Part shown: piece by piece, positions 1 through 54,441 of the stretch
How the letters are laid out: the number at the start of each line of letters is the position of its first letter
How positions within the stretch are numbered: position 1 is the first letter of the stretch
Position numbers and translations under genes: made by a program
Notes under the pieces: model-generated
Told to the model about the DNA's origin: nothing
What the model saw: only the letters and a program-made list of their open reading frames with translations
The model's database searches: none
Assembly (NCBI GenBank): GCA_039815185.1
Contig: JBCBZT010000050.1
Span: 1 to 54,441, forward strand
Length of the DNA: 54,441 bases
Direction of reading: 5' to 3'
Origin: Cyanobacteria bacterium P01_A01_bin.123
GTDB lineage: Bacteria; Cyanobacteriota; Cyanobacteriia; Phormidesmidales; Phormidesmidaceae

Positions 1-1930
1 ATAGCCCGAAAATCAGCCCGAAAATCAGCCCGAAAATCGGCCCGCCAAGCAGTCTGCCACTCAGCCCGCCACTCAGCCCGAAACCCAGCCCGAAAATCAG
101 CCCGAAAATCAGCCCGAAAATCAGCCCATTCTTCGTTGATTGTTTAATTCCTTGATTCGGATATTTCTTGCTACCCAAATCAACCTCAATAATACTTAGC
201 CCATCAAACAGCCCGCCAAGCAGCCCTAAACTCAACCCGAAAAGCAGCCCGCCAAGCAGCCCTAAACTCAACCCGGCAAGTAGCCCGTAAAGCAGCCTGT
301 AAAGCAGCCCGCCAAGCAGCCCGCCAAGCAGCCCGAAAATCAGCCCGAAAATCAGCCCGAAACCCAGCCCGGCAAGCAGCACATTACGCAAAAATTGTTG
401 CCATGAGCAATTCAAAGCTTCTGGCAGTTTGATATCACGCAGATCGGAACCCTGCCCGATAATTAGCCCCATAATTAGCCCCATAATTAGCCCATAACTC
501 AACCCGATAAGCAGCCCGAAAAACAACCCGTAAATCAGCCCGTAAATCAGCCCGCGAATCCAAAGATAACGAGTCCGATCGCGCCTTCTATCCAACCAAG
601 AGGGTTGCAACCGCTCAATCAGAAACTCTGTTGTACCTACAGCTTCTAGTTTCCTCGCCAGCCAAGACAGGTAATGCTGTGTTTGTTTTGGGCTGGGTGC
701 CTGCCCTGAAGGATAGGTGCCTTGATTATTCAAATCACTGAGTTGCTTATTGATATAGGTATCCAGCAACGCTTCCACACTGTTAATCGGTTGCCCCTGG
801 TATGCCACTACCAAGATCAGCAGAAACAGCGGAGAGCGCACTAATGCCAACAGGTCAGGCTGGCTTTGCAAGGCAGTCCACAATGGGGCACGATTCAACC
901 GCTGAAAGTAATCCCGAATCTGGTCATCGTCTAACGCTTGCAGATAGATAGCACCGTTCAAGCGCTTCAAGTATTCATTCTCGGCTTTTAGGGCTTCATA
1001 TTCCTTGCGCCGACAACAAACTACCAATGGCAATGAGTGGATATCTAGAAACGCATTGATCGCTCGAATGCACTTAATCTGCTTGGCCTTTCGACGTTCT
1101 GCGATTTCCGCTGAGGTTGTTGTATCACCCCCATCTACTCGTCTCAGCTCATCCAAGCCATCGAGCAACGGCAACAGTTGATTCTGCTGAATCCAGTGCT
1201 GAGAAACTTCTGCGGGGACAGTGTATTTCTCCAAAAGCTGGGCACTGAGCCACTCATCAAAGGTAACTTCATCTGTCCATTCGGAGAGTTCAAAGATGAC
1301 GGGGATGGGGAGGTCTGGGTCTTGCTGGGCTTTGCGTAGGAATTCCCTAGCCAGCGCCAGCAACTCATTGGTTTTACCGGAACCGGGTTCACCCAGAATC
1401 AGGAGGCGTCCTTGGATGTCGTCTTGCTCAAACAGCTCTAACGTGGATTTATCAACAGGCTCTGGTGGGGTTGATTGCTTGAAAGCCTTGAACCAGCGAC
1501 GAATAATGTTCTCTCGGAGTGAGTCTTCTTGTGCAGGCGGCAAATCACGCCGTCCCACCAGCTGACGCTGCTCTTCCCGCTTCAAATCTATGCGCACCTT
1601 GTGATGCAGAGAGCTATCTAAGCGAATCACCACCTGCTCAAGGACAACCTCAATGAGCTGTCGCCGCAGCTTTTGGCGTACTTCATCGGTGATCTCTGTC
1701 TTCTTGGGGACAAGGTAGTTTCGAGCGAAGTCGATGATCTTGCCCAGGTTGCCTGTCCATGCAGCGATCGCAGCAGTCGCCAAAGCAATCACAGCAAATC
1801 CAGCTATCCCCCAGCTTATGACTGAGTGCTGATTTAGGAAGTCGAAGATTTGCTCTAGCTTGGTGGGATCTGGTGGTGGGGTGTTCGGGTCAGCTTGGCC
1901 CAGCAGTGTAGTCAACAGCAGATCTGCCAT
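1..1930 (-). CDS. NACHT/STAND NTPase with Gly-rich transmembrane repeats, 3' end outside window; paralog of 18014..20179
   Basis: Manual translation from ATG at 1930 gives MADLLLTTLLGQADPNTPPPDPTKLEQ..., colinear with 18014..20179. Walker A GEPGSGKT near 1370-1395, Walker B LLDGLDE near 1145-1170, 12-bp AGCCCGAAAATC-type repeats. Probably missing from the ORF track because no stop lies in the window. Confidence 0.85.
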   Translation of the reverse strand, partial: MADLLLTTLLGQADPNTPPPDPTKLEQIFDFLNQHSVISWGIAGFAVIALATAAIAAWTGNLGKIIDFARNYLVPKKTEITDEVRQKLRRQLIEVVLEQVVIRLDSSLHHKVRIDLKREEQRQLVGRRDLPPAQEDSLRENIIRRWFKAFKQSTPPEPVDKSTLELFEQDDIQGRLLILGEPGSGKTNELLALAREFLRKAQQDPDLPIPVIFELSEWTDEVTFDEWLSAQLLEKYTVPAEVSQHWIQQNQLLPLLDGLDELRRVDGGDTTTSAEIAERRKAKQIKCIRAINAFLDIHSLPLVVCCRRKEYEALKAENEYLKRLNGAIYLQALDDDQIRDYFQRLNRAPLWTALQSQPDLLALVRSPLFLLILVVAYQGQPINSVEALLDTYINKQLSDLNNQGTYPSGQAPSPKQTQHYLSWLARKLEAVGTTEFLIERLQPSWLDRRRDRTRYLWIRGLIYGLIYGLFFGLLIGLSYGLIMGLIMGLIIGQGSDLRDIKLPEALNCSWQQFLRNVLLAGLGFGLIFGLIFGLLGGLLGGLLYRLLYGLLAGLSLGLLGGLLFGLSLGLLGGLFDGLSIIEVDLGSKKYPNQGIKQSTKNGLIFGLIFGLIFGLGFGLSGGLSGRLLGGPIFGLIFGLIFGL

Positions 1931-2342
1931 GGGTTGGGGAATGGGGGGATTTTATCCCTTTATGGCATAGCAAGGCTGAGTTGGCGAGTGCTGGGTAGAA
2001 GAGCCGAGTGCCCATATGACGCGGAAGCTGCCTCGTGAGCTGCTGGGGCGGTTGGATCAGGCTTTTTATGCGAAGCAGGGCGATCGGCAGTTTTTGATGG
2101 GGGAGTAGGGGTAAACGTTATTGCGGTTGATATGCCTCCAGAAGCCCGCCAACAAGCCCACCTTGAAAAGGGCTGCGGGCTTTGCGCTCAAGTTGCTAGC
2201 CATACTGCCAAAGAACTGTCCCTAATACCGCCCAAAATCCTATGAAGACTCCTGTCTGCAATCAGACTAGCTGGCTGATATAGCCGTAGCCAGTCTGATT
2301 GGGACATAAACTAGAGAAGCATCCCCTGTCTATCTCAGACCT

Positions 2343-3270
2343 ATGGCCAAACCCTACAGTCTTGATTTCCGGCAAAAAGTCATCGACGCCATCGAACTCG
2401 ATGGTCTCAAAAAATGTGAGGCTAGCGAACTGTTCAATATCAGTCGCAACACCATCAATTTGTGGTTCCAGCGCAGAGCGGCAACCGGAGACCTCACCCC
2501 CAAGCCCCGTCAGAGCCGACCATTCCAGAATAGAATCAAAGACTGGGAGAAGTTTCGCCGCTTTGTGAAAGCCAATGGCGATAAGACCCAACAGGAAATG
2601 GCTGAGCTCTGGGATGAGCCGATTAGCCAAAGAACCATCTCGCGGGCGATCGCGAAGATTAGGCAGTCACGAAAAAGCGGTGCGACCCCGCGCCGTCGAA
2701 CGGCGCTAGGGAACGCGCACCAAGGCAAAGACGTACGGTTACCGCCAACGAGATGAAGCCAAACGGAGTGAGTTCCAGTGCCAAGTGAAAGACCCTAGAG
2801 CCCCGCATTTAGTTTATGTCGATGAGTCAGGGATGGATGAGCGGGACAACTACGGCTATGGTTATGCCCCCATCGGAGAACGCTACTACGCTCTCAAGTC
2901 AGGCCGACGGCAGAGTCGTATCAATATGATGGCAGGCTATCGGGGCACGCAACTGATTGCACCATTTACTATCGAGGGGGCTTGTAACCGCAGTGTCTTT
3001 GAAGGGTGGTTAGAAACTTGTCTGATGCCAGTGTTGCGTCCGGGAGACTGGGTGATTTTGGACAATGCTACCTTTCATCACGGGGGTCGGATTGCGGAAT
3101 TAATCGAAGCTGCTGGGTGTCAACTGCTTTATCTGCCACCGTATTCACCGGACTTGAATCGCATTGAAAAGTGCTGGGCTTGGTTGAAGAGCCGCATTCG
3201 TAAGCGACTTCCACAATCAGAGAGTTTACGGGCAGCAATGGAAGCGGTTCTCAGACATGCAGCGTCCTAA
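2343..3270 (+). pseudogene. IS630 transposase (OrfA HTH 2343..2756, OrfB DDE to 3270); frameshift site interrupted by a 50-bp insert
   Basis: MAKPYSLDFRQKV HTH start; YVDESG, ILDNATFH and LPPYSPDLNRIE DDE motifs; the A-run slippery site is split by 2677..2726. Confidence 0.8.
2677..2726. repeat. 50-bp GC-rich hairpin insert (small dispersed repeat-like)
   Basis: GGTGCG..CCC.GCGCCGT-CGA-ACGGCGC..GGG..CGCACC stem-loop between AAAAA and AAAGACG. Confidence 0.7.
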
Positions 3271-3966
3271 TCGATGTGGCTGCGGCTATAGGTGAAAAGC
3301 TGGAGAGGAAGTGATTAATCCCAAGCACACTTGAAACAGACACGATTGGAAACCAGCAGAACCAAGGGGTTCACTTCAGTGGGCTACGAAAGCCTTTCGC
3401 TACACTTGTCTCGCCTTCCAAAATACCGATATAGAGAATCGGATTAGGTGAAGTTGCTTTCCTAAATCAATCTAAAATTTTTAAATTTGCTTTACAATCG
3501 ACCATTGCAGTATGAGGATAGGTTATACAAGCAATATCCCTTCCGTAGTATTTACTTGGCTAGAGCTTTGATGTTCATTCTTTTGCCACAAAGGGGTATC
3601 TACTTAAAGTTCCTTGTTCGCTTAATCGACCTTAATCGAAGTATAAAAGTTTTATCTTTGTTGGGTTGTTGGGGCAATTTCTCTCTTTGCTACTTATTCC
3701 TGTGAATAGTTGAATGGAATACTACTTGCTCAATTCTTAGTGGTTAAAACTCAAGAAACCATGAGAAGAGGTGCATCTTTGTTTTGTTGGATAATTCCAT
3801 CTTTCTAGCAATTCCTTAACCATCTAGTTTTGATTTTTAACTACTTGGTTGAGATAAATTTCTGCATAACACCCATTCTAAAATGGGATCAAAAGCCATC
3901 GAAACCTATGCACTGCAGGTGTTCTCATGCGATGCATCACCCATAGTGCTATGCAGGTTTATGTCT

Positions 3967-3985
3967 GCATAATCATTAGTTATCC
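3967..3985 (+). other. attI-like integron simple site (L box GCATAAT, 5-bp spacer, R box GTTATCC)
   Basis: 7-5-7 layout; a second TCTGCATAA copy at 3861-3869; the R box pairs 6/7 with R'' of the downstream attC. Confidence 0.45.
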
Positions 3986-4230
3986 GTCAGATCTGACACT
4001 GAATATATAGTTAGCTTCCTGATTTATCTAAACCTCTCCGTAATGTAAACTAACCCTCTTCTGCTAATTCTGCTTTCGTCAGAGAATATCTGAAACAGTC
4101 ATTTCTCGTTGCGGTGGAAAACTATTCCTTCGCGTAAAAATAGGAGTATGGGCGAAAAACAGCTAGTTATTTATTCTCCAGCGGCTTTGACAAAAGAGGG
4201 CTAAGTACAATCAACGATCAACATCATACT

Positions 4231-4533
4231 ATGGCAAATACTTACGAAGTTATTTTGATTAATCCATCAGACGGGACCTTTCAAATGATTGAGGTTAAAG
4301 ACAATGAATACATACTTGATGCTGCTGAAGAGCAAGGACTAGATTTACCATATTCTTGTCGTGCAGGCGCTTGTACCACTTGTGCTGGATTTATTCTTGA
4401 GGGAGGTGTAGATCAGAGCGATCAGTCATTTCTAGATGATGATCAAATTGAAGCTGGCTTTGTACTAACTTGCGTAGCTTATCCTGTTTCAGATTGCACT
4501 ATTAGAACTCATCAATCTGAATCCTCATGGTAA
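4231..4533 (+). CDS. petF: Plant-type [2Fe-2S] ferredoxin
   Basis: [14 protein letters not shown]...[25 protein letters not shown] is the PetF-type signature with all four Cys ligands. Confidence 0.93.
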
Positions 4534-4566
4534 TGGATCAATTAAAGTAAGGCTTGTGAATTAATT

Positions 4567-7257
4567 ATGTCAAACTCAGAAAAAGAGCTTCTTGATGCTC
4601 TAGACAATATTAGTAAGCTTAATAGTCCATTTAAAAGGGCCTTAAAACTAGGAAATTTAGCCTCTGAGTTAACTACCCCTACTTTGCTTTTAACAGCATT
4701 AGAGATAGTTTCTAAGATTGATGAACCAGAAGCATGTGCTTTTGCACTTTCAAGTTTAAGTACCCGTTTAGATGACAGCCAGATTCTTGAGGGCCTCAGA
4801 ATAGCAAGCAGTATTGATATTTCAAACTCAAATCGTGATAGTGCCTTAGCCACTTTCAGGTCTAGACTTAGCCTTAATCTTGATTCCATGGCAGAAGCTT
4901 TGGAAGTAGCTAGAGGATTTGTTTCTATTAAGAGTTATCGCTCCAGTTCAGACTTTTTAGCGGAAGTTATTCCACATCTATCTCCTGAATTTCTGAAAGA
5001 AGCTTTAGAAATTGCTTATAAAATAGATGATAGCCAAGCAAGAGAAAGTCGTTTTGATGCGCTTACTGAACTTAATAAGATCTTGAGGCAATTATTCAAC
5101 TCTTCTAGCGAAGAATCAGCTTTTCGTGAATCCTATTTGCCTGATAGCTACCCATCTTATATTGATAGCAATTCTTCTAGTGGTTACCGAGCCAAAAGGA
5201 ATGAAGAAATCGACAGGGAATTCTGTGAGGCTCCGCGCGCTAGAGCTAAAGTTTTAGCATTGCTTTATTACTGCTTAAAAGAAGAGCAAAGATCTGAAGT
5301 TTTCGAAAAACTTTTAGAAGCTATTGAAGAAATTCCTGCTCAACCTTGTAAGGCACACACTCTTATAGCGCTATCTCCGCACCTGCCGAAGAATGCAGCT
5401 GTGAGAGTAGTACAAAGAGCCTTCACGATTGTAAAGGAAATTGTCGAAGATATTGATAACAGTCTTCAAGAAGAAAATGCTCCTCGGCTGAGAGAAGATA
5501 TTAATAAAATTCTTAATGACATCCAGGAACTGGAAAATCAGCTGCATACTCCATCAATCTCAACTTTATCAAGTGCAATCCTGGACAGACTGAGCTGGGC
5601 TGAATCGATCCTGTTTGATAATCGTTGGTGGAAACCAAATATGATCGAAGGTGTACCACCAGCATATATTCCAAAACTTCCTCTAGCTAAGGAAGTTACT
5701 AGGAGCGATCAGATAGAGACTGATAGTGATGTTGGAGGGGACACCACTCCTCAAACACACGTACGATATCCTAACCTTGTATGTCCGGACAACCTTGTCG
5801 TGAATGAAAGGGAAATTATTATTGTTAAGCTATTGCTTGATAAGCCCAACAATAAATCTGAGGGATTTTTGATTCCTGATAGTGGTACTGATGAGTTACC
5901 AAAAGTAAGTGTCGTATTAACTGCTCCAGGGTTTCATGTAGATAGGCATACTAAAACTCTTCAAGTTGAGCAAGACAAAAATTCAGAAGTACCTTTTGCT
6001 CTAACTCCTTTAGAACTAGGTCTTCACAAGATTACAGTAAGATTTTATCTGGATGACAACCTTGCAATTCTTGGCGTTATAGAGAAAAATGTTTTAGTTT
6101 CAGAACAGTATGCTTCGGAGGAAGTTCCTCAATATAATGAATCAGCAGTTATAAATATAGAAACAGAAGCAAAGACTTTTTTGCCTGCAACAGATTTGGA
6201 ATTGTTTGTCCATCTTAGTGCTGATAAACATAAACTTTCCTTTGGTTTGAGATCTGAAGATTACTTTGGAGATTATGGGGAAATTACTTTGAATTTCTCT
6301 CCCTTAAAAGAGATGGAAGCTAGATATAAAGAGCTGGATGAAAAGGCTAAAATAATTCCAGATACGACGGATCAAGAAAAGTCTTCCGAACGGCGACTGG
6401 CTGCAATAGGGAGAGAATTGTGGGATAAATATGTCCCTCAACCCCTTAAAGAGGAATATTGGGAATTTAAATCAAGCGTAAAGTCTATTCTCGTTGCTTC
6501 TCAAGAAGCATGGATCCCTTGGGAAATAATTAAGCCATATAGACTTAACAAAAAAGATAGAACACGTGAGGAGGATCCCTTCTGGTGTCAGCAATTTAAT
6601 ATTTCTCGATGGTTGCCTGTGCAAGGGGGAGGAGGATTGCCTGGTGATCTTGAGATTACAACGGTGAATCCTGTAGTCCCAAACAACACAGATTTGAAAG
6701 GTGCGAAAGACGAACTTGCATTTTTTGAGACAATTTCAACCCTGAACGAAAATATTAGACATCGTGTGCCTATTGATACTGTAATGCAGGTTTTAGATCG
6801 TTTAGAGAATGACAAGGAACTCTCAATTCTGCATTTTGCATGCCATGGAGCTTTTGATACAGGTTTATCGGATGAAGCAGCTATTAAACTGTCTGATGCA
6901 TCCTTACGGCCTAGCGATATTCAAATTTATTTGGATAAACAAGGGCGACGACCTTTGATCTTCATTAATGCATGTCATGTAGGAAGAGTTGGATACACTC
7001 CTACAGGACTAGGTGGGTGGGCTGAGAGAATGGTGAAATATCGTGTAGGAGCTTTTATTGGCGCAATGTGGGAAGTTACTGACGATCTAGCGCTCCAATT
7101 TGCTGAGACTTTCTATACAGGGCTTTTGAAGGACAAAAAAACAATTGCGGAAGCTTTCCGTCTGGCACGTGAAAAAATTCGACAACGCGCTCCCCATAAC
7201 TCCACCTGGCTGGCATACAGTCTTTATGCTGCTCCGGAGAGGAGATTAAGGGCATAG
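4567..7257 (+). CDS. CHAT (caspase-like) protease with N-terminal helical repeats and a central beta-rich domain
   Basis: C-terminal IPWEII, LHFACHG, FINACHVG, IGAMWEVTD and WLAYSLY motifs; catalytic His/Cys intact; N-terminal ALE(I/V)AxxI repeats. Confidence 0.88.
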   Translation: MSNSEKELLDALDNISKLNSPFKRALKLGNLASELTTPTLLLTALEIVSKIDEPEACAFALSSLSTRLDDSQILEGLRIASSIDISNSNRDSALATFRSRLSLNLDSMAEALEVARGFVSIKSYRSSSDFLAEVIPHLSPEFLKEALEIAYKIDDSQARESRFDALTELNKILRQLFNSSSEESAFRESYLPDSYPSYIDSNSSSGYRAKRNEEIDREFCEAPRARAKVLALLYYCLKEEQRSEVFEKLLEAIEEIPAQPCKAHTLIALSPHLPKNAAVRVVQRAFTIVKEIVEDIDNSLQEENAPRLREDINKILNDIQELENQLHTPSISTLSSAILDRLSWAESILFDNRWWKPNMIEGVPPAYIPKLPLAKEVTRSDQIETDSDVGGDTTPQTHVRYPNLVCPDNLVVNEREIIIVKLLLDKPNNKSEGFLIPDSGTDELPKVSVVLTAPGFHVDRHTKTLQVEQDKNSEVPFALTPLELGLHKITVRFYLDDNLAILGVIEKNVLVSEQYASEEVPQYNESAVINIETEAKTFLPATDLELFVHLSADKHKLSFGLRSEDYFGDYGEITLNFSPLKEMEARYKELDEKAKIIPDTTDQEKSSERRLAAIGRELWDKYVPQPLKEEYWEFKSSVKSILVASQEAWIPWEIIKPYRLNKKDRTREEDPFWCQQFNISRWLPVQGGGGLPGDLEITTVNPVVPNNTDLKGAKDELAFFETISTLNENIRHRVPIDTVMQVLDRLENDKELSILHFACHGAFDTGLSDEAAIKLSDASLRPSDIQIYLDKQGRRPLIFINACHVGRVGYTPTGLGGWAERMVKYRVGAFIGAMWEVTDDLALQFAETFYTGLLKDKKTIAEAFRLAREKIRQRAPHNSTWLAYSLYAAPERRLRA

Positions 7258-7316
7258 AGTTTCTTTGGGCAACCTATTAGTTCAATTAACCCATAGTTCA
7301 GTACTGGCAAGACCTT

Positions 7317-7802
7317 ATGACACAACTCGATGATCTGACGGAAAAGCTAGTCAAATTAGATGATGATCAATTAATGCTACATCTAGGGATGAGTACAAAA
7401 GGGATCAGTGAAGATCTCGGAGGCCAAACAAGAAGTGCATCGATTGATTCAATTGATCCTAGACGTTATGCAATTACTAGGTCCAATGAAGACACACTAA
7501 ATTTCGGGCAAAGGCTTTTCAAGCGTTTAAATGATGCGTCTTATGAGCTTCTATGCAAAGACCCCTTCGATGATGGGGAAACTTTACGAGAGCTAAGTAA
7601 AGTATTAGAGGATAGTACTGCGAAAGCTGCTGGACTTCTAGCACCTGTTTTAGTAGCTAATCTGGGTTTAGCTCCTGCTGTGGCTGCTATTGTTGCTACT
7701 TTGATTGTCAGAACTATTTCAAAAGCTATCGCAGATGAGATATGCTACACATGGGGGCGTAGTCTTGATACTTCTTCAAGAAGTAACTCTGACGCACAGT
7801 AG
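7317..7802 (+). CDS. Hypothetical helical protein with a hydrophobic C-terminal segment
   Basis: 161-aa ORF co-oriented 59 bp after the CHAT gene; hydrophobic LLAPVLVANLGLAPAVAAIVATLIV; stop codon 3 bp before the attC R'' box. Confidence 0.75.
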   Translation: MTQLDDLTEKLVKLDDDQLMLHLGMSTKGISEDLGGQTRSASIDSIDPRRYAITRSNEDTLNFGQRLFKRLNDASYELLCKDPFDDGETLRELSKVLEDSTAKAAGLLAPVLVANLGLAPAVAAIVATLIVRTISKAIADEICYTWGRSLDTSSRSNSDAQ

Positions 7803-7805
7803 ACG

Positions 7806-8581
7806 GGCTAATCGGGTAGCAGGGGGTTTCTCTCCCCCCACCCCCACGGCACCCCGCATGCGTGTCCGCACGGGGCGCTTCCTCGAAGAGGTTTAGACAA
7901 GCTGGTTCAACAGAACCGCTGTCCAGGGCTGGTTACGCAATTAAGCGCCGACAGTTTAGCTCCCCCATCCGGGTTCATTGCTGTGTCGAACTTTGTGGCT
8001 CCTCCCTGACTTCAAGGTTCGGCCCTTCACCGATGTCCCACCCATTACGGTGGGCATTTGGCTAATATGGCCTCTGCCCAATCACATCCGGCGTTTCCAC
8101 TGGATGCGCTGTCTGGAGAACCTTAGGGTTCTGTGGCTATCTAGCTCTTTCGGGCTAGACCTCAGTCAGACTCCCTCAGATCAACCGACTGCGCCTTGGG
8201 CAGACCTCCCCGGATAAGACTGTGAACTGTCACTGCACAACCGCGTCATTTACCGTGCTCCCTGAACCAATGGGCTTCGTTGTGGTGTGCCAACTTACCC
8301 AGGAGTCCCGGCCTGCTGTGACGTTTCTGTCCGTCGGCTCACAGCTTTCCGTTGGCTTCCTTCAGACCCTCCCTCGCGAGAGTGCCCTTGCCTTAAGCTA
8401 GTCGTTGGTGTCTCTCGGCTCCTATGACTTTCGAGCATTTGGACACTGGTTCTCCGACAGGGGACTTGCACCCCATTAGTTCACGCCCGTGCCGGGCGTA
8501 CACAAATCGTTGCAGCGGCGAGATGAACAATTCTAATAGAATATCGAAATTTCTAGTCGCCGCTGACCAGGAACGTTAAGC
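7806..8581 (+). other. Integron attC site (about 85 bp when rejoined) split by a group II intron
   Basis: Rejoined sequence GGCTA/ACAAATCGTTGCAGCGGCGA...TCGCCGCTGACCAGGAACGTTAAGC shows R'' (..TAAC), complementary L arms CAGCGGCGA/TCGCCGCTG and R' GTTAAGC (GTTRRRY). Confidence 0.8.
7811..8501 (-). mobile_element. ORF-less group IIC (attC-targeting) intron, 691 nt
   Basis: Minus-strand 5' end GTACGCCCGGCACGGG follows exon TTGT. Short domain V GAAGCGCCCCGTGCGGACACGCATGCGGGGTG has a CGC triad. Domain VI ends CTACCCGAT. No RT ORF. Confidence 0.88.
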
Positions 8582-8709
8582 CAACTGAAATAGTTGCCCA
8601 AAAGTGGCAACCACTCTCCAGGCACAGCAAGGGTTCATCAGAATTGGGTGGACGACAGCTTAGGTGTTTCAAATCATAGCTCTGAGGCGATATAGTCCAA
8701 AAGTAGGGG

Positions 8710-8744
8710 GTTTCAAATTACTTGCCCCGCAAGGGAACGGAAAC
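8710..8744 (+). CRISPR. Solitary CRISPR repeat (GTTTCAAATTACTTGCCCCGCAAGGGAACGGAAAC) preceded by a leader-like sequence
   Basis: 35 nt with GTTTC...GGAAAC ends and a CCC-GCAA-GGG hairpin, resembling cyanobacterial type III repeats; no second copy seen nearby. Confidence 0.65.
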
Positions 8745-8803
8745 CCGCGATCGTCTTGTTCGACTTCGGCAATGGTCGTGGACCGTTGTGCTATCGGTAG
8801 CCA

Positions 8804-9175
8804 ATGTCCACTATGTCTCCAAAGCTTAAGCTCTTTCTAGTCGTCTGCGCGATCGCCCTCCCCCTGGCCATATTGATTCGAGTCGTGGGCAACCGATTAC
8901 AGCCCCAGGTAGCATGCACTTGGCAGGAGAACGGCCAAAGACTGCGACGACGCCCCGGAAGGTGCTTTGATACTGAGGCCCAAGTAGGAGAAGCGACCAT
9001 CAGGCAGGCTGCCGGAATCAGCAAGTCTGACTTTCCCCAGACAGCGATCTGCTTCGCGATCGACGCTAAAGTTGTGGGTGAGCAGATGCAGTTAACCTTT
9101 GGTCTGCCGTCGTTTGTTGATAAACTCCTCAGCTTCCTCAAGTGTCTTGAACTTTTCTGGATAACGCTCCCTTAA
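8804..9175 (+). CDS. Possible small membrane-anchored hypothetical protein (3' end overlaps the convergent gene; may be truncated)
   Basis: ORF with a signal/TM-like N-terminus KLKLFLVVCAIALPLAILIRVV. Confidence 0.3.
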   Translation: MSTMSPKLKLFLVVCAIALPLAILIRVVGNRLQPQVACTWQENGQRLRRRPGRCFDTEAQVGEATIRQAAGISKSDFPQTAICFAIDAKVVGEQMQLTFGLPSFVDKLLSFLKCLELFWITLP

Positions 9176-12100
9176 AGCTGCGGGTAAGCGTTTCCAGTCC
9201 CTATCTCTATCAACCGCAATATCCGTAGGGAATGTAGCGCCGCAAATCAGGGGTGGTTCTTTTCCTTCTAGCTGCTGTTCAGTTAAATCTTTGACCTCAC
9301 GGAAGTCTGTCTCAAGCAGAATAGCGCTGTCGAGGTTAGCACTGGAGAGGTTAGCACTGGAGAGGTTAGCACTGGAGAGGTTGGCGCTGGAGAGGTTGGC
9401 GCTGGAGAGGTTGGCGCTGGAGAGGTTGGCACTGGAGAGATTAGCACTGGAGAGGTTAGTACTAGAGAGGTTAGCGCTGTCGAGGTTGGCGAGGGAGAGG
9501 TTGGCGAGGGAGAGGTTGGCGAGGGAGAGGTTGGCGCTGGAGTGATTAGCACTGGAGAGGTTAGCACTAGAGAGGTTAGCGCTGTCGAGGTTGGCGAGGG
9601 AGAGGTTGGCGAGGGAGAGATTAGCACTGGAGAGGTTAGCACTGGAGAGTTTGGCGCTGGAGAGGTTAGCACTATAGAGTTTGGCGCTGGAGAGATTAGC
9701 GCTGGAGAGGTTAGCACTGTAGAGTTTGGCGCTGTCGAGGTAGGCACTGTCGAGGTAGGCACTGTCGAGGTTAGCGCTGTAAAGGTTGGCTCTGCCGAGG
9801 TTGGCGCTGGAGAGGTTAGCGCTGGAGAGGTTAGCGCTGGAGAGGTTAGCGCTGGAGAGGTTGGCCCTGTCGAGTTTGGCGCTGGAGAGGTTAGCGCTGG
9901 AGAGGTTGGCCCTGTCGAGTTTGGCGCTGGAGAGGTTAGCGCTGGAGAGGTAAGTGCTGCAGAGGTCGGTGCTGGAGAGGTCGGCGCTGGAGAGGTCGGC
10001 GCTGGAGAGGTCGGCGTTGGAGAGTTTGGCGCTGGAGAGGTCGGCGTTGGAGAGTTTGGCGCTGGAGAGGTCGGCGTTGGAGAGTTTGGCGCTGTCGAGT
10101 TTGGCGCTGTCGAGTTTGGCGCTGGAGAGATGGGGGCCAACGAGCTGCGTGAAAGTTCCTGTTTCTAAAGAATCTGCATAGTAAATGATCTTGAGCAGTT
10201 GGTTTTTGTTAAAGGATTCTGTCTCCGGTTCACCACAAGGATGAAACGAGATCTCAGGCTTCGGTGCCTTCTCTGGCACATTGGGATAGTCCTCATGTTG
10301 AGCCTCCGCGTGCAGCTTAAACAACACAATCAGCACATTCAATCCGGCAAACACATCCACTTGCTTCAGCCCTGTCGGGATTGCTTGGTCTGCAAGCTGC
10401 CACATCTTCTTCTGAGGCCAATTTTCTGCAGGACGCTGATCTAGAAACTCCCCCTCACACCAGCGCTGGTAAAACCCATAGAGCCGCTCAAACAGCTTGA
10501 CTCGGTTCAGCTCACTCTCTTTCAGCAGTTCAAACAGATACTCCACAATCTCAACGCTGAGACCGCCATAGCCCAGTAGGTCATAAATCCGATCATCTAC
10601 TAGAGCATCATCCCGTAGATATTCCCCTTGGCGATCTAACTCTGTCCAGTCTTCAAAAGCAGCTTTGAGTCGTTCAGCAAAGAGGTATTCACCGAAGCTC
10701 TTATGGGTAAACTCCACTGACCCATCTCTATCACTCTCATCAGGCTTGAGGTAAAACGTGGTGAGGAGTTTGTTAAGTTGCCTATCATCTGAGTTCTCTG
10801 TAGCGGATTGAGACGGCTTGACGAAATTGTCTAGGGAAATCCTCGTACCCTTCAATCGATCCTTGAGCATTGACAATCGGGCTGTTTCATTCCCTGATTG
10901 CACCACACACAGGGCAGTCTCTTGCAACACTTTCCGCAGTTGTTCGGGTTTTCCCAAGCTCAGATTTAGACCCTGGCGCTGTTTCCCCAGCACCCAATTC
11001 ACTGACTCACGGTACACCCGCAATTTGGCCTGGACTTCCTGGTTTGCAATGTCAGCAAACATCTCACGCTTGAGATACCCCTCACGATGCAACCGTGCCA
11101 ACAGATAAAGAAGCAGCGGCTCTCGGGCCAAGTTATCAGCAATTTCGTCAGGGCAAGCCTCAAGAAACTTACGAAACTGATTGACTTCTGCTTCTTCAAA
11201 AATTGCTTGCCAGTTAGTCAGCCATTGCTCTCGCAGAGCATCACTCATAGGCTCAAGGCGCACCCGTTCGAGATTTGGGATTTGGGTAATCAACCGATCC
11301 ACCCCTTGCAACGCGAGTGGTCGCCCCGTCACGATGCATTGGTGGTGACTTTCCTTCTGAAAATCGACGACTTGCTGCAAAAACTCTTGCAGCCCACCTG
11401 TGGTTCTCCCCTCCAATAGCAACTCATCGAAGCCATCCAGGATGAGAAGAAACCGGGTATTGCGATCCGTTAGCCAGCCTGAATGATCTTGAACAAAATC
11501 GACGCTCTGTAGGTCAGGGCAATCTGTCAAGGTTTTTGTCAAGTTGTTAGCTAGCGTCCGAATATTGCGCAATCGAATCATGAGTGGAATGTACGCTCCC
11601 CCCATTTCTCGCCGTACCCAATCAGCGAATATGCGGCAAAAGACTGATTTCCCTCGACCAGCTTCCCCTTGGACAAACATCACCTTGCGGGGTTCACTTG
11701 GCTCTGCCAGCAAATGCTTTGCCCACTCGTGGATGTTGACCCGGCTAGCTCCCCGCTGCACTTCCCCATCTTGTATCAGTGGTTGCACCTCAAGGGGCAC
11801 ATAGATGTCTCGAAACCGAATCAGCGGGTTGCTCTCATCAAACACCTGTTCTTCAGGCAACGGCGCTATCTTCTCAGCCAGATAGGCGTCAATGCTGTCG
11901 TAGCGATCTTGCACCGCTCGTCCACCTGTCCGATAGACTTCAGCCAGCGGCTCTACACTATCACCTGCTTTGGCGATCGCTTCATAGAGATAGCGATGCG
12001 TGCCCCACACGACCTGCTCAGCTAAGCGATGCGTCTCAGCTTCATCAAGACCCGCTTGCTGCAACTGCTCAGTTAGTGCCCCTCCGAACTGCTCTGCCAA

Positions 12101-12607
12101 CACCGACTCTGGAAAGCGGCTGGTGACCACTTTGGCCTCTGCTGAGCTGAGTTCCTTCATCTCCAGACGCTTGAGCTGCTTCTCAACTAGGGTCTTGAGC
12201 GAGACCTGCTTGAGCTTGGTTTTGATGGCCTCATCCTTGACGTTTTTCAGTGCAACTTCGAGGCTTTGCAGATAGGCTAGTTGTGCAGCAATGGTGACAG
12301 CGCTTTCATAGGTGGGCTCGATTTTGGTCATGCCGAGGTATATCTTCAGCAGACCAATGCCGATGGAGACAAAGGGTAGTCCCGAGATGGCCAGTTGAGT
12401 GATCGGGGAGTCCAGGGTTTTGAGGAAGGGCTCTACCTGCTTGATATAGGGCTGAAGCGCTTTGATGTCAGGGGCGTGTTCTTGGAAGGCTTTACCTAAG
12501 TCATTGGTAGCAGTAACCGCCTCGATCCCCTTTTCGGTCAGTTCTCCCCAGGGAATGTCTTTGACGTCAGTGTTGAGGAACTGCCAGAACCCTTTCAAAG
12601 CTTGCAT
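9092..12607 (-). CDS. NACHT NTPase with C-terminal pentapeptide repeats
   Basis: Walker A GEAGRGKS, Walker [19 protein letters not shown] winged-helix motif, long A(N/D/K)LSS repeat tract. Confidence 0.92.
9325..10129. repeat. 15-bp tandem repeat tract encoding pentapeptide repeats
   Basis: Dozens of GAGAGGTTAGCGCTG-type units. Confidence 0.9.
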
Positions 12608-12704
12608 TGCTGAATCCCGATAGTGAAGGCTTGTCTAGAAGATAATCGAGGGGTACGTCGATCGGCATCGGGGTGGGGTGAAGGTGTGGCTAATCCCAAA
12701 TTCT

Positions 12705-15569
12705 TCACTGCTGATGTTCTTTGACGTATTCTTGGGCTTGCTCAATGCTTTCAAATTCCTCTGGATATCTTTCCATCAAGACAGTAGCCATATCATCACA
12801 GTCTGTGTCCCGATCAATTTCAATGCCTTCAGGAAGAGGAGAATTACAAATCCAGGGTCGAAGCCCGATTAGCTGTTGGGTTGTGAGTCCTTGGGTAGTG
12901 CGTAGATCCGTATTGAGGAAGATCGCGACGGTGAGGTTGGCGGAGCTGAGATCGGCATTGCGTAGGTCGGCGTTGCGTAGGTCGGCGAAGATAAGGTTGG
13001 CGGAGTTGAGGTCGGTGTTGCGTAGGTCGGCGTCGAAGAGGTCGGCGGAAATGAGGGTGGCGTCATAGAGATTGGCGTCATAGAGGTCGGCCTCGCGGAG
13101 GGTGGCGTCGCGGAGGTCGGCGGAGCTGAGGTTGGCGGAGCTGAGATTGGCGGAGCTGAGGTTGGCGGAGCTGAGGTTGGCGGAGCTGAGGTCGCGGTTT
13201 GCCAGCGTTCGGCAATACTCTCCCCTAAAGCGCTCAGTTAGATATCCTGTGCGACGTTCCAATCGACTACAATCGTCCGTTAAAAATAAAACCGCACTAC
13301 GCTCTGCTTCTTTATCTCTTCCGTGATCTATCGTTGCGTAGTATTGCTCTACTTTACGTAGATGCAAAGAATAGTCCAACACAATTGCTGGGATGATTAA
13401 TAGCGCAACCCACCTACCTCGATTGAGTCGCTGCCATCGCCGACTTCGACGAATGAAGTCTTGCGCCAACCTTGACAACGGAAACTGATCACCATGGGCC
13501 TTCCGAAACCGCTGGGCATCCCCTAATTGACGTCCCTGAATCAAATACCCCCGCTTTCGCCCCTGCTCCCGCCAGGCCACCGCACTCGCCTCAATCTTGC
13601 GTTGTTGCCTCAGCAAGTCTCGGTTCTGCTCAATCCACTGCCGGAGTAGCTGCCAATGGCGAATCAGCGCTTCATGGGCCACATCCACAATCGCCATCCG
13701 CTCTGAGGTGTCGCCCTTGCTCACCACCTCACTGGTCACCAGCAACCGATTATCTGGGTTAGATAAGCGCTCAAGCACCTGCTGTACTCGTCTAGAGGGA
13801 TGCTTGGGCTCTGCCACCAAATCCGCCTGAAACACCCGCCTTCGGGTATCTTCTGTCCCTTCTCCGAGCTGGGTCAACTGCTGGAAGATATGGCGAACCG
13901 TTTGCTGCTCTGCTATGTCAAAGCTGTTGTAGATCTCGGTAGCTCGTTTATCCAAGGTGCCATTGATGCGACCCAACTCCAGATAGGTAGCCAACACAAG
14001 CTGGTTACCCTGCCGCTGTTGCCACAGTTCCTTCAGGGTGTACTGGAGCAATGGCAGACTCCCTGGTGCTCCTGCAATGTCACTCAAAATCTCGGTGACC
14101 AAAGCAGGTTCAATAGTGAGTCCCACTCGCTCAGCAGGCTTGCAGATGGCAGCTTCTAGCTCATCAGATTTCATGGGTAGCACGTTAATCATGTGCTCCT
14201 GAATCTGTGAAGCCAGCCCACTGTATTCCTGCTCCAAACACTTACCTACGAAGTCAGCCCGCACGGCAATCACCAGACAGAGCTTGTCATTAGCCTCAGC
14301 CAACGCCCCCATCAGACAGGCAAAGAACTGCTCCCGCTCCTCAAGACTTTGGCAACGGGTGAACACCTCCTCAAACTGGTCAATCACCAAGATGACCCGA
14401 GGGGCAGTAGAAGCCTGTACTAGCCGCTGTAGACCCGCTGCGCCTTCCTTGAGTAAGCCCTGGGCACTACCTAACGCCTCTGCCCGATCCAGGTCTGAGA
14501 GCCCCTCCTCAACAAATGCCAGGGCGAGGTTCTGCATCGGCTGACGATCTGGACGAGTGATGCGAATCCGCCACTGATCACTGCTTGCAATCCGTCGCCC
14601 TAGCTTGAGTTGATGCAGCAGCCCCGCTCGTAGTACAGATGACTTCCCATTACCCGATGCCCCCACTAGGGCCATGAAGTTGTGAGTTCGCACATGGTCG
14701 AGGAGCTGGCCAATCAGCCGCTCTCTGCCAAAGAAGTACTTGGGGTCTTCCTCGTTACAGTCGAAGTACTCCAACCCCTTGTAGGGACAAATGCCACTGT
14801 CTGAAGCACTCGTAGCCGTTGCACGCTCTAAAACCTTCAAGCTTCTAGTCAGATTAATCGCCTCGCCAAAGTTGGTACAGACTGGGGTTTGCAGCTCCCC
14901 TTTGAGGGCTTGATTGATATAGTCCACCAAGGCAAAGGTATCGATCCATCGCCCTGGCAGTCGGGTAGGATCAAGCCCTTTAAGCAAGGCATTCGTGAGC
15001 ACACTGTAGGGACTGTTGAGGTCTTCCCAAGAGCTTTCAAAGTCACGAGAGGAAGCAATGAAGCAGCGATCGCGACTGGTACTGTTACCCGGATTAGCTG
15101 CCCCAACATTGACGATGAGTGAACCACTGTGACAGCAGTCGAGCCAGACGATTTGTTGCTTGACTTCACTCTCAGATAAGAGCCATTGCAGCCAGCGCAG
15201 AGAGAGGCCAGAACGAGGATAGTCAGGATCGGTGTCACTGGTTGCCAGATACCCCTGGTCATATCCCCTGCTATCAGGGATACCGTGTCCTGAGAAGTAG
15301 AACAGCACCGTCTCTGGTACTTGTGTACTATTCGGTAAGAAGAGCTTCTCTAAGGCCCGCTCTAGCTGCATCTGAGAGACTGCTGTTTTTTGGGCCACCA
15401 TAGGCTTTTTCAGCTCAGCCTGCTGAATCACCTCAGGTAGTCGAGTGACGCGGAAGTCGCCATCTTGTTCGAGCCGTTGGGTAACAGCTTCAGCGTCTTG
15501 AGCTGGGGCTTTGAGGGAGCGTAGGTGCTGGTAGGTGTTAATGCCAATAACTAGGGCATCACGGCTCAT
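12705..15569 (-). CDS. Caspase (peptidase C14) + nSTAND1-type NTPase + TM helix + pentapeptide repeats
   Basis: ALVIGINTY, FYFSGHG and WLDCCHSG caspase motifs; CPYKGL, GASGNGKSS, VIDQFEEVF and VAHEALIRHW NTPase motifs; WVALLIIPAIVL TM; ANLSS/ADLR repeats. Confidence 0.92.
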   Translation of the reverse strand: MSRDALVIGINTYQHLRSLKAPAQDAEAVTQRLEQDGDFRVTRLPEVIQQAELKKPMVAQKTAVSQMQLERALEKLFLPNSTQVPETVLFYFSGHGIPDSRGYDQGYLATSDTDPDYPRSGLSLRWLQWLLSESEVKQQIVWLDCCHSGSLIVNVGAANPGNSTSRDRCFIASSRDFESSWEDLNSPYSVLTNALLKGLDPTRLPGRWIDTFALVDYINQALKGELQTPVCTNFGEAINLTRSLKVLERATATSASDSGICPYKGLEYFDCNEEDPKYFFGRERLIGQLLDHVRTHNFMALVGASGNGKSSVLRAGLLHQLKLGRRIASSDQWRIRITRPDRQPMQNLALAFVEEGLSDLDRAEALGSAQGLLKEGAAGLQRLVQASTAPRVILVIDQFEEVFTRCQSLEEREQFFACLMGALAEANDKLCLVIAVRADFVGKCLEQEYSGLASQIQEHMINVLPMKSDELEAAICKPAERVGLTIEPALVTEILSDIAGAPGSLPLLQYTLKELWQQRQGNQLVLATYLELGRINGTLDKRATEIYNSFDIAEQQTVRHIFQQLTQLGEGTEDTRRRVFQADLVAEPKHPSRRVQQVLERLSNPDNRLLVTSEVVSKGDTSERMAIVDVAHEALIRHWQLLRQWIEQNRDLLRQQRKIEASAVAWREQGRKRGYLIQGRQLGDAQRFRKAHGDQFPLSRLAQDFIRRSRRWQRLNRGRWVALLIIPAIVLDYSLHLRKVEQYYATIDHGRDKEAERSAVLFLTDDCSRLERRTGYLTERFRGEYCRTLANRDLSSANLSSANLSSANLSSANLSSADLRDATLREADLYDANLYDATLISADLFDADLRNTDLNSANLIFADLRNADLRNADLSSANLTVAIFLNTDLRTTQGLTTQQLIGLRPWICNSPLPEGIEIDRDTDCDDMATVLMERYPEEFESIEQAQEYVKEHQQ

Positions 15570-15623
15570 GGGGCAAGGCTCAGAGGCAGGTTGAGTGCAT
15601 TTTACTGCCTACCATTGTCTTTC

Positions 15624-15645
15624 CAAGTACCTGCGAGGGTGCTTT
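15624..15645 (+). repeat. 22-bp dispersed hairpin motif, copy 1 (CAAGTACCT-GCGA-GGGTGCTTT)
   Basis: Near-identical copies at 17976 and 20238. Confidence 0.75.
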
Positions 15646-15730
15646 GGATGAGCTGATTGAGGCGTGTGAGCAAGTTCCCTAGTCTAAAGTGCCCCCAGCC
15701 GCGATCGCAGATGTAGCTTCTTTTCCCCTA

Positions 15731-15748
15731 ACTGTAAATATTTACAGT
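15731..15748. promoter_or_regulatory. Perfect 18-bp palindrome ACTGTAAATATTTACAGT, possible operator
   Basis: Read directly; intergenic, upstream of the caspase-STAND gene, between two HIP1 sites. Confidence 0.4.
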
Positions 15749-15984
15749 CGCTGTAAGTGCGATCGCGCTGATTTTACCGCTACTGAATAGTCAGGGGTTT
15801 CACAAAGATTATTAACCGAAGTGTGAATTGCATCTCGTATTAAAGTGGCATCGATGCGAAATCCAACTCACACTGCCAGTCTTAACAATGCTTTCCAAAC
15901 GGTTAGCCTTCATCAATAGAAGAAAATCCCTCAAGCTGACATTGGTGTTGAGCAAACCCACCGGCATAACCCCCTGTTGCCAGC

Positions 15985-16410
15985 TCAGATTTGCTTTCGG
16001 AGTTTGTAAGCAGAAACAGTTGAATCGGCACCAGGCTGGCGACAGAGAATGACTAGCCCGATCGCCGCCACGGTCAACTCAACCCCAGTCGCCATCACTA
16101 AATTGTTAGACGGACTTCCATCCAAAGTGAAACCAACCAGGCGTGAGAGTCCAAAAGCGCCGTAGACCAAGACGGAGAGAGTGATTGAGAGCGATCTTAG
16201 ATGGGCACGAAACGCTCCGAGGAAGATGAGTAAACCACTACTCGCCAGCAAGCCGCCGGGGGCGCGAATTTCCGAGAGTAGGCTGGGATCATTGCCAAGC
16301 ATAATCCCATCACTAGCGTAGAAGGCGTGGGGTACGAGCAGGATAGTGCTACCAATGGCCAGCAGTAATAGAGCAGCAAAGACGAGAAAAAAAGAAGTGA
16401 GGCGGTTCAT
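15985..16410 (-). CDS. DUF4345-like four-TM membrane protein
   Basis: LLSEIRAPGG and GLSRLVG..LDG motifs; four hydrophobic segments. Confidence 0.75.
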   Translation of the reverse strand: MNRLTSFFLVFAALLLLAIGSTILLVPHAFYASDGIMLGNDPSLLSEIRAPGGLLASSGLLIFLGAFRAHLRSLSITLSVLVYGAFGLSRLVGFTLDGSPSNNLVMATGVELTVAAIGLVILCRQPGADSTVSAYKLRKQI

Positions 16411-16434
16411 GGGACGTTTCTCCGAGTTGTGGGG

Positions 16435-16680
16435 TTAGCAATTAACAAGTTGAGTGGAGGCAAATTGACGGGCGAAAACGGATGTGACACCAGCGAGGCA
16501 GTCATCCCAGCTTGTGGTCTGAGTTCAGTCAAAGGCCGGTGAGACAGAACGTGAACCTAGGCAAATCGGTTAGCCAAGGGCTTGGAGGCGGGTGGCCACT
16601 CGGCAGCCAGTTTTACCTATGGCTCCGAGAACTAGGGTGAGCCCTCTGGGTGGATTCAATAGAGGATAGTTGCTGTTCAT
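16435..16680 (-). pseudogene. NmrA/NAD(P)H-binding protein remnant
   Basis: Manual translation MNSNYPLLNPPRGLTLVLGAIGKTGCRVATRLQALG*PICLGSRSVSPAFD*TQTTSWDDCLAGV: Rossmann GxxGKTG motif, two in-frame stops, large truncation. Confidence 0.7.
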
Positions 16681-16830
16681 GGCTTACTCCTTTGCAGTTG
16701 TTGGGTGGCAGGTTGAACGCATTCCGGTTAACCTCATCTAACATCCATAATGGCGGCATAGAACTGGACTTGAAATGATATAAAGTCTATTATTCTTAAC
16801 CAATCGTCCAGAGATCTTGGACGATTAGAC

Positions 16831-17814
16831 ATGAGAGCCATGACGACAACCGAAACTGCCTACCCTACACCCAGCCCCCTACCGCCCCGTGACCCTCTCG
16901 GCGAGGTACTCCACATGCTCCGCCTCACGGGAACGCTGCACTGCCGTGCCGAATTGACTGCACCGTGGGGACTCTCTATTCCTGCAATCGCCGACTGTAT
17001 GGTTCTGGAAATCGTCAATGTGGGGCGTTGCTGGCTAGAAGTAGAAGGAGAGGAACCTTGCGAACTGCGCGAAGGCAGTCTCGTTTTACTGCCCCACGGG
17101 ACGGCCCACCAGCTGCGCAGCGCGATCAATGCGACAACCCAACCGCTTTTTGATATTCCGGTGGAGAAGATTAGCGATCGCTACGAGATCATGCGCCATG
17201 GTGGAGGCGGTGAGTTTACCCAGGTCACGGCGGGCGTCATGCGGGTCGATCGCTCAGCTGTCGGAAATCTCTTAGATCTGTTCCCCACGGTGCTACAAAT
17301 TGATGCTTGGGACGACGAGAGTGGATGGTTGCAAAGTACGCTCCGCTTTATTGCCCGAGAAGCTAGAGAGCTGAAGCCAGGCGGAGAAACTGTGATCACT
17401 CGGCTTACGGATATTCTCATCATTCAACTGATCCGCACCTGGGTCGATTCAGTGTCTGGGTCAAGCCAAGGCTGGCTCGCTGCCCTACGGGATGAGTCGA
17501 TCGGTCAGGCGCTGGTGTTGATCCATCATGAACCCCAGCATCCGTGGACGGTGGCTGCACTAGCCAAAGCAGTGAATCTGTCTCGCTCATCATTCTCTGC
17601 CCGATTTACGGAACTTGTGGGCCAACCAGCCATGGGCTACCTGACACAATGGCGGATGCAACTAGCCCGTACGTTGCTCTGTGATACGCCGCTTACGTTG
17701 GCGGCGATCGCCAATCGCGTGGGGTATGAATCGGAGGTTGCCTTCTCCAGAGCGTTCAAGCGATTGTACGGTGTTCCGCCAGGGAGTCTTCGTTGCGCTG
17801 GCCGCTCAGCATAG
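16831..17814 (+). CDS. AraC-family regulator with N-terminal cupin domain
   Basis: DPLGEVL start, LPHGTAH cupin, WTVAALA...SRSSFSARF and GYESEVAFSRAFKR HTH motifs. Confidence 0.93.
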   Translation: MRAMTTTETAYPTPSPLPPRDPLGEVLHMLRLTGTLHCRAELTAPWGLSIPAIADCMVLEIVNVGRCWLEVEGEEPCELREGSLVLLPHGTAHQLRSAINATTQPLFDIPVEKISDRYEIMRHGGGGEFTQVTAGVMRVDRSAVGNLLDLFPTVLQIDAWDDESGWLQSTLRFIAREARELKPGGETVITRLTDILIIQLIRTWVDSVSGSSQGWLAALRDESIGQALVLIHHEPQHPWTVAALAKAVNLSRSSFSARFTELVGQPAMGYLTQWRMQLARTLLCDTPLTLAAIANRVGYESEVAFSRAFKRLYGVPPGSLRCAGRSA

Positions 17815-17975
17815 TCAGATCATGCCGCTGTCGGACGAACCTTGAGGCAACGTCTGATAGTCAGTACTTTTTCTATAATGCTCCGATCTTAGGGGCTGTA
17901 ATCGAATCGCTACAGCACTCCCAGCCTTATGGCCCAATCGAACAATAATCGGGGCCAATGGCCTGATTCGCGTGT

Positions 17976-17997
17976 CAAGTACCTGGAAGGGTGCTTT
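17976..17997 (+). repeat. 22-bp dispersed hairpin motif, copy 2 (CAAGTACCT-GGAA-GGGTGCTTT)
   Basis: Matches the copies at 15624 and 20238 except in the loop. Confidence 0.75.
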
Positions 17998-18013
17998 TGG
18001 TGGGACAAATTGT

Positions 18014-20179
18014 CTAAACAACAGATGGCGTCTCCAAACTGGCAAAGTGTTTTCGTAGTAGGTCATGCATGAAGCGATAACGCCCCCCAACACGCTGAAT
18101 GAAGCGATGATTTTCTGCATGTTCGAGGAACTTTGCATAGTCCCACGGGCTCACACCTGATTGATAGAGCGCTAGGCGTAGGGACAAGTGTTGAAGCGCA
18201 GCACCTAGCCCGACGATCAGCCCGCCAATTAGCCCGCCAATTAGCCCGAAACTCAGTCCGAAACTCAGTCCGAAATTTAGCCCCCCAGTCAGCCCGCCAA
18301 TTAGCCCGCTACTGAGTCCAACACTTAGCCCGACCGTCAACCCGCCACTCAGCCCAAAAATCAGGCCAAAAATCAGGCCGTTCTTTTTTGATTGTTGAAT
18401 TCCTTGATTTGGATATTTCTTGCTATCTAGATCAACTTCAATCCCCTGAAACCCACCAATCAGTCCAACACTCAGCCCGATACTCAAGCCGACACTCAGC
18501 CCGAAAAGCAGTCCATTACTCAGTCCGATACCGAGCCCAGTAATTAGCCCAAAAATTAGCCCGACAATCAGCCCGCCGCTTAGCCCATCACGGGCAAACT
18601 GCTGCCATGAGAAACGCAAAGCTTCTGCCGATTTGATATTATTCAGCCCACCACTCAGCCCGAAAATCAGTCCACTAATCAGCCCGCCAATCAGCCCAAA
18701 AATCAGTCCGTCACTTAACGCCCCAGCCAGCCCGCCAATCAACCCACCACTGAGTCCGCTAGTCAGCCCAACGCTCCAAAGATAACGAGTCCAATCGCGC
18801 TGTCTATCCAACCAAGAGGGCTGCAACCGCTCAATCAGAAACTCCGTTGTACCTACAGCTTCCAATTTCCCCGCCAGCCAAGACAGGTAATGCTGTGTTT
18901 GCTCTAGGCTAGGTGCCTGCCCTGGAGGATAAGCGCCTTGATTATTCAAATCACTGAGCTGCTTATTGATATAGGTATCTAGCAACGCTTCTACACTGCT
19001 AATCGTTTGCCCCTGGTACGCCACCACCAAGATCAGCAGAAATAATGGAGAGCGAACCAGTTCCAATAGGTCAGGCTGGCTTTGCAAGGCATTCCACAAT
19101 GGGACACGATTCAACCGCTGGAGGTAATCTTGAATCTGTTCATCGTCTAACGCTTGCAGATAGATAGCCCCGTTCAAGCGCTTCAAGGATTCATTCTCAG
19201 CTTCGAGGGCTTCATATTCCTTGCGCCGACAACAGACCACCATTGAGAGCGCGTGTATATCCAGAAACGCATTGATCGCCCGAATGCACTTAATCTGCTT
19301 AGCTTTTCGACGCGCTTTGATTTCCTTGGTTGTCGATGCATCACCCCCATCCACCCGTCTCAGCTCATCTAAACCATCAAGTAATGGCAACAGTTGATTC
19401 TGCTGAATCCAGTGCTGAGAAACCACTTTGGGGACGGTGTATTTCTCCAAAAGCTGAGCACTTAGCCAGTCATCAAACGTGCTCTCATCTGCCCATTCCG
19501 AGAGTTCAAAGATGACAGGGATGGGGAGGTCTGGGTCTTGCTGGGCTTTGTGCAGGAGTTCCCTGGCTAGTACCAGCAACTCATTGGTTTTGCCAGAACC
19601 GGGTTCACCCAGAATCAGGAGGCGACCTTGGATGTCGTCTTGTTCAAACAGCCCTAGCGTCAATTGCTCCACCTTGGCAGACTCAGATGGTGTTGAGGTA
19701 TTGAACGTATTGAGCCAGCGCTTAATTAAGGGCTCCGGGGTTAATTCCGCTGGCTCTGGGGGTAAATCACGCTTTCCCACCCGCTGGCGTTGCTCTTCCC
19801 GCTTCAAGTCCATCCGTACCTTGTAATGCAGAGAGCTGTCTAAGCGGATCACCACCTGCTCAAGGACAACCTCAATGAGCTGTCGCCGCAGCTTTTGGCG
19901 TACTTCATCGGTGATCTCTGCTTTCGTAGGGACAAGGTACTTGCGAATGAACTCGATGATTTTGCCCAGGTTGCCTGTCCATGCAGCGATCGCAGCAGTC
20001 GCTAGAGCAATCACCGCAAATCCAGCCATCCCCCAACCTATGACGGGGTTCTGGTTGAGGAAGTTGAGGATTTGCTCTAGCTTGGTGGGCTCAGGTGTTG
20101 GGGTGTCCAGGTCAGCTTGAGCCAGCAGCGTAGTCAACAAGGGCCACATCATCACATCGAGATATCCCACAGCTGCCAT
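18014..20179 (-). CDS. NACHT NTPase with N-terminal TM and C-terminal Gly-rich transmembrane repeats
   Basis: GEPGSGKT, LLDGLDE, GLIFGL/GLSGG repeats, GGRYRFMHDLLRKHF C-terminus; true start may be the ATG near 20152. Confidence 0.9.
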   Translation of the reverse strand: MAAVGYLDVMMWPLLTTLLAQADLDTPTPEPTKLEQILNFLNQNPVIGWGMAGFAVIALATAAIAAWTGNLGKIIEFIRKYLVPTKAEITDEVRQKLRRQLIEVVLEQVVIRLDSSLHYKVRMDLKREEQRQRVGKRDLPPEPAELTPEPLIKRWLNTFNTSTPSESAKVEQLTLGLFEQDDIQGRLLILGEPGSGKTNELLVLARELLHKAQQDPDLPIPVIFELSEWADESTFDDWLSAQLLEKYTVPKVVSQHWIQQNQLLPLLDGLDELRRVDGGDASTTKEIKARRKAKQIKCIRAINAFLDIHALSMVVCCRRKEYEALEAENESLKRLNGAIYLQALDDEQIQDYLQRLNRVPLWNALQSQPDLLELVRSPLFLLILVVAYQGQTISSVEALLDTYINKQLSDLNNQGAYPPGQAPSLEQTQHYLSWLAGKLEAVGTTEFLIERLQPSWLDRQRDWTRYLWSVGLTSGLSGGLIGGLAGALSDGLIFGLIGGLISGLIFGLSGGLNNIKSAEALRFSWQQFARDGLSGGLIVGLIFGLITGLGIGLSNGLLFGLSVGLSIGLSVGLIGGFQGIEVDLDSKKYPNQGIQQSKKNGLIFGLIFGLSGGLTVGLSVGLSSGLIGGLTGGLNFGLSFGLSFGLIGGLIGGLIVGLGAALQHLSLRLALYQSGVSPWDYAKFLEHAENHRFIQRVGGRYRFMHDLLRKHFASLETPSVV

Positions 20180-20237
20180 CCTTGCTTCGAGCCGCCCTCA
20201 ACCTAACTCCTACATATACCTTCTACCCCTATCTTTC

Positions 20238-20259
20238 CAAGTACCTGGGAGGGTGCTTT
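20238..20259 (+). repeat. 22-bp dispersed hairpin motif, copy 3 (CAAGTACCT-GGGA-GGGTGCTTT)
   Basis: Matches the copies at 15624 and 17976. Confidence 0.75.
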
Positions 20260-20364
20260 GGGTGGGGCGATCAGTCTCAGAGGAGGTTGAAGAGAGGTTT
20301 CCCTAAAAATTCTCAATTGCTCCTTACGCTGAGGTTTATCGATTTAACTGAGGTAGGAACTATC

Positions 20365-20745
20365 ATGATGCGGAAAATAATTGCGCTAGTCTTGTTTGCC
20401 GTGATAATTGTGCTCCTGATTCAGCGTCCTTCGGCAGCACAAATAGATGGCGGGCCTTGCGTCATCTCTCAAGAAGGTGTGGAGGTTGGGGCGATATTTG
20501 TCCCAGAGCGAAATCCTGATGCACGGCGTTACAACGAATATTGGTATCTCTTTAGCAACTACTCCTACCCTGGGGCTTCAAATCCCATCGTTACAGAGAT
20601 TCGATGTGGTGGGCCCAAATTCACGAATCAGAGACAATTCAAAAAACAAATGAAAACTGAGCACCCGGACGGTTACCTGATTGAGGTTGCCTCTCATGAG
20701 AAAAGAAGTGGTCCTCGTGCCTCTGGCAACGGTCATTCAAATTAG
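20365..20745 (+). CDS. Secreted hypothetical protein
   Basis: RBS-like GAGGTAGG before ATG 20365; signal peptide MMRKIIALVLFAVIIVLLIQRPSAA; Cys pair. Confidence 0.65.
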   Translation: MMRKIIALVLFAVIIVLLIQRPSAAQIDGGPCVISQEGVEVGAIFVPERNPDARRYNEYWYLFSNYSYPGASNPIVTEIRCGGPKFTNQRQFKKQMKTEHPDGYLIEVASHEKRSGPRASGNGHSN

Positions 20746-20763
20746 TTTTGAGGCTCTCAGGTC

Positions 20764-20803
20764 TTGCCTACTTCCCGTGTCTAAAGGCATGGGAAGTAAG
20801 CAA
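20764..20803. terminator. Hairpin between convergent genes
   Basis: Imperfect IR TTGCCTACTTCCCGTGTCT-AA-AGGCATGGGAAGTAAGCAA. Confidence 0.6.
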
Positions 20804-20837
20804 TGAGATCTACTAGACAGACAGGACGCCGACATTC

Positions 20838-22619
20838 TCATTTTGGTGTCTTAAATGGGTTAGGGGCAAAAGTTGTTTTGAGGCGTAAATCAGAGCGTGA
20901 TAAAAATATTGCCTCGAAAGAGGACTCTTCAAAACCTTTTCCTTTGTCTTCTGTGTTGTGCCATAGGTGCATAATCTTCCCCTCACCGAGTGCCAGTGCA
21001 ATATGCTCGGCCTTGTCGAAGAAAACAATATCGCCTGCTTTCGGCACTAGCCCGTTCTTTTCGTCATAGGGAACTGCGCTGTTATATCCCAAGCTGGCCG
21101 CGATGGTGTCGAAATATGTTTTGGCATCCTTACTAGCTTTCTCATGGACTGCTTTTAACCATTTTTCATCCACCAATTTCGCCTCATACGCAGTGAACAT
21201 AACACCTTCCCAACAATTCATTTGATATTTTCCACTTGATGTCGGGGCATAGTCGGAGGCTTTCGGGTCTTTATCGATCAGGGCGCATATCCATTGAGCA
21301 AAGTTATTTTTACCTTTTTCTCCTTTATCGATTGCAGGCTTATTCTCATTTTTGGGGTCTGGGCCAGAACCTACCCATTCGATATCTGGATAACTCTTAC
21401 CCATCTCCTTTCCGACTGAAGTGAGCTTCTCTGTTGCTTCCGTATCTTCTGCTTCGCGCCCGAGTTTCAACTTGGTTTTGAATTGTTCTATTTCCTTTTC
21501 GGTATAACGGGCTGTCTGATTACGATATTCCTCTGGAACCGGGATATCCTCCTCTTTCCAGTAAGTTGCTGCGATCTTGATAATCGCCTCATCACTCTGG
21601 CCGCCGATGAGTGCGTACTGGAAGTTTTTTATTAACCAACATCGCTTCCAGTAATTTTTTCCCGCCGTTGCTTCAAACTTCGTGGCAATGATCGCTAGTT
21701 CTTTTGCTCGTGTTGATAACTCCTCCGGGATGGTGTCATCTTCTGGAAATTTGCCGTATTTGTTGACGTAGTAACTATCTAGATCAATCTTTTCCAGCAA
21801 ATCCTTAGCCTCTATTTGTCGCTGAATGACAGGAACCAGCCTTAGCGTTGAACTGCCCAAAAGCTTCATGTTGACTTCCGGTTGTGAGTCTGCGCGGGTG
21901 TCTTGCTGAGCTACTGGATGGTTTTGCTGCACCACATGAGTTAACTCATGGGCAATTAGCTCCTGCCCCTTCCGACTCCCCGGCTGATACTCACCTTGCC
22001 GAAAGAACACATCCTGCCCGGTGGTAAACGCCTTGGCGTGAATCGATTGGTTCAACGCATCCGCTTGGGCTCCGGTATGCACCCGCACCTGACTAAAATC
22101 AGTCCCCATTGCCTGCCCCATTGACTGTTGCAGCCCGGTATCCAAGGGCTGACCACTGCCCCGCGACCGATTGATGGCTGACTCTAAATCCGATGACGCT
22201 TCGCCACCTGCTAGCAAGCTTCGCTGCACCTCCGGTAACCAACGCATCTCAGGCGTTCTGCTAATCTGCTCTTCACTTTGAAGAATTAAGGGTTGCCCCA
22301 TACCCACTGCATAGATCTGATCCACCACCTGAGCGGCAACGCGATCCGCTTCACGTTCATACTTGTCATCGACAGCACCTACCGTCAGCTTTGCCTGCAA
22401 GGGATGGCCTACAGGTGAGCTTGGCTCAGACGTAATGGGAAAGGGGTGCCCCTTAGTCAGATCAAATCCCTTTGTGGTTGGCTCTAAACCTTCTTGAGTC
22501 CGAAGCGTTTGCTGACTATGAGTGTTGCTAGGTTGAAACGGGCGTGTTCGCAATAAGGTCGCGGCAGATATCCCTGACATATCATGCTCTGTTTTACGGG
22601 CGTACTGTCGTGCTTTCAT
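20838..22619 (-). CDS. DUF4157 (eCIS core) protein with a putative papain-like/NlpC-P60-fold C-terminal domain
   Basis: LQAKLTVG..DKYEREAD, DFSQVRVHT, AFTTGQDVFF, LIAHELTHVVQQ; C-terminal NCWE...GDIVFF...HIAL. Confidence 0.85.
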   Translation of the reverse strand: MKARQYARKTEHDMSGISAATLLRTRPFQPSNTHSQQTLRTQEGLEPTTKGFDLTKGHPFPITSEPSSPVGHPLQAKLTVGAVDDKYEREADRVAAQVVDQIYAVGMGQPLILQSEEQISRTPEMRWLPEVQRSLLAGGEASSDLESAINRSRGSGQPLDTGLQQSMGQAMGTDFSQVRVHTGAQADALNQSIHAKAFTTGQDVFFRQGEYQPGSRKGQELIAHELTHVVQQNHPVAQQDTRADSQPEVNMKLLGSSTLRLVPVIQRQIEAKDLLEKIDLDSYYVNKYGKFPEDDTIPEELSTRAKELAIIATKFEATAGKNYWKRCWLIKNFQYALIGGQSDEAIIKIAATYWKEEDIPVPEEYRNQTARYTEKEIEQFKTKLKLGREAEDTEATEKLTSVGKEMGKSYPDIEWVGSGPDPKNENKPAIDKGEKGKNNFAQWICALIDKDPKASDYAPTSSGKYQMNCWEGVMFTAYEAKLVDEKWLKAVHEKASKDAKTYFDTIAASLGYNSAVPYDEKNGLVPKAGDIVFFDKAEHIALALGEGKIMHLWHNTEDKGKGFEESSFEAIFLSRSDLRLKTTFAPNPFKTPK

Positions 22620-23054
22620 CGCTAGCCCTCTGAACTCGCGCAGATTGCAGATACATATTTCCAGTATCTGCCACTCGCATCAGGCAAAAGCCGCTATTCA
22701 ACATCTCGAAAGAAAAGGCCGCGATCGCCCGCAAGCGAATCGATTTGTCACAGTCTAATTTGTCAGCAAAAGGTTGCTCTTTATACAAACTGGATAGTAG
22801 CGAGTGAGTTGAGGCACCACATAACGGTCTTCAACATTTTTCAGCTCTAGAACACTAGCTGCCATCTAGAGTCATCGCTGAAATGTTGCAGATTCGCCCC
22901 TCAGTCGCATATTGATGGGCTAGAGGCTTCAATCACAACAATGGCTTGATAAAAGCCCAGATGAATTCCTCAAGGCTAAACTCAGTGCCAAATTGCCAGG
23001 TGGTCATAAACTGAAGCGCTGCAATGAAAAAACTTTACAACTGAGCAACCACAA

Positions 23055-23519
23055 TCAAACCGCCCCCGGCTGATGAAACCTGATCTCACAGAGATAATCG
23101 CCCCCATGCCAATGTCGATAAAGTACGGCCCTGGAGCCATTGCGAAATTCAACTTTCAATCTTTCACAAGATGAAGAATACTGATCACTTCCAGACCAAT
23201 TCAGTTTCGTTACCTCAATAACCTGCTGAACCTTTGCCAACATTGTCCACCCACATGTAGGCACCAGCCCACTTGCCCAAACATCCGTAATCAAATCCTC
23301 AGCATCCACTGATAACCCTTGAGGTCTCAATTCTTCTGGCAATCCAATGGCAGGCGTCAACCGCTGATCTGACCACCAAGCCCACCAGTCCGTGCGATGG
23401 ATGAGTTCTACATCTGGTGTGTAGTGAATTTTTCCAAGTTCAGTCAGGTCAAGCTTTGCCAGTCTCACCGCCTCAGCCCAACTGACCGCAGCATATCGAC
23501 TTGTCAGATATCGCTCCAT
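23055..23519 (-). CDS. Hypothetical protein
   Basis: 154-aa Trp-rich ORF with protein-like composition. Confidence 0.6.
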   Translation of the reverse strand: MERYLTSRYAAVSWAEAVRLAKLDLTELGKIHYTPDVELIHRTDWWAWWSDQRLTPAIGLPEELRPQGLSVDAEDLITDVWASGLVPTCGWTMLAKVQQVIEVTKLNWSGSDQYSSSCERLKVEFRNGSRAVLYRHWHGGDYLCEIRFHQPGAV

Positions 23520-23658
23520 CGTGACTCAACTGGTGAATCCTGACATCACCAGCGCTCAAGTCCTGGAAAATTCCTCAGCGATGCACCAAGACTCACAGTG
23601 TTCCAAATAGATTGAGTTACTGACAACAACCAACTGGTTGAGAAAACCACCTGCGAGG

Positions 23659-24087
23659 CTAAAGCAACTCATTGCTGTTTTCGATATCCGCTTCCATCCG
23701 TGCAACAGCCCGCTCATACACCCGCAGCCCGAGCAACACCAGCCGAATCAGCATCTGATCTGGATGTCGCTGACTCGCTGCCGCCAGTTCCAGAATTCGC
23801 TCCGTTGGAATCTGCTCATTGAACAAAATCAAATTCGCTTCCAACTCGTGAACCAGGCTACGCTTGTGGACTTGAGCATTTTCCCTAAGCTTCTGCCCCG
23901 CAGGTGAGGTGAGCAATAACGTCAAGATTTCGGCTAAAAAGGGCGATCGCTTTTTGTCACCTTCCACTGCACATTGAGCCTCCAGTTCAGCCAGCAACTG
24001 CTTGCTCATGTAAAACGTAGGCCGGGTGGCATCAGGCTGATCTGCCTGCTTGCCAGACTCATCATTAATTTCTTCAGCGTTCACCAT
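23659..24087 (-). CDS. Probable ribbon-helix-helix-type DNA-binding protein divergent from the tra operon
   Basis: RPTFYMSKQLLAELE...KRSPFLAEIL beta-helix-helix pattern; position next to the tra operon. Confidence 0.55.
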   Translation of the reverse strand: MVNAEEINDESGKQADQPDATRPTFYMSKQLLAELEAQCAVEGDKKRSPFLAEILTLLLTSPAGQKLRENAQVHKRSLVHELEANLILFNEQIPTERILELAAASQRHPDQMLIRLVLLGLRVYERAVARMEADIENSNELL

Positions 24088-24423
24088 CTAGCCGAGAATG
24101 CCTAAAACTCAACTAGCGTTATCCTAAGTGCAGAACAAATTAGAAGTAAATATGACTACGACACATTTACAGTAACCTTACAGTACACAAAGTGAGAAAA
24201 AGTAAGACTTCTGAGAATAGTGATTAGAAAAGTGTGATTTAAGCGTACTTATCAAGCTAATTCTTGGCCGATCACCCCTATCGACAATCAATTCGAGCCT
24301 CTGACCTGGGACTAAAACACTTGAACTAAAAGCACTTTAGACAAAGGACATGGTGTAAGAAGCATTAATCCTGAAATAAAGTTAAACCCCCTTGACTCAG
24401 CAGAAAAACTGATCCAATATCCA

Positions 24424-24452
24424 AGTACTACTTAAATCAAGAAAGTAGTACT
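24424..24452. promoter_or_regulatory. Inverted repeat AGTACTACTT-N9-AAGTAGTACT upstream of the tra operon (operator or oriT part)
   Basis: Perfect 10-bp arms in an AT-rich divergent intergenic region. Confidence 0.45.
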
Positions 24453-24575
24453 AAAGCTTTCACTACGCTCAATATCCGCTCCGATATCGATCGCGCGATC
24501 GCTGAACACCAGGCAAATCAGCAAGTGGCCTCTTTGTTCAGTGTTCATCCCATCCCAGATCACGGAGGCAACACC

Positions 24576-25091
24576 ATGAGTTTTCTTCTCGAACTCACCC
24601 AACCTTTCTCAATTTCCAATCATCAAGGCAGTTTAACCCTAGGGCCTTATTGGCTTGGCTTAAGCCTACTGGCAATAACGATTCCAGCAAAGTTACCCCG
24701 TTCTCCTGCGCTGTGCTTGAGGCGATTGAGATTCTCTTCCCCCACTTTTTGGGGACTGAGCGGGTGGCGACTACTGGGTATTGGTCTAGGAACGCTGCTA
24801 TTTGTCAGCATCATTAGCCATGGTCACCCGGCATCAGCCCAACTCTTCGACACTGCCGAATCAGAAGCTGAAAGTATCTTTGGTCAATACCTAGATGATG
24901 ACATTATCGCCTTCCTGTTTGGAGTCCTGCGAATTGTCATTTGGGTTGCCGCCGTTGGCTTTGTCTTTTTTGCCATCTACCAGGCGCAACGGGGTGAGCA
25001 ATGGCAACCCCTGCTGCAAAATGCCTTCATTGTGATTGCTGCGGTTGTGGTGGTTGAGGGGCTGAGTAGCTTATTCTTCGGTTCTAGTTGA
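24576..25091 (+). CDS. Conjugative pilin-like (VirB2-like) membrane protein
   Basis: RBS GGAGG at 24564; long leader ending PASA-Q, then two TM helices; first gene of the T4SS operon. Confidence 0.6.
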   Translation: MSFLLELTQPFSISNHQGSLTLGPYWLGLSLLAITIPAKLPRSPALCLRRLRFSSPTFWGLSGWRLLGIGLGTLLFVSIISHGHPASAQLFDTAESEAESIFGQYLDDDIIAFLFGVLRIVIWVAAVGFVFFAIYQAQRGEQWQPLLQNAFIVIAAVVVVEGLSSLFFGSS

Positions 25092-25135
25092 CGTGGACTT
25101 GATGCCAATCATCAAGCTACATCCAGTGTTGAGCC

Positions 25136-25450
25136 ATGACCACCTCTAAGTCATCGAACTTATTTCGACCCATCAATCAGAGCCTGGGCCAACAGCCCTC
25201 CCTGGGGCCAATTCCCGCTAATCTACTTGCCCCCTCTGGTGTCGTTTTGGTCGGTTGTTATGTCCTTGTACGAATCATTTTTGGGCTAGGGTTTGTTCCT
25301 TTTCTGTTCTTCAGTGTTTGGGGCATTGCCACTTGGTGGGTCGTGGTGGGCGAAAAGACCTGGAAATTCACTCAAAAATTTGTGTCGCCACCCCATTGGA
25401 AACGAGGCCATCTGCCTTATCAACCCCTCTTATCTAAAACCCATGAGTAA
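25136..25450 (+). CDS. VirB3-like small membrane protein
   Basis: FRPINQSLGQQPSLGPIP start, two TMs; overlaps the start of virB4. Confidence 0.6.
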   Translation: MTTSKSSNLFRPINQSLGQQPSLGPIPANLLAPSGVVLVGCYVLVRIIFGLGFVPFLFFSVWGIATWWVVVGEKTWKFTQKFVSPPHWKRGHLPYQPLLSKTHE

Positions 25451-28268
25451 GTCACGACTGGGAACCCAACGATATACCTTCAAACCATTTGAAGATGAGT
25501 CTGATCTAGAGTGCATCTGTCAGATCGTTCTACGAAACCGTGATGTGGGGGCTTATCTCCTACGAAAAGGCCGACGCTTTACCTTTGTGTTTGGCTTCCA
25601 ACTACCTGGATTCCATATCCTACTTTCTCCTACCCAGGCAGAAACTACGTTAGCTCGACTGTCAGAAGGGCTCAAGGGATTGCGGCCTGGCGAGCACCTG
25701 CGGCTCCATTGGTGCTCCTTCGCCGATGACACGCCACGCCAGCAAGAACTGGCCGATCTGATTCGGAATACAGATAGCCAAGAAACGCAGTTCTTGTTAA
25801 TGGCACAGCAACGATCGACACGAGATTTGACGATTAGCGGCGATCGCCAACCGAAGCAGCTCTATTGCTTTGCCACCTATCCTCTTGAACCCGGTAAAGC
25901 CAACAGTTCAGATCGGATCGAAAAGCTAATCGCTTGGTTAGTTACTCAATACGAGACGTTTAAGGGACAGCGCGAGGCGAAAGAACAGCAGCGCTATGTT
26001 CAAATGCTGACCAGTGCCTTTACCGATGGATTCCTCCATTGGGAACAGCAGCTTAATGCGCGGATGGGGTTGCAGGCTAGTCCCATGACTGCCAATCAGC
26101 TCTGGGGCTATCTCTGGCGGCAGTTCAATGATGGCCCACCACCAGAGGTTCCCCAATGCTTGACATTGCAAGAGGTGGATGGGGAAGCGGTTTTAGAAGA
26201 GCAGATTCAATCACCGCTGCACGCTGTTTCTGTCCTAATTCGCGGGACAACTGGCAAACCAACCCATCCCAGAGCAGATCGTCAATGGTTGAAAGTCCGA
26301 GATAAGCTAGTGGGGGCAGTTGCGCTGGAAGTGAAGCCGTTTGGGTTTACCAGCCCAGAACATCAGCTTTACTACCTGTGGCAAGCCGCTTCTCAACTGC
26401 CAGACTGCGAATTTGTCTGCGAGTTATCGGCAGCGGATCGGGTAATGGCTCGCATGACGCTGCAACGGTTGACCCGGCAAAGCTATACCGCGACGTTACG
26501 GGCACAGCAGCTCAAAGATGTGGATGTGTCTTCTCAACTCCGGGCTCAAAAGAGTGTTGAAGCTCAGGCCCAGATTTTTGAAGGGGCTGTGCCCATTTGG
26601 GTCAATCTGGTGGCGTTTGTGCATCGGCAAACACCTCAGGATCTCTCAGAGTCCTGTCAAAAGTTGACCAATGCTTTTCCCCAGGGCAACTTCGTGCGCG
26701 AAATGGAAATCGCTTGGAAGCTTTGGCTAAACGCGCTGCCGATTGTTGATGATTGGCTGTTTCGGGATGGACGGCGGCAGATGTATCTGACCAACGAAGT
26801 GCCGGGGTTGATGCCCGTGGCTTGTCCAAAAGCGTTTGATAGCCAAGGGTTAGAGTTGATTACCCGTGAAGGGAATATGCCGCTGTTGATTGATTATGTC
26901 GGCAAACATCGCGGCATGTTGATCTTTGGAGAAACCCGTAGCGGGAAGTCAGTATTGGCATCGGACATTTTTGTGGGTGCCGTTGCCCGTGGCATGAATG
27001 TGATTTCTCTGGACTATCCCAAGCCAGATGGCACCACAACCTACACCGACTTGGTCAAGTTCTTTGGGCCGCAGGGGGCTTATTTCGATATTGGGTCTGA
27101 GTGCAACAACCTGTTTCAAATCCCTGATTTGAGTCAACTGTCTGAAAAGCAGCGCCAGGAACGCTTGGACGACTACAAGGAGTTTCTGGTTAAAGCCCTG
27201 AACACAATGGTAATGGGTGCAGAAACTGAGAATCAGTTGGGTAAGCGAGTGCATACGGTGCTTTGGCAGGCGTTGACTGTTTTCTTTTCTGATTCTGTGA
27301 TTCAACAGCGCTATCAGGGGGCATTTGCATCAGGCTTTGGCAGTGCAAGTTGGCAACAGATGCCAACGTTGAAAGACTTTGTAGAAACAGTTGCCCATCT
27401 CGATTTAGGGATTGACTCAGACTCCCTAAGAGAGGCGATTTCAACTATTCTGCTGGAGCTGCGCGGATGGCTGAGTAGTCGGGTAGGCAAGGCAATCTCC
27501 CAACCTTCCACGATTCGCACTGATGCCCAATTCACAGTCTTTGCCCTCCGCAATGTGGGTGACAACATTGATGCGGCAGTGTTGGCGCTGTCAGCTCAGT
27601 CCATGGCGTTTCGCAAGGCGTTGGAGGTGAGTGACTCGTTGCTAGCGATTGATGAAAGTCCGATTTTGTTCAAGTACAACGGCATTGCCCAAATCATTGG
27701 TCAGGTTTGTGCCAATGGGGCAAAGTCTGGCATTCGTCCGTTGATTATCGGCCAAGATCCGGACACTATTGCCGATTCGGTGGCAGGTTCTCAAATCTTG
27801 CAAAACCTGAATACCCGATTCATCGGCGCAATTCAACCCAATGCACTGCAATCCTATGAGCGACTGTTTGGCTATGACCCGGCTGTGCTAAGGCCCAATA
27901 CCAGTGAGGCGTTTCGCACGGATCCAATTCGCCTGTGTTCTCATTGGCTGGTGGATGTTGATGCTCGGTTGACCCCTTGTAGCCACTATCCGTCTCCGGA
28001 ACTATTGGCAGCGGTGGCCAACAATCCCAAGGAACAGCGAGCACGGCAACGAGTATTGGCTGGCTATGGCAACAAGTTTCAGGGCTATGCGGCTTTTGCC
28101 AAAGCCTATGTTGAGGCACTGCGTTCAGGGCGATCGCTAGATAGCATCGCACCCCAATCACCCATTTCTTCCTTCTCCGAAACCGATTTCAAAGCTGATG
28201 CTCCGGTTGATCATCATGCCAACGGGCATCGCTCTCCGCAGTTGACTCACTTCGGTAAACCATCATGA
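25443..28268 (+). CDS. virB4: VirB4-like T4SS ATPase
   Basis: Walker A GETRSGKS, Walker B LAIDESP, ANGAKSGIR; ATG 25443 overlaps the end of the upstream gene. Confidence 0.85.
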   Translation: MSKSRLGTQRYTFKPFEDESDLECICQIVLRNRDVGAYLLRKGRRFTFVFGFQLPGFHILLSPTQAETTLARLSEGLKGLRPGEHLRLHWCSFADDTPRQQELADLIRNTDSQETQFLLMAQQRSTRDLTISGDRQPKQLYCFATYPLEPGKANSSDRIEKLIAWLVTQYETFKGQREAKEQQRYVQMLTSAFTDGFLHWEQQLNARMGLQASPMTANQLWGYLWRQFNDGPPPEVPQCLTLQEVDGEAVLEEQIQSPLHAVSVLIRGTTGKPTHPRADRQWLKVRDKLVGAVALEVKPFGFTSPEHQLYYLWQAASQLPDCEFVCELSAADRVMARMTLQRLTRQSYTATLRAQQLKDVDVSSQLRAQKSVEAQAQIFEGAVPIWVNLVAFVHRQTPQDLSESCQKLTNAFPQGNFVREMEIAWKLWLNALPIVDDWLFRDGRRQMYLTNEVPGLMPVACPKAFDSQGLELITREGNMPLLIDYVGKHRGMLIFGETRSGKSVLASDIFVGAVARGMNVISLDYPKPDGTTTYTDLVKFFGPQGAYFDIGSECNNLFQIPDLSQLSEKQRQERLDDYKEFLVKALNTMVMGAETENQLGKRVHTVLWQALTVFFSDSVIQQRYQGAFASGFGSASWQQMPTLKDFVETVAHLDLGIDSDSLREAISTILLELRGWLSSRVGKAISQPSTIRTDAQFTVFALRNVGDNIDAAVLALSAQSMAFRKALEVSDSLLAIDESPILFKYNGIAQIIGQVCANGAKSGIRPLIIGQDPDTIADSVAGSQILQNLNTRFIGAIQPNALQSYERLFGYDPAVLRPNTSEAFRTDPIRLCSHWLVDVDARLTPCSHYPSPELLAAVANNPKEQRARQRVLAGYGNKFQGYAAFAKAYVEALRSGRSLDSIAPQSPISSFSETDFKADAPVDHHANGHRSPQLTHFGKPS

Positions 28269-29083
28269 TTACTCCTCATTCACATAAAATTCCTATCGCT
28301 TTGATTGGCACGACTACGCTGCTTCCCTTACTTGGGGTTGGTGTTGCGACAGCATCCATCTTGCCCGGTGGCATTGGTGACCAGTGGCAAGACTGGGTAT
28401 TAGAAAACTGGAATCCGCTGGAACAGGTCATGGGTGCATTGGAACAAGCCACACCCATCCTGGAAACGGTGATGCAAGACTCCCTGGGTGAGGTTTGGCA
28501 GGATTTGCAGATCTATACGGGTTCGCCCTTGCCCAATTCCCATGAGATTCGCAATGCGTCAGATCCGCTCGGGGCTGGGGTATTGACGGCTAGTCCAATC
28601 GTGCGCCAGCGGGATTTGGCTAACCTCTATGACCAGGAAACCGCCAGGGCTTTGGCCGCACCCATGTTAGGGGAAGACGGAGAACAGTGGCTAATCGAGA
28701 ATGCAGAACAGGTGACGGCACTGGTTGAAAGCAGCCAGCAAGGGATGGGGCAGGTTCAGCAGTTGGCGGAACAGGCTCAAGGATTAGGTGTAACTCAAGA
28801 TGTGATGAAGGCGCAGGCTGAGATTGACAGCGCGATCGCGGCTTTACTCACCCAACAAACCCAACTGGATGCCCAAAACCACACGACTCTCCTAGAACTC
28901 CAGCGGTTGGACGGCATCATGGCTCAACTGGCAGCCAATACCAGTGAAGGGGTGGATGAGAACAACCGCCGCGATCGCTTGGAACGCCAAGTTCAAATTA
29001 GCGGTTCAACTCAAGCGCCTGTCTATATCCCTGGCCTATTGGGAACAGGGGAAGCTAGCGAAGCAGCATCTGGGAGGGAGTAA
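28265..29083 (+). CDS. VirB5/TrbJ-like secreted conjugation protein
   Basis: Signal peptide, Gln-rich coiled coil, VTQDVMK motif; ATGA overlap with virB4. Confidence 0.55.
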   Translation: MITPHSHKIPIALIGTTTLLPLLGVGVATASILPGGIGDQWQDWVLENWNPLEQVMGALEQATPILETVMQDSLGEVWQDLQIYTGSPLPNSHEIRNASDPLGAGVLTASPIVRQRDLANLYDQETARALAAPMLGEDGEQWLIENAEQVTALVESSQQGMGQVQQLAEQAQGLGVTQDVMKAQAEIDSAIAALLTQQTQLDAQNHTTLLELQRLDGIMAQLAANTSEGVDENNRRDRLERQVQISGSTQAPVYIPGLLGTGEASEAASGRE

Positions 29084-29085
29084 TC

Positions 29086-30189
29086 GTGATGGTGCGACTT
29101 ACCCTCGCCCAGGTGACTGGTGGCCTCAGCATTCTGGAAGATAGCATCCAACAGCTTGAAGCGGTTCAGGATGCCTGGAATCAGCGCTGGAACGATATCT
29201 TCAGCGGTTCAAACGGCCTCTATCTGGGCATCACTGAGTTCGCTGCCATCATCGTGGTCGGGGCTTTTATCTTTTTTGCAGTGGGGTGGATCAAGATTGC
29301 CATGGAGCGGGGCGTGCTCCCGGCGTTTTCAGATGTGATTTGGGTGTTGGTGGTGGCAGCGCTGATTTTCAACAACGGGGCGATGCTGAGTTCACTCACA
29401 CTGGGTATCCGCAACCTGATCAATGACCAAACCCAGAAGGTGCTTGATATTCAAATTGGCGAAGTCTCGATGCTAGAAGCGCTCAATGATGTGATTGTCT
29501 CGCAGCAGGCTAAGGCCAGAATTCAGCAGCAGTATGCGGAATGTGAAGCCAAGGAAGGGCAGTCCCAGGTGGACTGTTTCATTCAGGCAGGGCGAGAAGC
29601 CCAAGACACCCTAGAGACGGAGTATCGTAGCCGGGGCTTTTGGTCAGCGGGGTTAGAGCGTCTCCAGACTCGGATTAATCAGATCACCCAACAGATTGAA
29701 TCGACTTACGCGAATGGGGATAACGTACCAGGGACGAGTCCACTCAACGATATTTTGGCGGATACCTTGATTCAAACGGGCAGTCAGGCAATCGCGCAGC
29801 AGTTACTCAAGGGTTGGCAGTGGGCCTTTGCCAACCTGTTGGAACTGGCCATGTTGATTACGGGACTGATGGGGCCATTGGCAGCAGCGGGGTCTATCGT
29901 GCCGATGCAAAGTCGTCCGCTGTGGGCTTGGTTAACCGGATTCTTCAGCTTGGGGATGGCCAAGTTTTCTTACAACGTGATTATTGGCCTGGCGGCGACT
30001 GTGTTAGTGGCGGCTAATGCCCAGACCCAAGGGGATTTTGGTTTCTTGCTGCTAATCAGCGTGCTGGCTCCGATTCTGGCGTTGGCCTTAGCCAGCGGTG
30101 CCGGGATGGCCGTCTTCCGGGGCGTTTCGGGTGGGGTGACTCGGATTATTTCCATGGGCACGTCTGTAGTGCCGATGCCTAGACCGTAG
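29086..30189 (+). CDS. VirB6-like polytopic membrane protein
   Basis: Multiple TMs, ELAMLITGLMGPLA; operon position. Confidence 0.65.
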   Translation: MMVRLTLAQVTGGLSILEDSIQQLEAVQDAWNQRWNDIFSGSNGLYLGITEFAAIIVVGAFIFFAVGWIKIAMERGVLPAFSDVIWVLVVAALIFNNGAMLSSLTLGIRNLINDQTQKVLDIQIGEVSMLEALNDVIVSQQAKARIQQQYAECEAKEGQSQVDCFIQAGREAQDTLETEYRSRGFWSAGLERLQTRINQITQQIESTYANGDNVPGTSPLNDILADTLIQTGSQAIAQQLLKGWQWAFANLLELAMLITGLMGPLAAAGSIVPMQSRPLWAWLTGFFSLGMAKFSYNVIIGLAATVLVAANAQTQGDFGFLLLISVLAPILALALASGAGMAVFRGVSGGVTRIISMGTSVVPMPRP

Positions 30190-30224
30190 TTCGCTTTTAG
30201 TTTGTCAGTCGGAGATTTTAGACG

Positions 30225-30971
30225 ATGCAGATAGCGAATCTCAGACGAAAAGTACAGCGGGTCAAGCTCGACTCTAGCGATATCTTGCCCCTAGCGTTTG
30301 CAGGCTTGTCCTTTGGGGTATTTATTCTGGCGATCGCGCTATTTTGGCTCGCCGTTTCGTTTTCCAAGTTGGCTAGCCAGCCGGTGCCGACGCTGGTTCA
30401 ACAGGTGGATGGACAGGCTTTTACCGTCCGTGCTGCCGATAGGCTCTACCGAGAACCGGAACTGATTCGCCAGTTTGTCAGCCAATGGGCGGTGATGACG
30501 TTCACCTGGGGGGCACCGCCGGATCAGCAGGATGCCCCAGTAGATGAAGGCATGGCCGTTACGGGACATCACCGCATCCCAACGGCGGCTTGGCAGGCTT
30601 CGTTGGCGTTGGCTCCCGATTTCCGAGATGCCTTTATCGAGCAGTTGGCAAATGAGGTGGTGCCTGATGGGGTGTTTGAGGGCAAGGTCTCTGCGGTGCT
30701 GATTCCGCAACACATTTCTCAACCCCAGACAGCGGGAGAAGGCTATTGGCAGGTTGATTTGGTGGCCACTCGCATCGTTTTTGATGAGGCGAACCCGACA
30801 GGCCAAACGATTCCGTTTAATCGCACGTTTTACATCAAGGCGATCGAGCCGCCTCAAGAACCCTTGATTTCAGATGCCTCTGAGTATCAGCAACTGATCT
30901 ACCGCATGTTAGAAGGCGGGGTGCAAATCGAAGAGATTCGTCCCCTACAGCAGGAGGATTTGCCATCATGA
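30225..30971 (+). CDS. VirB8-like protein
   Basis: Single N-terminal TM, PTLVQ, periplasmic domain with WQVDLVATR. Confidence 0.55.
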   Translation: MQIANLRRKVQRVKLDSSDILPLAFAGLSFGVFILAIALFWLAVSFSKLASQPVPTLVQQVDGQAFTVRAADRLYREPELIRQFVSQWAVMTFTWGAPPDQQDAPVDEGMAVTGHHRIPTAAWQASLALAPDFRDAFIEQLANEVVPDGVFEGKVSAVLIPQHISQPQTAGEGYWQVDLVATRIVFDEANPTGQTIPFNRTFYIKAIEPPQEPLISDASEYQQLIYRMLEGGVQIEEIRPLQQEDLPS

Positions 30972-32542
30972 GTTCCACCTCTGAACAGTCGATGACGACT
31001 GAGGAATTGAGAGAACTGACCAATGCCCCGGCGGTTGATGAACCGTTGGTAACGCCCGCAGATTTTGAACCTGACGATAATCCGTCCATCCGTCCGATTT
31101 GGAAAATGCCGTTGCCCAAACTGGGGGTGATTGCCATTCTGCTGATTCCAGTGTTTGGATTAGCCGGGTATTTTCTGGTGGGCGGTCGTCAAGGAAATGT
31201 GGCTGATCAACACCAAGCTCCCACTCAGAGCGAGACGGCTGAGCGTGATACTAGCGATCAATCCGTAGCAGAACTTGATCAACTGCGCCAAGAGAATGAA
31301 ACGCTAAAGGCCAATTCTGCTTTGGACGGGCAGGCATATTTGGTGGGTGAAAAATCGGCTCCTGAACCGAGGGAGAGAACGGAGGCGATCGCGCCCAGAC
31401 CTGAACCCTCAACCCCATCTCCACCCAGACCCTCAAGTCAAAATAGGGCAACTTCTCCAACCGTTGTCAGTTCTCATCCGACAACAACACCAGCCGATGT
31501 TGCCATGGCATCCAGTCCAACCCATCCACCCAGATCACCCACACAATTTTCCGATCCAACGGAGCACTGGCAGTATCTTTCACAGTTAGGCAGTTACGGT
31601 TCCCTTGCTGCCTCTCCTGATGACGCTGATGTCGTTGAAGATCCTGTGGCAAAGCAGCAGGCAATCATCGCTTCTGCGGTTTCTGAGACAGAGGCGCAAC
31701 TGGTATCGACTCGGTTAGATACAAGGCCAGCCAATGATTCGCCCATCCTAGATGACGAGAGGAAGATCCCTTCGGAACTACCTGATGACATCAGTGATGT
31801 CGAGAATTTTTCCCCAGCCCAAGCGCTAACTGCCTCAATGGAGGGAAGAGCGGAGTCCCATATCCTGCACGAAGCCGAAGCAGTCATTTTGGAGGGGGCA
31901 TCAGAACCACCAACACTCACAGCCGGAACAACCGCCACTGGACAACTGGCTACACCCTTAATTTTTGAGGATTCAGAGAGTACGGATCGCTTTGTGGTAG
32001 TGCTGACAGAACCCCTGAAAGATGCCCAATCGCGAATCGTTTTGCCAGTCGGGAGTCAGCTCCTCGTCCAAGTAGATCAACTCACTGATGAAGGCTTGGT
32101 GGATTTATCAGTAGCTGAGGTGGTTTGGACAGAAGGTAATCAGCAACACGAGGTGGTTTTACCGGAGCAGGCGCTTCAGATTCGCGGGGAAGATGGCAGT
32201 CCGATCATCGCTGATCGATTTGAAGACTACGGAGCTGAAATGGCGATGAGGGATATGGAGCAGTTTTTGCTTGGAGCTGCTCGCAGAACGGCTGAACTTT
32301 ACACCCGTTCAGCGACAAGAGTTCAAACCAGTGGCAGCAGCACGGTGATCACAGAAAGTAACCCCGCTCCCAATATTTTGGCTGGTGTGCTGGAAGGGGG
32401 CACTGACGCCATTCTCGACACGATCTCTGAACGTAACCAGCAAGCAATGGAAGCACTTCAAGATCGTCCGGATGTCCGCTTTGTAGAAGCGGGTCGCCCG
32501 GTGCAGATCTTTGTCAATCAATCGGTGCAGCTGCCGATCTAA
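30968..32542 (+). CDS. virB10: TrbI/VirB10-like protein
   Basis: TM, coiled coil, Pro-rich linker, C-terminal beta domain ending AGRPVQIFVN. Confidence 0.75.
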   Translation: MSSTSEQSMTTEELRELTNAPAVDEPLVTPADFEPDDNPSIRPIWKMPLPKLGVIAILLIPVFGLAGYFLVGGRQGNVADQHQAPTQSETAERDTSDQSVAELDQLRQENETLKANSALDGQAYLVGEKSAPEPRERTEAIAPRPEPSTPSPPRPSSQNRATSPTVVSSHPTTTPADVAMASSPTHPPRSPTQFSDPTEHWQYLSQLGSYGSLAASPDDADVVEDPVAKQQAIIASAVSETEAQLVSTRLDTRPANDSPILDDERKIPSELPDDISDVENFSPAQALTASMEGRAESHILHEAEAVILEGASEPPTLTAGTTATGQLATPLIFEDSESTDRFVVVLTEPLKDAQSRIVLPVGSQLLVQVDQLTDEGLVDLSVAEVVWTEGNQQHEVVLPEQALQIRGEDGSPIIADRFEDYGAEMAMRDMEQFLLGAARRTAELYTRSATRVQTSGSSTVITESNPAPNILAGVLEGGTDAILDTISERNQQAMEALQDRPDVRFVEAGRPVQIFVNQSVQLPI

Positions 32543-32582
32543 TTCAGCCTAAATCTACTATTTCGTATCAGAGGAATCGGCT

Positions 32583-33272
32583 ATGAAACCCCAACTCATA
32601 GTCCTGGGAGGCTTATTGTCCATTTTTGGATTTTCTCCTCCAATCCAGGTTCAAGCAATTAATCTCCCATCGGCTGCTGAAGCTCAGGCGGGGAGACAGC
32701 CCATGAGGGTTGAACTCTACCCAGGCTATGGCGTCAATCTAAACTTTCGACCCACTGGCGAAACCATCCATCGGGTCTGGTTAGATGATCCGTCTCAAGT
32801 CACCCTCGACTTTGATGACCCTGGCTGCGCTGACCTGGGTGAGCCTGGAAGCTGTGCTGCGACGGTTATTCATTTACGTCGGATTAACCCACTGGAGTTT
32901 CCTGAACTTCCTGCTTCAGACTCAACCCTGCTGACCGTGCTGACTGCACAGAATCTCTACGAATTTCGGCTGACGTTTCCCACATCAGGCACGGCGACCT
33001 ATACCACGCTCGAAATTCAGCCTGAGGAGGCACCGCCTCATTCCACTCCCATGACTTTAGCCCAAATTCAAGGGCAAAGTGGCGCTGCCGTAATTGAACA
33101 GGGGCTAAGCGTTGCCGAAGCGCGATCGCTGATTGCGACAGATGATCCGCTCTGGGAAAGGATTCAGTCATTTCTAATCCTGCTGCGTGGAGGCACCCCG
33201 GCAGCAGAGGCGGCAGCAGAAGCGGGAATTTCTTCTGCCCTGGTAATGCGACTAGCAGAGCTAGGTCAATAA
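32583..33272 (+). CDS. VirB9-like secreted conjugation protein
   Basis: Signal peptide; GYGVNLNF..GETIHRVWLDDPS; operon position. Confidence 0.55.
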   Translation: MKPQLIVLGGLLSIFGFSPPIQVQAINLPSAAEAQAGRQPMRVELYPGYGVNLNFRPTGETIHRVWLDDPSQVTLDFDDPGCADLGEPGSCAATVIHLRRINPLEFPELPASDSTLLTVLTAQNLYEFRLTFPTSGTATYTTLEIQPEEAPPHSTPMTLAQIQGQSGAAVIEQGLSVAEARSLIATDDPLWERIQSFLILLRGGTPAAEAAAEAGISSALVMRLAELGQ

Positions 33273-33293
33273 CTGTCCATCGGAGGCACTGTC

Positions 33294-35570
33294 ATGGCGA
33301 TACAACCTGCCGTCCGAAAATTGATTCGCACTCTGGGATTGGGGCTAGCTGGCGTTGCCCTGTTGTTCGGGCTGCTGATTTCCCAAGGAAAGCTTGCTGC
33401 CAGTATCAGCCCAAATCCGGCGATTCCCACTACCGCGATCGCGCTGGAAGAGGGCTACGCTCAGCTCCCTGACTGGGCTCAGATCACCCTCCGTACACTG
33501 CCCCCGATCCTATCAGATGGGGGATTTGAGGCTCCCTCAGATCTGATCCAAACCTTGGGCTATGACCTCTCCCGCATTTGGCGAGCTGGGCAAACCGCAG
33601 ACACTTACCTCAAGCTGGGTGATCTTCAAACCAGCCTCTATCCTCAACTTTTCAACCTTTACAGCATTGCCCAACTCACCGAGCTGGATCTGGGCCAGGT
33701 GGCCTTGAGCACATTTGAAATAGCTACCCGGCAGACTTTGAATGATTGGGTGACTGCGATTCCTGGTTTGGGAAACTACCCAGTTGATCAAATTCCAGCG
33801 ATCGCATCCCTCATTAACCTCACTCGCCCTGATACAGATTTGAGCACCACTCTTGCTGACCTCCTGGCTACCCATTCCGATCTGGGCCAATTGCAGTTAG
33901 GGCAACTGGGGGAACAACTCAGTCAATTTGCCATCACTGATATTCCTGGACTTGAAGCCGTACCGGTCCAGAACCTGATCGATTGGCAAAATAGCTTCAT
34001 CGATCAGGTTCCAGGTTTAGCTGATGTCCCCCTCAGTCAGATGCCTAACCCGATAGAGATGGCAGGGGTAATGGGGACAGTCGATGTGGTCTATGGGCCT
34101 GCTGAACGCGATCGCCACAATACAATTTCCGGCAGCGACCAGGTAGGCTTCAGTGCCACCTGCGACGAAAACTGTGCCCATGTGGAACTCACGGGAACGC
34201 CAGCGCTCCACGGTAAGCAGTGGGTTTCGGGCAAGTATCAGCAGGTGGAGGGAGGGTTTGGCATTTTAGGTGTCGTGAATGGCGGCAAAGAACCCACGGG
34301 TCGTCATCCCTTTGGCGAAGTCTTCAAGGTTTCGATCTGGGATGTGGATGAGTCTACCGGACAGGCGAGTACTGCTCTGCATTTCCGCATCTGTCAGCGC
34401 GGCGGATTCCTCTCGCCCGATCTGGGCTGTACGCCCTACTTCCTAGGGCCAATTCCCTTCCTGAACTACCAAGAAACCGCTCCGATTTTCGTAGGACTGC
34501 TGGATGATCAAGGCGGTGCTTCCAGTCCGGCTTCAGTCCCTTCAGGGGTGCTCGAACAGGCCAGAGCCATGGGAATCCCCGCTTCAGCACTGCCAGGACA
34601 GGCTGGTGGTTTCCTGGGAGACGGTTCCCTGTGCGGCGAAGGCCCAGGTGGTGTGGATTTTGCGGCTTTAGCAGCAGCGTTTTCAGATATTGAAGGTAAC
34701 TACGGGTCTGTGGGTGCCTATGTCTGCGATCGCCGGGGGACGTGCGGGCGAGGCTTAGGCCGCTACCAATACATGAGTTACCGCTCGGACGTCCGCCAAC
34801 TGATCAGTCAGCGGGAAGGGGGAGCCGCATTTCTGGCTAAAGTCGATTCTGGCGCAGCCATCAGTTCAGCAGAAATAGAACGATTTCTTCCCGCCAGTGA
34901 CCAAGACAGTATTTTCAAAGCCGATCAGACCCGCAATATTGAGCAGGCCACAGGAGAAGGCTTTTCGGGCGATCGCTTAATTGAGCGCGTGGGTCAAATT
35001 CACCTTGGCGGGGCTGGTGCTCCCATTGATGGCAGTGCTTCCGATGTCCATGGGCGATTGACGTTAAAAACCTATGGCGAAGAGCTGAGCCAACAGTATA
35101 AAAGCGCTGTCGCCGCTGGGGCTGGTGGTTCTTGTGCGGCGAAGGGGGATGTTGGTGGTACGCCGCCATCGGGTGAACTCAATCAGCGGGTTTATGAATC
35201 CTTGGGAGAAATGGGTCGATTTGACACCTCGTCTGGGCCAGATGGCGGCAACTTAGCCTGTGCTTGGGCCGTGAATCGAGTTTTGGAAAATGCTGGCATC
35301 GCCCCAGTGGGAAGCAATCCCAACTATGTGCCTTCCGTTGAAAGCGTCTTGCAAAATGGACGGGGCAGTCAGATTAACCAGAACCAATCGCAGGCCGGAG
35401 ATATTGTAATCGCCCCCAACGGGCATCACATCGGCTTTTGTCTGAACGATGGCTGTACCCAAGTGCGCTCGAACTCGTCAAGCCGAGCCCAGTTCACTTG
35501 GGATTCTAATTTCAATTTCGATGGGGTTTACGGCGGTGGTCAAAGCCGCGTTTATCGGCTCGGTTCTTAA
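33294..35570 (+). CDS. Conjugation-associated cell-wall hydrolase (lysozyme-like plus CHAP/NlpC-like domains)
   Basis: Signal peptide; IPGL repeats; IEGNYG...GLGRYQYM; C-terminal ACAWAVNRV...GDIVI...HIGF. Confidence 0.6.
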   Translation: MAIQPAVRKLIRTLGLGLAGVALLFGLLISQGKLAASISPNPAIPTTAIALEEGYAQLPDWAQITLRTLPPILSDGGFEAPSDLIQTLGYDLSRIWRAGQTADTYLKLGDLQTSLYPQLFNLYSIAQLTELDLGQVALSTFEIATRQTLNDWVTAIPGLGNYPVDQIPAIASLINLTRPDTDLSTTLADLLATHSDLGQLQLGQLGEQLSQFAITDIPGLEAVPVQNLIDWQNSFIDQVPGLADVPLSQMPNPIEMAGVMGTVDVVYGPAERDRHNTISGSDQVGFSATCDENCAHVELTGTPALHGKQWVSGKYQQVEGGFGILGVVNGGKEPTGRHPFGEVFKVSIWDVDESTGQASTALHFRICQRGGFLSPDLGCTPYFLGPIPFLNYQETAPIFVGLLDDQGGASSPASVPSGVLEQARAMGIPASALPGQAGGFLGDGSLCGEGPGGVDFAALAAAFSDIEGNYGSVGAYVCDRRGTCGRGLGRYQYMSYRSDVRQLISQREGGAAFLAKVDSGAAISSAEIERFLPASDQDSIFKADQTRNIEQATGEGFSGDRLIERVGQIHLGGAGAPIDGSASDVHGRLTLKTYGEELSQQYKSAVAAGAGGSCAAKGDVGGTPPSGELNQRVYESLGEMGRFDTSSGPDGGNLACAWAVNRVLENAGIAPVGSNPNYVPSVESVLQNGRGSQINQNQSQAGDIVIAPNGHHIGFCLNDGCTQVRSNSSSRAQFTWDSNFNFDGVYGGGQSRVYRLGS

Positions 35571-35602
35571 TGTATTTGCACTTGATAAGGAGACTCAAAC
35601 TG

Positions 35603-36127
35603 ATGAAAAAATCTCACATCCGACAGCTCAAGCGAATTTGGAGAGGCGTAATGCGGCATTGGTTAGGTTGGAGTGTGCTGGCGATATTGCTCATCCCCAC
35701 GGTCGCGATCGCCCACAATAGCCAATTTTGGTCATCTCAATCACCTGTCCAGGTAGCTCAAGGGGTGGAGCAAACATTGACAGCCCTGGCTTCCCAACCG
35801 CCAGAGACTTTAACGCAAGCCCCTGAGACCACTGAAGAGATTCACGCGGAAGTCGCTCAGATAACGCTCGATGCTCTACTGGCAGAGACAGAAGAGTCCA
35901 CGACTGAACCCGAGGTCTATAGAACCATCATCCAGGGAGACTATGCCCTAGCTACCTGGCGGTGGGGTGAAGGTGGGGGTCAAAGCGTCCTTTCAAAAGA
36001 ATCTGGAGACTGGCAGGTACTCAGCTCCGGTGGTGGTGTGGTTGATGTGTCCACCCTCGAAGAGTTGGGCATACCTGCTGACATCGCCCAAATGCTGATT
36101 GAACAAGATCAAGCGGATTGGGAGTAG
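35603..36127 (+). CDS. Membrane-anchored hypothetical tra protein
   Basis: RBS AGGAG; TM helix; GDYALATW..GEGGGQ domain. Confidence 0.6.
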   Translation: MKKSHIRQLKRIWRGVMRHWLGWSVLAILLIPTVAIAHNSQFWSSQSPVQVAQGVEQTLTALASQPPETLTQAPETTEEIHAEVAQITLDALLAETEESTTEPEVYRTIIQGDYALATWRWGEGGGQSVLSKESGDWQVLSSGGGVVDVSTLEELGIPADIAQMLIEQDQADWE

Positions 36128-36131
36128 TCCG

Positions 36132-36686
36132 ATGCGGATCAAACCTTTGCTGGTGAAAACAACTGCTGGGGTAATGCTGATATTTTCTGCGATCGCGGTC
36201 TTTGCAGCCTTACCTGAGGATGCTACAGAAACTAATTGGCAAAGTGCATCCCATGCCCCGAGCAAGCTTCTCGACCAGGTTGTTAGCGACAACTTGCCTT
36301 CTGATCTGTCGATCGATGCCACCCAAATGCAGGTGTGGGAAATCCAGCTTGCCGGACAACCAGCCCCACTCTACTTAATTGATACTCGCGTTGCTGACAA
36401 TGCCGAAGATCCAGCCGGTAATCCTCTGTGTGGAGCATTGGGCTGTGCCTTTTTCGGCTACGTCCTGACTGATGGCAATTACGAGAAGGTGCTGGATGCC
36501 TATTTCAAACCCGAACTTCCCCCAGAGGTGCCGCTCTTTGAATTAGCCGAAGCGCTGCAAAATGACCTGCCCGTGTTGAAGGTCAATCAACTCGAAGGCG
36601 ACCAAATTCAGCAGTTCACCCTGGTTTTCAACAACGGGCAATACGAAAACGTAGAAATTCAAACGCTGCCGCAGCGCTATGAGTAA
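36132..36686 (+). CDS. Secreted hypothetical tra protein
   Basis: Signal/TM segment; PLCGALGC motif; tight operon spacing. Confidence 0.6.
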   Translation: MRIKPLLVKTTAGVMLIFSAIAVFAALPEDATETNWQSASHAPSKLLDQVVSDNLPSDLSIDATQMQVWEIQLAGQPAPLYLIDTRVADNAEDPAGNPLCGALGCAFFGYVLTDGNYEKVLDAYFKPELPPEVPLFELAEALQNDLPVLKVNQLEGDQIQQFTLVFNNGQYENVEIQTLPQRYE

Positions 36687-38397
36687 CGAGTCGCCCAATC
36701 AGTTACAACTCATTCAAGCTTTGCCAGAACCATTACAAGACGTGGCTCAATCGTTGATCCAGTCTGGCATGGGCACGATGCTCGTGGGTCTGCTCCTGCT
36801 CGCAGGTGCGATGCACTTGTTTTCAAGCAAGCGGGGTAAGCTTTCGACTGGGCGATTTGCTGGACGCCCTGAAACCTGGGCCGCTCAGGCAATGGCTAAA
36901 AAGCAACGAAAACAGCAGCGGCCTCATCAGGTTGCACTGAAAGCAGGTAATCTAGCCATCCCCAATGCTCAACAAAGCCTTGCCGTTGCCGGAGCGCCCG
37001 ACTCAGGCAAGACGTTCAGCATTATCGATCCAGCCATTCGCGCCGCGATCGCCCAGGGATTTGCCCTAGTCGTATACGACTTTAAAGGCAGTCAGCTCGA
37101 AGCCCACGCAGCATGGGCGGCGTCCCAGGGCTATCAGGTTTCGATTCTCGCGCCGGGTCAACCCTACTCCGATGTGTGCAATCCCCTGGACTTCTTGGCA
37201 GATGAAACCGACTCGTTAATGGCGGCACAACTGGCCCAAGTACTGCAAAAGAATACCCAGCGCGGCGGGGCTTATCGAGACAATGACTTCTTCACGAGCG
37301 CGGGCACCAATCTCGTCGAAGCTGTCATGCTGCTGGCCAAGCTGACGCCTTACCCAGACTTACTCATGGCCAGCAAGATTCTCAATCTGTCAGAGCTGCC
37401 CGCTCGTATCCGAGCCGCTGGGGATGCAGGCTTGATTCCCCCCTGGACTTTAGAAAGCTTCAGCCAACTGATGGCCTCAGATGGCGCTGAGAAACAGATT
37501 GCAGGCATCATCGCCACCGCCCAACGCACGTTCAAAACCTTTACGGGCAAGCAACTGTTTTCGAGCTTTTGCGGCAAAACTACCATCCCCTTGAAGTTTG
37601 AGGGCAAGCAGTTGCTCTTCTTGCAGGTCGATATCCAGAAACGTGATGCTGTGAGTCCGCTTTTGGCAGCAGCGCTGCACCTGGTGGTCAGCCACAACTT
37701 TGCTCATCCCCGCGAAACCCCACTGGTGATCGCGCTGGATGAATTGCCCACGCTCTACTTACCCGATTTACCCAAGTGGATTAATGAATTCCGCTCCTAT
37801 GGATTTGTCGGGCTTTTGGGCTATCAAAACTTTGCCCAGCTCCAGCATATTTATGGCCGAGACCTCTCCAGAGCCCTGTTTGCCGCCTGTGGCACCAAGG
37901 TCTTTTTCAACCCCAAAGACCGCGAAACGGCCCAGGAATTTTCTAGCTACCTGGGCGAAAAGGATGTGAAATTCTATGCCCATTCGCGGGGACGGGGCGG
38001 CTACAACCGCTCAGAACAGTTTCAACGGGTACCGTTACTCACACCGGATCAAATTCTCAAGCTGGATCAAGGGGAATGTATCTTGATCAACTCGGCCTAC
38101 AAAGGCAGTGGCGAAGCGTCGGTTCCCCTACGCACCAAAGTGAAGATTCCTCGGCAAGAGATCCGCACCCAACAGCGGAGTGTGGCTTTGTGGCATGGCC
38201 AGGTGCGCGATCGCTTAATTCAACGTGCGACCCAACGCCAACCCGCTGCTGATTTGAATCACGAAAACGAAGTGCGCCAAGAAATAGCCGAGCGCCTGTT
38301 TCCCTTACCGCTAAACCAAGGGGGAGCAGACTCAGGTCACGACCAAAATTTTGATGCCGATATCACTGAAGACGAATACGACGAAATTTTTAGATGA
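36679..38397 (+). CDS. virD4: Type IV coupling protein VirD4/TraD
   Basis: N-terminal TM, GAPDSGKT, YDFKG, ALDELPTL, GYQNFAQL, FSSYLGE. Confidence 0.9.
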   Translation: MSNESPNQLQLIQALPEPLQDVAQSLIQSGMGTMLVGLLLLAGAMHLFSSKRGKLSTGRFAGRPETWAAQAMAKKQRKQQRPHQVALKAGNLAIPNAQQSLAVAGAPDSGKTFSIIDPAIRAAIAQGFALVVYDFKGSQLEAHAAWAASQGYQVSILAPGQPYSDVCNPLDFLADETDSLMAAQLAQVLQKNTQRGGAYRDNDFFTSAGTNLVEAVMLLAKLTPYPDLLMASKILNLSELPARIRAAGDAGLIPPWTLESFSQLMASDGAEKQIAGIIATAQRTFKTFTGKQLFSSFCGKTTIPLKFEGKQLLFLQVDIQKRDAVSPLLAAALHLVVSHNFAHPRETPLVIALDELPTLYLPDLPKWINEFRSYGFVGLLGYQNFAQLQHIYGRDLSRALFAACGTKVFFNPKDRETAQEFSSYLGEKDVKFYAHSRGRGGYNRSEQFQRVPLLTPDQILKLDQGECILINSAYKGSGEASVPLRTKVKIPRQEIRTQQRSVALWHGQVRDRLIQRATQRQPAADLNHENEVRQEIAERLFPLPLNQGGADSGHDQNFDADITEDEYDEIFR

Positions 38398-38412
38398 CTT
38401 AGGAGAAGCCTT

Positions 38413-38775
38413 ATGAACATCACGAACAATCCATCGTCCAACCCGGAGACCTGGGGACTTTCACCCCAAACCGTTAACGTCCTGGCGCAATCACCGGAGA
38501 TCCTTACAGACTTGGCCCACAGCCGAGCTTTACCGCCCCTGCCCCCTGGTTATGTGCCCCAGGTGGTTGAGGTGTTATTCGACGACGTTCCTTTTATTCG
38601 ATCTGAGGGAGGTAATGTCACGTTCTTGCGGGACTGCCGCGCCGCGTATGAACCCACGCTGATCGAATACCGCTTTGACGATGAGACAGCCGTGCTTCAA
38701 GTCGGTGGCGAGTATGTGGTGAATCGAATCAAAGGCATTGCCCAGGTGACGGTACTCACGAGTCTTTTGAATTAA
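38413..38775 (+). CDS. Hypothetical protein
   Basis: RBS AGGAG; 120-aa ORF within the operon. Confidence 0.65.
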   Translation: MNITNNPSSNPETWGLSPQTVNVLAQSPEILTDLAHSRALPPLPPGYVPQVVEVLFDDVPFIRSEGGNVTFLRDCRAAYEPTLIEYRFDDETAVLQVGGEYVVNRIKGIAQVTVLTSLLN

Positions 38776-38788
38776 GGAGGGCAAAATC

Positions 38789-40420
38789 ATGGTGTTTACT
38801 ATCAATCCAGCCGATGCCCAGGCGATCCAAGAAGATGAAGCCCAACTTGTTGCTGCCATTCTGCAAGCGACACGGGGACTTACGGCCAACACGTCGCTAT
38901 CAGCCAATCCTCAAGCGGCTGAAACTTTGCGAATTCAGATGGGACGACGTTTGGTTTATGGCCAGATGGCAAATGGTGCCTTTCGCAATGAGCTGAATGC
39001 TGACTCGATGAAGCTGATCTGGGATGCTGTTCAGCAGCCCGTTACCCCTGGTGCTTCGCCAGAAGCTTATCAAGGCAAAGTGCCCGCGATTGAAATCCGC
39101 AATGGTGACGACATTCTGTTTCGAGAAGAGCGCGATGGTACCGTTACCGTTAACCAAATTCAGTTTCAACTCGACCAGCCGATAGCGCCGCCTTTGAGAG
39201 GGGTGCCTGAATTGCCGAACGGTAGGGTAACGGTTCCAGAGGAAGCCCCTACTAAAATTCAGGCCATTGAAGATGCGGATTGGAAAGCAGACGATATTGC
39301 CCAGATTGCCAGCCATCTGCTGAATCCTTTAGGGACTGACCAGCCCATTTACAAATCGGTGACACTTCAGGGTTACACGATCGATCAGGACGGGGCTCAA
39401 CTCACGGTCGCTCGGGAGGGTCAGTCCATTGTGGTGGCTGAAAATGACGCTGTCGTTGAGAACAACATTACCCAACAGGACTGGCAGTGTTTTCAACGCA
39501 TTCAGCGCGGGTTGCTGGTTCAACAGCCTGTGGCTCAACCTGCTGCTGAGCTGAATGGAAAACAGGATGGACAAAGGGCAACTGTTCTCACATTGCAGGA
39601 TGCCAGAGCTGATAAAGATGTCCCACCTGCGATCGCAGTCCTCCAGAATCAACTCGCGAAACTCCCCGAAGGCCCAACCAAAACCCTCCTCCAAACCACA
39701 ACCCAAGTTTGGCAGCAGCAGATCCAACCGAGTCTTCAAGCCGGACTCAAACAGGGTATGAATTGGTTAGCCTCTCGACCTCAGGCTTTTCGCCAGGACT
39801 CAGCAGCCCGAGCCGCGTTGGACTTGTTTAATCGAGGCTATGAGCGTACGGGAGAAAAAACCTATGGGCTGGAGGGTTTTCGGCTAAGCCTCCAAGGTCT
39901 CAATCTCTACACCCTGAGTGACTCAAAAGGCACACTGCTCCGGTTTCAGGCGTTTCAATCCCCCATTCCTGGCATTCGACGCCAAACCCTCAAAATTCTC
40001 GACGACAATGGTGCTGCCCAACCGTCACGATTGACGCCAGCAGTAGTTGGGTCTCTACGAGAACTACAGCGTAACCCCCATGCCATGCCCAGAGGGAATC
40101 TCGACCAAGAATCGGTCTACGCTGCCAAAACCAACAAAGTTGAGAAAACGGTACAAACGTTTCTGACCACGCAAGTGCGAGCTAACGTTTGGGATAGGGA
40201 AGGCGGTCGTTATCGCTTCGAGTTGGGTGACGGCGAAACGCTGCGAATCATTGATAAGCAGGGCGATCGCGGTTTAGTTTATCAGCGCCATAAGGGCGAA
40301 GTGTATTCTCGCCTAGGGGTAGCAGATTTTGCCCACTTTGACCAATTGGCCAATCGGCTTCAACGGCTGAATCAACCCGTCGCCAAGGCAAGTAAATCCC
40401 ACGGACTAGAAATCAGTTAA
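38789..40420 (+). CDS. Hypothetical plasmid protein, possible T4SS substrate
   Basis: RBS AAGGAGG; 543 aa; basic C-terminal tail KASKSHGLEIS. Confidence 0.7.
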   Translation: MVFTINPADAQAIQEDEAQLVAAILQATRGLTANTSLSANPQAAETLRIQMGRRLVYGQMANGAFRNELNADSMKLIWDAVQQPVTPGASPEAYQGKVPAIEIRNGDDILFREERDGTVTVNQIQFQLDQPIAPPLRGVPELPNGRVTVPEEAPTKIQAIEDADWKADDIAQIASHLLNPLGTDQPIYKSVTLQGYTIDQDGAQLTVAREGQSIVVAENDAVVENNITQQDWQCFQRIQRGLLVQQPVAQPAAELNGKQDGQRATVLTLQDARADKDVPPAIAVLQNQLAKLPEGPTKTLLQTTTQVWQQQIQPSLQAGLKQGMNWLASRPQAFRQDSAARAALDLFNRGYERTGEKTYGLEGFRLSLQGLNLYTLSDSKGTLLRFQAFQSPIPGIRRQTLKILDDNGAAQPSRLTPAVVGSLRELQRNPHAMPRGNLDQESVYAAKTNKVEKTVQTFLTTQVRANVWDREGGRYRFELGDGETLRIIDKQGDRGLVYQRHKGEVYSRLGVADFAHFDQLANRLQRLNQPVAKASKSHGLEIS

Positions 40421-40436
40421 ATCAGGGAAGGTTAAG

Positions 40437-40811
40437 ATGCGCTTCTACATCAGAATTCCTACCTATCTCGTCATCACTGTTTTGATTGGGTTCATTGGTC
40501 TGTTTCAAACCCTGAATCCGCCTCGACCAGAAGCGGTGTATTCAAACCCTGAGACGGCTGAAGAGTTTCTGCGACGGGGTGAACTCTACGCCGATCGCCA
40601 GGAGTATGAAAAAGCCCTGGCGGATTACGTCCGGGCTGAACAGCTCGACCCTACCGATAGCCATGTCTATTTGAAAAAAGGGTCGGCCTTATCAGCACTC
40701 AACGAGCCAGAAGCCGCTATCGAGCAGTACGAGAAAGCCAAAGCGATGTCTGAACATGGTGGCGCTCTGCTGCAATACCGAATCGATCAAGAGCGTCAAA
40801 AGCTTCAGTAG
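40437..40811 (+). CDS. Small TPR protein with an N-terminal TM
   Basis: RGELYADRQEYEKALADYVRAEQLDP and KGSALSALNEPEAAIEQYEKA TPR units. Confidence 0.8.
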   Translation: MRFYIRIPTYLVITVLIGFIGLFQTLNPPRPEAVYSNPETAEEFLRRGELYADRQEYEKALADYVRAEQLDPTDSHVYLKKGSALSALNEPEAAIEQYEKAKAMSEHGGALLQYRIDQERQKLQ

Positions 40812-40840
40812 CCTCGTTGCCGTTTACAGGATTTTGAGTC

Positions 40841-43800
40841 ATGAGTCATCCCGCACTCGTGGAATATTTTGTTGGCTGTTTTCTCAATGGAGAACAGTTC
40901 CCCTCAATCGTTCAGGCGCGATCGCAGGCCGCTCGTATTCTGGGCAAGTCTGTCAAACCTGGCAGTGCCGAAGCTAAACAGGTGGATGAAGCCGTAGAAG
41001 CTGCGGTGGTGAGAGCTGCCCGTGTGCTTGTGACCTCAGCCCCAACCCGCGAAGATGCCCACGATCAACTGGTTGATCTGCTTGATCGTCAACCAGGACT
41101 TAATGTCCGCAGTTCCACTAGCGTTTTACAGCAGGCGTACAGCACCCCAGTGCCGATCGCATTTTTGGCGTCAGTTCTGGCGGGAATTGGTGCCCAGAAA
41201 TCGGTCTATGAACCCAGTGCAGGCCATGGCGCTTTGCTAATCGCGGCGAATCCAGCCAGGGTTACGGCCAATGAAATCAATCCAGATCGAGCAGCGGACT
41301 TACGCGCCCAAGGCTATGCCGTCACCCAACTCGACGCTACGGATTACTGCCCTGACCATAAGCACGACGTAGTAATTGCCAATCCACCCTTTGGTCGCAT
41401 TCGTGCGCCAGATGGTAAGCTCCAACGATTTGAGATGCCCGGTAATCGTCGCGGAACGGCACAAATTGATCAGGCGATCGCCCTGCAAGCTCTCAACGCC
41501 ATGAAAGACGATGGGCGAGCGGTACTGATTCTCGGTAGCCAATTGGGAGATGAGGACGCGCTGCGCTCAGATCGCTACAACCAATTGACAAGCCGGGGTT
41601 TCTTCAAAGTGCTGTATGAACGCTATGCCGTCGTTGAGCACTTCTCAATCTCAGGTGACCTCTACCGCAAACAAGGTGCAGGCTTTCCCATCGACATGAT
41701 TGTGATTAATGGTCGGGGTACCTCCCAACGTCCATTGCCTGCTGCCGAAGTCCCTCCCCTCTACACATCCTTTGCTGACCTCAAGGAGCGCTTACCCTAT
41801 GAACTCAACCCAACTCAATCCACCGACTTACCCGGAATACAGCAGCTATCCCTTAGTCTGGAAACCCCAACCGACAGGCGATCAAACCCTGTTTTTCGTG
41901 CGAGTCCCCCTCGTTCTCCCGCAGATGAGTTGGCGGCACTACCTCACCCTGATGCAGCTCAGAGTTCAGTGGATGATTTGCAACGCAGCAGAACCCCAGA
42001 TTCAGATTCAACAGCAGTTAGAGACCACCCTCGCCACACTCAACATCAGCCAGGAACCGCCCAGCCCATACGAAACCAGCAACAGTCGGGAACTAGCTCC
42101 CCCCAGTCTTTGGGCCATGACCTGGGCAGAAGCGCTGATCAGCCTCAACGACACCTGGAAAACGAAGTTCGAGATCGAAAACGAAGCCATAACCTTTCCC
42201 TGTTTAGTCAGTCATCCCCGCGATCGCCGGATTCAGCAGCAGTGGCGGGAAGATCACGACGAGATGGGGTTGGAGAGCTGGCTGGCAGATCTGACCCACG
42301 GCATGGACGTGTGAATGAGGAGGCATCGGCCATGCAAACGCCTGTACAACCGCTTCATGTTCCTTATTTACCGCGCAGTCAGGGGCGATCGCCGAAAACG
42401 CTGATTCCTACCAACATGGCAGTGGCGGCGCAGAGTGCGTTGACGCAACTGGAGCGGCAGCGCGGGGATATCGATGAGTTTGTCTGCCAGCGTTTGGGGT
42501 TCGACACCAAAGCCCAGCTTTGGAAAGTCCTCTATGCCGAACAGGTCGATGCTCTAGCCCTCGCCTTCCACCAGCGCGATCAGGGCAAAATCTTCCTCAA
42601 CGGCGATCAAACGGGTAACGGCAAAGGCCGCTTTGGCGCAGCCACCATCCTCGACGCCCAGCGACAGGGATACATCCCCGTCTTCATTACCCAAAAGCCC
42701 AACCTCTACAACTCAATGATTAACGACCTGGCCGATATCGGTCGGCGCGGGTTCAGACCGTTCGTTACCAACAACAATCTCACCCTGAAGCTGGACAGTG
42801 GCCGCAAGCTCAAGACCCTGTCAGCCCTGGATCAAGAAGCCGAAATGCTGCGAATTATGCAGCAGGGGTTGGGCAGCTACGACGCCATTTTCACCACCTA
42901 CAACCAATTGCAAACCCTCAAAGGCAAAGAACCATTTCGGCGGCAATTCCTCAGTGAGATCGCACCTCAAGCTGTATTCATTTTTGATGAATCCCACGAA
43001 GCGGGCGGCAGCACGGGCGAAAGTGCCTGGAAACGAGCCGGAGCTGCACCAGACCGGGCCGAGTTCGTTCGCCACCTGGTAGATACTGCCGCTGGTGCGG
43101 TATTCATGTCAGCCACCGCCACCAAAGATCCAGCCGTCATGGATCTCTACGCCCGCCGCACCGATGCCCGCCATGCAGTTGCCATGGCCACCTTGAAGCG
43201 GGTGTTGCAATCGGGGGGAATTCCCCTCCAGCAAATGATGGCCACTAAGTTTGTTGCCTCCGGTCAATTGCTGCGGCGAGAACGATCCTTTGAAAACATC
43301 ACCTTCCAAGCCCAGGTAGTGCCCGTGGATCGCACAGTGGCAGACGGCATTTCCGCGATCATGCGGGCCATCAATGCCTTTGATCAGGCCAAAGAAAAAG
43401 CGGTTTCTGAACTCAGCAAAGACCTGAAAAAAGAGGCCAAACGTTTTAGCCAAGACCACGCTATCGGCCAAGCCGGGGCTAAATCGACCAACTTCACCTC
43501 CCTGATGCACAACGCCATCGATCAGGGTTTATTGGCGCAAAAAGCAGAAGCGACAGTACAAGCTGCGATCGCCTCATTGCAAAACGGTGAGAAACCCCTG
43601 ATAGCAGTTGCTTCCACTATGGATGCCTTCATCAACTGGTACACCGAAGAAAACTGCATCGAACCGGGTGACGCCCTGCAAATCACCTTTGGCGATGTCC
43701 TGGCTCGGTATCTAGAGCGCTCCCGTGACGTGCTAATCAGCAATTACGAAGGCGTGATTAACCGCCAACGACTGACGGATGCTGAAATTGGCCCCGATGG

Positions 43801-46800
43801 AGTCGCCGCCTACCAAGCTGCACAAGATTTGATTGCCAACACCGATCTGTCTGCTATTCCCCTCAGCGCCATTGACTACCTCAAATGGCGACTCCAGCAG
43901 TTGGGCTACAGTGTCGATGAAATCACTGGACGGCAAAACATCGTGGCCTACATTGCCACGGGCGAAACAACCTATGGCCGCCGCTCCAGTCGCGACACCA
44001 ATCCCCAAAGCAAGGTCAATATCGTCAATCGCTTCAACAGCGGCCAGTTGGATGTGGTGATTCTCAACCGCTCGGGGGCGACGGGCATTAACCTCCATGC
44101 TTCAGAACAATTTAGTGACCAACGGCCCCGTCACATGATCGTGGCTCAGGCTGAGCGGGATATTAACCAGGTGATGCAGATGCTGGGTCGGGTGAATCGC
44201 TTTGGCCAGGTGGTAGAACCTAAATTCACGCTGTTGATGAGTGATTTGCCTGCGGAGAAACGCTTGGGAGCCTTGCTCTCGAAAAAGATGGCTTCCCTCA
44301 ATGCCAATACCACTGCGGCCCGCGATTCGGATCTCTCGGTCAGCAGTGTGGGCGATTTTATGAACAGTGTTGGGGAAGAGGTGATTACCGAAATCCTGGA
44401 AGCCGATCCTGAACTGGAAGCGCGACTCTCGTATCCTTCGCGCAATCTCCAGGGGTCAACGGAAACTGAATTGATCAGCCGGGTGACGGGGCGGATTCCC
44501 CTGCTTTCGATTGTGGAACAGGAAGACCTCTATGGCCTGATTGAATCAGAAACCCAAACGCTGATTGCCCAACGGGAGGCTTTAGGTGAGAGTCCGCTCA
44601 GGGCGCAACAGCTCGATCTTGATGCTCGTACGATTGCCAGGATGCAGGTGATTCCCGATGACAGCGAGATTGATAGCGAGTTCACCGGGCCAGTATTTTT
44701 GGAAGTGGTGGATGCCAAGGTGCCGATTAAGCCACCGACTCAGCTCCAGGTGGTGAATACGATCCGCGGACAGCTTGAGCTATCGAAAGTCCGGCAATTA
44801 GACGCGCATGATTTCGATCAGGTGCGAGAGCTGGCCATCAATCAACACCAACAGCTGGCCACAAACCTGACATCTCAAACCGACACTTATCGTCAGCAAA
44901 TGGTGAGCCAGAAGCGAGATGCTGAAGCGGTGATTCGGCTCCGCGATCGCCTCGATAGACAGCTCACCCACATTGTCACCACCCTGAACCAGTTTCCGGT
45001 CGGCACAACCGTCCAGGCGATTACCCCGGAACAAAACATTGCCTATGGAGTCGTCACCCGCATAGTACAAAAAGGAGCCCGAGGCAGTCCCGCTGCCCCC
45101 ACCAACTGGCGTATCCATATCCTTACTGATCAAGGCCAACCGCTTCAGATTCCCCTTTCCCGCTTCAATACCGACCGCAGTTCTGCCCTATCTGTGCGTC
45201 CAGAAACCCAAAACTGGCGCGGTGAATCCATCTACGACGCCTTTGACTTGCATCAAGCTGAACAGCGCACAACCCGCCAGATTTTTACAGGCAACATCCT
45301 CAAAGCCTACGAAAAATATCCCCAGGGTAAGTTTCTCAACTACACCGACCACCAGGGCAATGTGCGGCAAGGTCTGATCATGCCTGCCAGCTTTGACATT
45401 CAAGACGAGCTGCGTCAAGAACCTGTGGCTTTTCGTGAGCCAGATCAGGCGATCGCGTTTCTCACCAACATCAGCAAATACCAGGGCACGGTTAAAGACT
45501 TGGAGCAGGTTTTAACGATCCGGTCTCAGAAGGCGGTGCGGTTTGGTCAGGGAGAGGCAACAGGCTTTGTGTTGCAAACGCCCAAAGCGACTTCAGTGGG
45601 TGGCAAGTATTTTCTCAATGAAGACTTGTTAGCGGCGATCGGGTCAGATTTTTACTCCGTGGGCGATCGCATGGAGGCTATTGTCCCAGCGGAACAGCTC
45701 AAGCAGGTGCTCCAGGTGCTGATGGTAGAGCAGCACATCACGCTGGCAGCTTTTGACTTCAAGGAACATGCCCGCGAGTATCTGGGTGAGGAATTGCCGG
45801 AGTTGGAGCTGATTGAGTCTGGTGAGTTTGAGCAGAAGGGTAACTACGTGCCCTTTGTGCCGGAACCGACCGAAATGGATCGAATGCGGCTAGAAGGGTT
45901 ATTAGAAAACGACGCTGAACCATTCGCCGCAGAGACAGTAACCACCAACGCTGAACCAACAAACGCTGAATCAACAAGAGTTCTACCTGCCAAACAGCAA
46001 ACGGGTGGCCCTGAGAAGACGATCGCCAAATTGCTCGAACAGGCAGGACTGGCTGAAGCGGTGAAGCAGGGGGAAGCGTTTCATCATCGAATTGAGAATG
46101 AGCCGTTTATTCCGTTGGTGATTGAGCGCCATAGCGATCGCCTCTATTTGACCCATTACCTCACCGAAAACGGGGATATGTTCATCGATACGGAGATGGT
46201 GTTTGCCCTGTCTGAAGAGGGCAGGTTGTCTCTGACAGAAACAGCAGTCCAGTCGATGGGAGGGGAATTTCGGGGCTGCGATCGCAGCTTTGCCCACCTC
46301 TTTGCCCGCAACTTGTCACATCAAGGCTTTGCGGAAGCGGCATTAGCCCAGTCCACTCAAACTGCTGAAACCTCAACTTCATCAACGGCAGAAGCGGATT
46401 TAGCCACCCGGACAGAGCCGCCTGATCCCAAAGATACGGACAGAAACGGTTCAGACGATGTTCTGGAAGCTCAAATTCGTCACGATCTGAAGCAATCTGA
46501 ACCCGCACTGCCAACGCCATCCCCAGTCCAAATCAACCTCAAAGACCTAGCCAATCAGGTACGCGAAGCGGATCTCGAAGCGGTGGCCGCAGAACTGGGA
46601 TTGAAACAAGACCGCTACGACAAGCACAAATGGAAGGATGACAGCCATGCCCACATCATCAGCATCAACGGTGGCAAGTTCATGGACTGGATCGCGGACT
46701 ATGGCAGTGGTGGGGCGATTGACCTGGTAATGCATGTGCAGCAGGTGGAGTTCAAGGCGGCGGTGGAGTGGCTATCGGGGCAATCTTTAACACCGCAATC

Positions 46801-47713
46801 TGTCTATCCTAAGGAATCAAGGCAACCTGAGCAGATCGAGCCTCGTCGGTTAGAGATGCCGACGCCTAGCGAACGTCGATGGCCTGCGGTTCAGCACTAT
46901 CTCGTCGAAACCCGAGGACTGCCCAAAAACCTGGTGACTTACCTGCATGACCGGGGCATGATCTACGCTGACCCCTATCAAAATGCGGTTTTTGTGCGCT
47001 ATGGTATTTCACCGGATCAGCCTTGGAAGCGGCATGAACCGACAGGAGCGAGTCTGCGAGGCACTTGGGGCGTAGGAAATTCGTTTCGTGGCATGGCTCC
47101 TGGCACATCACGGGAGAATGGTTGGTTTTGGATTGCTCTGGGCCGAGGAGCGGTGCAGCGGGTATTTCTAACGGAGTCACCGATTGATGCGCTGTCGTTG
47201 GCAGTTTTGGATCGCAAGCGTCAAGGGTCGGAGCAGGGTACGGTTTATCTCTCGACGGATGGGGTAGGCAGTGTACCCATTGCTGCCTTGCAATCTGTTC
47301 TGAACCAAGGGGGACAAGTGATTGCAGCCTTTGATGCCGATTTAGCCGGGGAAAAGATGGCTTGGCGAATTGCCGAGCAACTGCCTGGGATTCGGCGGGT
47401 CACCCCTGCGGTAGGGAAAGATTGGAATGAGCGATTGTTGGCAGAAAGTAAGCAAATCAAATCGCCTAACCCGCAAAAGCAAAAGCTGAAGGCGCTGTGG
47501 CGTTGGTATCGTGGGGCTGTAGCCTTAGGCAAATCGCCTCAGTATCTGTGTCGCATTACAGAGGTTGCTAGGGAATTCCTTCAAGGAGAACCACTGTCGG
47601 CAAGGGCAAAGGCTGCAATGCATCATGATTTATCGCAGTTGAAGTATCAGCAGCAGGTTAGCAATGCAGGCAGAATTCAGACCAAGGTTTCAGAGCGTGG
47701 TCAGTCTGTTTGA
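40841..47713 (+). CDS. Giant DarB-like protein: DNA methyltransferase + strawberry-notch SF2 helicase + DUF3991/Toprim primase
   Basis: QQAYSTP, YEPSAGHG and NPPF (MTase); DQTGNGKGR, FDESH, SATA, GINLHA and QMLGRVNRFGQ (helicase); GGAIDLVMH, TESPIDALS, AFDADLAG and KDWNE (Toprim). Confidence 0.88.
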   Translation: MSHPALVEYFVGCFLNGEQFPSIVQARSQAARILGKSVKPGSAEAKQVDEAVEAAVVRAARVLVTSAPTREDAHDQLVDLLDRQPGLNVRSSTSVLQQAYSTPVPIAFLASVLAGIGAQKSVYEPSAGHGALLIAANPARVTANEINPDRAADLRAQGYAVTQLDATDYCPDHKHDVVIANPPFGRIRAPDGKLQRFEMPGNRRGTAQIDQAIALQALNAMKDDGRAVLILGSQLGDEDALRSDRYNQLTSRGFFKVLYERYAVVEHFSISGDLYRKQGAGFPIDMIVINGRGTSQRPLPAAEVPPLYTSFADLKERLPYELNPTQSTDLPGIQQLSLSLETPTDRRSNPVFRASPPRSPADELAALPHPDAAQSSVDDLQRSRTPDSDSTAVRDHPRHTQHQPGTAQPIRNQQQSGTSSPQSLGHDLGRSADQPQRHLENEVRDRKRSHNLSLFSQSSPRSPDSAAVAGRSRRDGVGELAGRSDPRHGRVNEEASAMQTPVQPLHVPYLPRSQGRSPKTLIPTNMAVAAQSALTQLERQRGDIDEFVCQRLGFDTKAQLWKVLYAEQVDALALAFHQRDQGKIFLNGDQTGNGKGRFGAATILDAQRQGYIPVFITQKPNLYNSMINDLADIGRRGFRPFVTNNNLTLKLDSGRKLKTLSALDQEAEMLRIMQQGLGSYDAIFTTYNQLQTLKGKEPFRRQFLSEIAPQAVFIFDESHEAGGSTGESAWKRAGAAPDRAEFVRHLVDTAAGAVFMSATATKDPAVMDLYARRTDARHAVAMATLKRVLQSGGIPLQQMMATKFVASGQLLRRERSFENITFQAQVVPVDRTVADGISAIMRAINAFDQAKEKAVSELSKDLKKEAKRFSQDHAIGQAGAKSTNFTSLMHNAIDQGLLAQKAEATVQAAIASLQNGEKPLIAVASTMDAFINWYTEENCIEPGDALQITFGDVLARYLERSRDVLISNYEGVINRQRLTDAEIGPDGVAAYQAAQDLIANTDLSAIPLSAIDYLKWRLQQLGYSVDEITGRQNIVAYIATGETTYGRRSSRDTNPQSKVNIVNRFNSGQLDVVILNRSGATGINLHASEQFSDQRPRHMIVAQAERDINQVMQMLGRVNRFGQVVEPKFTLLMSDLPAEKRLGALLSKKMASLNANTTAARDSDLSVSSVGDFMNSVGEEVITEILEADPELEARLSYPSRNLQGSTETELISRVTGRIPLLSIVEQEDLYGLIESETQTLIAQREALGESPLRAQQLDLDARTIARMQVIPDDSEIDSEFTGPVFLEVVDAKVPIKPPTQLQVVNTIRGQLELSKVRQLDAHDFDQVRELAINQHQQLATNLTSQTDTYRQQMVSQKRDAEAVIRLRDRLDRQLTHIVTTLNQFPVGTTVQAITPEQNIAYGVVTRIVQKGARGSPAAPTNWRIHILTDQGQPLQIPLSRFNTDRSSALSVRPETQNWRGESIYDAFDLHQAEQRTTRQIFTGNILKAYEKYPQGKFLNYTDHQGNVRQGLIMPASFDIQDELRQEPVAFREPDQAIAFLTNISKYQGTVKDLEQVLTIRSQKAVRFGQGEATGFVLQTPKATSVGGKYFLNEDLLAAIGSDFYSVGDRMEAIVPAEQLKQVLQVLMVEQHITLAAFDFKEHAREYLGEELPELELIESGEFEQKGNYVPFVPEPTEMDRMRLEGLLENDAEPFAAETVTTNAEPTNAESTRVLPAKQQTGGPEKTIAKLLEQAGLAEAVKQGEAFHHRIENEPFIPLVIERHSDRLYLTHYLTENGDMFIDTEMVFALSEEGRLSLTETAVQSMGGEFRGCDRSFAHLFARNLSHQGFAEAALAQSTQTAETSTSSTAEADLATRTEPPDPKDTDRNGSDDVLEAQIRHDLKQSEPALPTPSPVQINLKDLANQVREADLEAVAAELGLKQDRYDKHKWKDDSHAHIISINGGKFMDWIADYGSGGAIDLVMHVQQVEFKAAVEWLSGQSLTPQSVYPKESRQPEQIEPRRLEMPTPSERRWPAVQHYLVETRGLPKNLVTYLHDRGMIYADPYQNAVFVRYGISPDQPWKRHEPTGASLRGTWGVGNSFRGMAPGTSRENGWFWIALGRGAVQRVFLTESPIDALSLAVLDRKRQGSEQGTVYLSTDGVGSVPIAALQSVLNQGGQVIAAFDADLAGEKMAWRIAEQLPGIRRVTPAVGKDWNERLLAESKQIKSPNPQKQKLKALWRWYRGAVALGKSPQYLCRITEVAREFLQGEPLSARAKAAMHHDLSQLKYQQQVSNAGRIQTKVSERGQSV
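41799..42314 (+). CDS. Putative nested 171-aa gene in the +1 frame of the giant gene's linker
   Basis: AAGGAG 10 nt before ATG 41799; globular-looking sequence where the main frame is low-complexity; stop is followed by GAGGAGG and an in-frame ATG at 42332. Confidence 0.55.
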   Translation: MNSTQLNPPTYPEYSSYPLVWKPQPTGDQTLFFVRVPLVLPQMSWRHYLTLMQLRVQWMICNAAEPQIQIQQQLETTLATLNISQEPPSPYETSNSRELAPPSLWAMTWAEALISLNDTWKTKFEIENEAITFPCLVSHPRDRRIQQQWREDHDEMGLESWLADLTHGMDV

Positions 47714-47812
47714 GGGCTTTACTGGCCTGAGTCATCCTGTTTTTCTTGGTTAAGTTGGCCAAGACGCTCTTTGACAAGCACTCGAATTTTGGCGGTAAGG
47801 GGGAGTTTGCTG

Positions 47813-48106
47813 TTAGTAAACTGCATGTAGTTCTTGATCGACGTTCCACGCTTCTGGGCGGTTGCAGGCTTCGATGCGTTCAACACAGTGGTTGCAGAGT
47901 CCCGCAATGAGCAGGTTATCTTCATCGGCCAGGATTTGTTCTAGCTTCCAGCGGAGCTGTTCTCGATCGCGCCGATTTAACCTGACTCGAAAGATTGAGT
48001 ATTGGATCGACTCGCCATAGCCTTTCAACAGTTTATGGGCTTTGCGCCAGCGCTTGGGATCGCGAATGTCATAGCAGATGAGGTAGTAGTGTTTGCTCTC
48101 AGCCAT
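47813..48106 (-). CDS. cas2: CRISPR-associated endoribonuclease Cas2
   Basis: YLICYDIRDPKRWRK...GESIQYSIF; start moved to ATG 48106. Confidence 0.93.
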   Translation of the reverse strand: MAESKHYYLICYDIRDPKRWRKAHKLLKGYGESIQYSIFRVRLNRRDREQLRWKLEQILADEDNLLIAGLCNHCVERIEACNRPEAWNVDQELHAVY

Positions 48107-48116
48107 AAAATTTGCC

Positions 48117-49778
48117 TCAGCGAATGACCAATTGCGCGAACAAACCGCCTTCACCCATCCATTCTTTTTCAAGTAATCGCACTTCTAGTTCAATGAGGCG
48201 GCGGTAGGTCATTGAATACTGAATAACTGGGTGCTTCCATTTTTCTTCTTTGCGCCGTTCATAGAGACCGATAAATTTGCGCCGCCCTTCTTGGCTGAGC
48301 CAAACCTGTTCACCCGTAATCTCAAAATCAATCTCTGGATCCCACTGATTGCGGTTGATCGAGGCGATCACGGGCATGTCTACCAGGGGCACTCGAAAGA
48401 TTTCCATCAGGTCGAGGGCTAACGGGGGAGCTTGCCTGTGGGGCTGGTGATAGAAGCCCAGGCTGGGTTCTAGACCAACGGTCAGAATGGCGTTCATGAC
48501 GTCTTTGAGGAGTAGCGCATAGCCAAAGCCCAACATGGCATTGAAGCGATCCTTAGGGGGACGGCGATTACGTCCAGTGAATTGGAATTCGGGTGCTGCG
48601 GTTGTCAAAAGCAAGTTGGGCAAGGCTTTGAAATAAAGCGCGGCTAAATTTCCCTCTAAGCCCAGCAGAGAGCCGATCGCATCTGACTGTGGCACTTGCT
48701 TTAGCGTGCGCTGCATTTGTTCGATGGTCTGCTCTAGGGTTGTTTCGGCGTTTTTAGCATTGCGCAGGGCACGCATTAGAAATTTGCGCTGGCTCTGGCC
48801 TCGACAGGTGACCAGTTGACGCGCCAATGCTAGACATTGGTTGGGATCGGTTAGGGCTTGATATTGGCGAATGCGACGCTGGATGTTGCCTTGGCGGGTG
48901 TCGAAGCTGCTGAGGTAACGACCATGGCCTGAGATAAAGTGCAGTCCGATCTCGCGTTCGGCACAGAAGTACATTGCTTGGGTTGAGATCTGTACGTAGC
49001 TGTGGAGCACCAGTTGCCCAACTTGACGGGAGGGCAATGAGTTAGTTGTCCCGTCTCGTTTCTTAATTTTGAATTGTTCGCCAGTTTTACCGATTGAGGT
49101 GCCGGATTCTGTGACGTGGATGATTTTGCGTTCGTCGTCTTCGGGGAATAATCTCAGGGGTTGCTCGGTAGTGCCTTGGGCTAGGCGGGTTTCTTCAGGT
49201 AGGCAGATGGTAGCTAGGGAGCAACGGGTGCAGAGTTGCTGGTTTGAGGTGATGGGAGGGCGTTCTAGGGATGCTTGAAGTTGTTTGGCTTGTTCGATGG
49301 CGGCTAGAACGTCTTGGCGACCTTTCTCATCGAAGGGGATGTGGACTAACGCATTATCGGTGTGGTAGCGAATTCGGCCTTCTTGTACGGTGATGTCTAA
49401 TTCTGCTTCGATCAGATAGGCGTAGGCGAGGATTTGAATGCGATCGCTTTCCCAAGCTTGGGGCTGATTATTTTCATCTCTATAACTGCGACCTTTTTTG
49501 TGCTCGTAAGGGATAGTTTGACCTGCTCTAGTTTTGAGGGCGTCAACTTTACCTCGTAAGCCTAGCTGAGCATTTTCTAAGACTAATTGTTGCCAATCTT
49601 CACCGCCTTCGCGTTCTAGTTCTGCATGGAGTCTCAAGCCTGAATAGATTTCTGCGTTGGCCTCGTGTATACCTTCGACGTATTGCAAATAATACTGACG
49701 CGGACAGTAAGCTAATGCATTTAGAGCACTGACATAAATAGTGTCTTGCTCTTGATTAGCAGGTGACATGGTGCCCAT
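48117..49778 (-). CDS. cas1: Cas4-Cas1 fusion (MYXAN-like)
   Basis: Cas4 part: YCPRQ, RGKVD, EHKKG, QILAY, CTRCSLATIC. Cas1 part: LGLEG, RNRRPPKDRFNAMLGFGY, GFYH, ALDLMEIFR. Confidence 0.93.
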   Translation of the reverse strand: MGTMSPANQEQDTIYVSALNALAYCPRQYYLQYVEGIHEANAEIYSGLRLHAELEREGGEDWQQLVLENAQLGLRGKVDALKTRAGQTIPYEHKKGRSYRDENNQPQAWESDRIQILAYAYLIEAELDITVQEGRIRYHTDNALVHIPFDEKGRQDVLAAIEQAKQLQASLERPPITSNQQLCTRCSLATICLPEETRLAQGTTEQPLRLFPEDDERKIIHVTESGTSIGKTGEQFKIKKRDGTTNSLPSRQVGQLVLHSYVQISTQAMYFCAEREIGLHFISGHGRYLSSFDTRQGNIQRRIRQYQALTDPNQCLALARQLVTCRGQSQRKFLMRALRNAKNAETTLEQTIEQMQRTLKQVPQSDAIGSLLGLEGNLAALYFKALPNLLLTTAAPEFQFTGRNRRPPKDRFNAMLGFGYALLLKDVMNAILTVGLEPSLGFYHQPHRQAPPLALDLMEIFRVPLVDMPVIASINRNQWDPEIDFEITGEQVWLSQEGRRKFIGLYERRKEEKWKHPVIQYSMTYRRLIELEVRLLEKEWMGEGGLFAQLVIR

Positions 49779-50021
49779 GATGATTTTCAGGATGTTGATG
49801 TGTGGGACAAATTAGTTCACATTAACTATGGCGATTCCCTGAGATTTATCTACATTACTATTGCTCCCGAATGCGCAAAATAATTTGTCTGGGAGATCAC
49901 GGGATTTCATACGTCAATACATCTGTATTTCCTGGGGATCATGGAGATTCAAGTGAACTATTCTAGTGAAATCAGCGCTAATATTTTCTCCTTTTAGGTA
50001 GATAATCATCTAGACAAAAAC

Positions 50022-50061
50022 GAAACCCGAATTTGAATGTATGCATTCAAATTCGGGTTTC
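50022..50061 (-). terminator. Perfect 18-bp-arm hairpin at the array end; likely terminator of minus-strand pre-crRNA
   Basis: GAAACCCGAATTTGAATG-TATG-CATTCAAATTCGGGTTTC, followed on the minus strand by GTTTTTG. Confidence 0.6.
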
Positions 50062-53000
50062 CATTAATTCAACTTCCGAAGAAGTTTGTTGGTCAATTGA
50101 TGGTGTTCCCCTTACGTTCACCAGTGAGTATTTCAGTTTCCATTAATTCAACTTCCGAAGAAGTTTGTTGGGATGGCACGCCTTCAAACAAAGGCCCGCT
50201 GACAACAAGTTTCCATTAATTCAACTTCCGAAGAAGTTTGTTGGCTTTAGATGAGGTTGCAGAATTGCTGGCCCCGTTTGTTTCCATTAATTCAACTTCC
50301 GAAGAAGTTTGTTGGCAAGAGCTCAACTGGATTTTAAGAGGTTCCTCGAACATTAACTGTTTCCATTAATTCAACTTCCGAAGAAGTTTGTTGGTTAAGA
50401 GGTTCCTCGAACATTAACCAATTAGGCTCGTTTCCATTAATTCAACTTCCGAAGAAGTTTGTTGGTGGGACGATAGTATTCTGGCAGGCGGTTGGACTGC
50501 GTTTCCATTAATTCAACTTCCGAAGAAGTTTGTTGGAGAAACGGTATCGGCGGTTCTTGGCGTTATGGAAAGTTTCCATTAATTCAACTTCCGAAGAAGT
50601 TTGTTGGCCTTGATTTATCTCAACCCTCTAACTCTCACAAGTCTTGTTTCCATTAATTCAACTTCCGAAGAAGTTTGTTGGGGTCCAGCCAAACTCCATG
50701 GGCAGAAACCGCATTCGCGTTTCCATTAATTCAACTTCCGAAGAAGTTTGTTGGTGGGTACTGCTAGCCGTAATATCAACTTTGACTTGAGTGGGAAGTT
50801 TCCATTAATTCAACTTCCGAAGAAGTTTGTTGGAAACGTTCTAATTGCTTTAGACGTTTGGCAGACAGAAGAAGATGTTTCCATTAATTCAACTTCCGAA
50901 GAAGTTTGTTGGCCTATAGCGTTTAGGGGAGATAGATAACACATAGGTGAGTTTCCATTAATTCAACTTCCGAAGAAGTTTGTTGGAGCACCATTTTTAT
51001 AAGTCCCTCCTCGTCTTAAAATGTTTCCATTAATTCAACTTCCGAAGAAGTTTGTTGGTCGTTATCCAAATTTTTTATTTGCGTTGCTACGGTGTTTCCA
51101 TTAATTCAACTTCCGAAGAAGTTTGTTGGATTAAAGTGAGCTTTCCCCAATGAAAAGCTTCGTGAGTTTCCATTAATTCAACTTCCGAAGAAGTTTGTTG
51201 GTACGGCAAAACCGATTCGCCAGACCAATTAAATTGGACTGTGGTTTCCATTAATTCAACTTCCGAAGAAGTTTGTTGGTGTTGATCATATTTATTCTTA
51301 CGCATATTAACCATGTTTCCATTAATTCAACTTCCGAAGAAGTTTGTTGGGTGATATGACTCAGGCTATTAACGCTGCCCCCAAGTTTCCATTAATTCAA
51401 CTTCCGAAGAAGTTTGTTGGCGCGGAGTAGGGAAAAAGGCGTTAGGATTGCGCTTGTTTCCATTAATTCAACTTCCGAAGAAGTTTGTTGGCTCCGGGCA
51501 CTTCGACTGAGGTTCATATAGTTATCAAGTTTCCATTAATTCAACTTCCGAAGAAGTTTGTTGGAGCTTTAGTTTTCTTTTTATCTTCAATTCTTATAGT
51601 TTCCATTAATTCAACTTCCGAAGAAGTTTGTTGGGAACCTGTTTGTCGATGACGCCCGCAAGGCAATCACGTTTCCATTAATTCAACTTCCGAAGAAGTT
51701 TGTTGGTTGGTTGGTTCCCGAGAAGTCAACAGCATTGCCTCTTAGGTGCTCAGTTTCCATTAATTCAACTTCCGAAGAAGTTTGTTGGAATTATTGTCTG
51801 CTAAAATCTGTCCTACTAATGAATCAGTCTGTTTCCATTAATTCAACTTCCGAAGAAGTTTGTTGGGATTCCTAAACTTGTCCTCATGACAAATCCAGGC
51901 TGATCCAAGTTTCCATTAATTCAACTTCCGAAGAAGTTTGTTGGTAGACCACTTGCTAGATGTAAGCAAATACTTAGAGTTTCCATTAATTCAACTTCCG
52001 AAGAAGTTTGTTGGACTTAATCAAGCTGGTCAAGTAAATCAATCTTCAAGGTTTCCATTAATTCAACTTCCGAAGAAGTTTGTTGGGTTAATTTATTGCA
52101 AACCTATGAAAAACTATTAGGGGTTTCCATTAATTCAACTTCCGAAGAAGTTTGTTGGCATATACAAAGTAAAGATCAGACGAATAAAGAATCTAGTTTC
52201 CATTAATTCAACTTCCGAAGAAGTTTGTTGGTAAGAAAAACTCGACAATAGCGGCCACGGTGCCCTGCTGGTTTCCATTAATTCAACTTCCGAAGAAGTT
52301 TGTTGGCAATTTTCTACTAGCAGGAATTAATTTATGTTTGATATGTTTCCATTAATTCAACTTCCGAAGAAGTTTGTTGGCATCCCATTCAACAATCCAT
52401 ATAGGATCACTTTGGGTTTCCATTAATTCAACTTCCGAAGAAGTTTGTTGGTTAAGTCCAATGCTCGTAAAGCAGTGTTCTCTATTTACGAGTTTCCATT
52501 AATTCAACTTCCGAAGAAGTTTGTTGGATTGGTGTTGAGGGAAATGCTGAGGACTTGGTGATGTTTCCATTAATTCAACTTCCGAAGAAGTTTGTTGGTA
52601 ACAGCAAAAGGTGCGTTCGGAGCTTCGTTAGCCCAGTTTCCATTAATTCAACTTCCGAAGAAGTTTGTTGGCCTGAACCTACTATCAAAGTCTCGGTGCC
52701 GAGCAAAGTTAAGTTTCCATTAATTCAACTTCCGAAGAAGTTTGTTGGTCGCCCAGCTATAAAGGTCAAATACAAATAATAAGTTTCCATTAATTCAACT
52801 TCCGAAGAAGTTTGTTGGGACGGAGACTAGTCGAAGAACTGCACCAGCCGCTTGTTTCCATTAATTCAACTTCCGAAGAAGTTTGTTGGATAAACTTTTA
52901 AGAGAATCAGAGGTCACAAAATGAGTTTCCATTAATTCAACTTCCGAAGAAGTTTGTTGGGACGCCGAGTCTGCCCAGGCCGGGAATCAGCTTCTTGTTG

Positions 53001-54440
53001 GGTTTCCATTAATTCAACTTCTGAAGAAGTTTGTTGGAGAGGCGGCGGCATGCATTAAACCGATCGCACGTCGGTTTCCATTAATTCAACTTCCGAAGAA
53101 GTTTGTTGGTTACCTGAGTTCAGCGTTGATTTTGGCGCTGCATCGGCGTTTCCATTAATTCAACTTCCGAAGAAGTTTGTTGGGACTCCAAGATTCCTCA
53201 AAGGTAGACCCACGTCCGAGGGGAGAGTGTTTCCATTAATTCAACTTCCGAAGAAGTTTGTTGGTTTGAGAGCATAGAGCGGAATAAAGACGCACATCCA
53301 GATGTTTCCATTAATTCAACTTCCGAAGAAGTTTGTTGGTTTCGTAAACAAATTGCAGCCTGTGCTATCGCCGAGTTTCCATTAATTCAACTTCCGAAGA
53401 AGTTTGTTGGCCTCAACCCACAAACGCGCCAGCGAGACTGGCCCAGTTTCCATTAATTCAACTTCCGAAGAAGTTTGTTGGCCTACTGCCCATTATAGAT
53501 ATCACTCCAGACCTTCGTTTCCATTAATTCAACTTCCGAAGAAGTTTGTTGGGTTTTAACACTACATGACCTCCCCGAACTAACCGAGTTTCCATTAATT
53601 CAACTTCCGAAGAAGTTTGTTGGCCCACATTGGGGGTTTCTGGCAACCGCTGACCATTAGTTTCCATTAATTCAACTTCCGAAGAAGTTTGTTGGGGGCC
53701 ACACCACAGTCTGATCGGCAATCGTCAAGCCCATGAGTTTCCATTAATTCAACTTCCGAAGAAGTTTGTTGGTAGATATGGACTTGATAGAAAGAATGAA
53801 TTCTTACAGTTTCCATTAATTCAACTTCCGAAGAAGTTTGTTGGCGGTACTAACCGTGCACTGTCTACCAGCTTGCTACGGTCTTTTGAGTTTCCATTAA
53901 TTCAACTTCCGAAGAAGTTTGTTGGGCCCTCTAATAAACCAACTATATTTAGCATTGACCAGTTTCCATTAATTCAACTTCCGAAGAAGTTTGTTGGGTA
54001 TTTTTGTCCTTTTCAGGCTTAAACAATCCTGGTGTGGTTTCCATTAATTCAACTTCCGAAGAAGTTTGTTGGTTGCAAGTGCAACGGCTGAAAAGACCAA
54101 AACTCGTTTAGAGTTTCCATTAATTCAACTTCCGAAGAAGTTTGTTGGCAGCAGATGCCACGGAGGATGATCGTACGGTCTCTGTTTCCATTAATTCAAC
54201 TTCCGAAGAAGTTTGTTGGATGCATTTGCCGTAGCAACAAAGTTCAGCAAAACGGCAGTTTCCATTAATTCAACTTCCGAAGAAGTTTGTTGGAACTGGA
54301 AAAAATATAGCGTTGGGGCTAGCGGTTCTACGTTTCCATTAATTCAACTTCCGAAGTAGTTTGTTGGTTGATGGAGAGTTCAAGGTTTTAGACGTGTTGC
54401 CCTAGTTTCCATTAATTCAACTTCCGAAGAAGTTTGTTGG
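50057..54440 (-). CRISPR. CRISPR array, 60 repeats / 59 spacers in window, continuing past the end; 36-nt repeat GTTTCCATTAATTCAACTTCCGAAGAAGTTTGTTGG (+ strand)
   Basis: Counted by eye; single-base variant repeats start at 53002 and 54332. Minus-strand orientation is inferred from the 3' ATGGAAAC end and the AACTTC-TTCG-GAAGTT hairpin. Confidence 0.97.
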
Positions 54441-54441
54441 G

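Follow-up and report, generated by a model that had tools for sequence, protein, structure and literature searches.

A cyanobacterial gene trio of ferredoxin, CHAT protease and small helical protein as a candidate mobile conflict module

The stretch of DNA analysed here (the window: 54,441 nucleotides of a contig of Cyanobacteria bacterium P01_A01_bin.123) carries three co-oriented genes encoding a PetF-type ferredoxin, a repeat-bearing CHAT protease and an all-helical protein of 161 residues (Table 1), a combination for which no description was found in the literature searched, as the first-pass annotation had presumed. The recurrence of the trio, the linkage between the small protein and caspase-like proteases and the existence of ferredoxin-CHAT fusions support, on genomic grounds, that it is one conflict-type module of which the ferredoxin is part. 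We read it as a mobile conflict cassette, most likely anti-phage and abortive, with the ferredoxin as bait, the protease as switch and the 161-aa protein as membrane effector, a reading to which we give slightly less than an even chance. If true, the cassette would link bacterial innate immunity with photosynthetic electron flow; cyanophages are known to draw on ferredoxin, and coupling a ferredoxin bait to a caspase-like protease would place a guard on that hub.

Table 1. Features of the trio and its surroundings (positions in the window)
Feature	Position	Strand	Basis or remark
IS630-family element	2279..3291	+	split transposase, terminal inverted repeats; upstream context, outside the system
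PetF-type [2Fe-2S] ferredoxin, 100 aa	4231..4533	+	Fer2 and TIGR02008 match; cassette-specific clade
Repeat-Ig-CHAT protease, 896 aa	4567..7257	+	Pfam CHAT, AlphaFold model
Protease, helical repeats, residues about 5-178	4579..5100	+	putative sensor or ferredoxin dock
Protease, conserved helical module, residues about 204-360	5176..5646	+	C220, C261, WWxP motif
Protease, disordered linker 365-393	5659..5745	+	Glu-x-Thr-Arg motif, R379; predicted self-cleavage site
Protease, unnamed Ig-like beta-sandwich 396-512	5752..6102	+	AlphaFold model
CHAT protease region	6196..7254	+	H760 at 6844-6846, C803 at 6973-6975
161-aa protein, all-helical, unnamed family	7317..7802	+	structure model, family alignment
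161-aa protein, internal features			disordered loop about 32-55; hydrophobic hairpin about 101-131; near-invariant C80, C143, W146
161-aa protein, R55	7479-7481	+	predicted P1 residue
attC-like site	7805..8581 (7805-7810 + 8502-8581)	+	closes cassette; split by intron
ORF-less group II intron, about 690 nt	7811..8501	-	RF02001

The ORFs and the gaps between them, 33 bp (ferredoxin/protease) and 59 bp (protease/161-aa gene), were confirmed, and the trio recurs with unchanged gene order at two further loci, L021 of Anabaena catenula and L101 on a metagenome contig. Its genes have a GC content of 0.39-0.41 against 0.50 for the genome, and they are intact and under purifying selection, with dN of 0.10-0.35 and dS of 0.73-1.56 for each gene in all three pairwise comparisons of these loci. 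A promoter scan remained at chance level (9 vs 10.5), no RNA data set was listed among the sequencing runs searched, and the upstream regions of the three loci gave no useful alignment. At L101 the trio is flanked by two attC-like hairpins, apparently as one integron cassette; the 3' hairpin is intact and directly follows the last gene (4467-4572, z -3.0), and the 5' hairpin (z -6.2) has one arm off the core consensus. An attC-like site also directly follows the last gene in the window, sharing its left arm with that of L101 (right part z -3.0) and interrupted by an intron that matches RF02001 on the minus strand with 110.5 bits and whose longest stop-free stretch is 61 codons. Its group II structure and its location in the attC bottom strand, opposite to the genes, suggest the IIC-attC type by position and orientation. 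A report on such introns (PMC3001079) places them in this very strand, opposite to the cassette genes, and the present arrangement resembles the cassettes therein in the attC right after the last gene and the bottom-strand intron, differing in its size (about 3.9 kb), three genes, ORF-less intron and contig without integrase. An integron integrase above cut-off is encoded in the host genome and absent from the trio's contig; no attC was found 5' of the trio in the window (z -0.9), and neither a 5' attC nor an attI is evident at L021. The contig is conjugative and the trio is surrounded by NACHT and caspase-STAND genes; anti-phage systems are often encoded in integron cassettes, according to another report (10.1101/2024.07.02.601686). 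The first-pass annotation had overlooked both the attC-like site and the intron directly 3' of the 161-aa gene, as well as the IS630 element in front of the trio.

Lack of co-occurrence in other genomes would have counted against the first-pass annotation; instead the trio recurs, and the neighbourhoods of the 161-aa family show that it tracks caspase-like proteases. A CHAT/caspase gene lies within 2 kb of the family gene at 37 of 50 loci and within 4.3 kb at 40 of them, compared with 2.3% and 4.5% of 4941 positions drawn at random from the window's own genome, an enrichment that is overstated since many of the loci come from Microcoleus kin, the protease HMMs were partly seeded from the same loci and the control genome lies outside Microcoleus. 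At all 10 loci without such a neighbour, one flank is shorter than 2.4 kb. Members of the family are also fused to CHAT (P0160, P0179) or C14 caspase (P0176) domains, accompany proteases as unrelated as CHAT subtypes and a C14 caspase-nSTAND1-WD40 protein, and in three tandem copies end lysozyme-like proteins. A ferredoxin gene was present at one of the 50 genome loci and seen at none of the other 49; the ferredoxin is optional for this wider module of protease and small protein. Two samples of 400 further cyanobacterial genomes yielded no trio, the known set being three loci plus one fusion cluster.

Assignment of the first gene product to PetF was upheld by TIGR02008 (fdx_plant; 153.8 bits, cut-off 81.15), Fer2 (E 7e-23) and the presence of all four cluster cysteines (C43, C48, C51, C81). 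The linked ferredoxins of the three loci form one clade (support 96/84) in which Phe/Leu takes the place of Lys after the third Cys, and the acidic C-terminal tail, which in ferredoxins serves FNR binding, is replaced in all three by a tail ending in Trp. The former change is no sign of lost function, since Ile/Val occupies the same site in 17 of 118 other ferredoxins; the four cysteines and the cluster-face residues are kept in all three, which is equally compatible with a functional redox protein and with a bait. A search of 401 genomes for this sequence pattern matched only the window's own genome. A phage origin is unsupported, the cassette ferredoxin being 74% identical to the host genome's own PetF and at most 68% to phage ferredoxins among the matches listed (15 of 283 phage records). 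Fusions provide a further line of evidence: ferredoxin is joined N-terminally to the same protease architecture (P0206, P0217), the in-frame fusion carrying Leu at the Lys site as in the linked copies, and lies internally (P0234, P0253) or C-terminally (P0302) in other CHAT proteins. Among 120 rows, PetF-like domains are also fused to Sacsin+NOV_C (10), NOV_C alone (5), KGK (3), alpha/beta hydrolases (2), a kinase and Hsp70-TPR; each hydrolase fusion has lost a different cluster cysteine, as may happen in a bait. Single fusions to housekeeping proteins (e.g. GAPDH, PsaE, cyclophilin) are present as well and may be assembly chimeras. The ferredoxin gene lies upstream at all three readable loci whose protease has the same N-terminal module and at none of the four where the same Ig-CHAT carries another N-terminus. 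Prediction of the ferredoxin-protease complex, a check proposed with the original claim, weakly supports binding, with a score of 0.50 against 0.00 for the best of three controls, contact agreement between runs of at least 63% and a partner pLDDT of 81; of 157 solved complexes 116 reach this mark, as do 2 of 215 mismatches, yet only 18 of the complexes, along with both mismatches, do so with a score no higher than 0.60. That phage proteins binding ferredoxin exist is known from PebS, which binds a host-type ferredoxin at its cluster face (10.1101/2025.07.23.666280).

The second gene encodes, as described earlier, a CHAT protease (PF12770, 50.6 bits, cut-off 24) with an intact H760/C803 dyad, and its AlphaFold model places helical repeats at 5-349, a disordered linker at 365-393, a beta-sandwich at 396-512 and the CHAT region at 544-896. 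The suggestion that the central domain is TCAD7-like had to be abandoned: PF19973 matched neither the window at E <=10 nor the isolated domain at E <=5, and the main text of PMC7159879 does not use the term TCAD7. Structural look-alikes of this Ig-like domain are found in CHAT, TIR and kinase-TCAD9 proteins, and ESM Atlas returned unnamed clusters only. The repeats have relatives in the repeat regions of long proteins from cyanobacteria, of which at least one is an NB-ARC protein; the helical module, whose C220 and C261 are unchanged across all 13 aligned rows, also precedes other CHAT subtypes and a TIR domain. The viral contigs and plasmids searched contained no relative of the protease N-terminal module or of the 161-aa protein. 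Foldseek retrieved 7zoq (E 2e-9), 8d9h and 8tl0 as best matches, and the fold matches that of TPR-CHAT and separase. A T-R motif occurs in the linker of all nine proteases with the same N-terminal module and CHAT subtype and in none of four with the same module and a different subtype, and is not at that place in four same-subtype proteases with other N-termini. A separase-like Asp was considered as structural ground for Arg specificity and dropped after mapping: separase D2151 corresponds to K670 of TPR-CHAT, eight residues past the Trp of the aligned motif, and to L843 here, so that a separase-type Arg pocket is absent. The T-R subtype has D839 and the Met-Gly subtype lacks it, which is no more than a correlation.

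The third gene product, 161 residues long, comes from a large family without a name, with 488 representatives from bacteria and archaea. Its model is helical throughout (mean pLDDT 81.6), and the best 19-residue hydropathy, 2.2 from residue 113, agrees with the hydrophobic character initially noticed; the supposed single long helix is in the model a helix-Gly/Pro-helix hairpin (101-116, 120-158), which, being Ala/Gly-rich, could be merely buried core. Hydropathy reaches at least 1.6 in 168 of 170 family members, and C80 and C143 are kept in 170 and 169 of them. Searches for relatives, among them known pore-forming helical folds (colicin, Bcl-2, HeLo), brought no clear fold match, with a best Foldseek E of 0.62 (weak BAK/BAX rows not being significant), a best VIA-align Z of 5.0 (rmsd 2.1 over 59 residues), a best E of 0.09 among PDB sequences, only unnamed clusters in ESM Atlas and, for 60 family members in NCBIfam, no named family and two single stray matches. 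Position 55 is Arg in 55 of 57 close members and mostly Met/Leu-Gly in 113 distant ones. The T-R motif is common to the disordered loop of the small protein and to the protease's own linker and varies with the protease subtype, from which a cut after Arg55 is predicted; Gln-Met-Gly takes its place where the protease is of the other CHAT subtype (L067, L070, P0179), and the apparent P1 co-variation rests on these three cases and is confounded by ancestry.

We infer a circuit in which the specialised copy of host PetF would dock as bait on the N-terminal helical region of the protease, and phage proteins binding or modifying host ferredoxin, or competing for it, would disturb this arrangement. 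The CHAT protease would then be released, probably with self-cleavage at R379 in the linker, and would cut the 161-aa protein in its disordered loop after R55, the freed C-terminal part inserting its hydrophobic hairpin into the membrane to stop the infected cell. It is tempting to speculate, with clearly less assurance than for the cassette itself, that PetF copies serve as integrated decoys against phage hijackers on unrelated cyanobacterial effectors (CHAT proteins at three positions, Sacsin/NOV_C nuclease-like proteins, hydrolases, kinases, TIR-type partners), as separate genes or fused domains guarding the cell's central electron hub, and that the 161-aa family is a widespread new class of caspase-activated helical membrane effectors whose cut site co-evolves with the protease. 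A family of at least 488 representatives would thereby gain a testable role with predicted cut and self-cleavage sites, many caspase-like proteases beside it being without a known substrate, and the cassette, at less than 4 kb, can be tested as a single unit.

Other readings of the same loci have to be weighed. The ferredoxin might be a working redox or iron sensor of photosynthetic electron flow within the same protease-effector circuit, its oxidation state or cluster loss gating the protease, perhaps via C220/C261 or C80/C143; the retention of cluster ligands, cluster-face residues and both cysteine pairs speaks for it, and yet two other ferredoxin fusions have lost ligands, the small-protein cysteines are also kept in families without ferredoxin and none of the three linked copies retains the usual acidic tail, so that we consider this rather unlikely. 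That the ferredoxin is a captured passenger, with only the protease and the 161-aa protein cooperating, would agree with the 49 loci devoid of it and with petF being small and common, but is highly improbable given that it forms a separate clade and evolves under purifying selection with a dS close to that of the neighbour genes, and given the in-frame fusion sharing the Leu and the repeated independent ferredoxin-CHAT fusions.

As for the output, the 161-aa protein could be a regulator (securin-like inhibitor, pseudo-substrate or adaptor) rather than a killer, the real targets being host proteins. Its association and cis fusion with unrelated proteases, its tandem copies in lysozyme-like proteins and the lack of a clear match to known pore formers are in line with this; we deem it unlikely nonetheless, because hydropathy is so widely conserved, a single loop motif tracking the protease subtype suits a substrate and, as reported for gasdermin operons (10.1101/2021.06.07.447441), these as a rule pair a protease with an effector that it cleaves. 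Members of the family are found predominantly in filamentous genera, Microcoleus among them (12 of the 25 genomes in one family), with conserved chromosomal contexts at many Microcoleus loci, as would be expected of a signalling or programmed-death module for development, kin conflict or stress without phage role, in the way of HetF. Against that function, which appears quite improbable to us, stand the patchy, low-GC, cassette-borne distribution, the conjugative contig with its NACHT and caspase-STAND genes and a constant protease with variable N-terminal domains.

The bait reading has its closest parallel in the integrated decoy domains of plant NLR receptors, of which the trio would be a bacterial counterpart: a copy of a host target lies beside or inside an immune protein, in variable position and sometimes without catalytic or ligand residues, the differences being that the trio is bacterial and protease-based and that its putative bait is a photosynthetic electron carrier. 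Within bacteria, the trio resembles gasdermin-CHAT/caspase operons (10.1101/2021.06.07.447441) in that a repeat-bearing caspase-like protease adjoins a small-to-medium effector whose release is predicted to follow cleavage of an exposed loop, and the Leu-Gly site of Runella gasdermin recalls the Met/Leu-Gly loop of distant 161-aa family members. A gasdermin system was nonetheless rejected, the partner being all-helical with no gasdermin model match in Pfam, PADLOC or NCBIfam; unlike in those operons, the predicted cut would remove an N-terminal rather than a C-terminal piece, and a ferredoxin is included. The PADLOC candidate PDC-M35 (M35A + M35B) likewise pairs a small helical gene with a protease gene immediately upstream, and the M35B model matches all 35 aligned relatives of the 161-aa protein weakly (best E 1.6e-8). 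It was discarded: M35A is trypsin-like and its model has no match on the contig, where the upstream gene is CHAT, and true M35B members score 136-152 bits against 13-16 for the 161-aa protein (profile comparison probability 1%) and lack the two cysteines of its family, which makes it at most a remote relative. Borvo (BovA) was set aside with a match limited to protease residues 748-876 (E 6e-5). The sensor-CHAT layout with a substrate nearby is shared with Craspase (TPR-CHAT Csx29 + Csx30) and SAVED-CHAT, the best Foldseek matches, from which the protease differs by its extra Ig-like domain and different helical module. Type III-E Craspase was rejected, with no match to Cas7-11, SAVED or Csx30 and no such PADLOC match for the trio; the flanking ORFs encode IS630, NACHT and caspase-nSTAND1 proteins, and the only cas gene among the 31 window ORFs scanned is a Cas4-Cas1 about 40 kb away.

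Re-reading of the window confirmed the three ORFs, their common strand and the gaps of 33 and 59 bp described in the first-pass annotation. The trio block has a GC content of 0.39-0.41, vs 0.50 for the genome, and lies on a complete 54-kb contig (C129) of a cyanobacterial genome, along with genes for conjugation, genes of the NACHT and caspase-nSTAND1 types, and Cas4-Cas1. The NACHT and caspase-nSTAND1 genes surrounding the cassette form a conflict-gene island on this conjugative contig, and the low-GC stretch adjoining Cas4-Cas1 is possibly a CRISPR array.

Coordinates of the cassette and of neighbouring or related features
Feature	Position	Strand	Remark
Ferredoxin (gene 1)	4231-4533	+
CHAT protease (gene 2)	4567-7257	+	896 aa
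Small protein (gene 3)	7317-7802	+	161 aa
Group II intron	7811-8501	-	ORF-less
NACHT-membrane, NNH3-NACHT-pentapeptide and caspase-nSTAND1-pentapeptide genes	2-1930, 9092-12607, 12705-15569, 18014-20179		surround the cassette
Cas4-Cas1 fusion	48117-49778	-	adjoins the low-GC stretch
Low-GC stretch	about 50000-54441		no ORF of at least 100 aa
Protease linker of L021 (Anabaena catenula)	about 5340-5600 of L021		enlarged by acidic Tyr-Asp-Val-Glu repeats

An alignment search with the small protein retrieved 50 genome loci; one of these, L021 (Anabaena catenula), carries all three genes, with a full-length protease, in the order of the window, and a further one (L022) has protease and small gene on a contig that stops within the protease. 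L101, the sole locus with the N-terminal module (helical residues about 204-360 of the protease) among 285 candidate stretches of a metagenome scan, carries the full trio again, so that the search for co-occurrence suggested by the first-pass annotation found the same three genes in L021 and L101. For each gene dN was well under dS, and dS was alike, in the three pairwise comparisons of window, L021 and L101. The trio is one unit.

On either side of the L101 trio stands a strong single-strand hairpin whose ends are of attC type (z -6.2 and -3.0). The window has the same left attC arm directly behind the stop codon, but there the 690-nt minus-strand intron splits it, an arrangement known for group IIC-attC introns (PMC3001079); a 5' attC was looked for in the window and none was found. 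The host genome encodes an integron integrase on a different contig (intI on C36) and holds two further intron copies followed by attC-like sequence, as judged by eye. Anti-phage systems have been reported to be plentiful among integron cassettes (10.1101/2024.07.02.601686). The cassette is real, conserved and mobile. At least seven partial relatives of the intron lie at contig ends of the same genome (C21, C123, C47, C133, C131, C103 and C11), and the two of them that were checked adjoin attC-like sequence.

The protease retains H760 and C803, its predicted catalytic pair. Its model (mean pLDDT 76, pTM 0.44, alignment of 20 rows) places helical repeats before a disordered linker (365-393), an Ig-like sandwich (396-512) and the CHAT region, and resembles TPR-CHAT, SAVED-CHAT and separase structures in a structure search. 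The Ig-CHAT part also accompanies the small gene behind different N-termini: HEAT repeats precede it in L064, and unnamed domains do so in L023, L024 and L026. The N-terminal module is also joined to other CHAT subtypes and to a TIR domain (P0210, with TIR_2 in place of CHAT). The first repeats of the N-terminus are similar to the repeats found in long cyanobacterial proteins, of which one is annotated NB-ARC.

The small protein matches no Pfam family and gives no meaningful hit in NCBIfam; it has 51 close homologs and 488 representatives at 50% clustering. An HMM scan with 17 protease domain pieces, 15 taken from loci and proteins of this study and two from the window, found a CHAT or C14 caspase gene no more than 2 kb from the small gene in 37 of the 50 loci, and no more than 4.3 kb away in 40, against 2.3% and 4.5% for random spots in the window's own genome, an enrichment inflated by kinship among Microcoleus loci and by the choice of control genome. 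In each of the 10 remaining loci one flank is shorter than 2.4 kb. Pfam independently assigned CHAT or C14 at 12 loci, two of them archaeal, among 40 selected neighbours, and 20 scanned representatives included two fusions to CHAT and one to C14. The small protein tracks caspase-like proteases. In the 170 members with a length of 140-190 aa, C80 never varies, C143, W146 and G64 hardly do, and 168 retain the hydrophobic hairpin. Each of the 35 sequences first aligned gave a weak match to PADLOC PDC-M35B, an identity that we rejected because the PDC-M35 protease is trypsin-like and true M35B members score ten times higher. Genuine PDC-M35 pairs (L107-L114, a trypsin-like gene followed by M35B) represent one locus that recurs in eight genomes of a single genus; M35B extends into an antitoxin-like C-terminal tail in the four that were read. 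Three lysozyme/pesticin-like multidomain proteins (P0060, P0061 and P0135) end in up to three tandem small helical domains, with Arg-Glu-Ser/Ala-Ala motifs in their linkers.

Gene 1 scores above the curated cut-off for plant-type ferredoxins and is 74% identical to the host's own petF, which lies elsewhere. In two proteins, P0206 and P0217, an in-frame fusion joins a ferredoxin to the protease architecture of the window. In a tree of 33 domains (6 free, 27 from chosen fusions) the linked ferredoxins of window, L021 and L101 form a supported clade (96/84) separate from the host PetF, and that of P0206 has no resolved placement. The three share a C-terminal Trp, and the Lys that normally follows the third cysteine is Leu or Phe in them (P0206 has Leu as well); this combination was found in none of 400 other genomes, and 17 of 118 other ferredoxins have Ile or Val at the Lys site. 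The acidic C-terminal tail of ferredoxin has a role in FNR binding. By our own mapping, the cluster-face residues that phage PebS is reported to contact (10.1101/2025.07.23.666280) are mostly retained; the exceptions are the C-terminal Leu and a Ser that adjoins the second cysteine.

The most likely reading, which we hold tentatively, is that the ferredoxin serves as a bait seated on the helical module of the protease, which would then be released and cleave the small protein after R55, its hairpin fragment acting on the membrane to arrest the cell on infection. Integrated decoys are known from plants. Complex prediction for full-length protease and ferredoxin (score 0.50, best of three controls 0.00; contact agreement at least 63%, partner pLDDT 81) gives weak support for binding, the mark having been attained by 116/157 solved complexes vs 2/215 mismatches, with just 18 of the 157, and both mismatches, at the mark but not above 0.60. 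The presence of the ferredoxin follows the sensor end of the protease: it is absent from all four loci that combine Ig-CHAT with another N-terminus (L064, L023, L024 and L026). That it is a passenger appears very improbable. That it is a true redox sensor is rather unlikely; this reading and the bait share one circuit, and a three-part protease-effector system is accordingly probable.

The putative cut site is R55, the residue at which a loop of low model confidence in the small protein terminates. Arg occupies this position in 55 of 57 close members, and mostly Met or Leu followed by Gly in 113 distant ones. The loop site is Arg or Lys where the neighbour is a CHAT of the window's subtype or a C14 caspase, and Gln-Met-Gly in the three cases where the CHAT is of a second subtype. 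Likewise, a Glu-x-Thr-Arg motif (R379) marks the linker in 9/9 proteins combining the N-terminal module with the window's CHAT subtype and in 0/4 with another subtype; L021 has Thr-Arg twice. This pattern, in which second-subtype numbers are small and ancestry is a confounder, suggests a substrate loop fitted to its protease, together with self-processing. Against this reading, the Asp that contacts P1 Arg in separase (PMC9729208) maps to L843. In Runella gasdermin an exposed loop is cleaved at a Leu-Gly site (10.1101/2021.06.07.447441), and the available part of 10.1101/2023.06.23.546230 gives no cut site. That the small protein is instead an inhibitor or adaptor is unlikely, and signalling unrelated to phage, for which HetF offers a comparison, is improbable. 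The favoured bait-and-cleavage reading would have the cassette work as gasdermin systems do, as a protease-effector system.

The cassette belongs to none of the named families tested, and the trio system is apparently undescribed. Full-text searches, whose scope leaves out most subscription papers, returned no paper naming PDC-M35, none joining CHAT, ferredoxin, caspase, anti-phage and cyanobacteria, and none joining integrated decoy, bacterial, phage and ferredoxin; further searches of titles and abstract starts found no description of the trio. A term search did not find 'Ferredoxin' in the main text of PMC7159879 and PMC8195603, and M35 is absent from the accessible text of 10.1101/2024.01.29.577857, whose supplements may bear on PDC-M35. 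Ferredoxin input is possibly a new sensing principle.

Among the best 120 of 324 longer ferredoxin-containing proteins, four are CHAT fusions, with the ferredoxin N-terminal, internal or C-terminal; others join it to Sacsin and NOV_C (10), NOV_C alone (5), KGK (3) and alpha/beta hydrolase (2, each missing one cluster cysteine), and one each to a kinase, Hsp70-TPR and pentapeptide. These 120 also include many eukaryotic precursors and single housekeeping fusions, which may be chimeras. The Sacsin-ATPase and NOV_C proteins (P0240, P0256, P0259, P0264, P0275, P0280, P0284, P0292, P0298 and P0307; about 1870 aa, PetF-like ferredoxin at the end) span 10 separate 90% clusters and are a second, commoner ferredoxin-bearing conflict-type protein. 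A family of 220-240 aa (P0231, P0233, P0235, P0243 and P0245) has a PetF-like ferredoxin fused behind an unnamed domain of about 120 aa, and two further unnamed families end in PetF, one with a faint nucleoside deoxyribosyltransferase-like match (P0230/P0246, E 0.06) and one with a hydrophobic N-terminal stretch (P0265/P0274/P0287).

Follow-up and report, generated by a model that had tools for sequence, protein, structure and literature searches.

A conserved gene nested out of frame within a methylase-translocase gene of a cyanobacterial conjugative element encodes an acidic protein predicted to bind the translocase

The comparisons reported here show that a giant gene of a cyanobacterial contig contains, in its +1 frame, a second, conserved protein-coding gene, which we call X (171 aa; 41799..42314, plus strand). 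On the evidence of its start signals, its conservation in relatives, and the selection acting on its frame, X is almost certainly a real gene. Its product is an alpha/beta protein with a pI of 4.8 that is predicted, from an AlphaFold2 fold and a modelled complex, to bind in the cleft of the helicase encoded by the surrounding gene. The window analysed is the whole contig (54,441 nt).

The host of X is a 2290-aa gene (40841..47713, plus strand; ORF list and domain searches) that encodes, in order, an N6-adenine methylase, a disordered linker, a Strawberry-notch SF2 translocase, DUF6908, DUF3991, and Toprim_2. The methylase module (about residues 1-320; 40841..41800, plus strand) has, as read from the sequence, a TP motif, EPSAGHG, and NPPF motifs, and matches DNA methyltransferase PHROGs (E 5e-9). 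The Strawberry-notch helicase core, which is the predicted partner of the nested protein (residues 504-1203; 42350..44449, plus strand), comprises AAA_34 and Helicase_C_4; the C-terminal domains DUF6908, DUF3991, and Toprim_2 occupy 46016..47434 (plus strand; Pfam), and the Toprim part is absent from some relatives. With AAA_34 and Helicase_C_4 scoring above cut-off and an N-terminal NPPF methylase present (Pfam, PHROGs), the host is, by its domain content, a Strawberry-notch methylase-helicase of the plasmid and phage type. The gene lies downstream of a co-oriented conjugation region (25293..40811, plus strand; domain searches) that encodes a VirB4-like ATPase, TrbI/VirB10, a TraG/VirD4 coupling protein, and a TPR protein, and we therefore assign it to a conjugative element. 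In searches of plasmid records and genome loci the relatives of the host gene are cyanobacterial, and the laboratory strain Picosynechococcus PCC 7002 has a locus with the nested gene on pAQ6. A scan for promoters and terminators gave signal at chance level. Immediately after the giant gene (47813-54441) come, on the minus strand, cas2 and a fused cas4-cas1 gene, and then a CRISPR array of ~60 repeats. At 4567-22619, genes of the CHAT, NACHT/pentapeptide, caspase-nSTAND1, and eCIS-core types are clustered; they may be cargo for defence or signalling. Across the L014-L059 blocks, methylase identity and helicase identity are nearly uncorrelated (0.05-0.33); the sequences suggest that methylase modules are swapped between elements.

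The initial annotation proposed that the +1 frame of the linker holds a 171-aa ORF with its own AAGGAG ribosome-binding site, and inspection of the sequence confirms its coordinates, its peptides, and its Shine-Dalgarno sequence (SD): the ORF runs from an ATG at 41799 to a TGA at 42312-42314, and the AAGGAG (41783..41788, plus strand), which is itself encoded within L-K-E codons of the host frame, stands 10 nt before the ATG. The Ser/Arg/Pro/Gln-rich character ascribed to the linker is likewise evident, frame 0 over the ORF having 25 S, 21 R, 18 P, 15 Q, and 15 D in 172 codons. An upstream ATG at 41709 (201 aa), at which the ORF lister opens the frame, was rejected as the start because relatives do not keep it; their ATG is at the offset equivalent to 41799, and many have a +1 stop just upstream. 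X has the features of nested out-of-frame genes of the mobB and traH type, namely a complete ORF, initiation signals of its own, and both frames open. When the codons of the window gene were redrawn synonymously with the frame-0 protein fixed, the +1 frame stayed open in 2.7% of redraws; over 47 sequences the median was 2%, and in one locus the probability reached 0.18. No off-frame ATG ORF of at least 143 aa occurs in the 141,404 codons of the helicase parts of the same 47 genes, where the longest has 124 aa, and other off-frame ORFs in the helicase region (85-124 aa) were set aside as looking like unconserved shadows. The SD duplex energy at the start of X is -5 kcal/mol or lower in 44 of the 47 relatives, versus 15% of internal helicase ATGs.

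To avoid circularity, loci were chosen by their methylase alone, which gave 50 genome loci. The methylase end and the helicase start are both present in 40 of the 50, and 39 of these 40 linker-spanning loci have the +1 ORF, its ATG shifted between loci by a few codons at most. In the one exception, L048, stops break the locus and a deletion affects both the end of the methylase and the nested gene, of which a fragment is retained. Four of the 10 loci without an anchor were inspected further: L039 and L058 still show the nested ORF, and in L036 and L050 the sequence diverges beyond the methylase, close to a contig end. Counted over 50 distinct loci, with three duplicates left out, the ORF is present in 49, at a length of 143-175 aa. 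Metagenome loci (n=28, some duplicating genome loci) have a complete ORF in 19 cases and one cut by a contig end in 3; one further locus is interrupted by an insertion, one is without helicase and ORF, and four were not scorable. Decay is also seen in L135, where an insertion interrupts the nested gene, and in L150, where a methylase runs into C-terminal sequence with no helicase between.

The TBLASTN search and AlphaFold model that had been proposed as checks on the 171 aa yielded plasmid relatives and a confident fold. Six plasmid records match at 31-37% identity, all beneath an annotated helicase gene and all six with X in +1 and frame 0 open. Annotation pipelines usually miss the gene, as had been expected: X is missed in all six of these first-matched records, but RefSeq calls the Gloeobacter counterpart. 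A profile search gives the X family 59 clusters at 50% identity; of 10 clusters looked up, mostly from short contigs, none is named beyond 'hypothetical protein'. Among 401 sampled genomes of the phylum, 8 match X, its own genome included, and a word-index search for X returned three relatives only and no longer forms. Four family members (P0028, P0036, P0037, and P0046) share an N-terminal extension of 30-45 aa. In P0069 (459 aa, two contigs) X stands in frame behind the methylase as a natural fusion, and in P0049 the reverse is seen, a frame switch from X into the linker frame. The P0069 cluster also holds separate X and truncated methylase fragments, the latter suggesting decay.

Selection on the two frames was assessed with 47 distinct sequences, from which 17 disjoint close pairs were taken for site counts. 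Identity in +1 exceeds identity in frame 0 in 1079 of 1081 pairs, these pairs not being independent of one another. In the 17 disjoint pairs, differences at +1 codon positions 1, 2, and 3 number 258, 210, and 547, respectively, and changes per site amount to 0.293 where the change is silent in +1 and replacing in frame 0, 0.399 where it is silent in both, 0.088 where it is replacing in both, and 0.076 where it is replacing in +1 only. Changes that replace +1 residues are few whatever their effect in frame 0, and therefore the +1 protein is under constraint and none is detected on the linker residues, a pattern of purifying selection on the nested frame. Stops in frame 0 number 0 in the 47 genes, versus a median of 7.5 expected per gene; frame 0 is stop-free beyond expectation, and therefore the full-length fusion also appears to be needed. 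We conclude that these alignments show a frame 0 that is kept open and whose residues are under no detectable constraint. Alignment of homologous giant genes, a check suggested by the initial annotation, finds the +1 frame open and more conserved than frame 0 in the linker, and the homologs do not show the +1 stops and missing ribosome-binding sites that had been named as counter-evidence for X (ORF in 39 of 40 loci, good SD in 44 of 47). The 'low-complexity linker' of the host appears to be largely a by-product of the codons of X, which would make the 'disordered linker' the shadow cast by a concealed gene. In bacteria it is uncommon for a long gene to lie wholly inside another and to be clearly under selection.

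These results bear on two other accounts of the ORF. That it is an unexpressed shadow of a compositionally biased linker is scarcely credible: biased linkers do deplete off-frame stops, to the point that an open frame has a probability of 0.18 in one locus, but the third-position excess in +1 (258/210/547), the conserved SD and ATG, the confident fold, and the RefSeq annotation of the Gloeobacter counterpart as a protein all argue against it. Very unlikely, too, is a frameshift account, in which ribosomes slipping into +1 would make a methylase-X fusion and the restart would supply the helicase. A start of its own is indicated by the conserved SD and ATG of X (44 of 47), by the +1 stop just before the ATG in many loci, by a frame 0 that is kept open, and, as weak evidence, by the search for longer forms that found none; the fused form of P0069 and the reverse frame switch of P0049 fit frameshifting, but the fusion cluster holds truncated methylases that suggest decay.

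AlphaFold2 predicts the X monomer with pLDDT 94.3 and pTM 0.89, and the protein is strongly acidic, with a median net charge of -13 across the family. No family match for X was found in Pfam, NCBIfam, PHROGs, or PADLOC, and Pfam run over 71 X members gave scattered single matches only. Among PDB sequences the best match to X had E 0.78; the ESM Atlas gave no usable match for P0001 or P0024; Foldseek of X against PDB and BFVD gave 0 matches at E 0.001; and a VIA wide fold search reached at best Z 4.0 (rmsd 2.0, 46 aligned). The phage counterpart described below has no fold match either (best Z 3.5). Absence of a fold match for X does not establish a new fold.

Across 38 full-length loci, with close pairs removed (630 of 703 pairs kept), the identity of X correlated with that of helicase blocks at Spearman 0.53-0.79 and with that of methylase blocks at 0.35 and 0.45; the pairs are not independent, and linkage as well as the swapping of methylases confounds the values. 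Because X follows the helicase more closely than it does the methylase, the helicase core was picked as the partner, the sole one, for modelling of a complex. With custom alignments, for which calibration is only rough, the X-helicase complex scored 0.64 (runs 0.71, 0.64, and 0.63) and the best of three controls 0.00; the mark used for complex scores, roughly applicable here, is reached by 116 of 157 solved pairs and 2 of 215 mismatched pairs. The runs share at least 81% of contacts, with a partner pLDDT of at least 81, and two unrelated like-sized proteins on the same helicase score 0.00. Recall of a like complex is not evident, because no solved relative of the partner helicase is found among PDB sequences.

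The predicted contacts fall at host residues 618-621, 645-650, 687-693, 924-936, 1029-1032, 1077-1082, and 1105-1113, with further contacts at the helical insert 848-894 and 965-973. We take the contacted helicase stretches to be motifs Ia, Ic, IV, IVa, and V. In SF2 enzymes these motifs touch the nucleic-acid backbone, according to the available part of PMC5473145. The contact columns of X have a mean net charge of -7 and are less conserved (0.33) than its other columns (0.49, a value to which the buried core contributes); the tightest contacts are made by a variable loop. On the helicase side the contact residues are net neutral (8 K/R, 9 D/E), and none of the listed contacts lies in residues 764-821, the helicase window that follows X most closely. 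An acidic surface at the DNA-binding site, a DNA-mimic trait, is seen in the predicted model only. Judged by this model, X probably binds the Strawberry-notch motor across both RecA lobes, at nucleic-acid-binding motifs. The suggestion that the nested protein could be a regulator or chaperone gains support from its co-segregation with the helicase and from the predicted complex.

To define the range of the arrangement, 12 more distant plasmid and phage records were covered by three-frame translation of 1.5 kb and by profile scan. A +1 ORF at the linker place occurs in three of the 12 (Gloeobacter, Thalassospira, and Bacteroides phage BS-TP4), and the Gloeobacter nested protein is a member of the X family (E 6e-7); by the same translation and scan the nested ORF is missing in 9 of the 12, so the enzyme can exist without one. 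In the Gloeobacter morelensis plasmid (L080:3198-3647) RefSeq annotates the nested protein (WP_230844304.1) and a helicase from an overlapping ATG; frame 0 is open from the methylase, yet the annotation table shows no methylase gene. In a Persicobacter plasmid (L073:2273-5699) two separate genes that overlap encode the methylase and the Strawberry-notch helicase, and a nested ORF is lacking.

Among viral loci, an ORF of 103-144 aa stands at the linker place in 43 of 43 that are BS-TP4-like (Bacteroides-phage-like), and a nested ORF is also present in 5 of 5 others; patterns from the cyanobacterial methylase found no viral locus. The phage nested ORF shows the same selection pattern as X in 10 pairs, and its protein is predicted with pLDDT 91.7. 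Comparison of the X and phage profiles by hhalign gave 0.2% directly and 9% when a bridge profile was placed between them, scores that decoys also reach. The order of secondary structure is similar in the two predicted models, and the sequence L130 matches both profiles, with E 3e-12 and 0.002 in a set of 29 sequences. The phage nested proteins are positional counterparts, and at most candidate homologues, of X. In a helicase tree of 39 rows (42 were offered, and three had no match or too short a match), 26 nested-bearing rows form one 100/100 clade, all 26 having the nested ORF; the phage group is separate, with its placement unresolved, and the nested-ORF label needs two changes.

A third product of the locus had been predicted from signals just after the nested stop, and these are present as described: GAGGAGG (42317..42323, plus strand) and, at 42332, an in-frame ATG that may open a 1793-aa, methylase-less translocase-Toprim isoform (42332..47713, plus strand). 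The SD at 42332 is the strongest among the 40 in-frame ATG contexts of the host gene (-11.5; next, -6.8). Across relatives, an in-frame ATG occurs in the stretch from nested stop to helicase start in 37 of 47 sequences, versus 22.7 expected, a count that kin inflate; of these 37, only 14 carry a good SD, and the rate of Met per codon is hardly elevated (0.038 versus 0.031). ATG and GTG alternate at the same restart position in one clade, and the nested stop overlaps the helicase ATG (ATGA) in Gloeobacter and Thalassospira. No restart is present in L033, L038, L040, L043, L057, and L059, six loci in which the segment after the nested stop is very short, and the Bacteroides-phage group has no Met between the nested stop and the helicase start. 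Judged from its context, the restart at 42332 is somewhat likely to be used, and restarts appear to be an optional, lineage-specific feature; the third product is thus plausible at this locus but not universal.

According to the mechanism that we propose, one mRNA of the cyanobacterial conjugative element would yield the full methylase-translocase and, separately, the acidic 171-aa X, translated from a ribosome-binding site hidden in the last codons of the methylase; ribosomes ending X may re-initiate at 42332 and give a methylase-less motor. X would serve as an acidic stand-in for DNA that keeps the translocase and its attached methylase off donor DNA, or folded for export. To X as an occluding inhibitor (an inhibitory plug) or chaperone of its own translocase, as the modelled complex suggests, we give about half of our belief. 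X is a polypeptide of its own and would therefore remain behind while the giant protein travels with the transferred DNA, and the enzyme would be freed of X in the recipient; export of the giant protein and its anti-restriction role there are assumed by analogy to DarB (PMC5512222). In its broadest form the proposal, which we offer tentatively and lean slightly against, is that X represents a widespread, almost unannotated family of unmatched fold, encoded in the gene of the enzyme that it inhibits, which plugs the Strawberry-notch DNA groove and whose coding sequence doubles as an inter-domain tether, so that enzyme and off-switch would be genetically inseparable and physically parted on delivery (by conjugation or in a virion), from cyanobacterial conjugative elements to gut Bacteroides phages. 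If the model is true, it would show how a mobile element keeps a methylase-translocase harmless in the producing cell, and a natural inhibitor would be a handle on bacterial Strawberry-notch motors, an SF2 family for which no solved relative was found here.

X may instead bind the motor as a positive partner that loads it, confers specificity or processivity on it, or acts as an adaptor presenting the giant protein to a secretion system or capsid, in the manner of TraH and MobB with relaxases or of Ulx beside DarB. The conservation, co-segregation, and complex evidence fit this equally, and precedents exist in RP4 TraH, an acidic stabiliser of the relaxosome whose gene lies within traI in another frame (PMC7314908, available part), and in Ulx, which appears along with DarB among P1 anti-restriction internal proteins (PMC12810830, available part). 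We nevertheless consider a positive partner somewhat unlikely: the predicted site covers the DNA-gripping motifs, which suits occlusion better than loading; X lacks similarity to Ulx, as which it was rejected (hhalign probability 0.07%); and a nested ORF occurs at the same place in conjugative elements and phages despite their different delivery machines. It is, in turn, quite unlikely that the target of X is the methylase, of which it would be a specificity or inhibitory subunit, or lies in the host, where it could serve for example as a DNA-mimic anti-restriction protein; the helicase model would then be a generic artefact of an acidic protein in a groove. Such a role accords with the natural methylase-X fusion P0069, with the strong acidity of X (median net charge -13), and with its variable interface, but X tracks the helicase more than the methylase, and has no PADLOC, PHROG, NCBIfam, or Pfam match, and the two unrelated like-sized proteins score 0.00 on the helicase. 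We continue to prefer an occluding inhibitor or chaperone of the translocase.

Ocr and ArdA are small acidic mobile-element proteins, DNA mimics that block a DNA-processing enzyme by binding to it. Unlike these, whose targets are host restriction enzymes, X is predicted to target the enzyme whose gene contains it, and no sequence or fold match of X was found. A literature search, mostly of papers open without subscription and of their main texts, found no description of the nested gene. In phage P1 (L160), same-strand ATG ORFs lie inside darB at 10538-10894 (118 aa) and 11765-12148 (127 aa). The available part of an account of polyvalent proteins (PMC5512222) names Ocr and ArdA and describes a methylase-SF2 dyad, with P1 DarB as archetype, that includes a Strawberry-notch variant; for this dyad that part makes no mention of a nested gene or an internal restart. 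Like the dyad as described there, the host joins an N6-adenine methylase with TP and NPPF motifs to an SNF2-related motor and is found near conjugation genes or in phages (PMC5512222). The label 'DarB-like' given by the initial annotation is apt for this methylase-plus-SF2 architecture but not beyond it: Pfam files the motor under Strawberry-notch, and the host gene was rejected as a P1 DarB orthologue (BLASTP best E 0.033, short patches only). With regard to the DarB-like functional class (delivery with DNA, cis protection from type I restriction), what is seen here is conjugation-gene context only.

Closer parallels for the nested gene itself come from conjugative and mobilisable plasmids. 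X resembles RP4 traH in traI in being an acidic accessory protein encoded in another frame within the gene of a DNA-processing enzyme (PMC7314908, available part); it differs in that TraH is a relaxosome stabiliser, whereas X is predicted to lie in the helicase DNA groove, and the host enzymes differ. In RSF1010 (IncQ), the available part of PMC2200642 describes a mobA/repB fusion with mobB nested in a different frame and RepB' as a separate C-terminal protein, and reports that repB translation required a modified initiation region after mobB removal. Like RSF1010, the element studied here has a fused two-enzyme gene with an accessory gene in another frame, and in RSF1010 the C-terminal part is made separately; unlike RSF1010, which joins a relaxase to a primase, it joins a methylase to a Strawberry-notch translocase, and its putative restart appears to be lineage-specific. 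By this analogy, a three-product layout of the kind proposed here would have a precedent in RSF1010.
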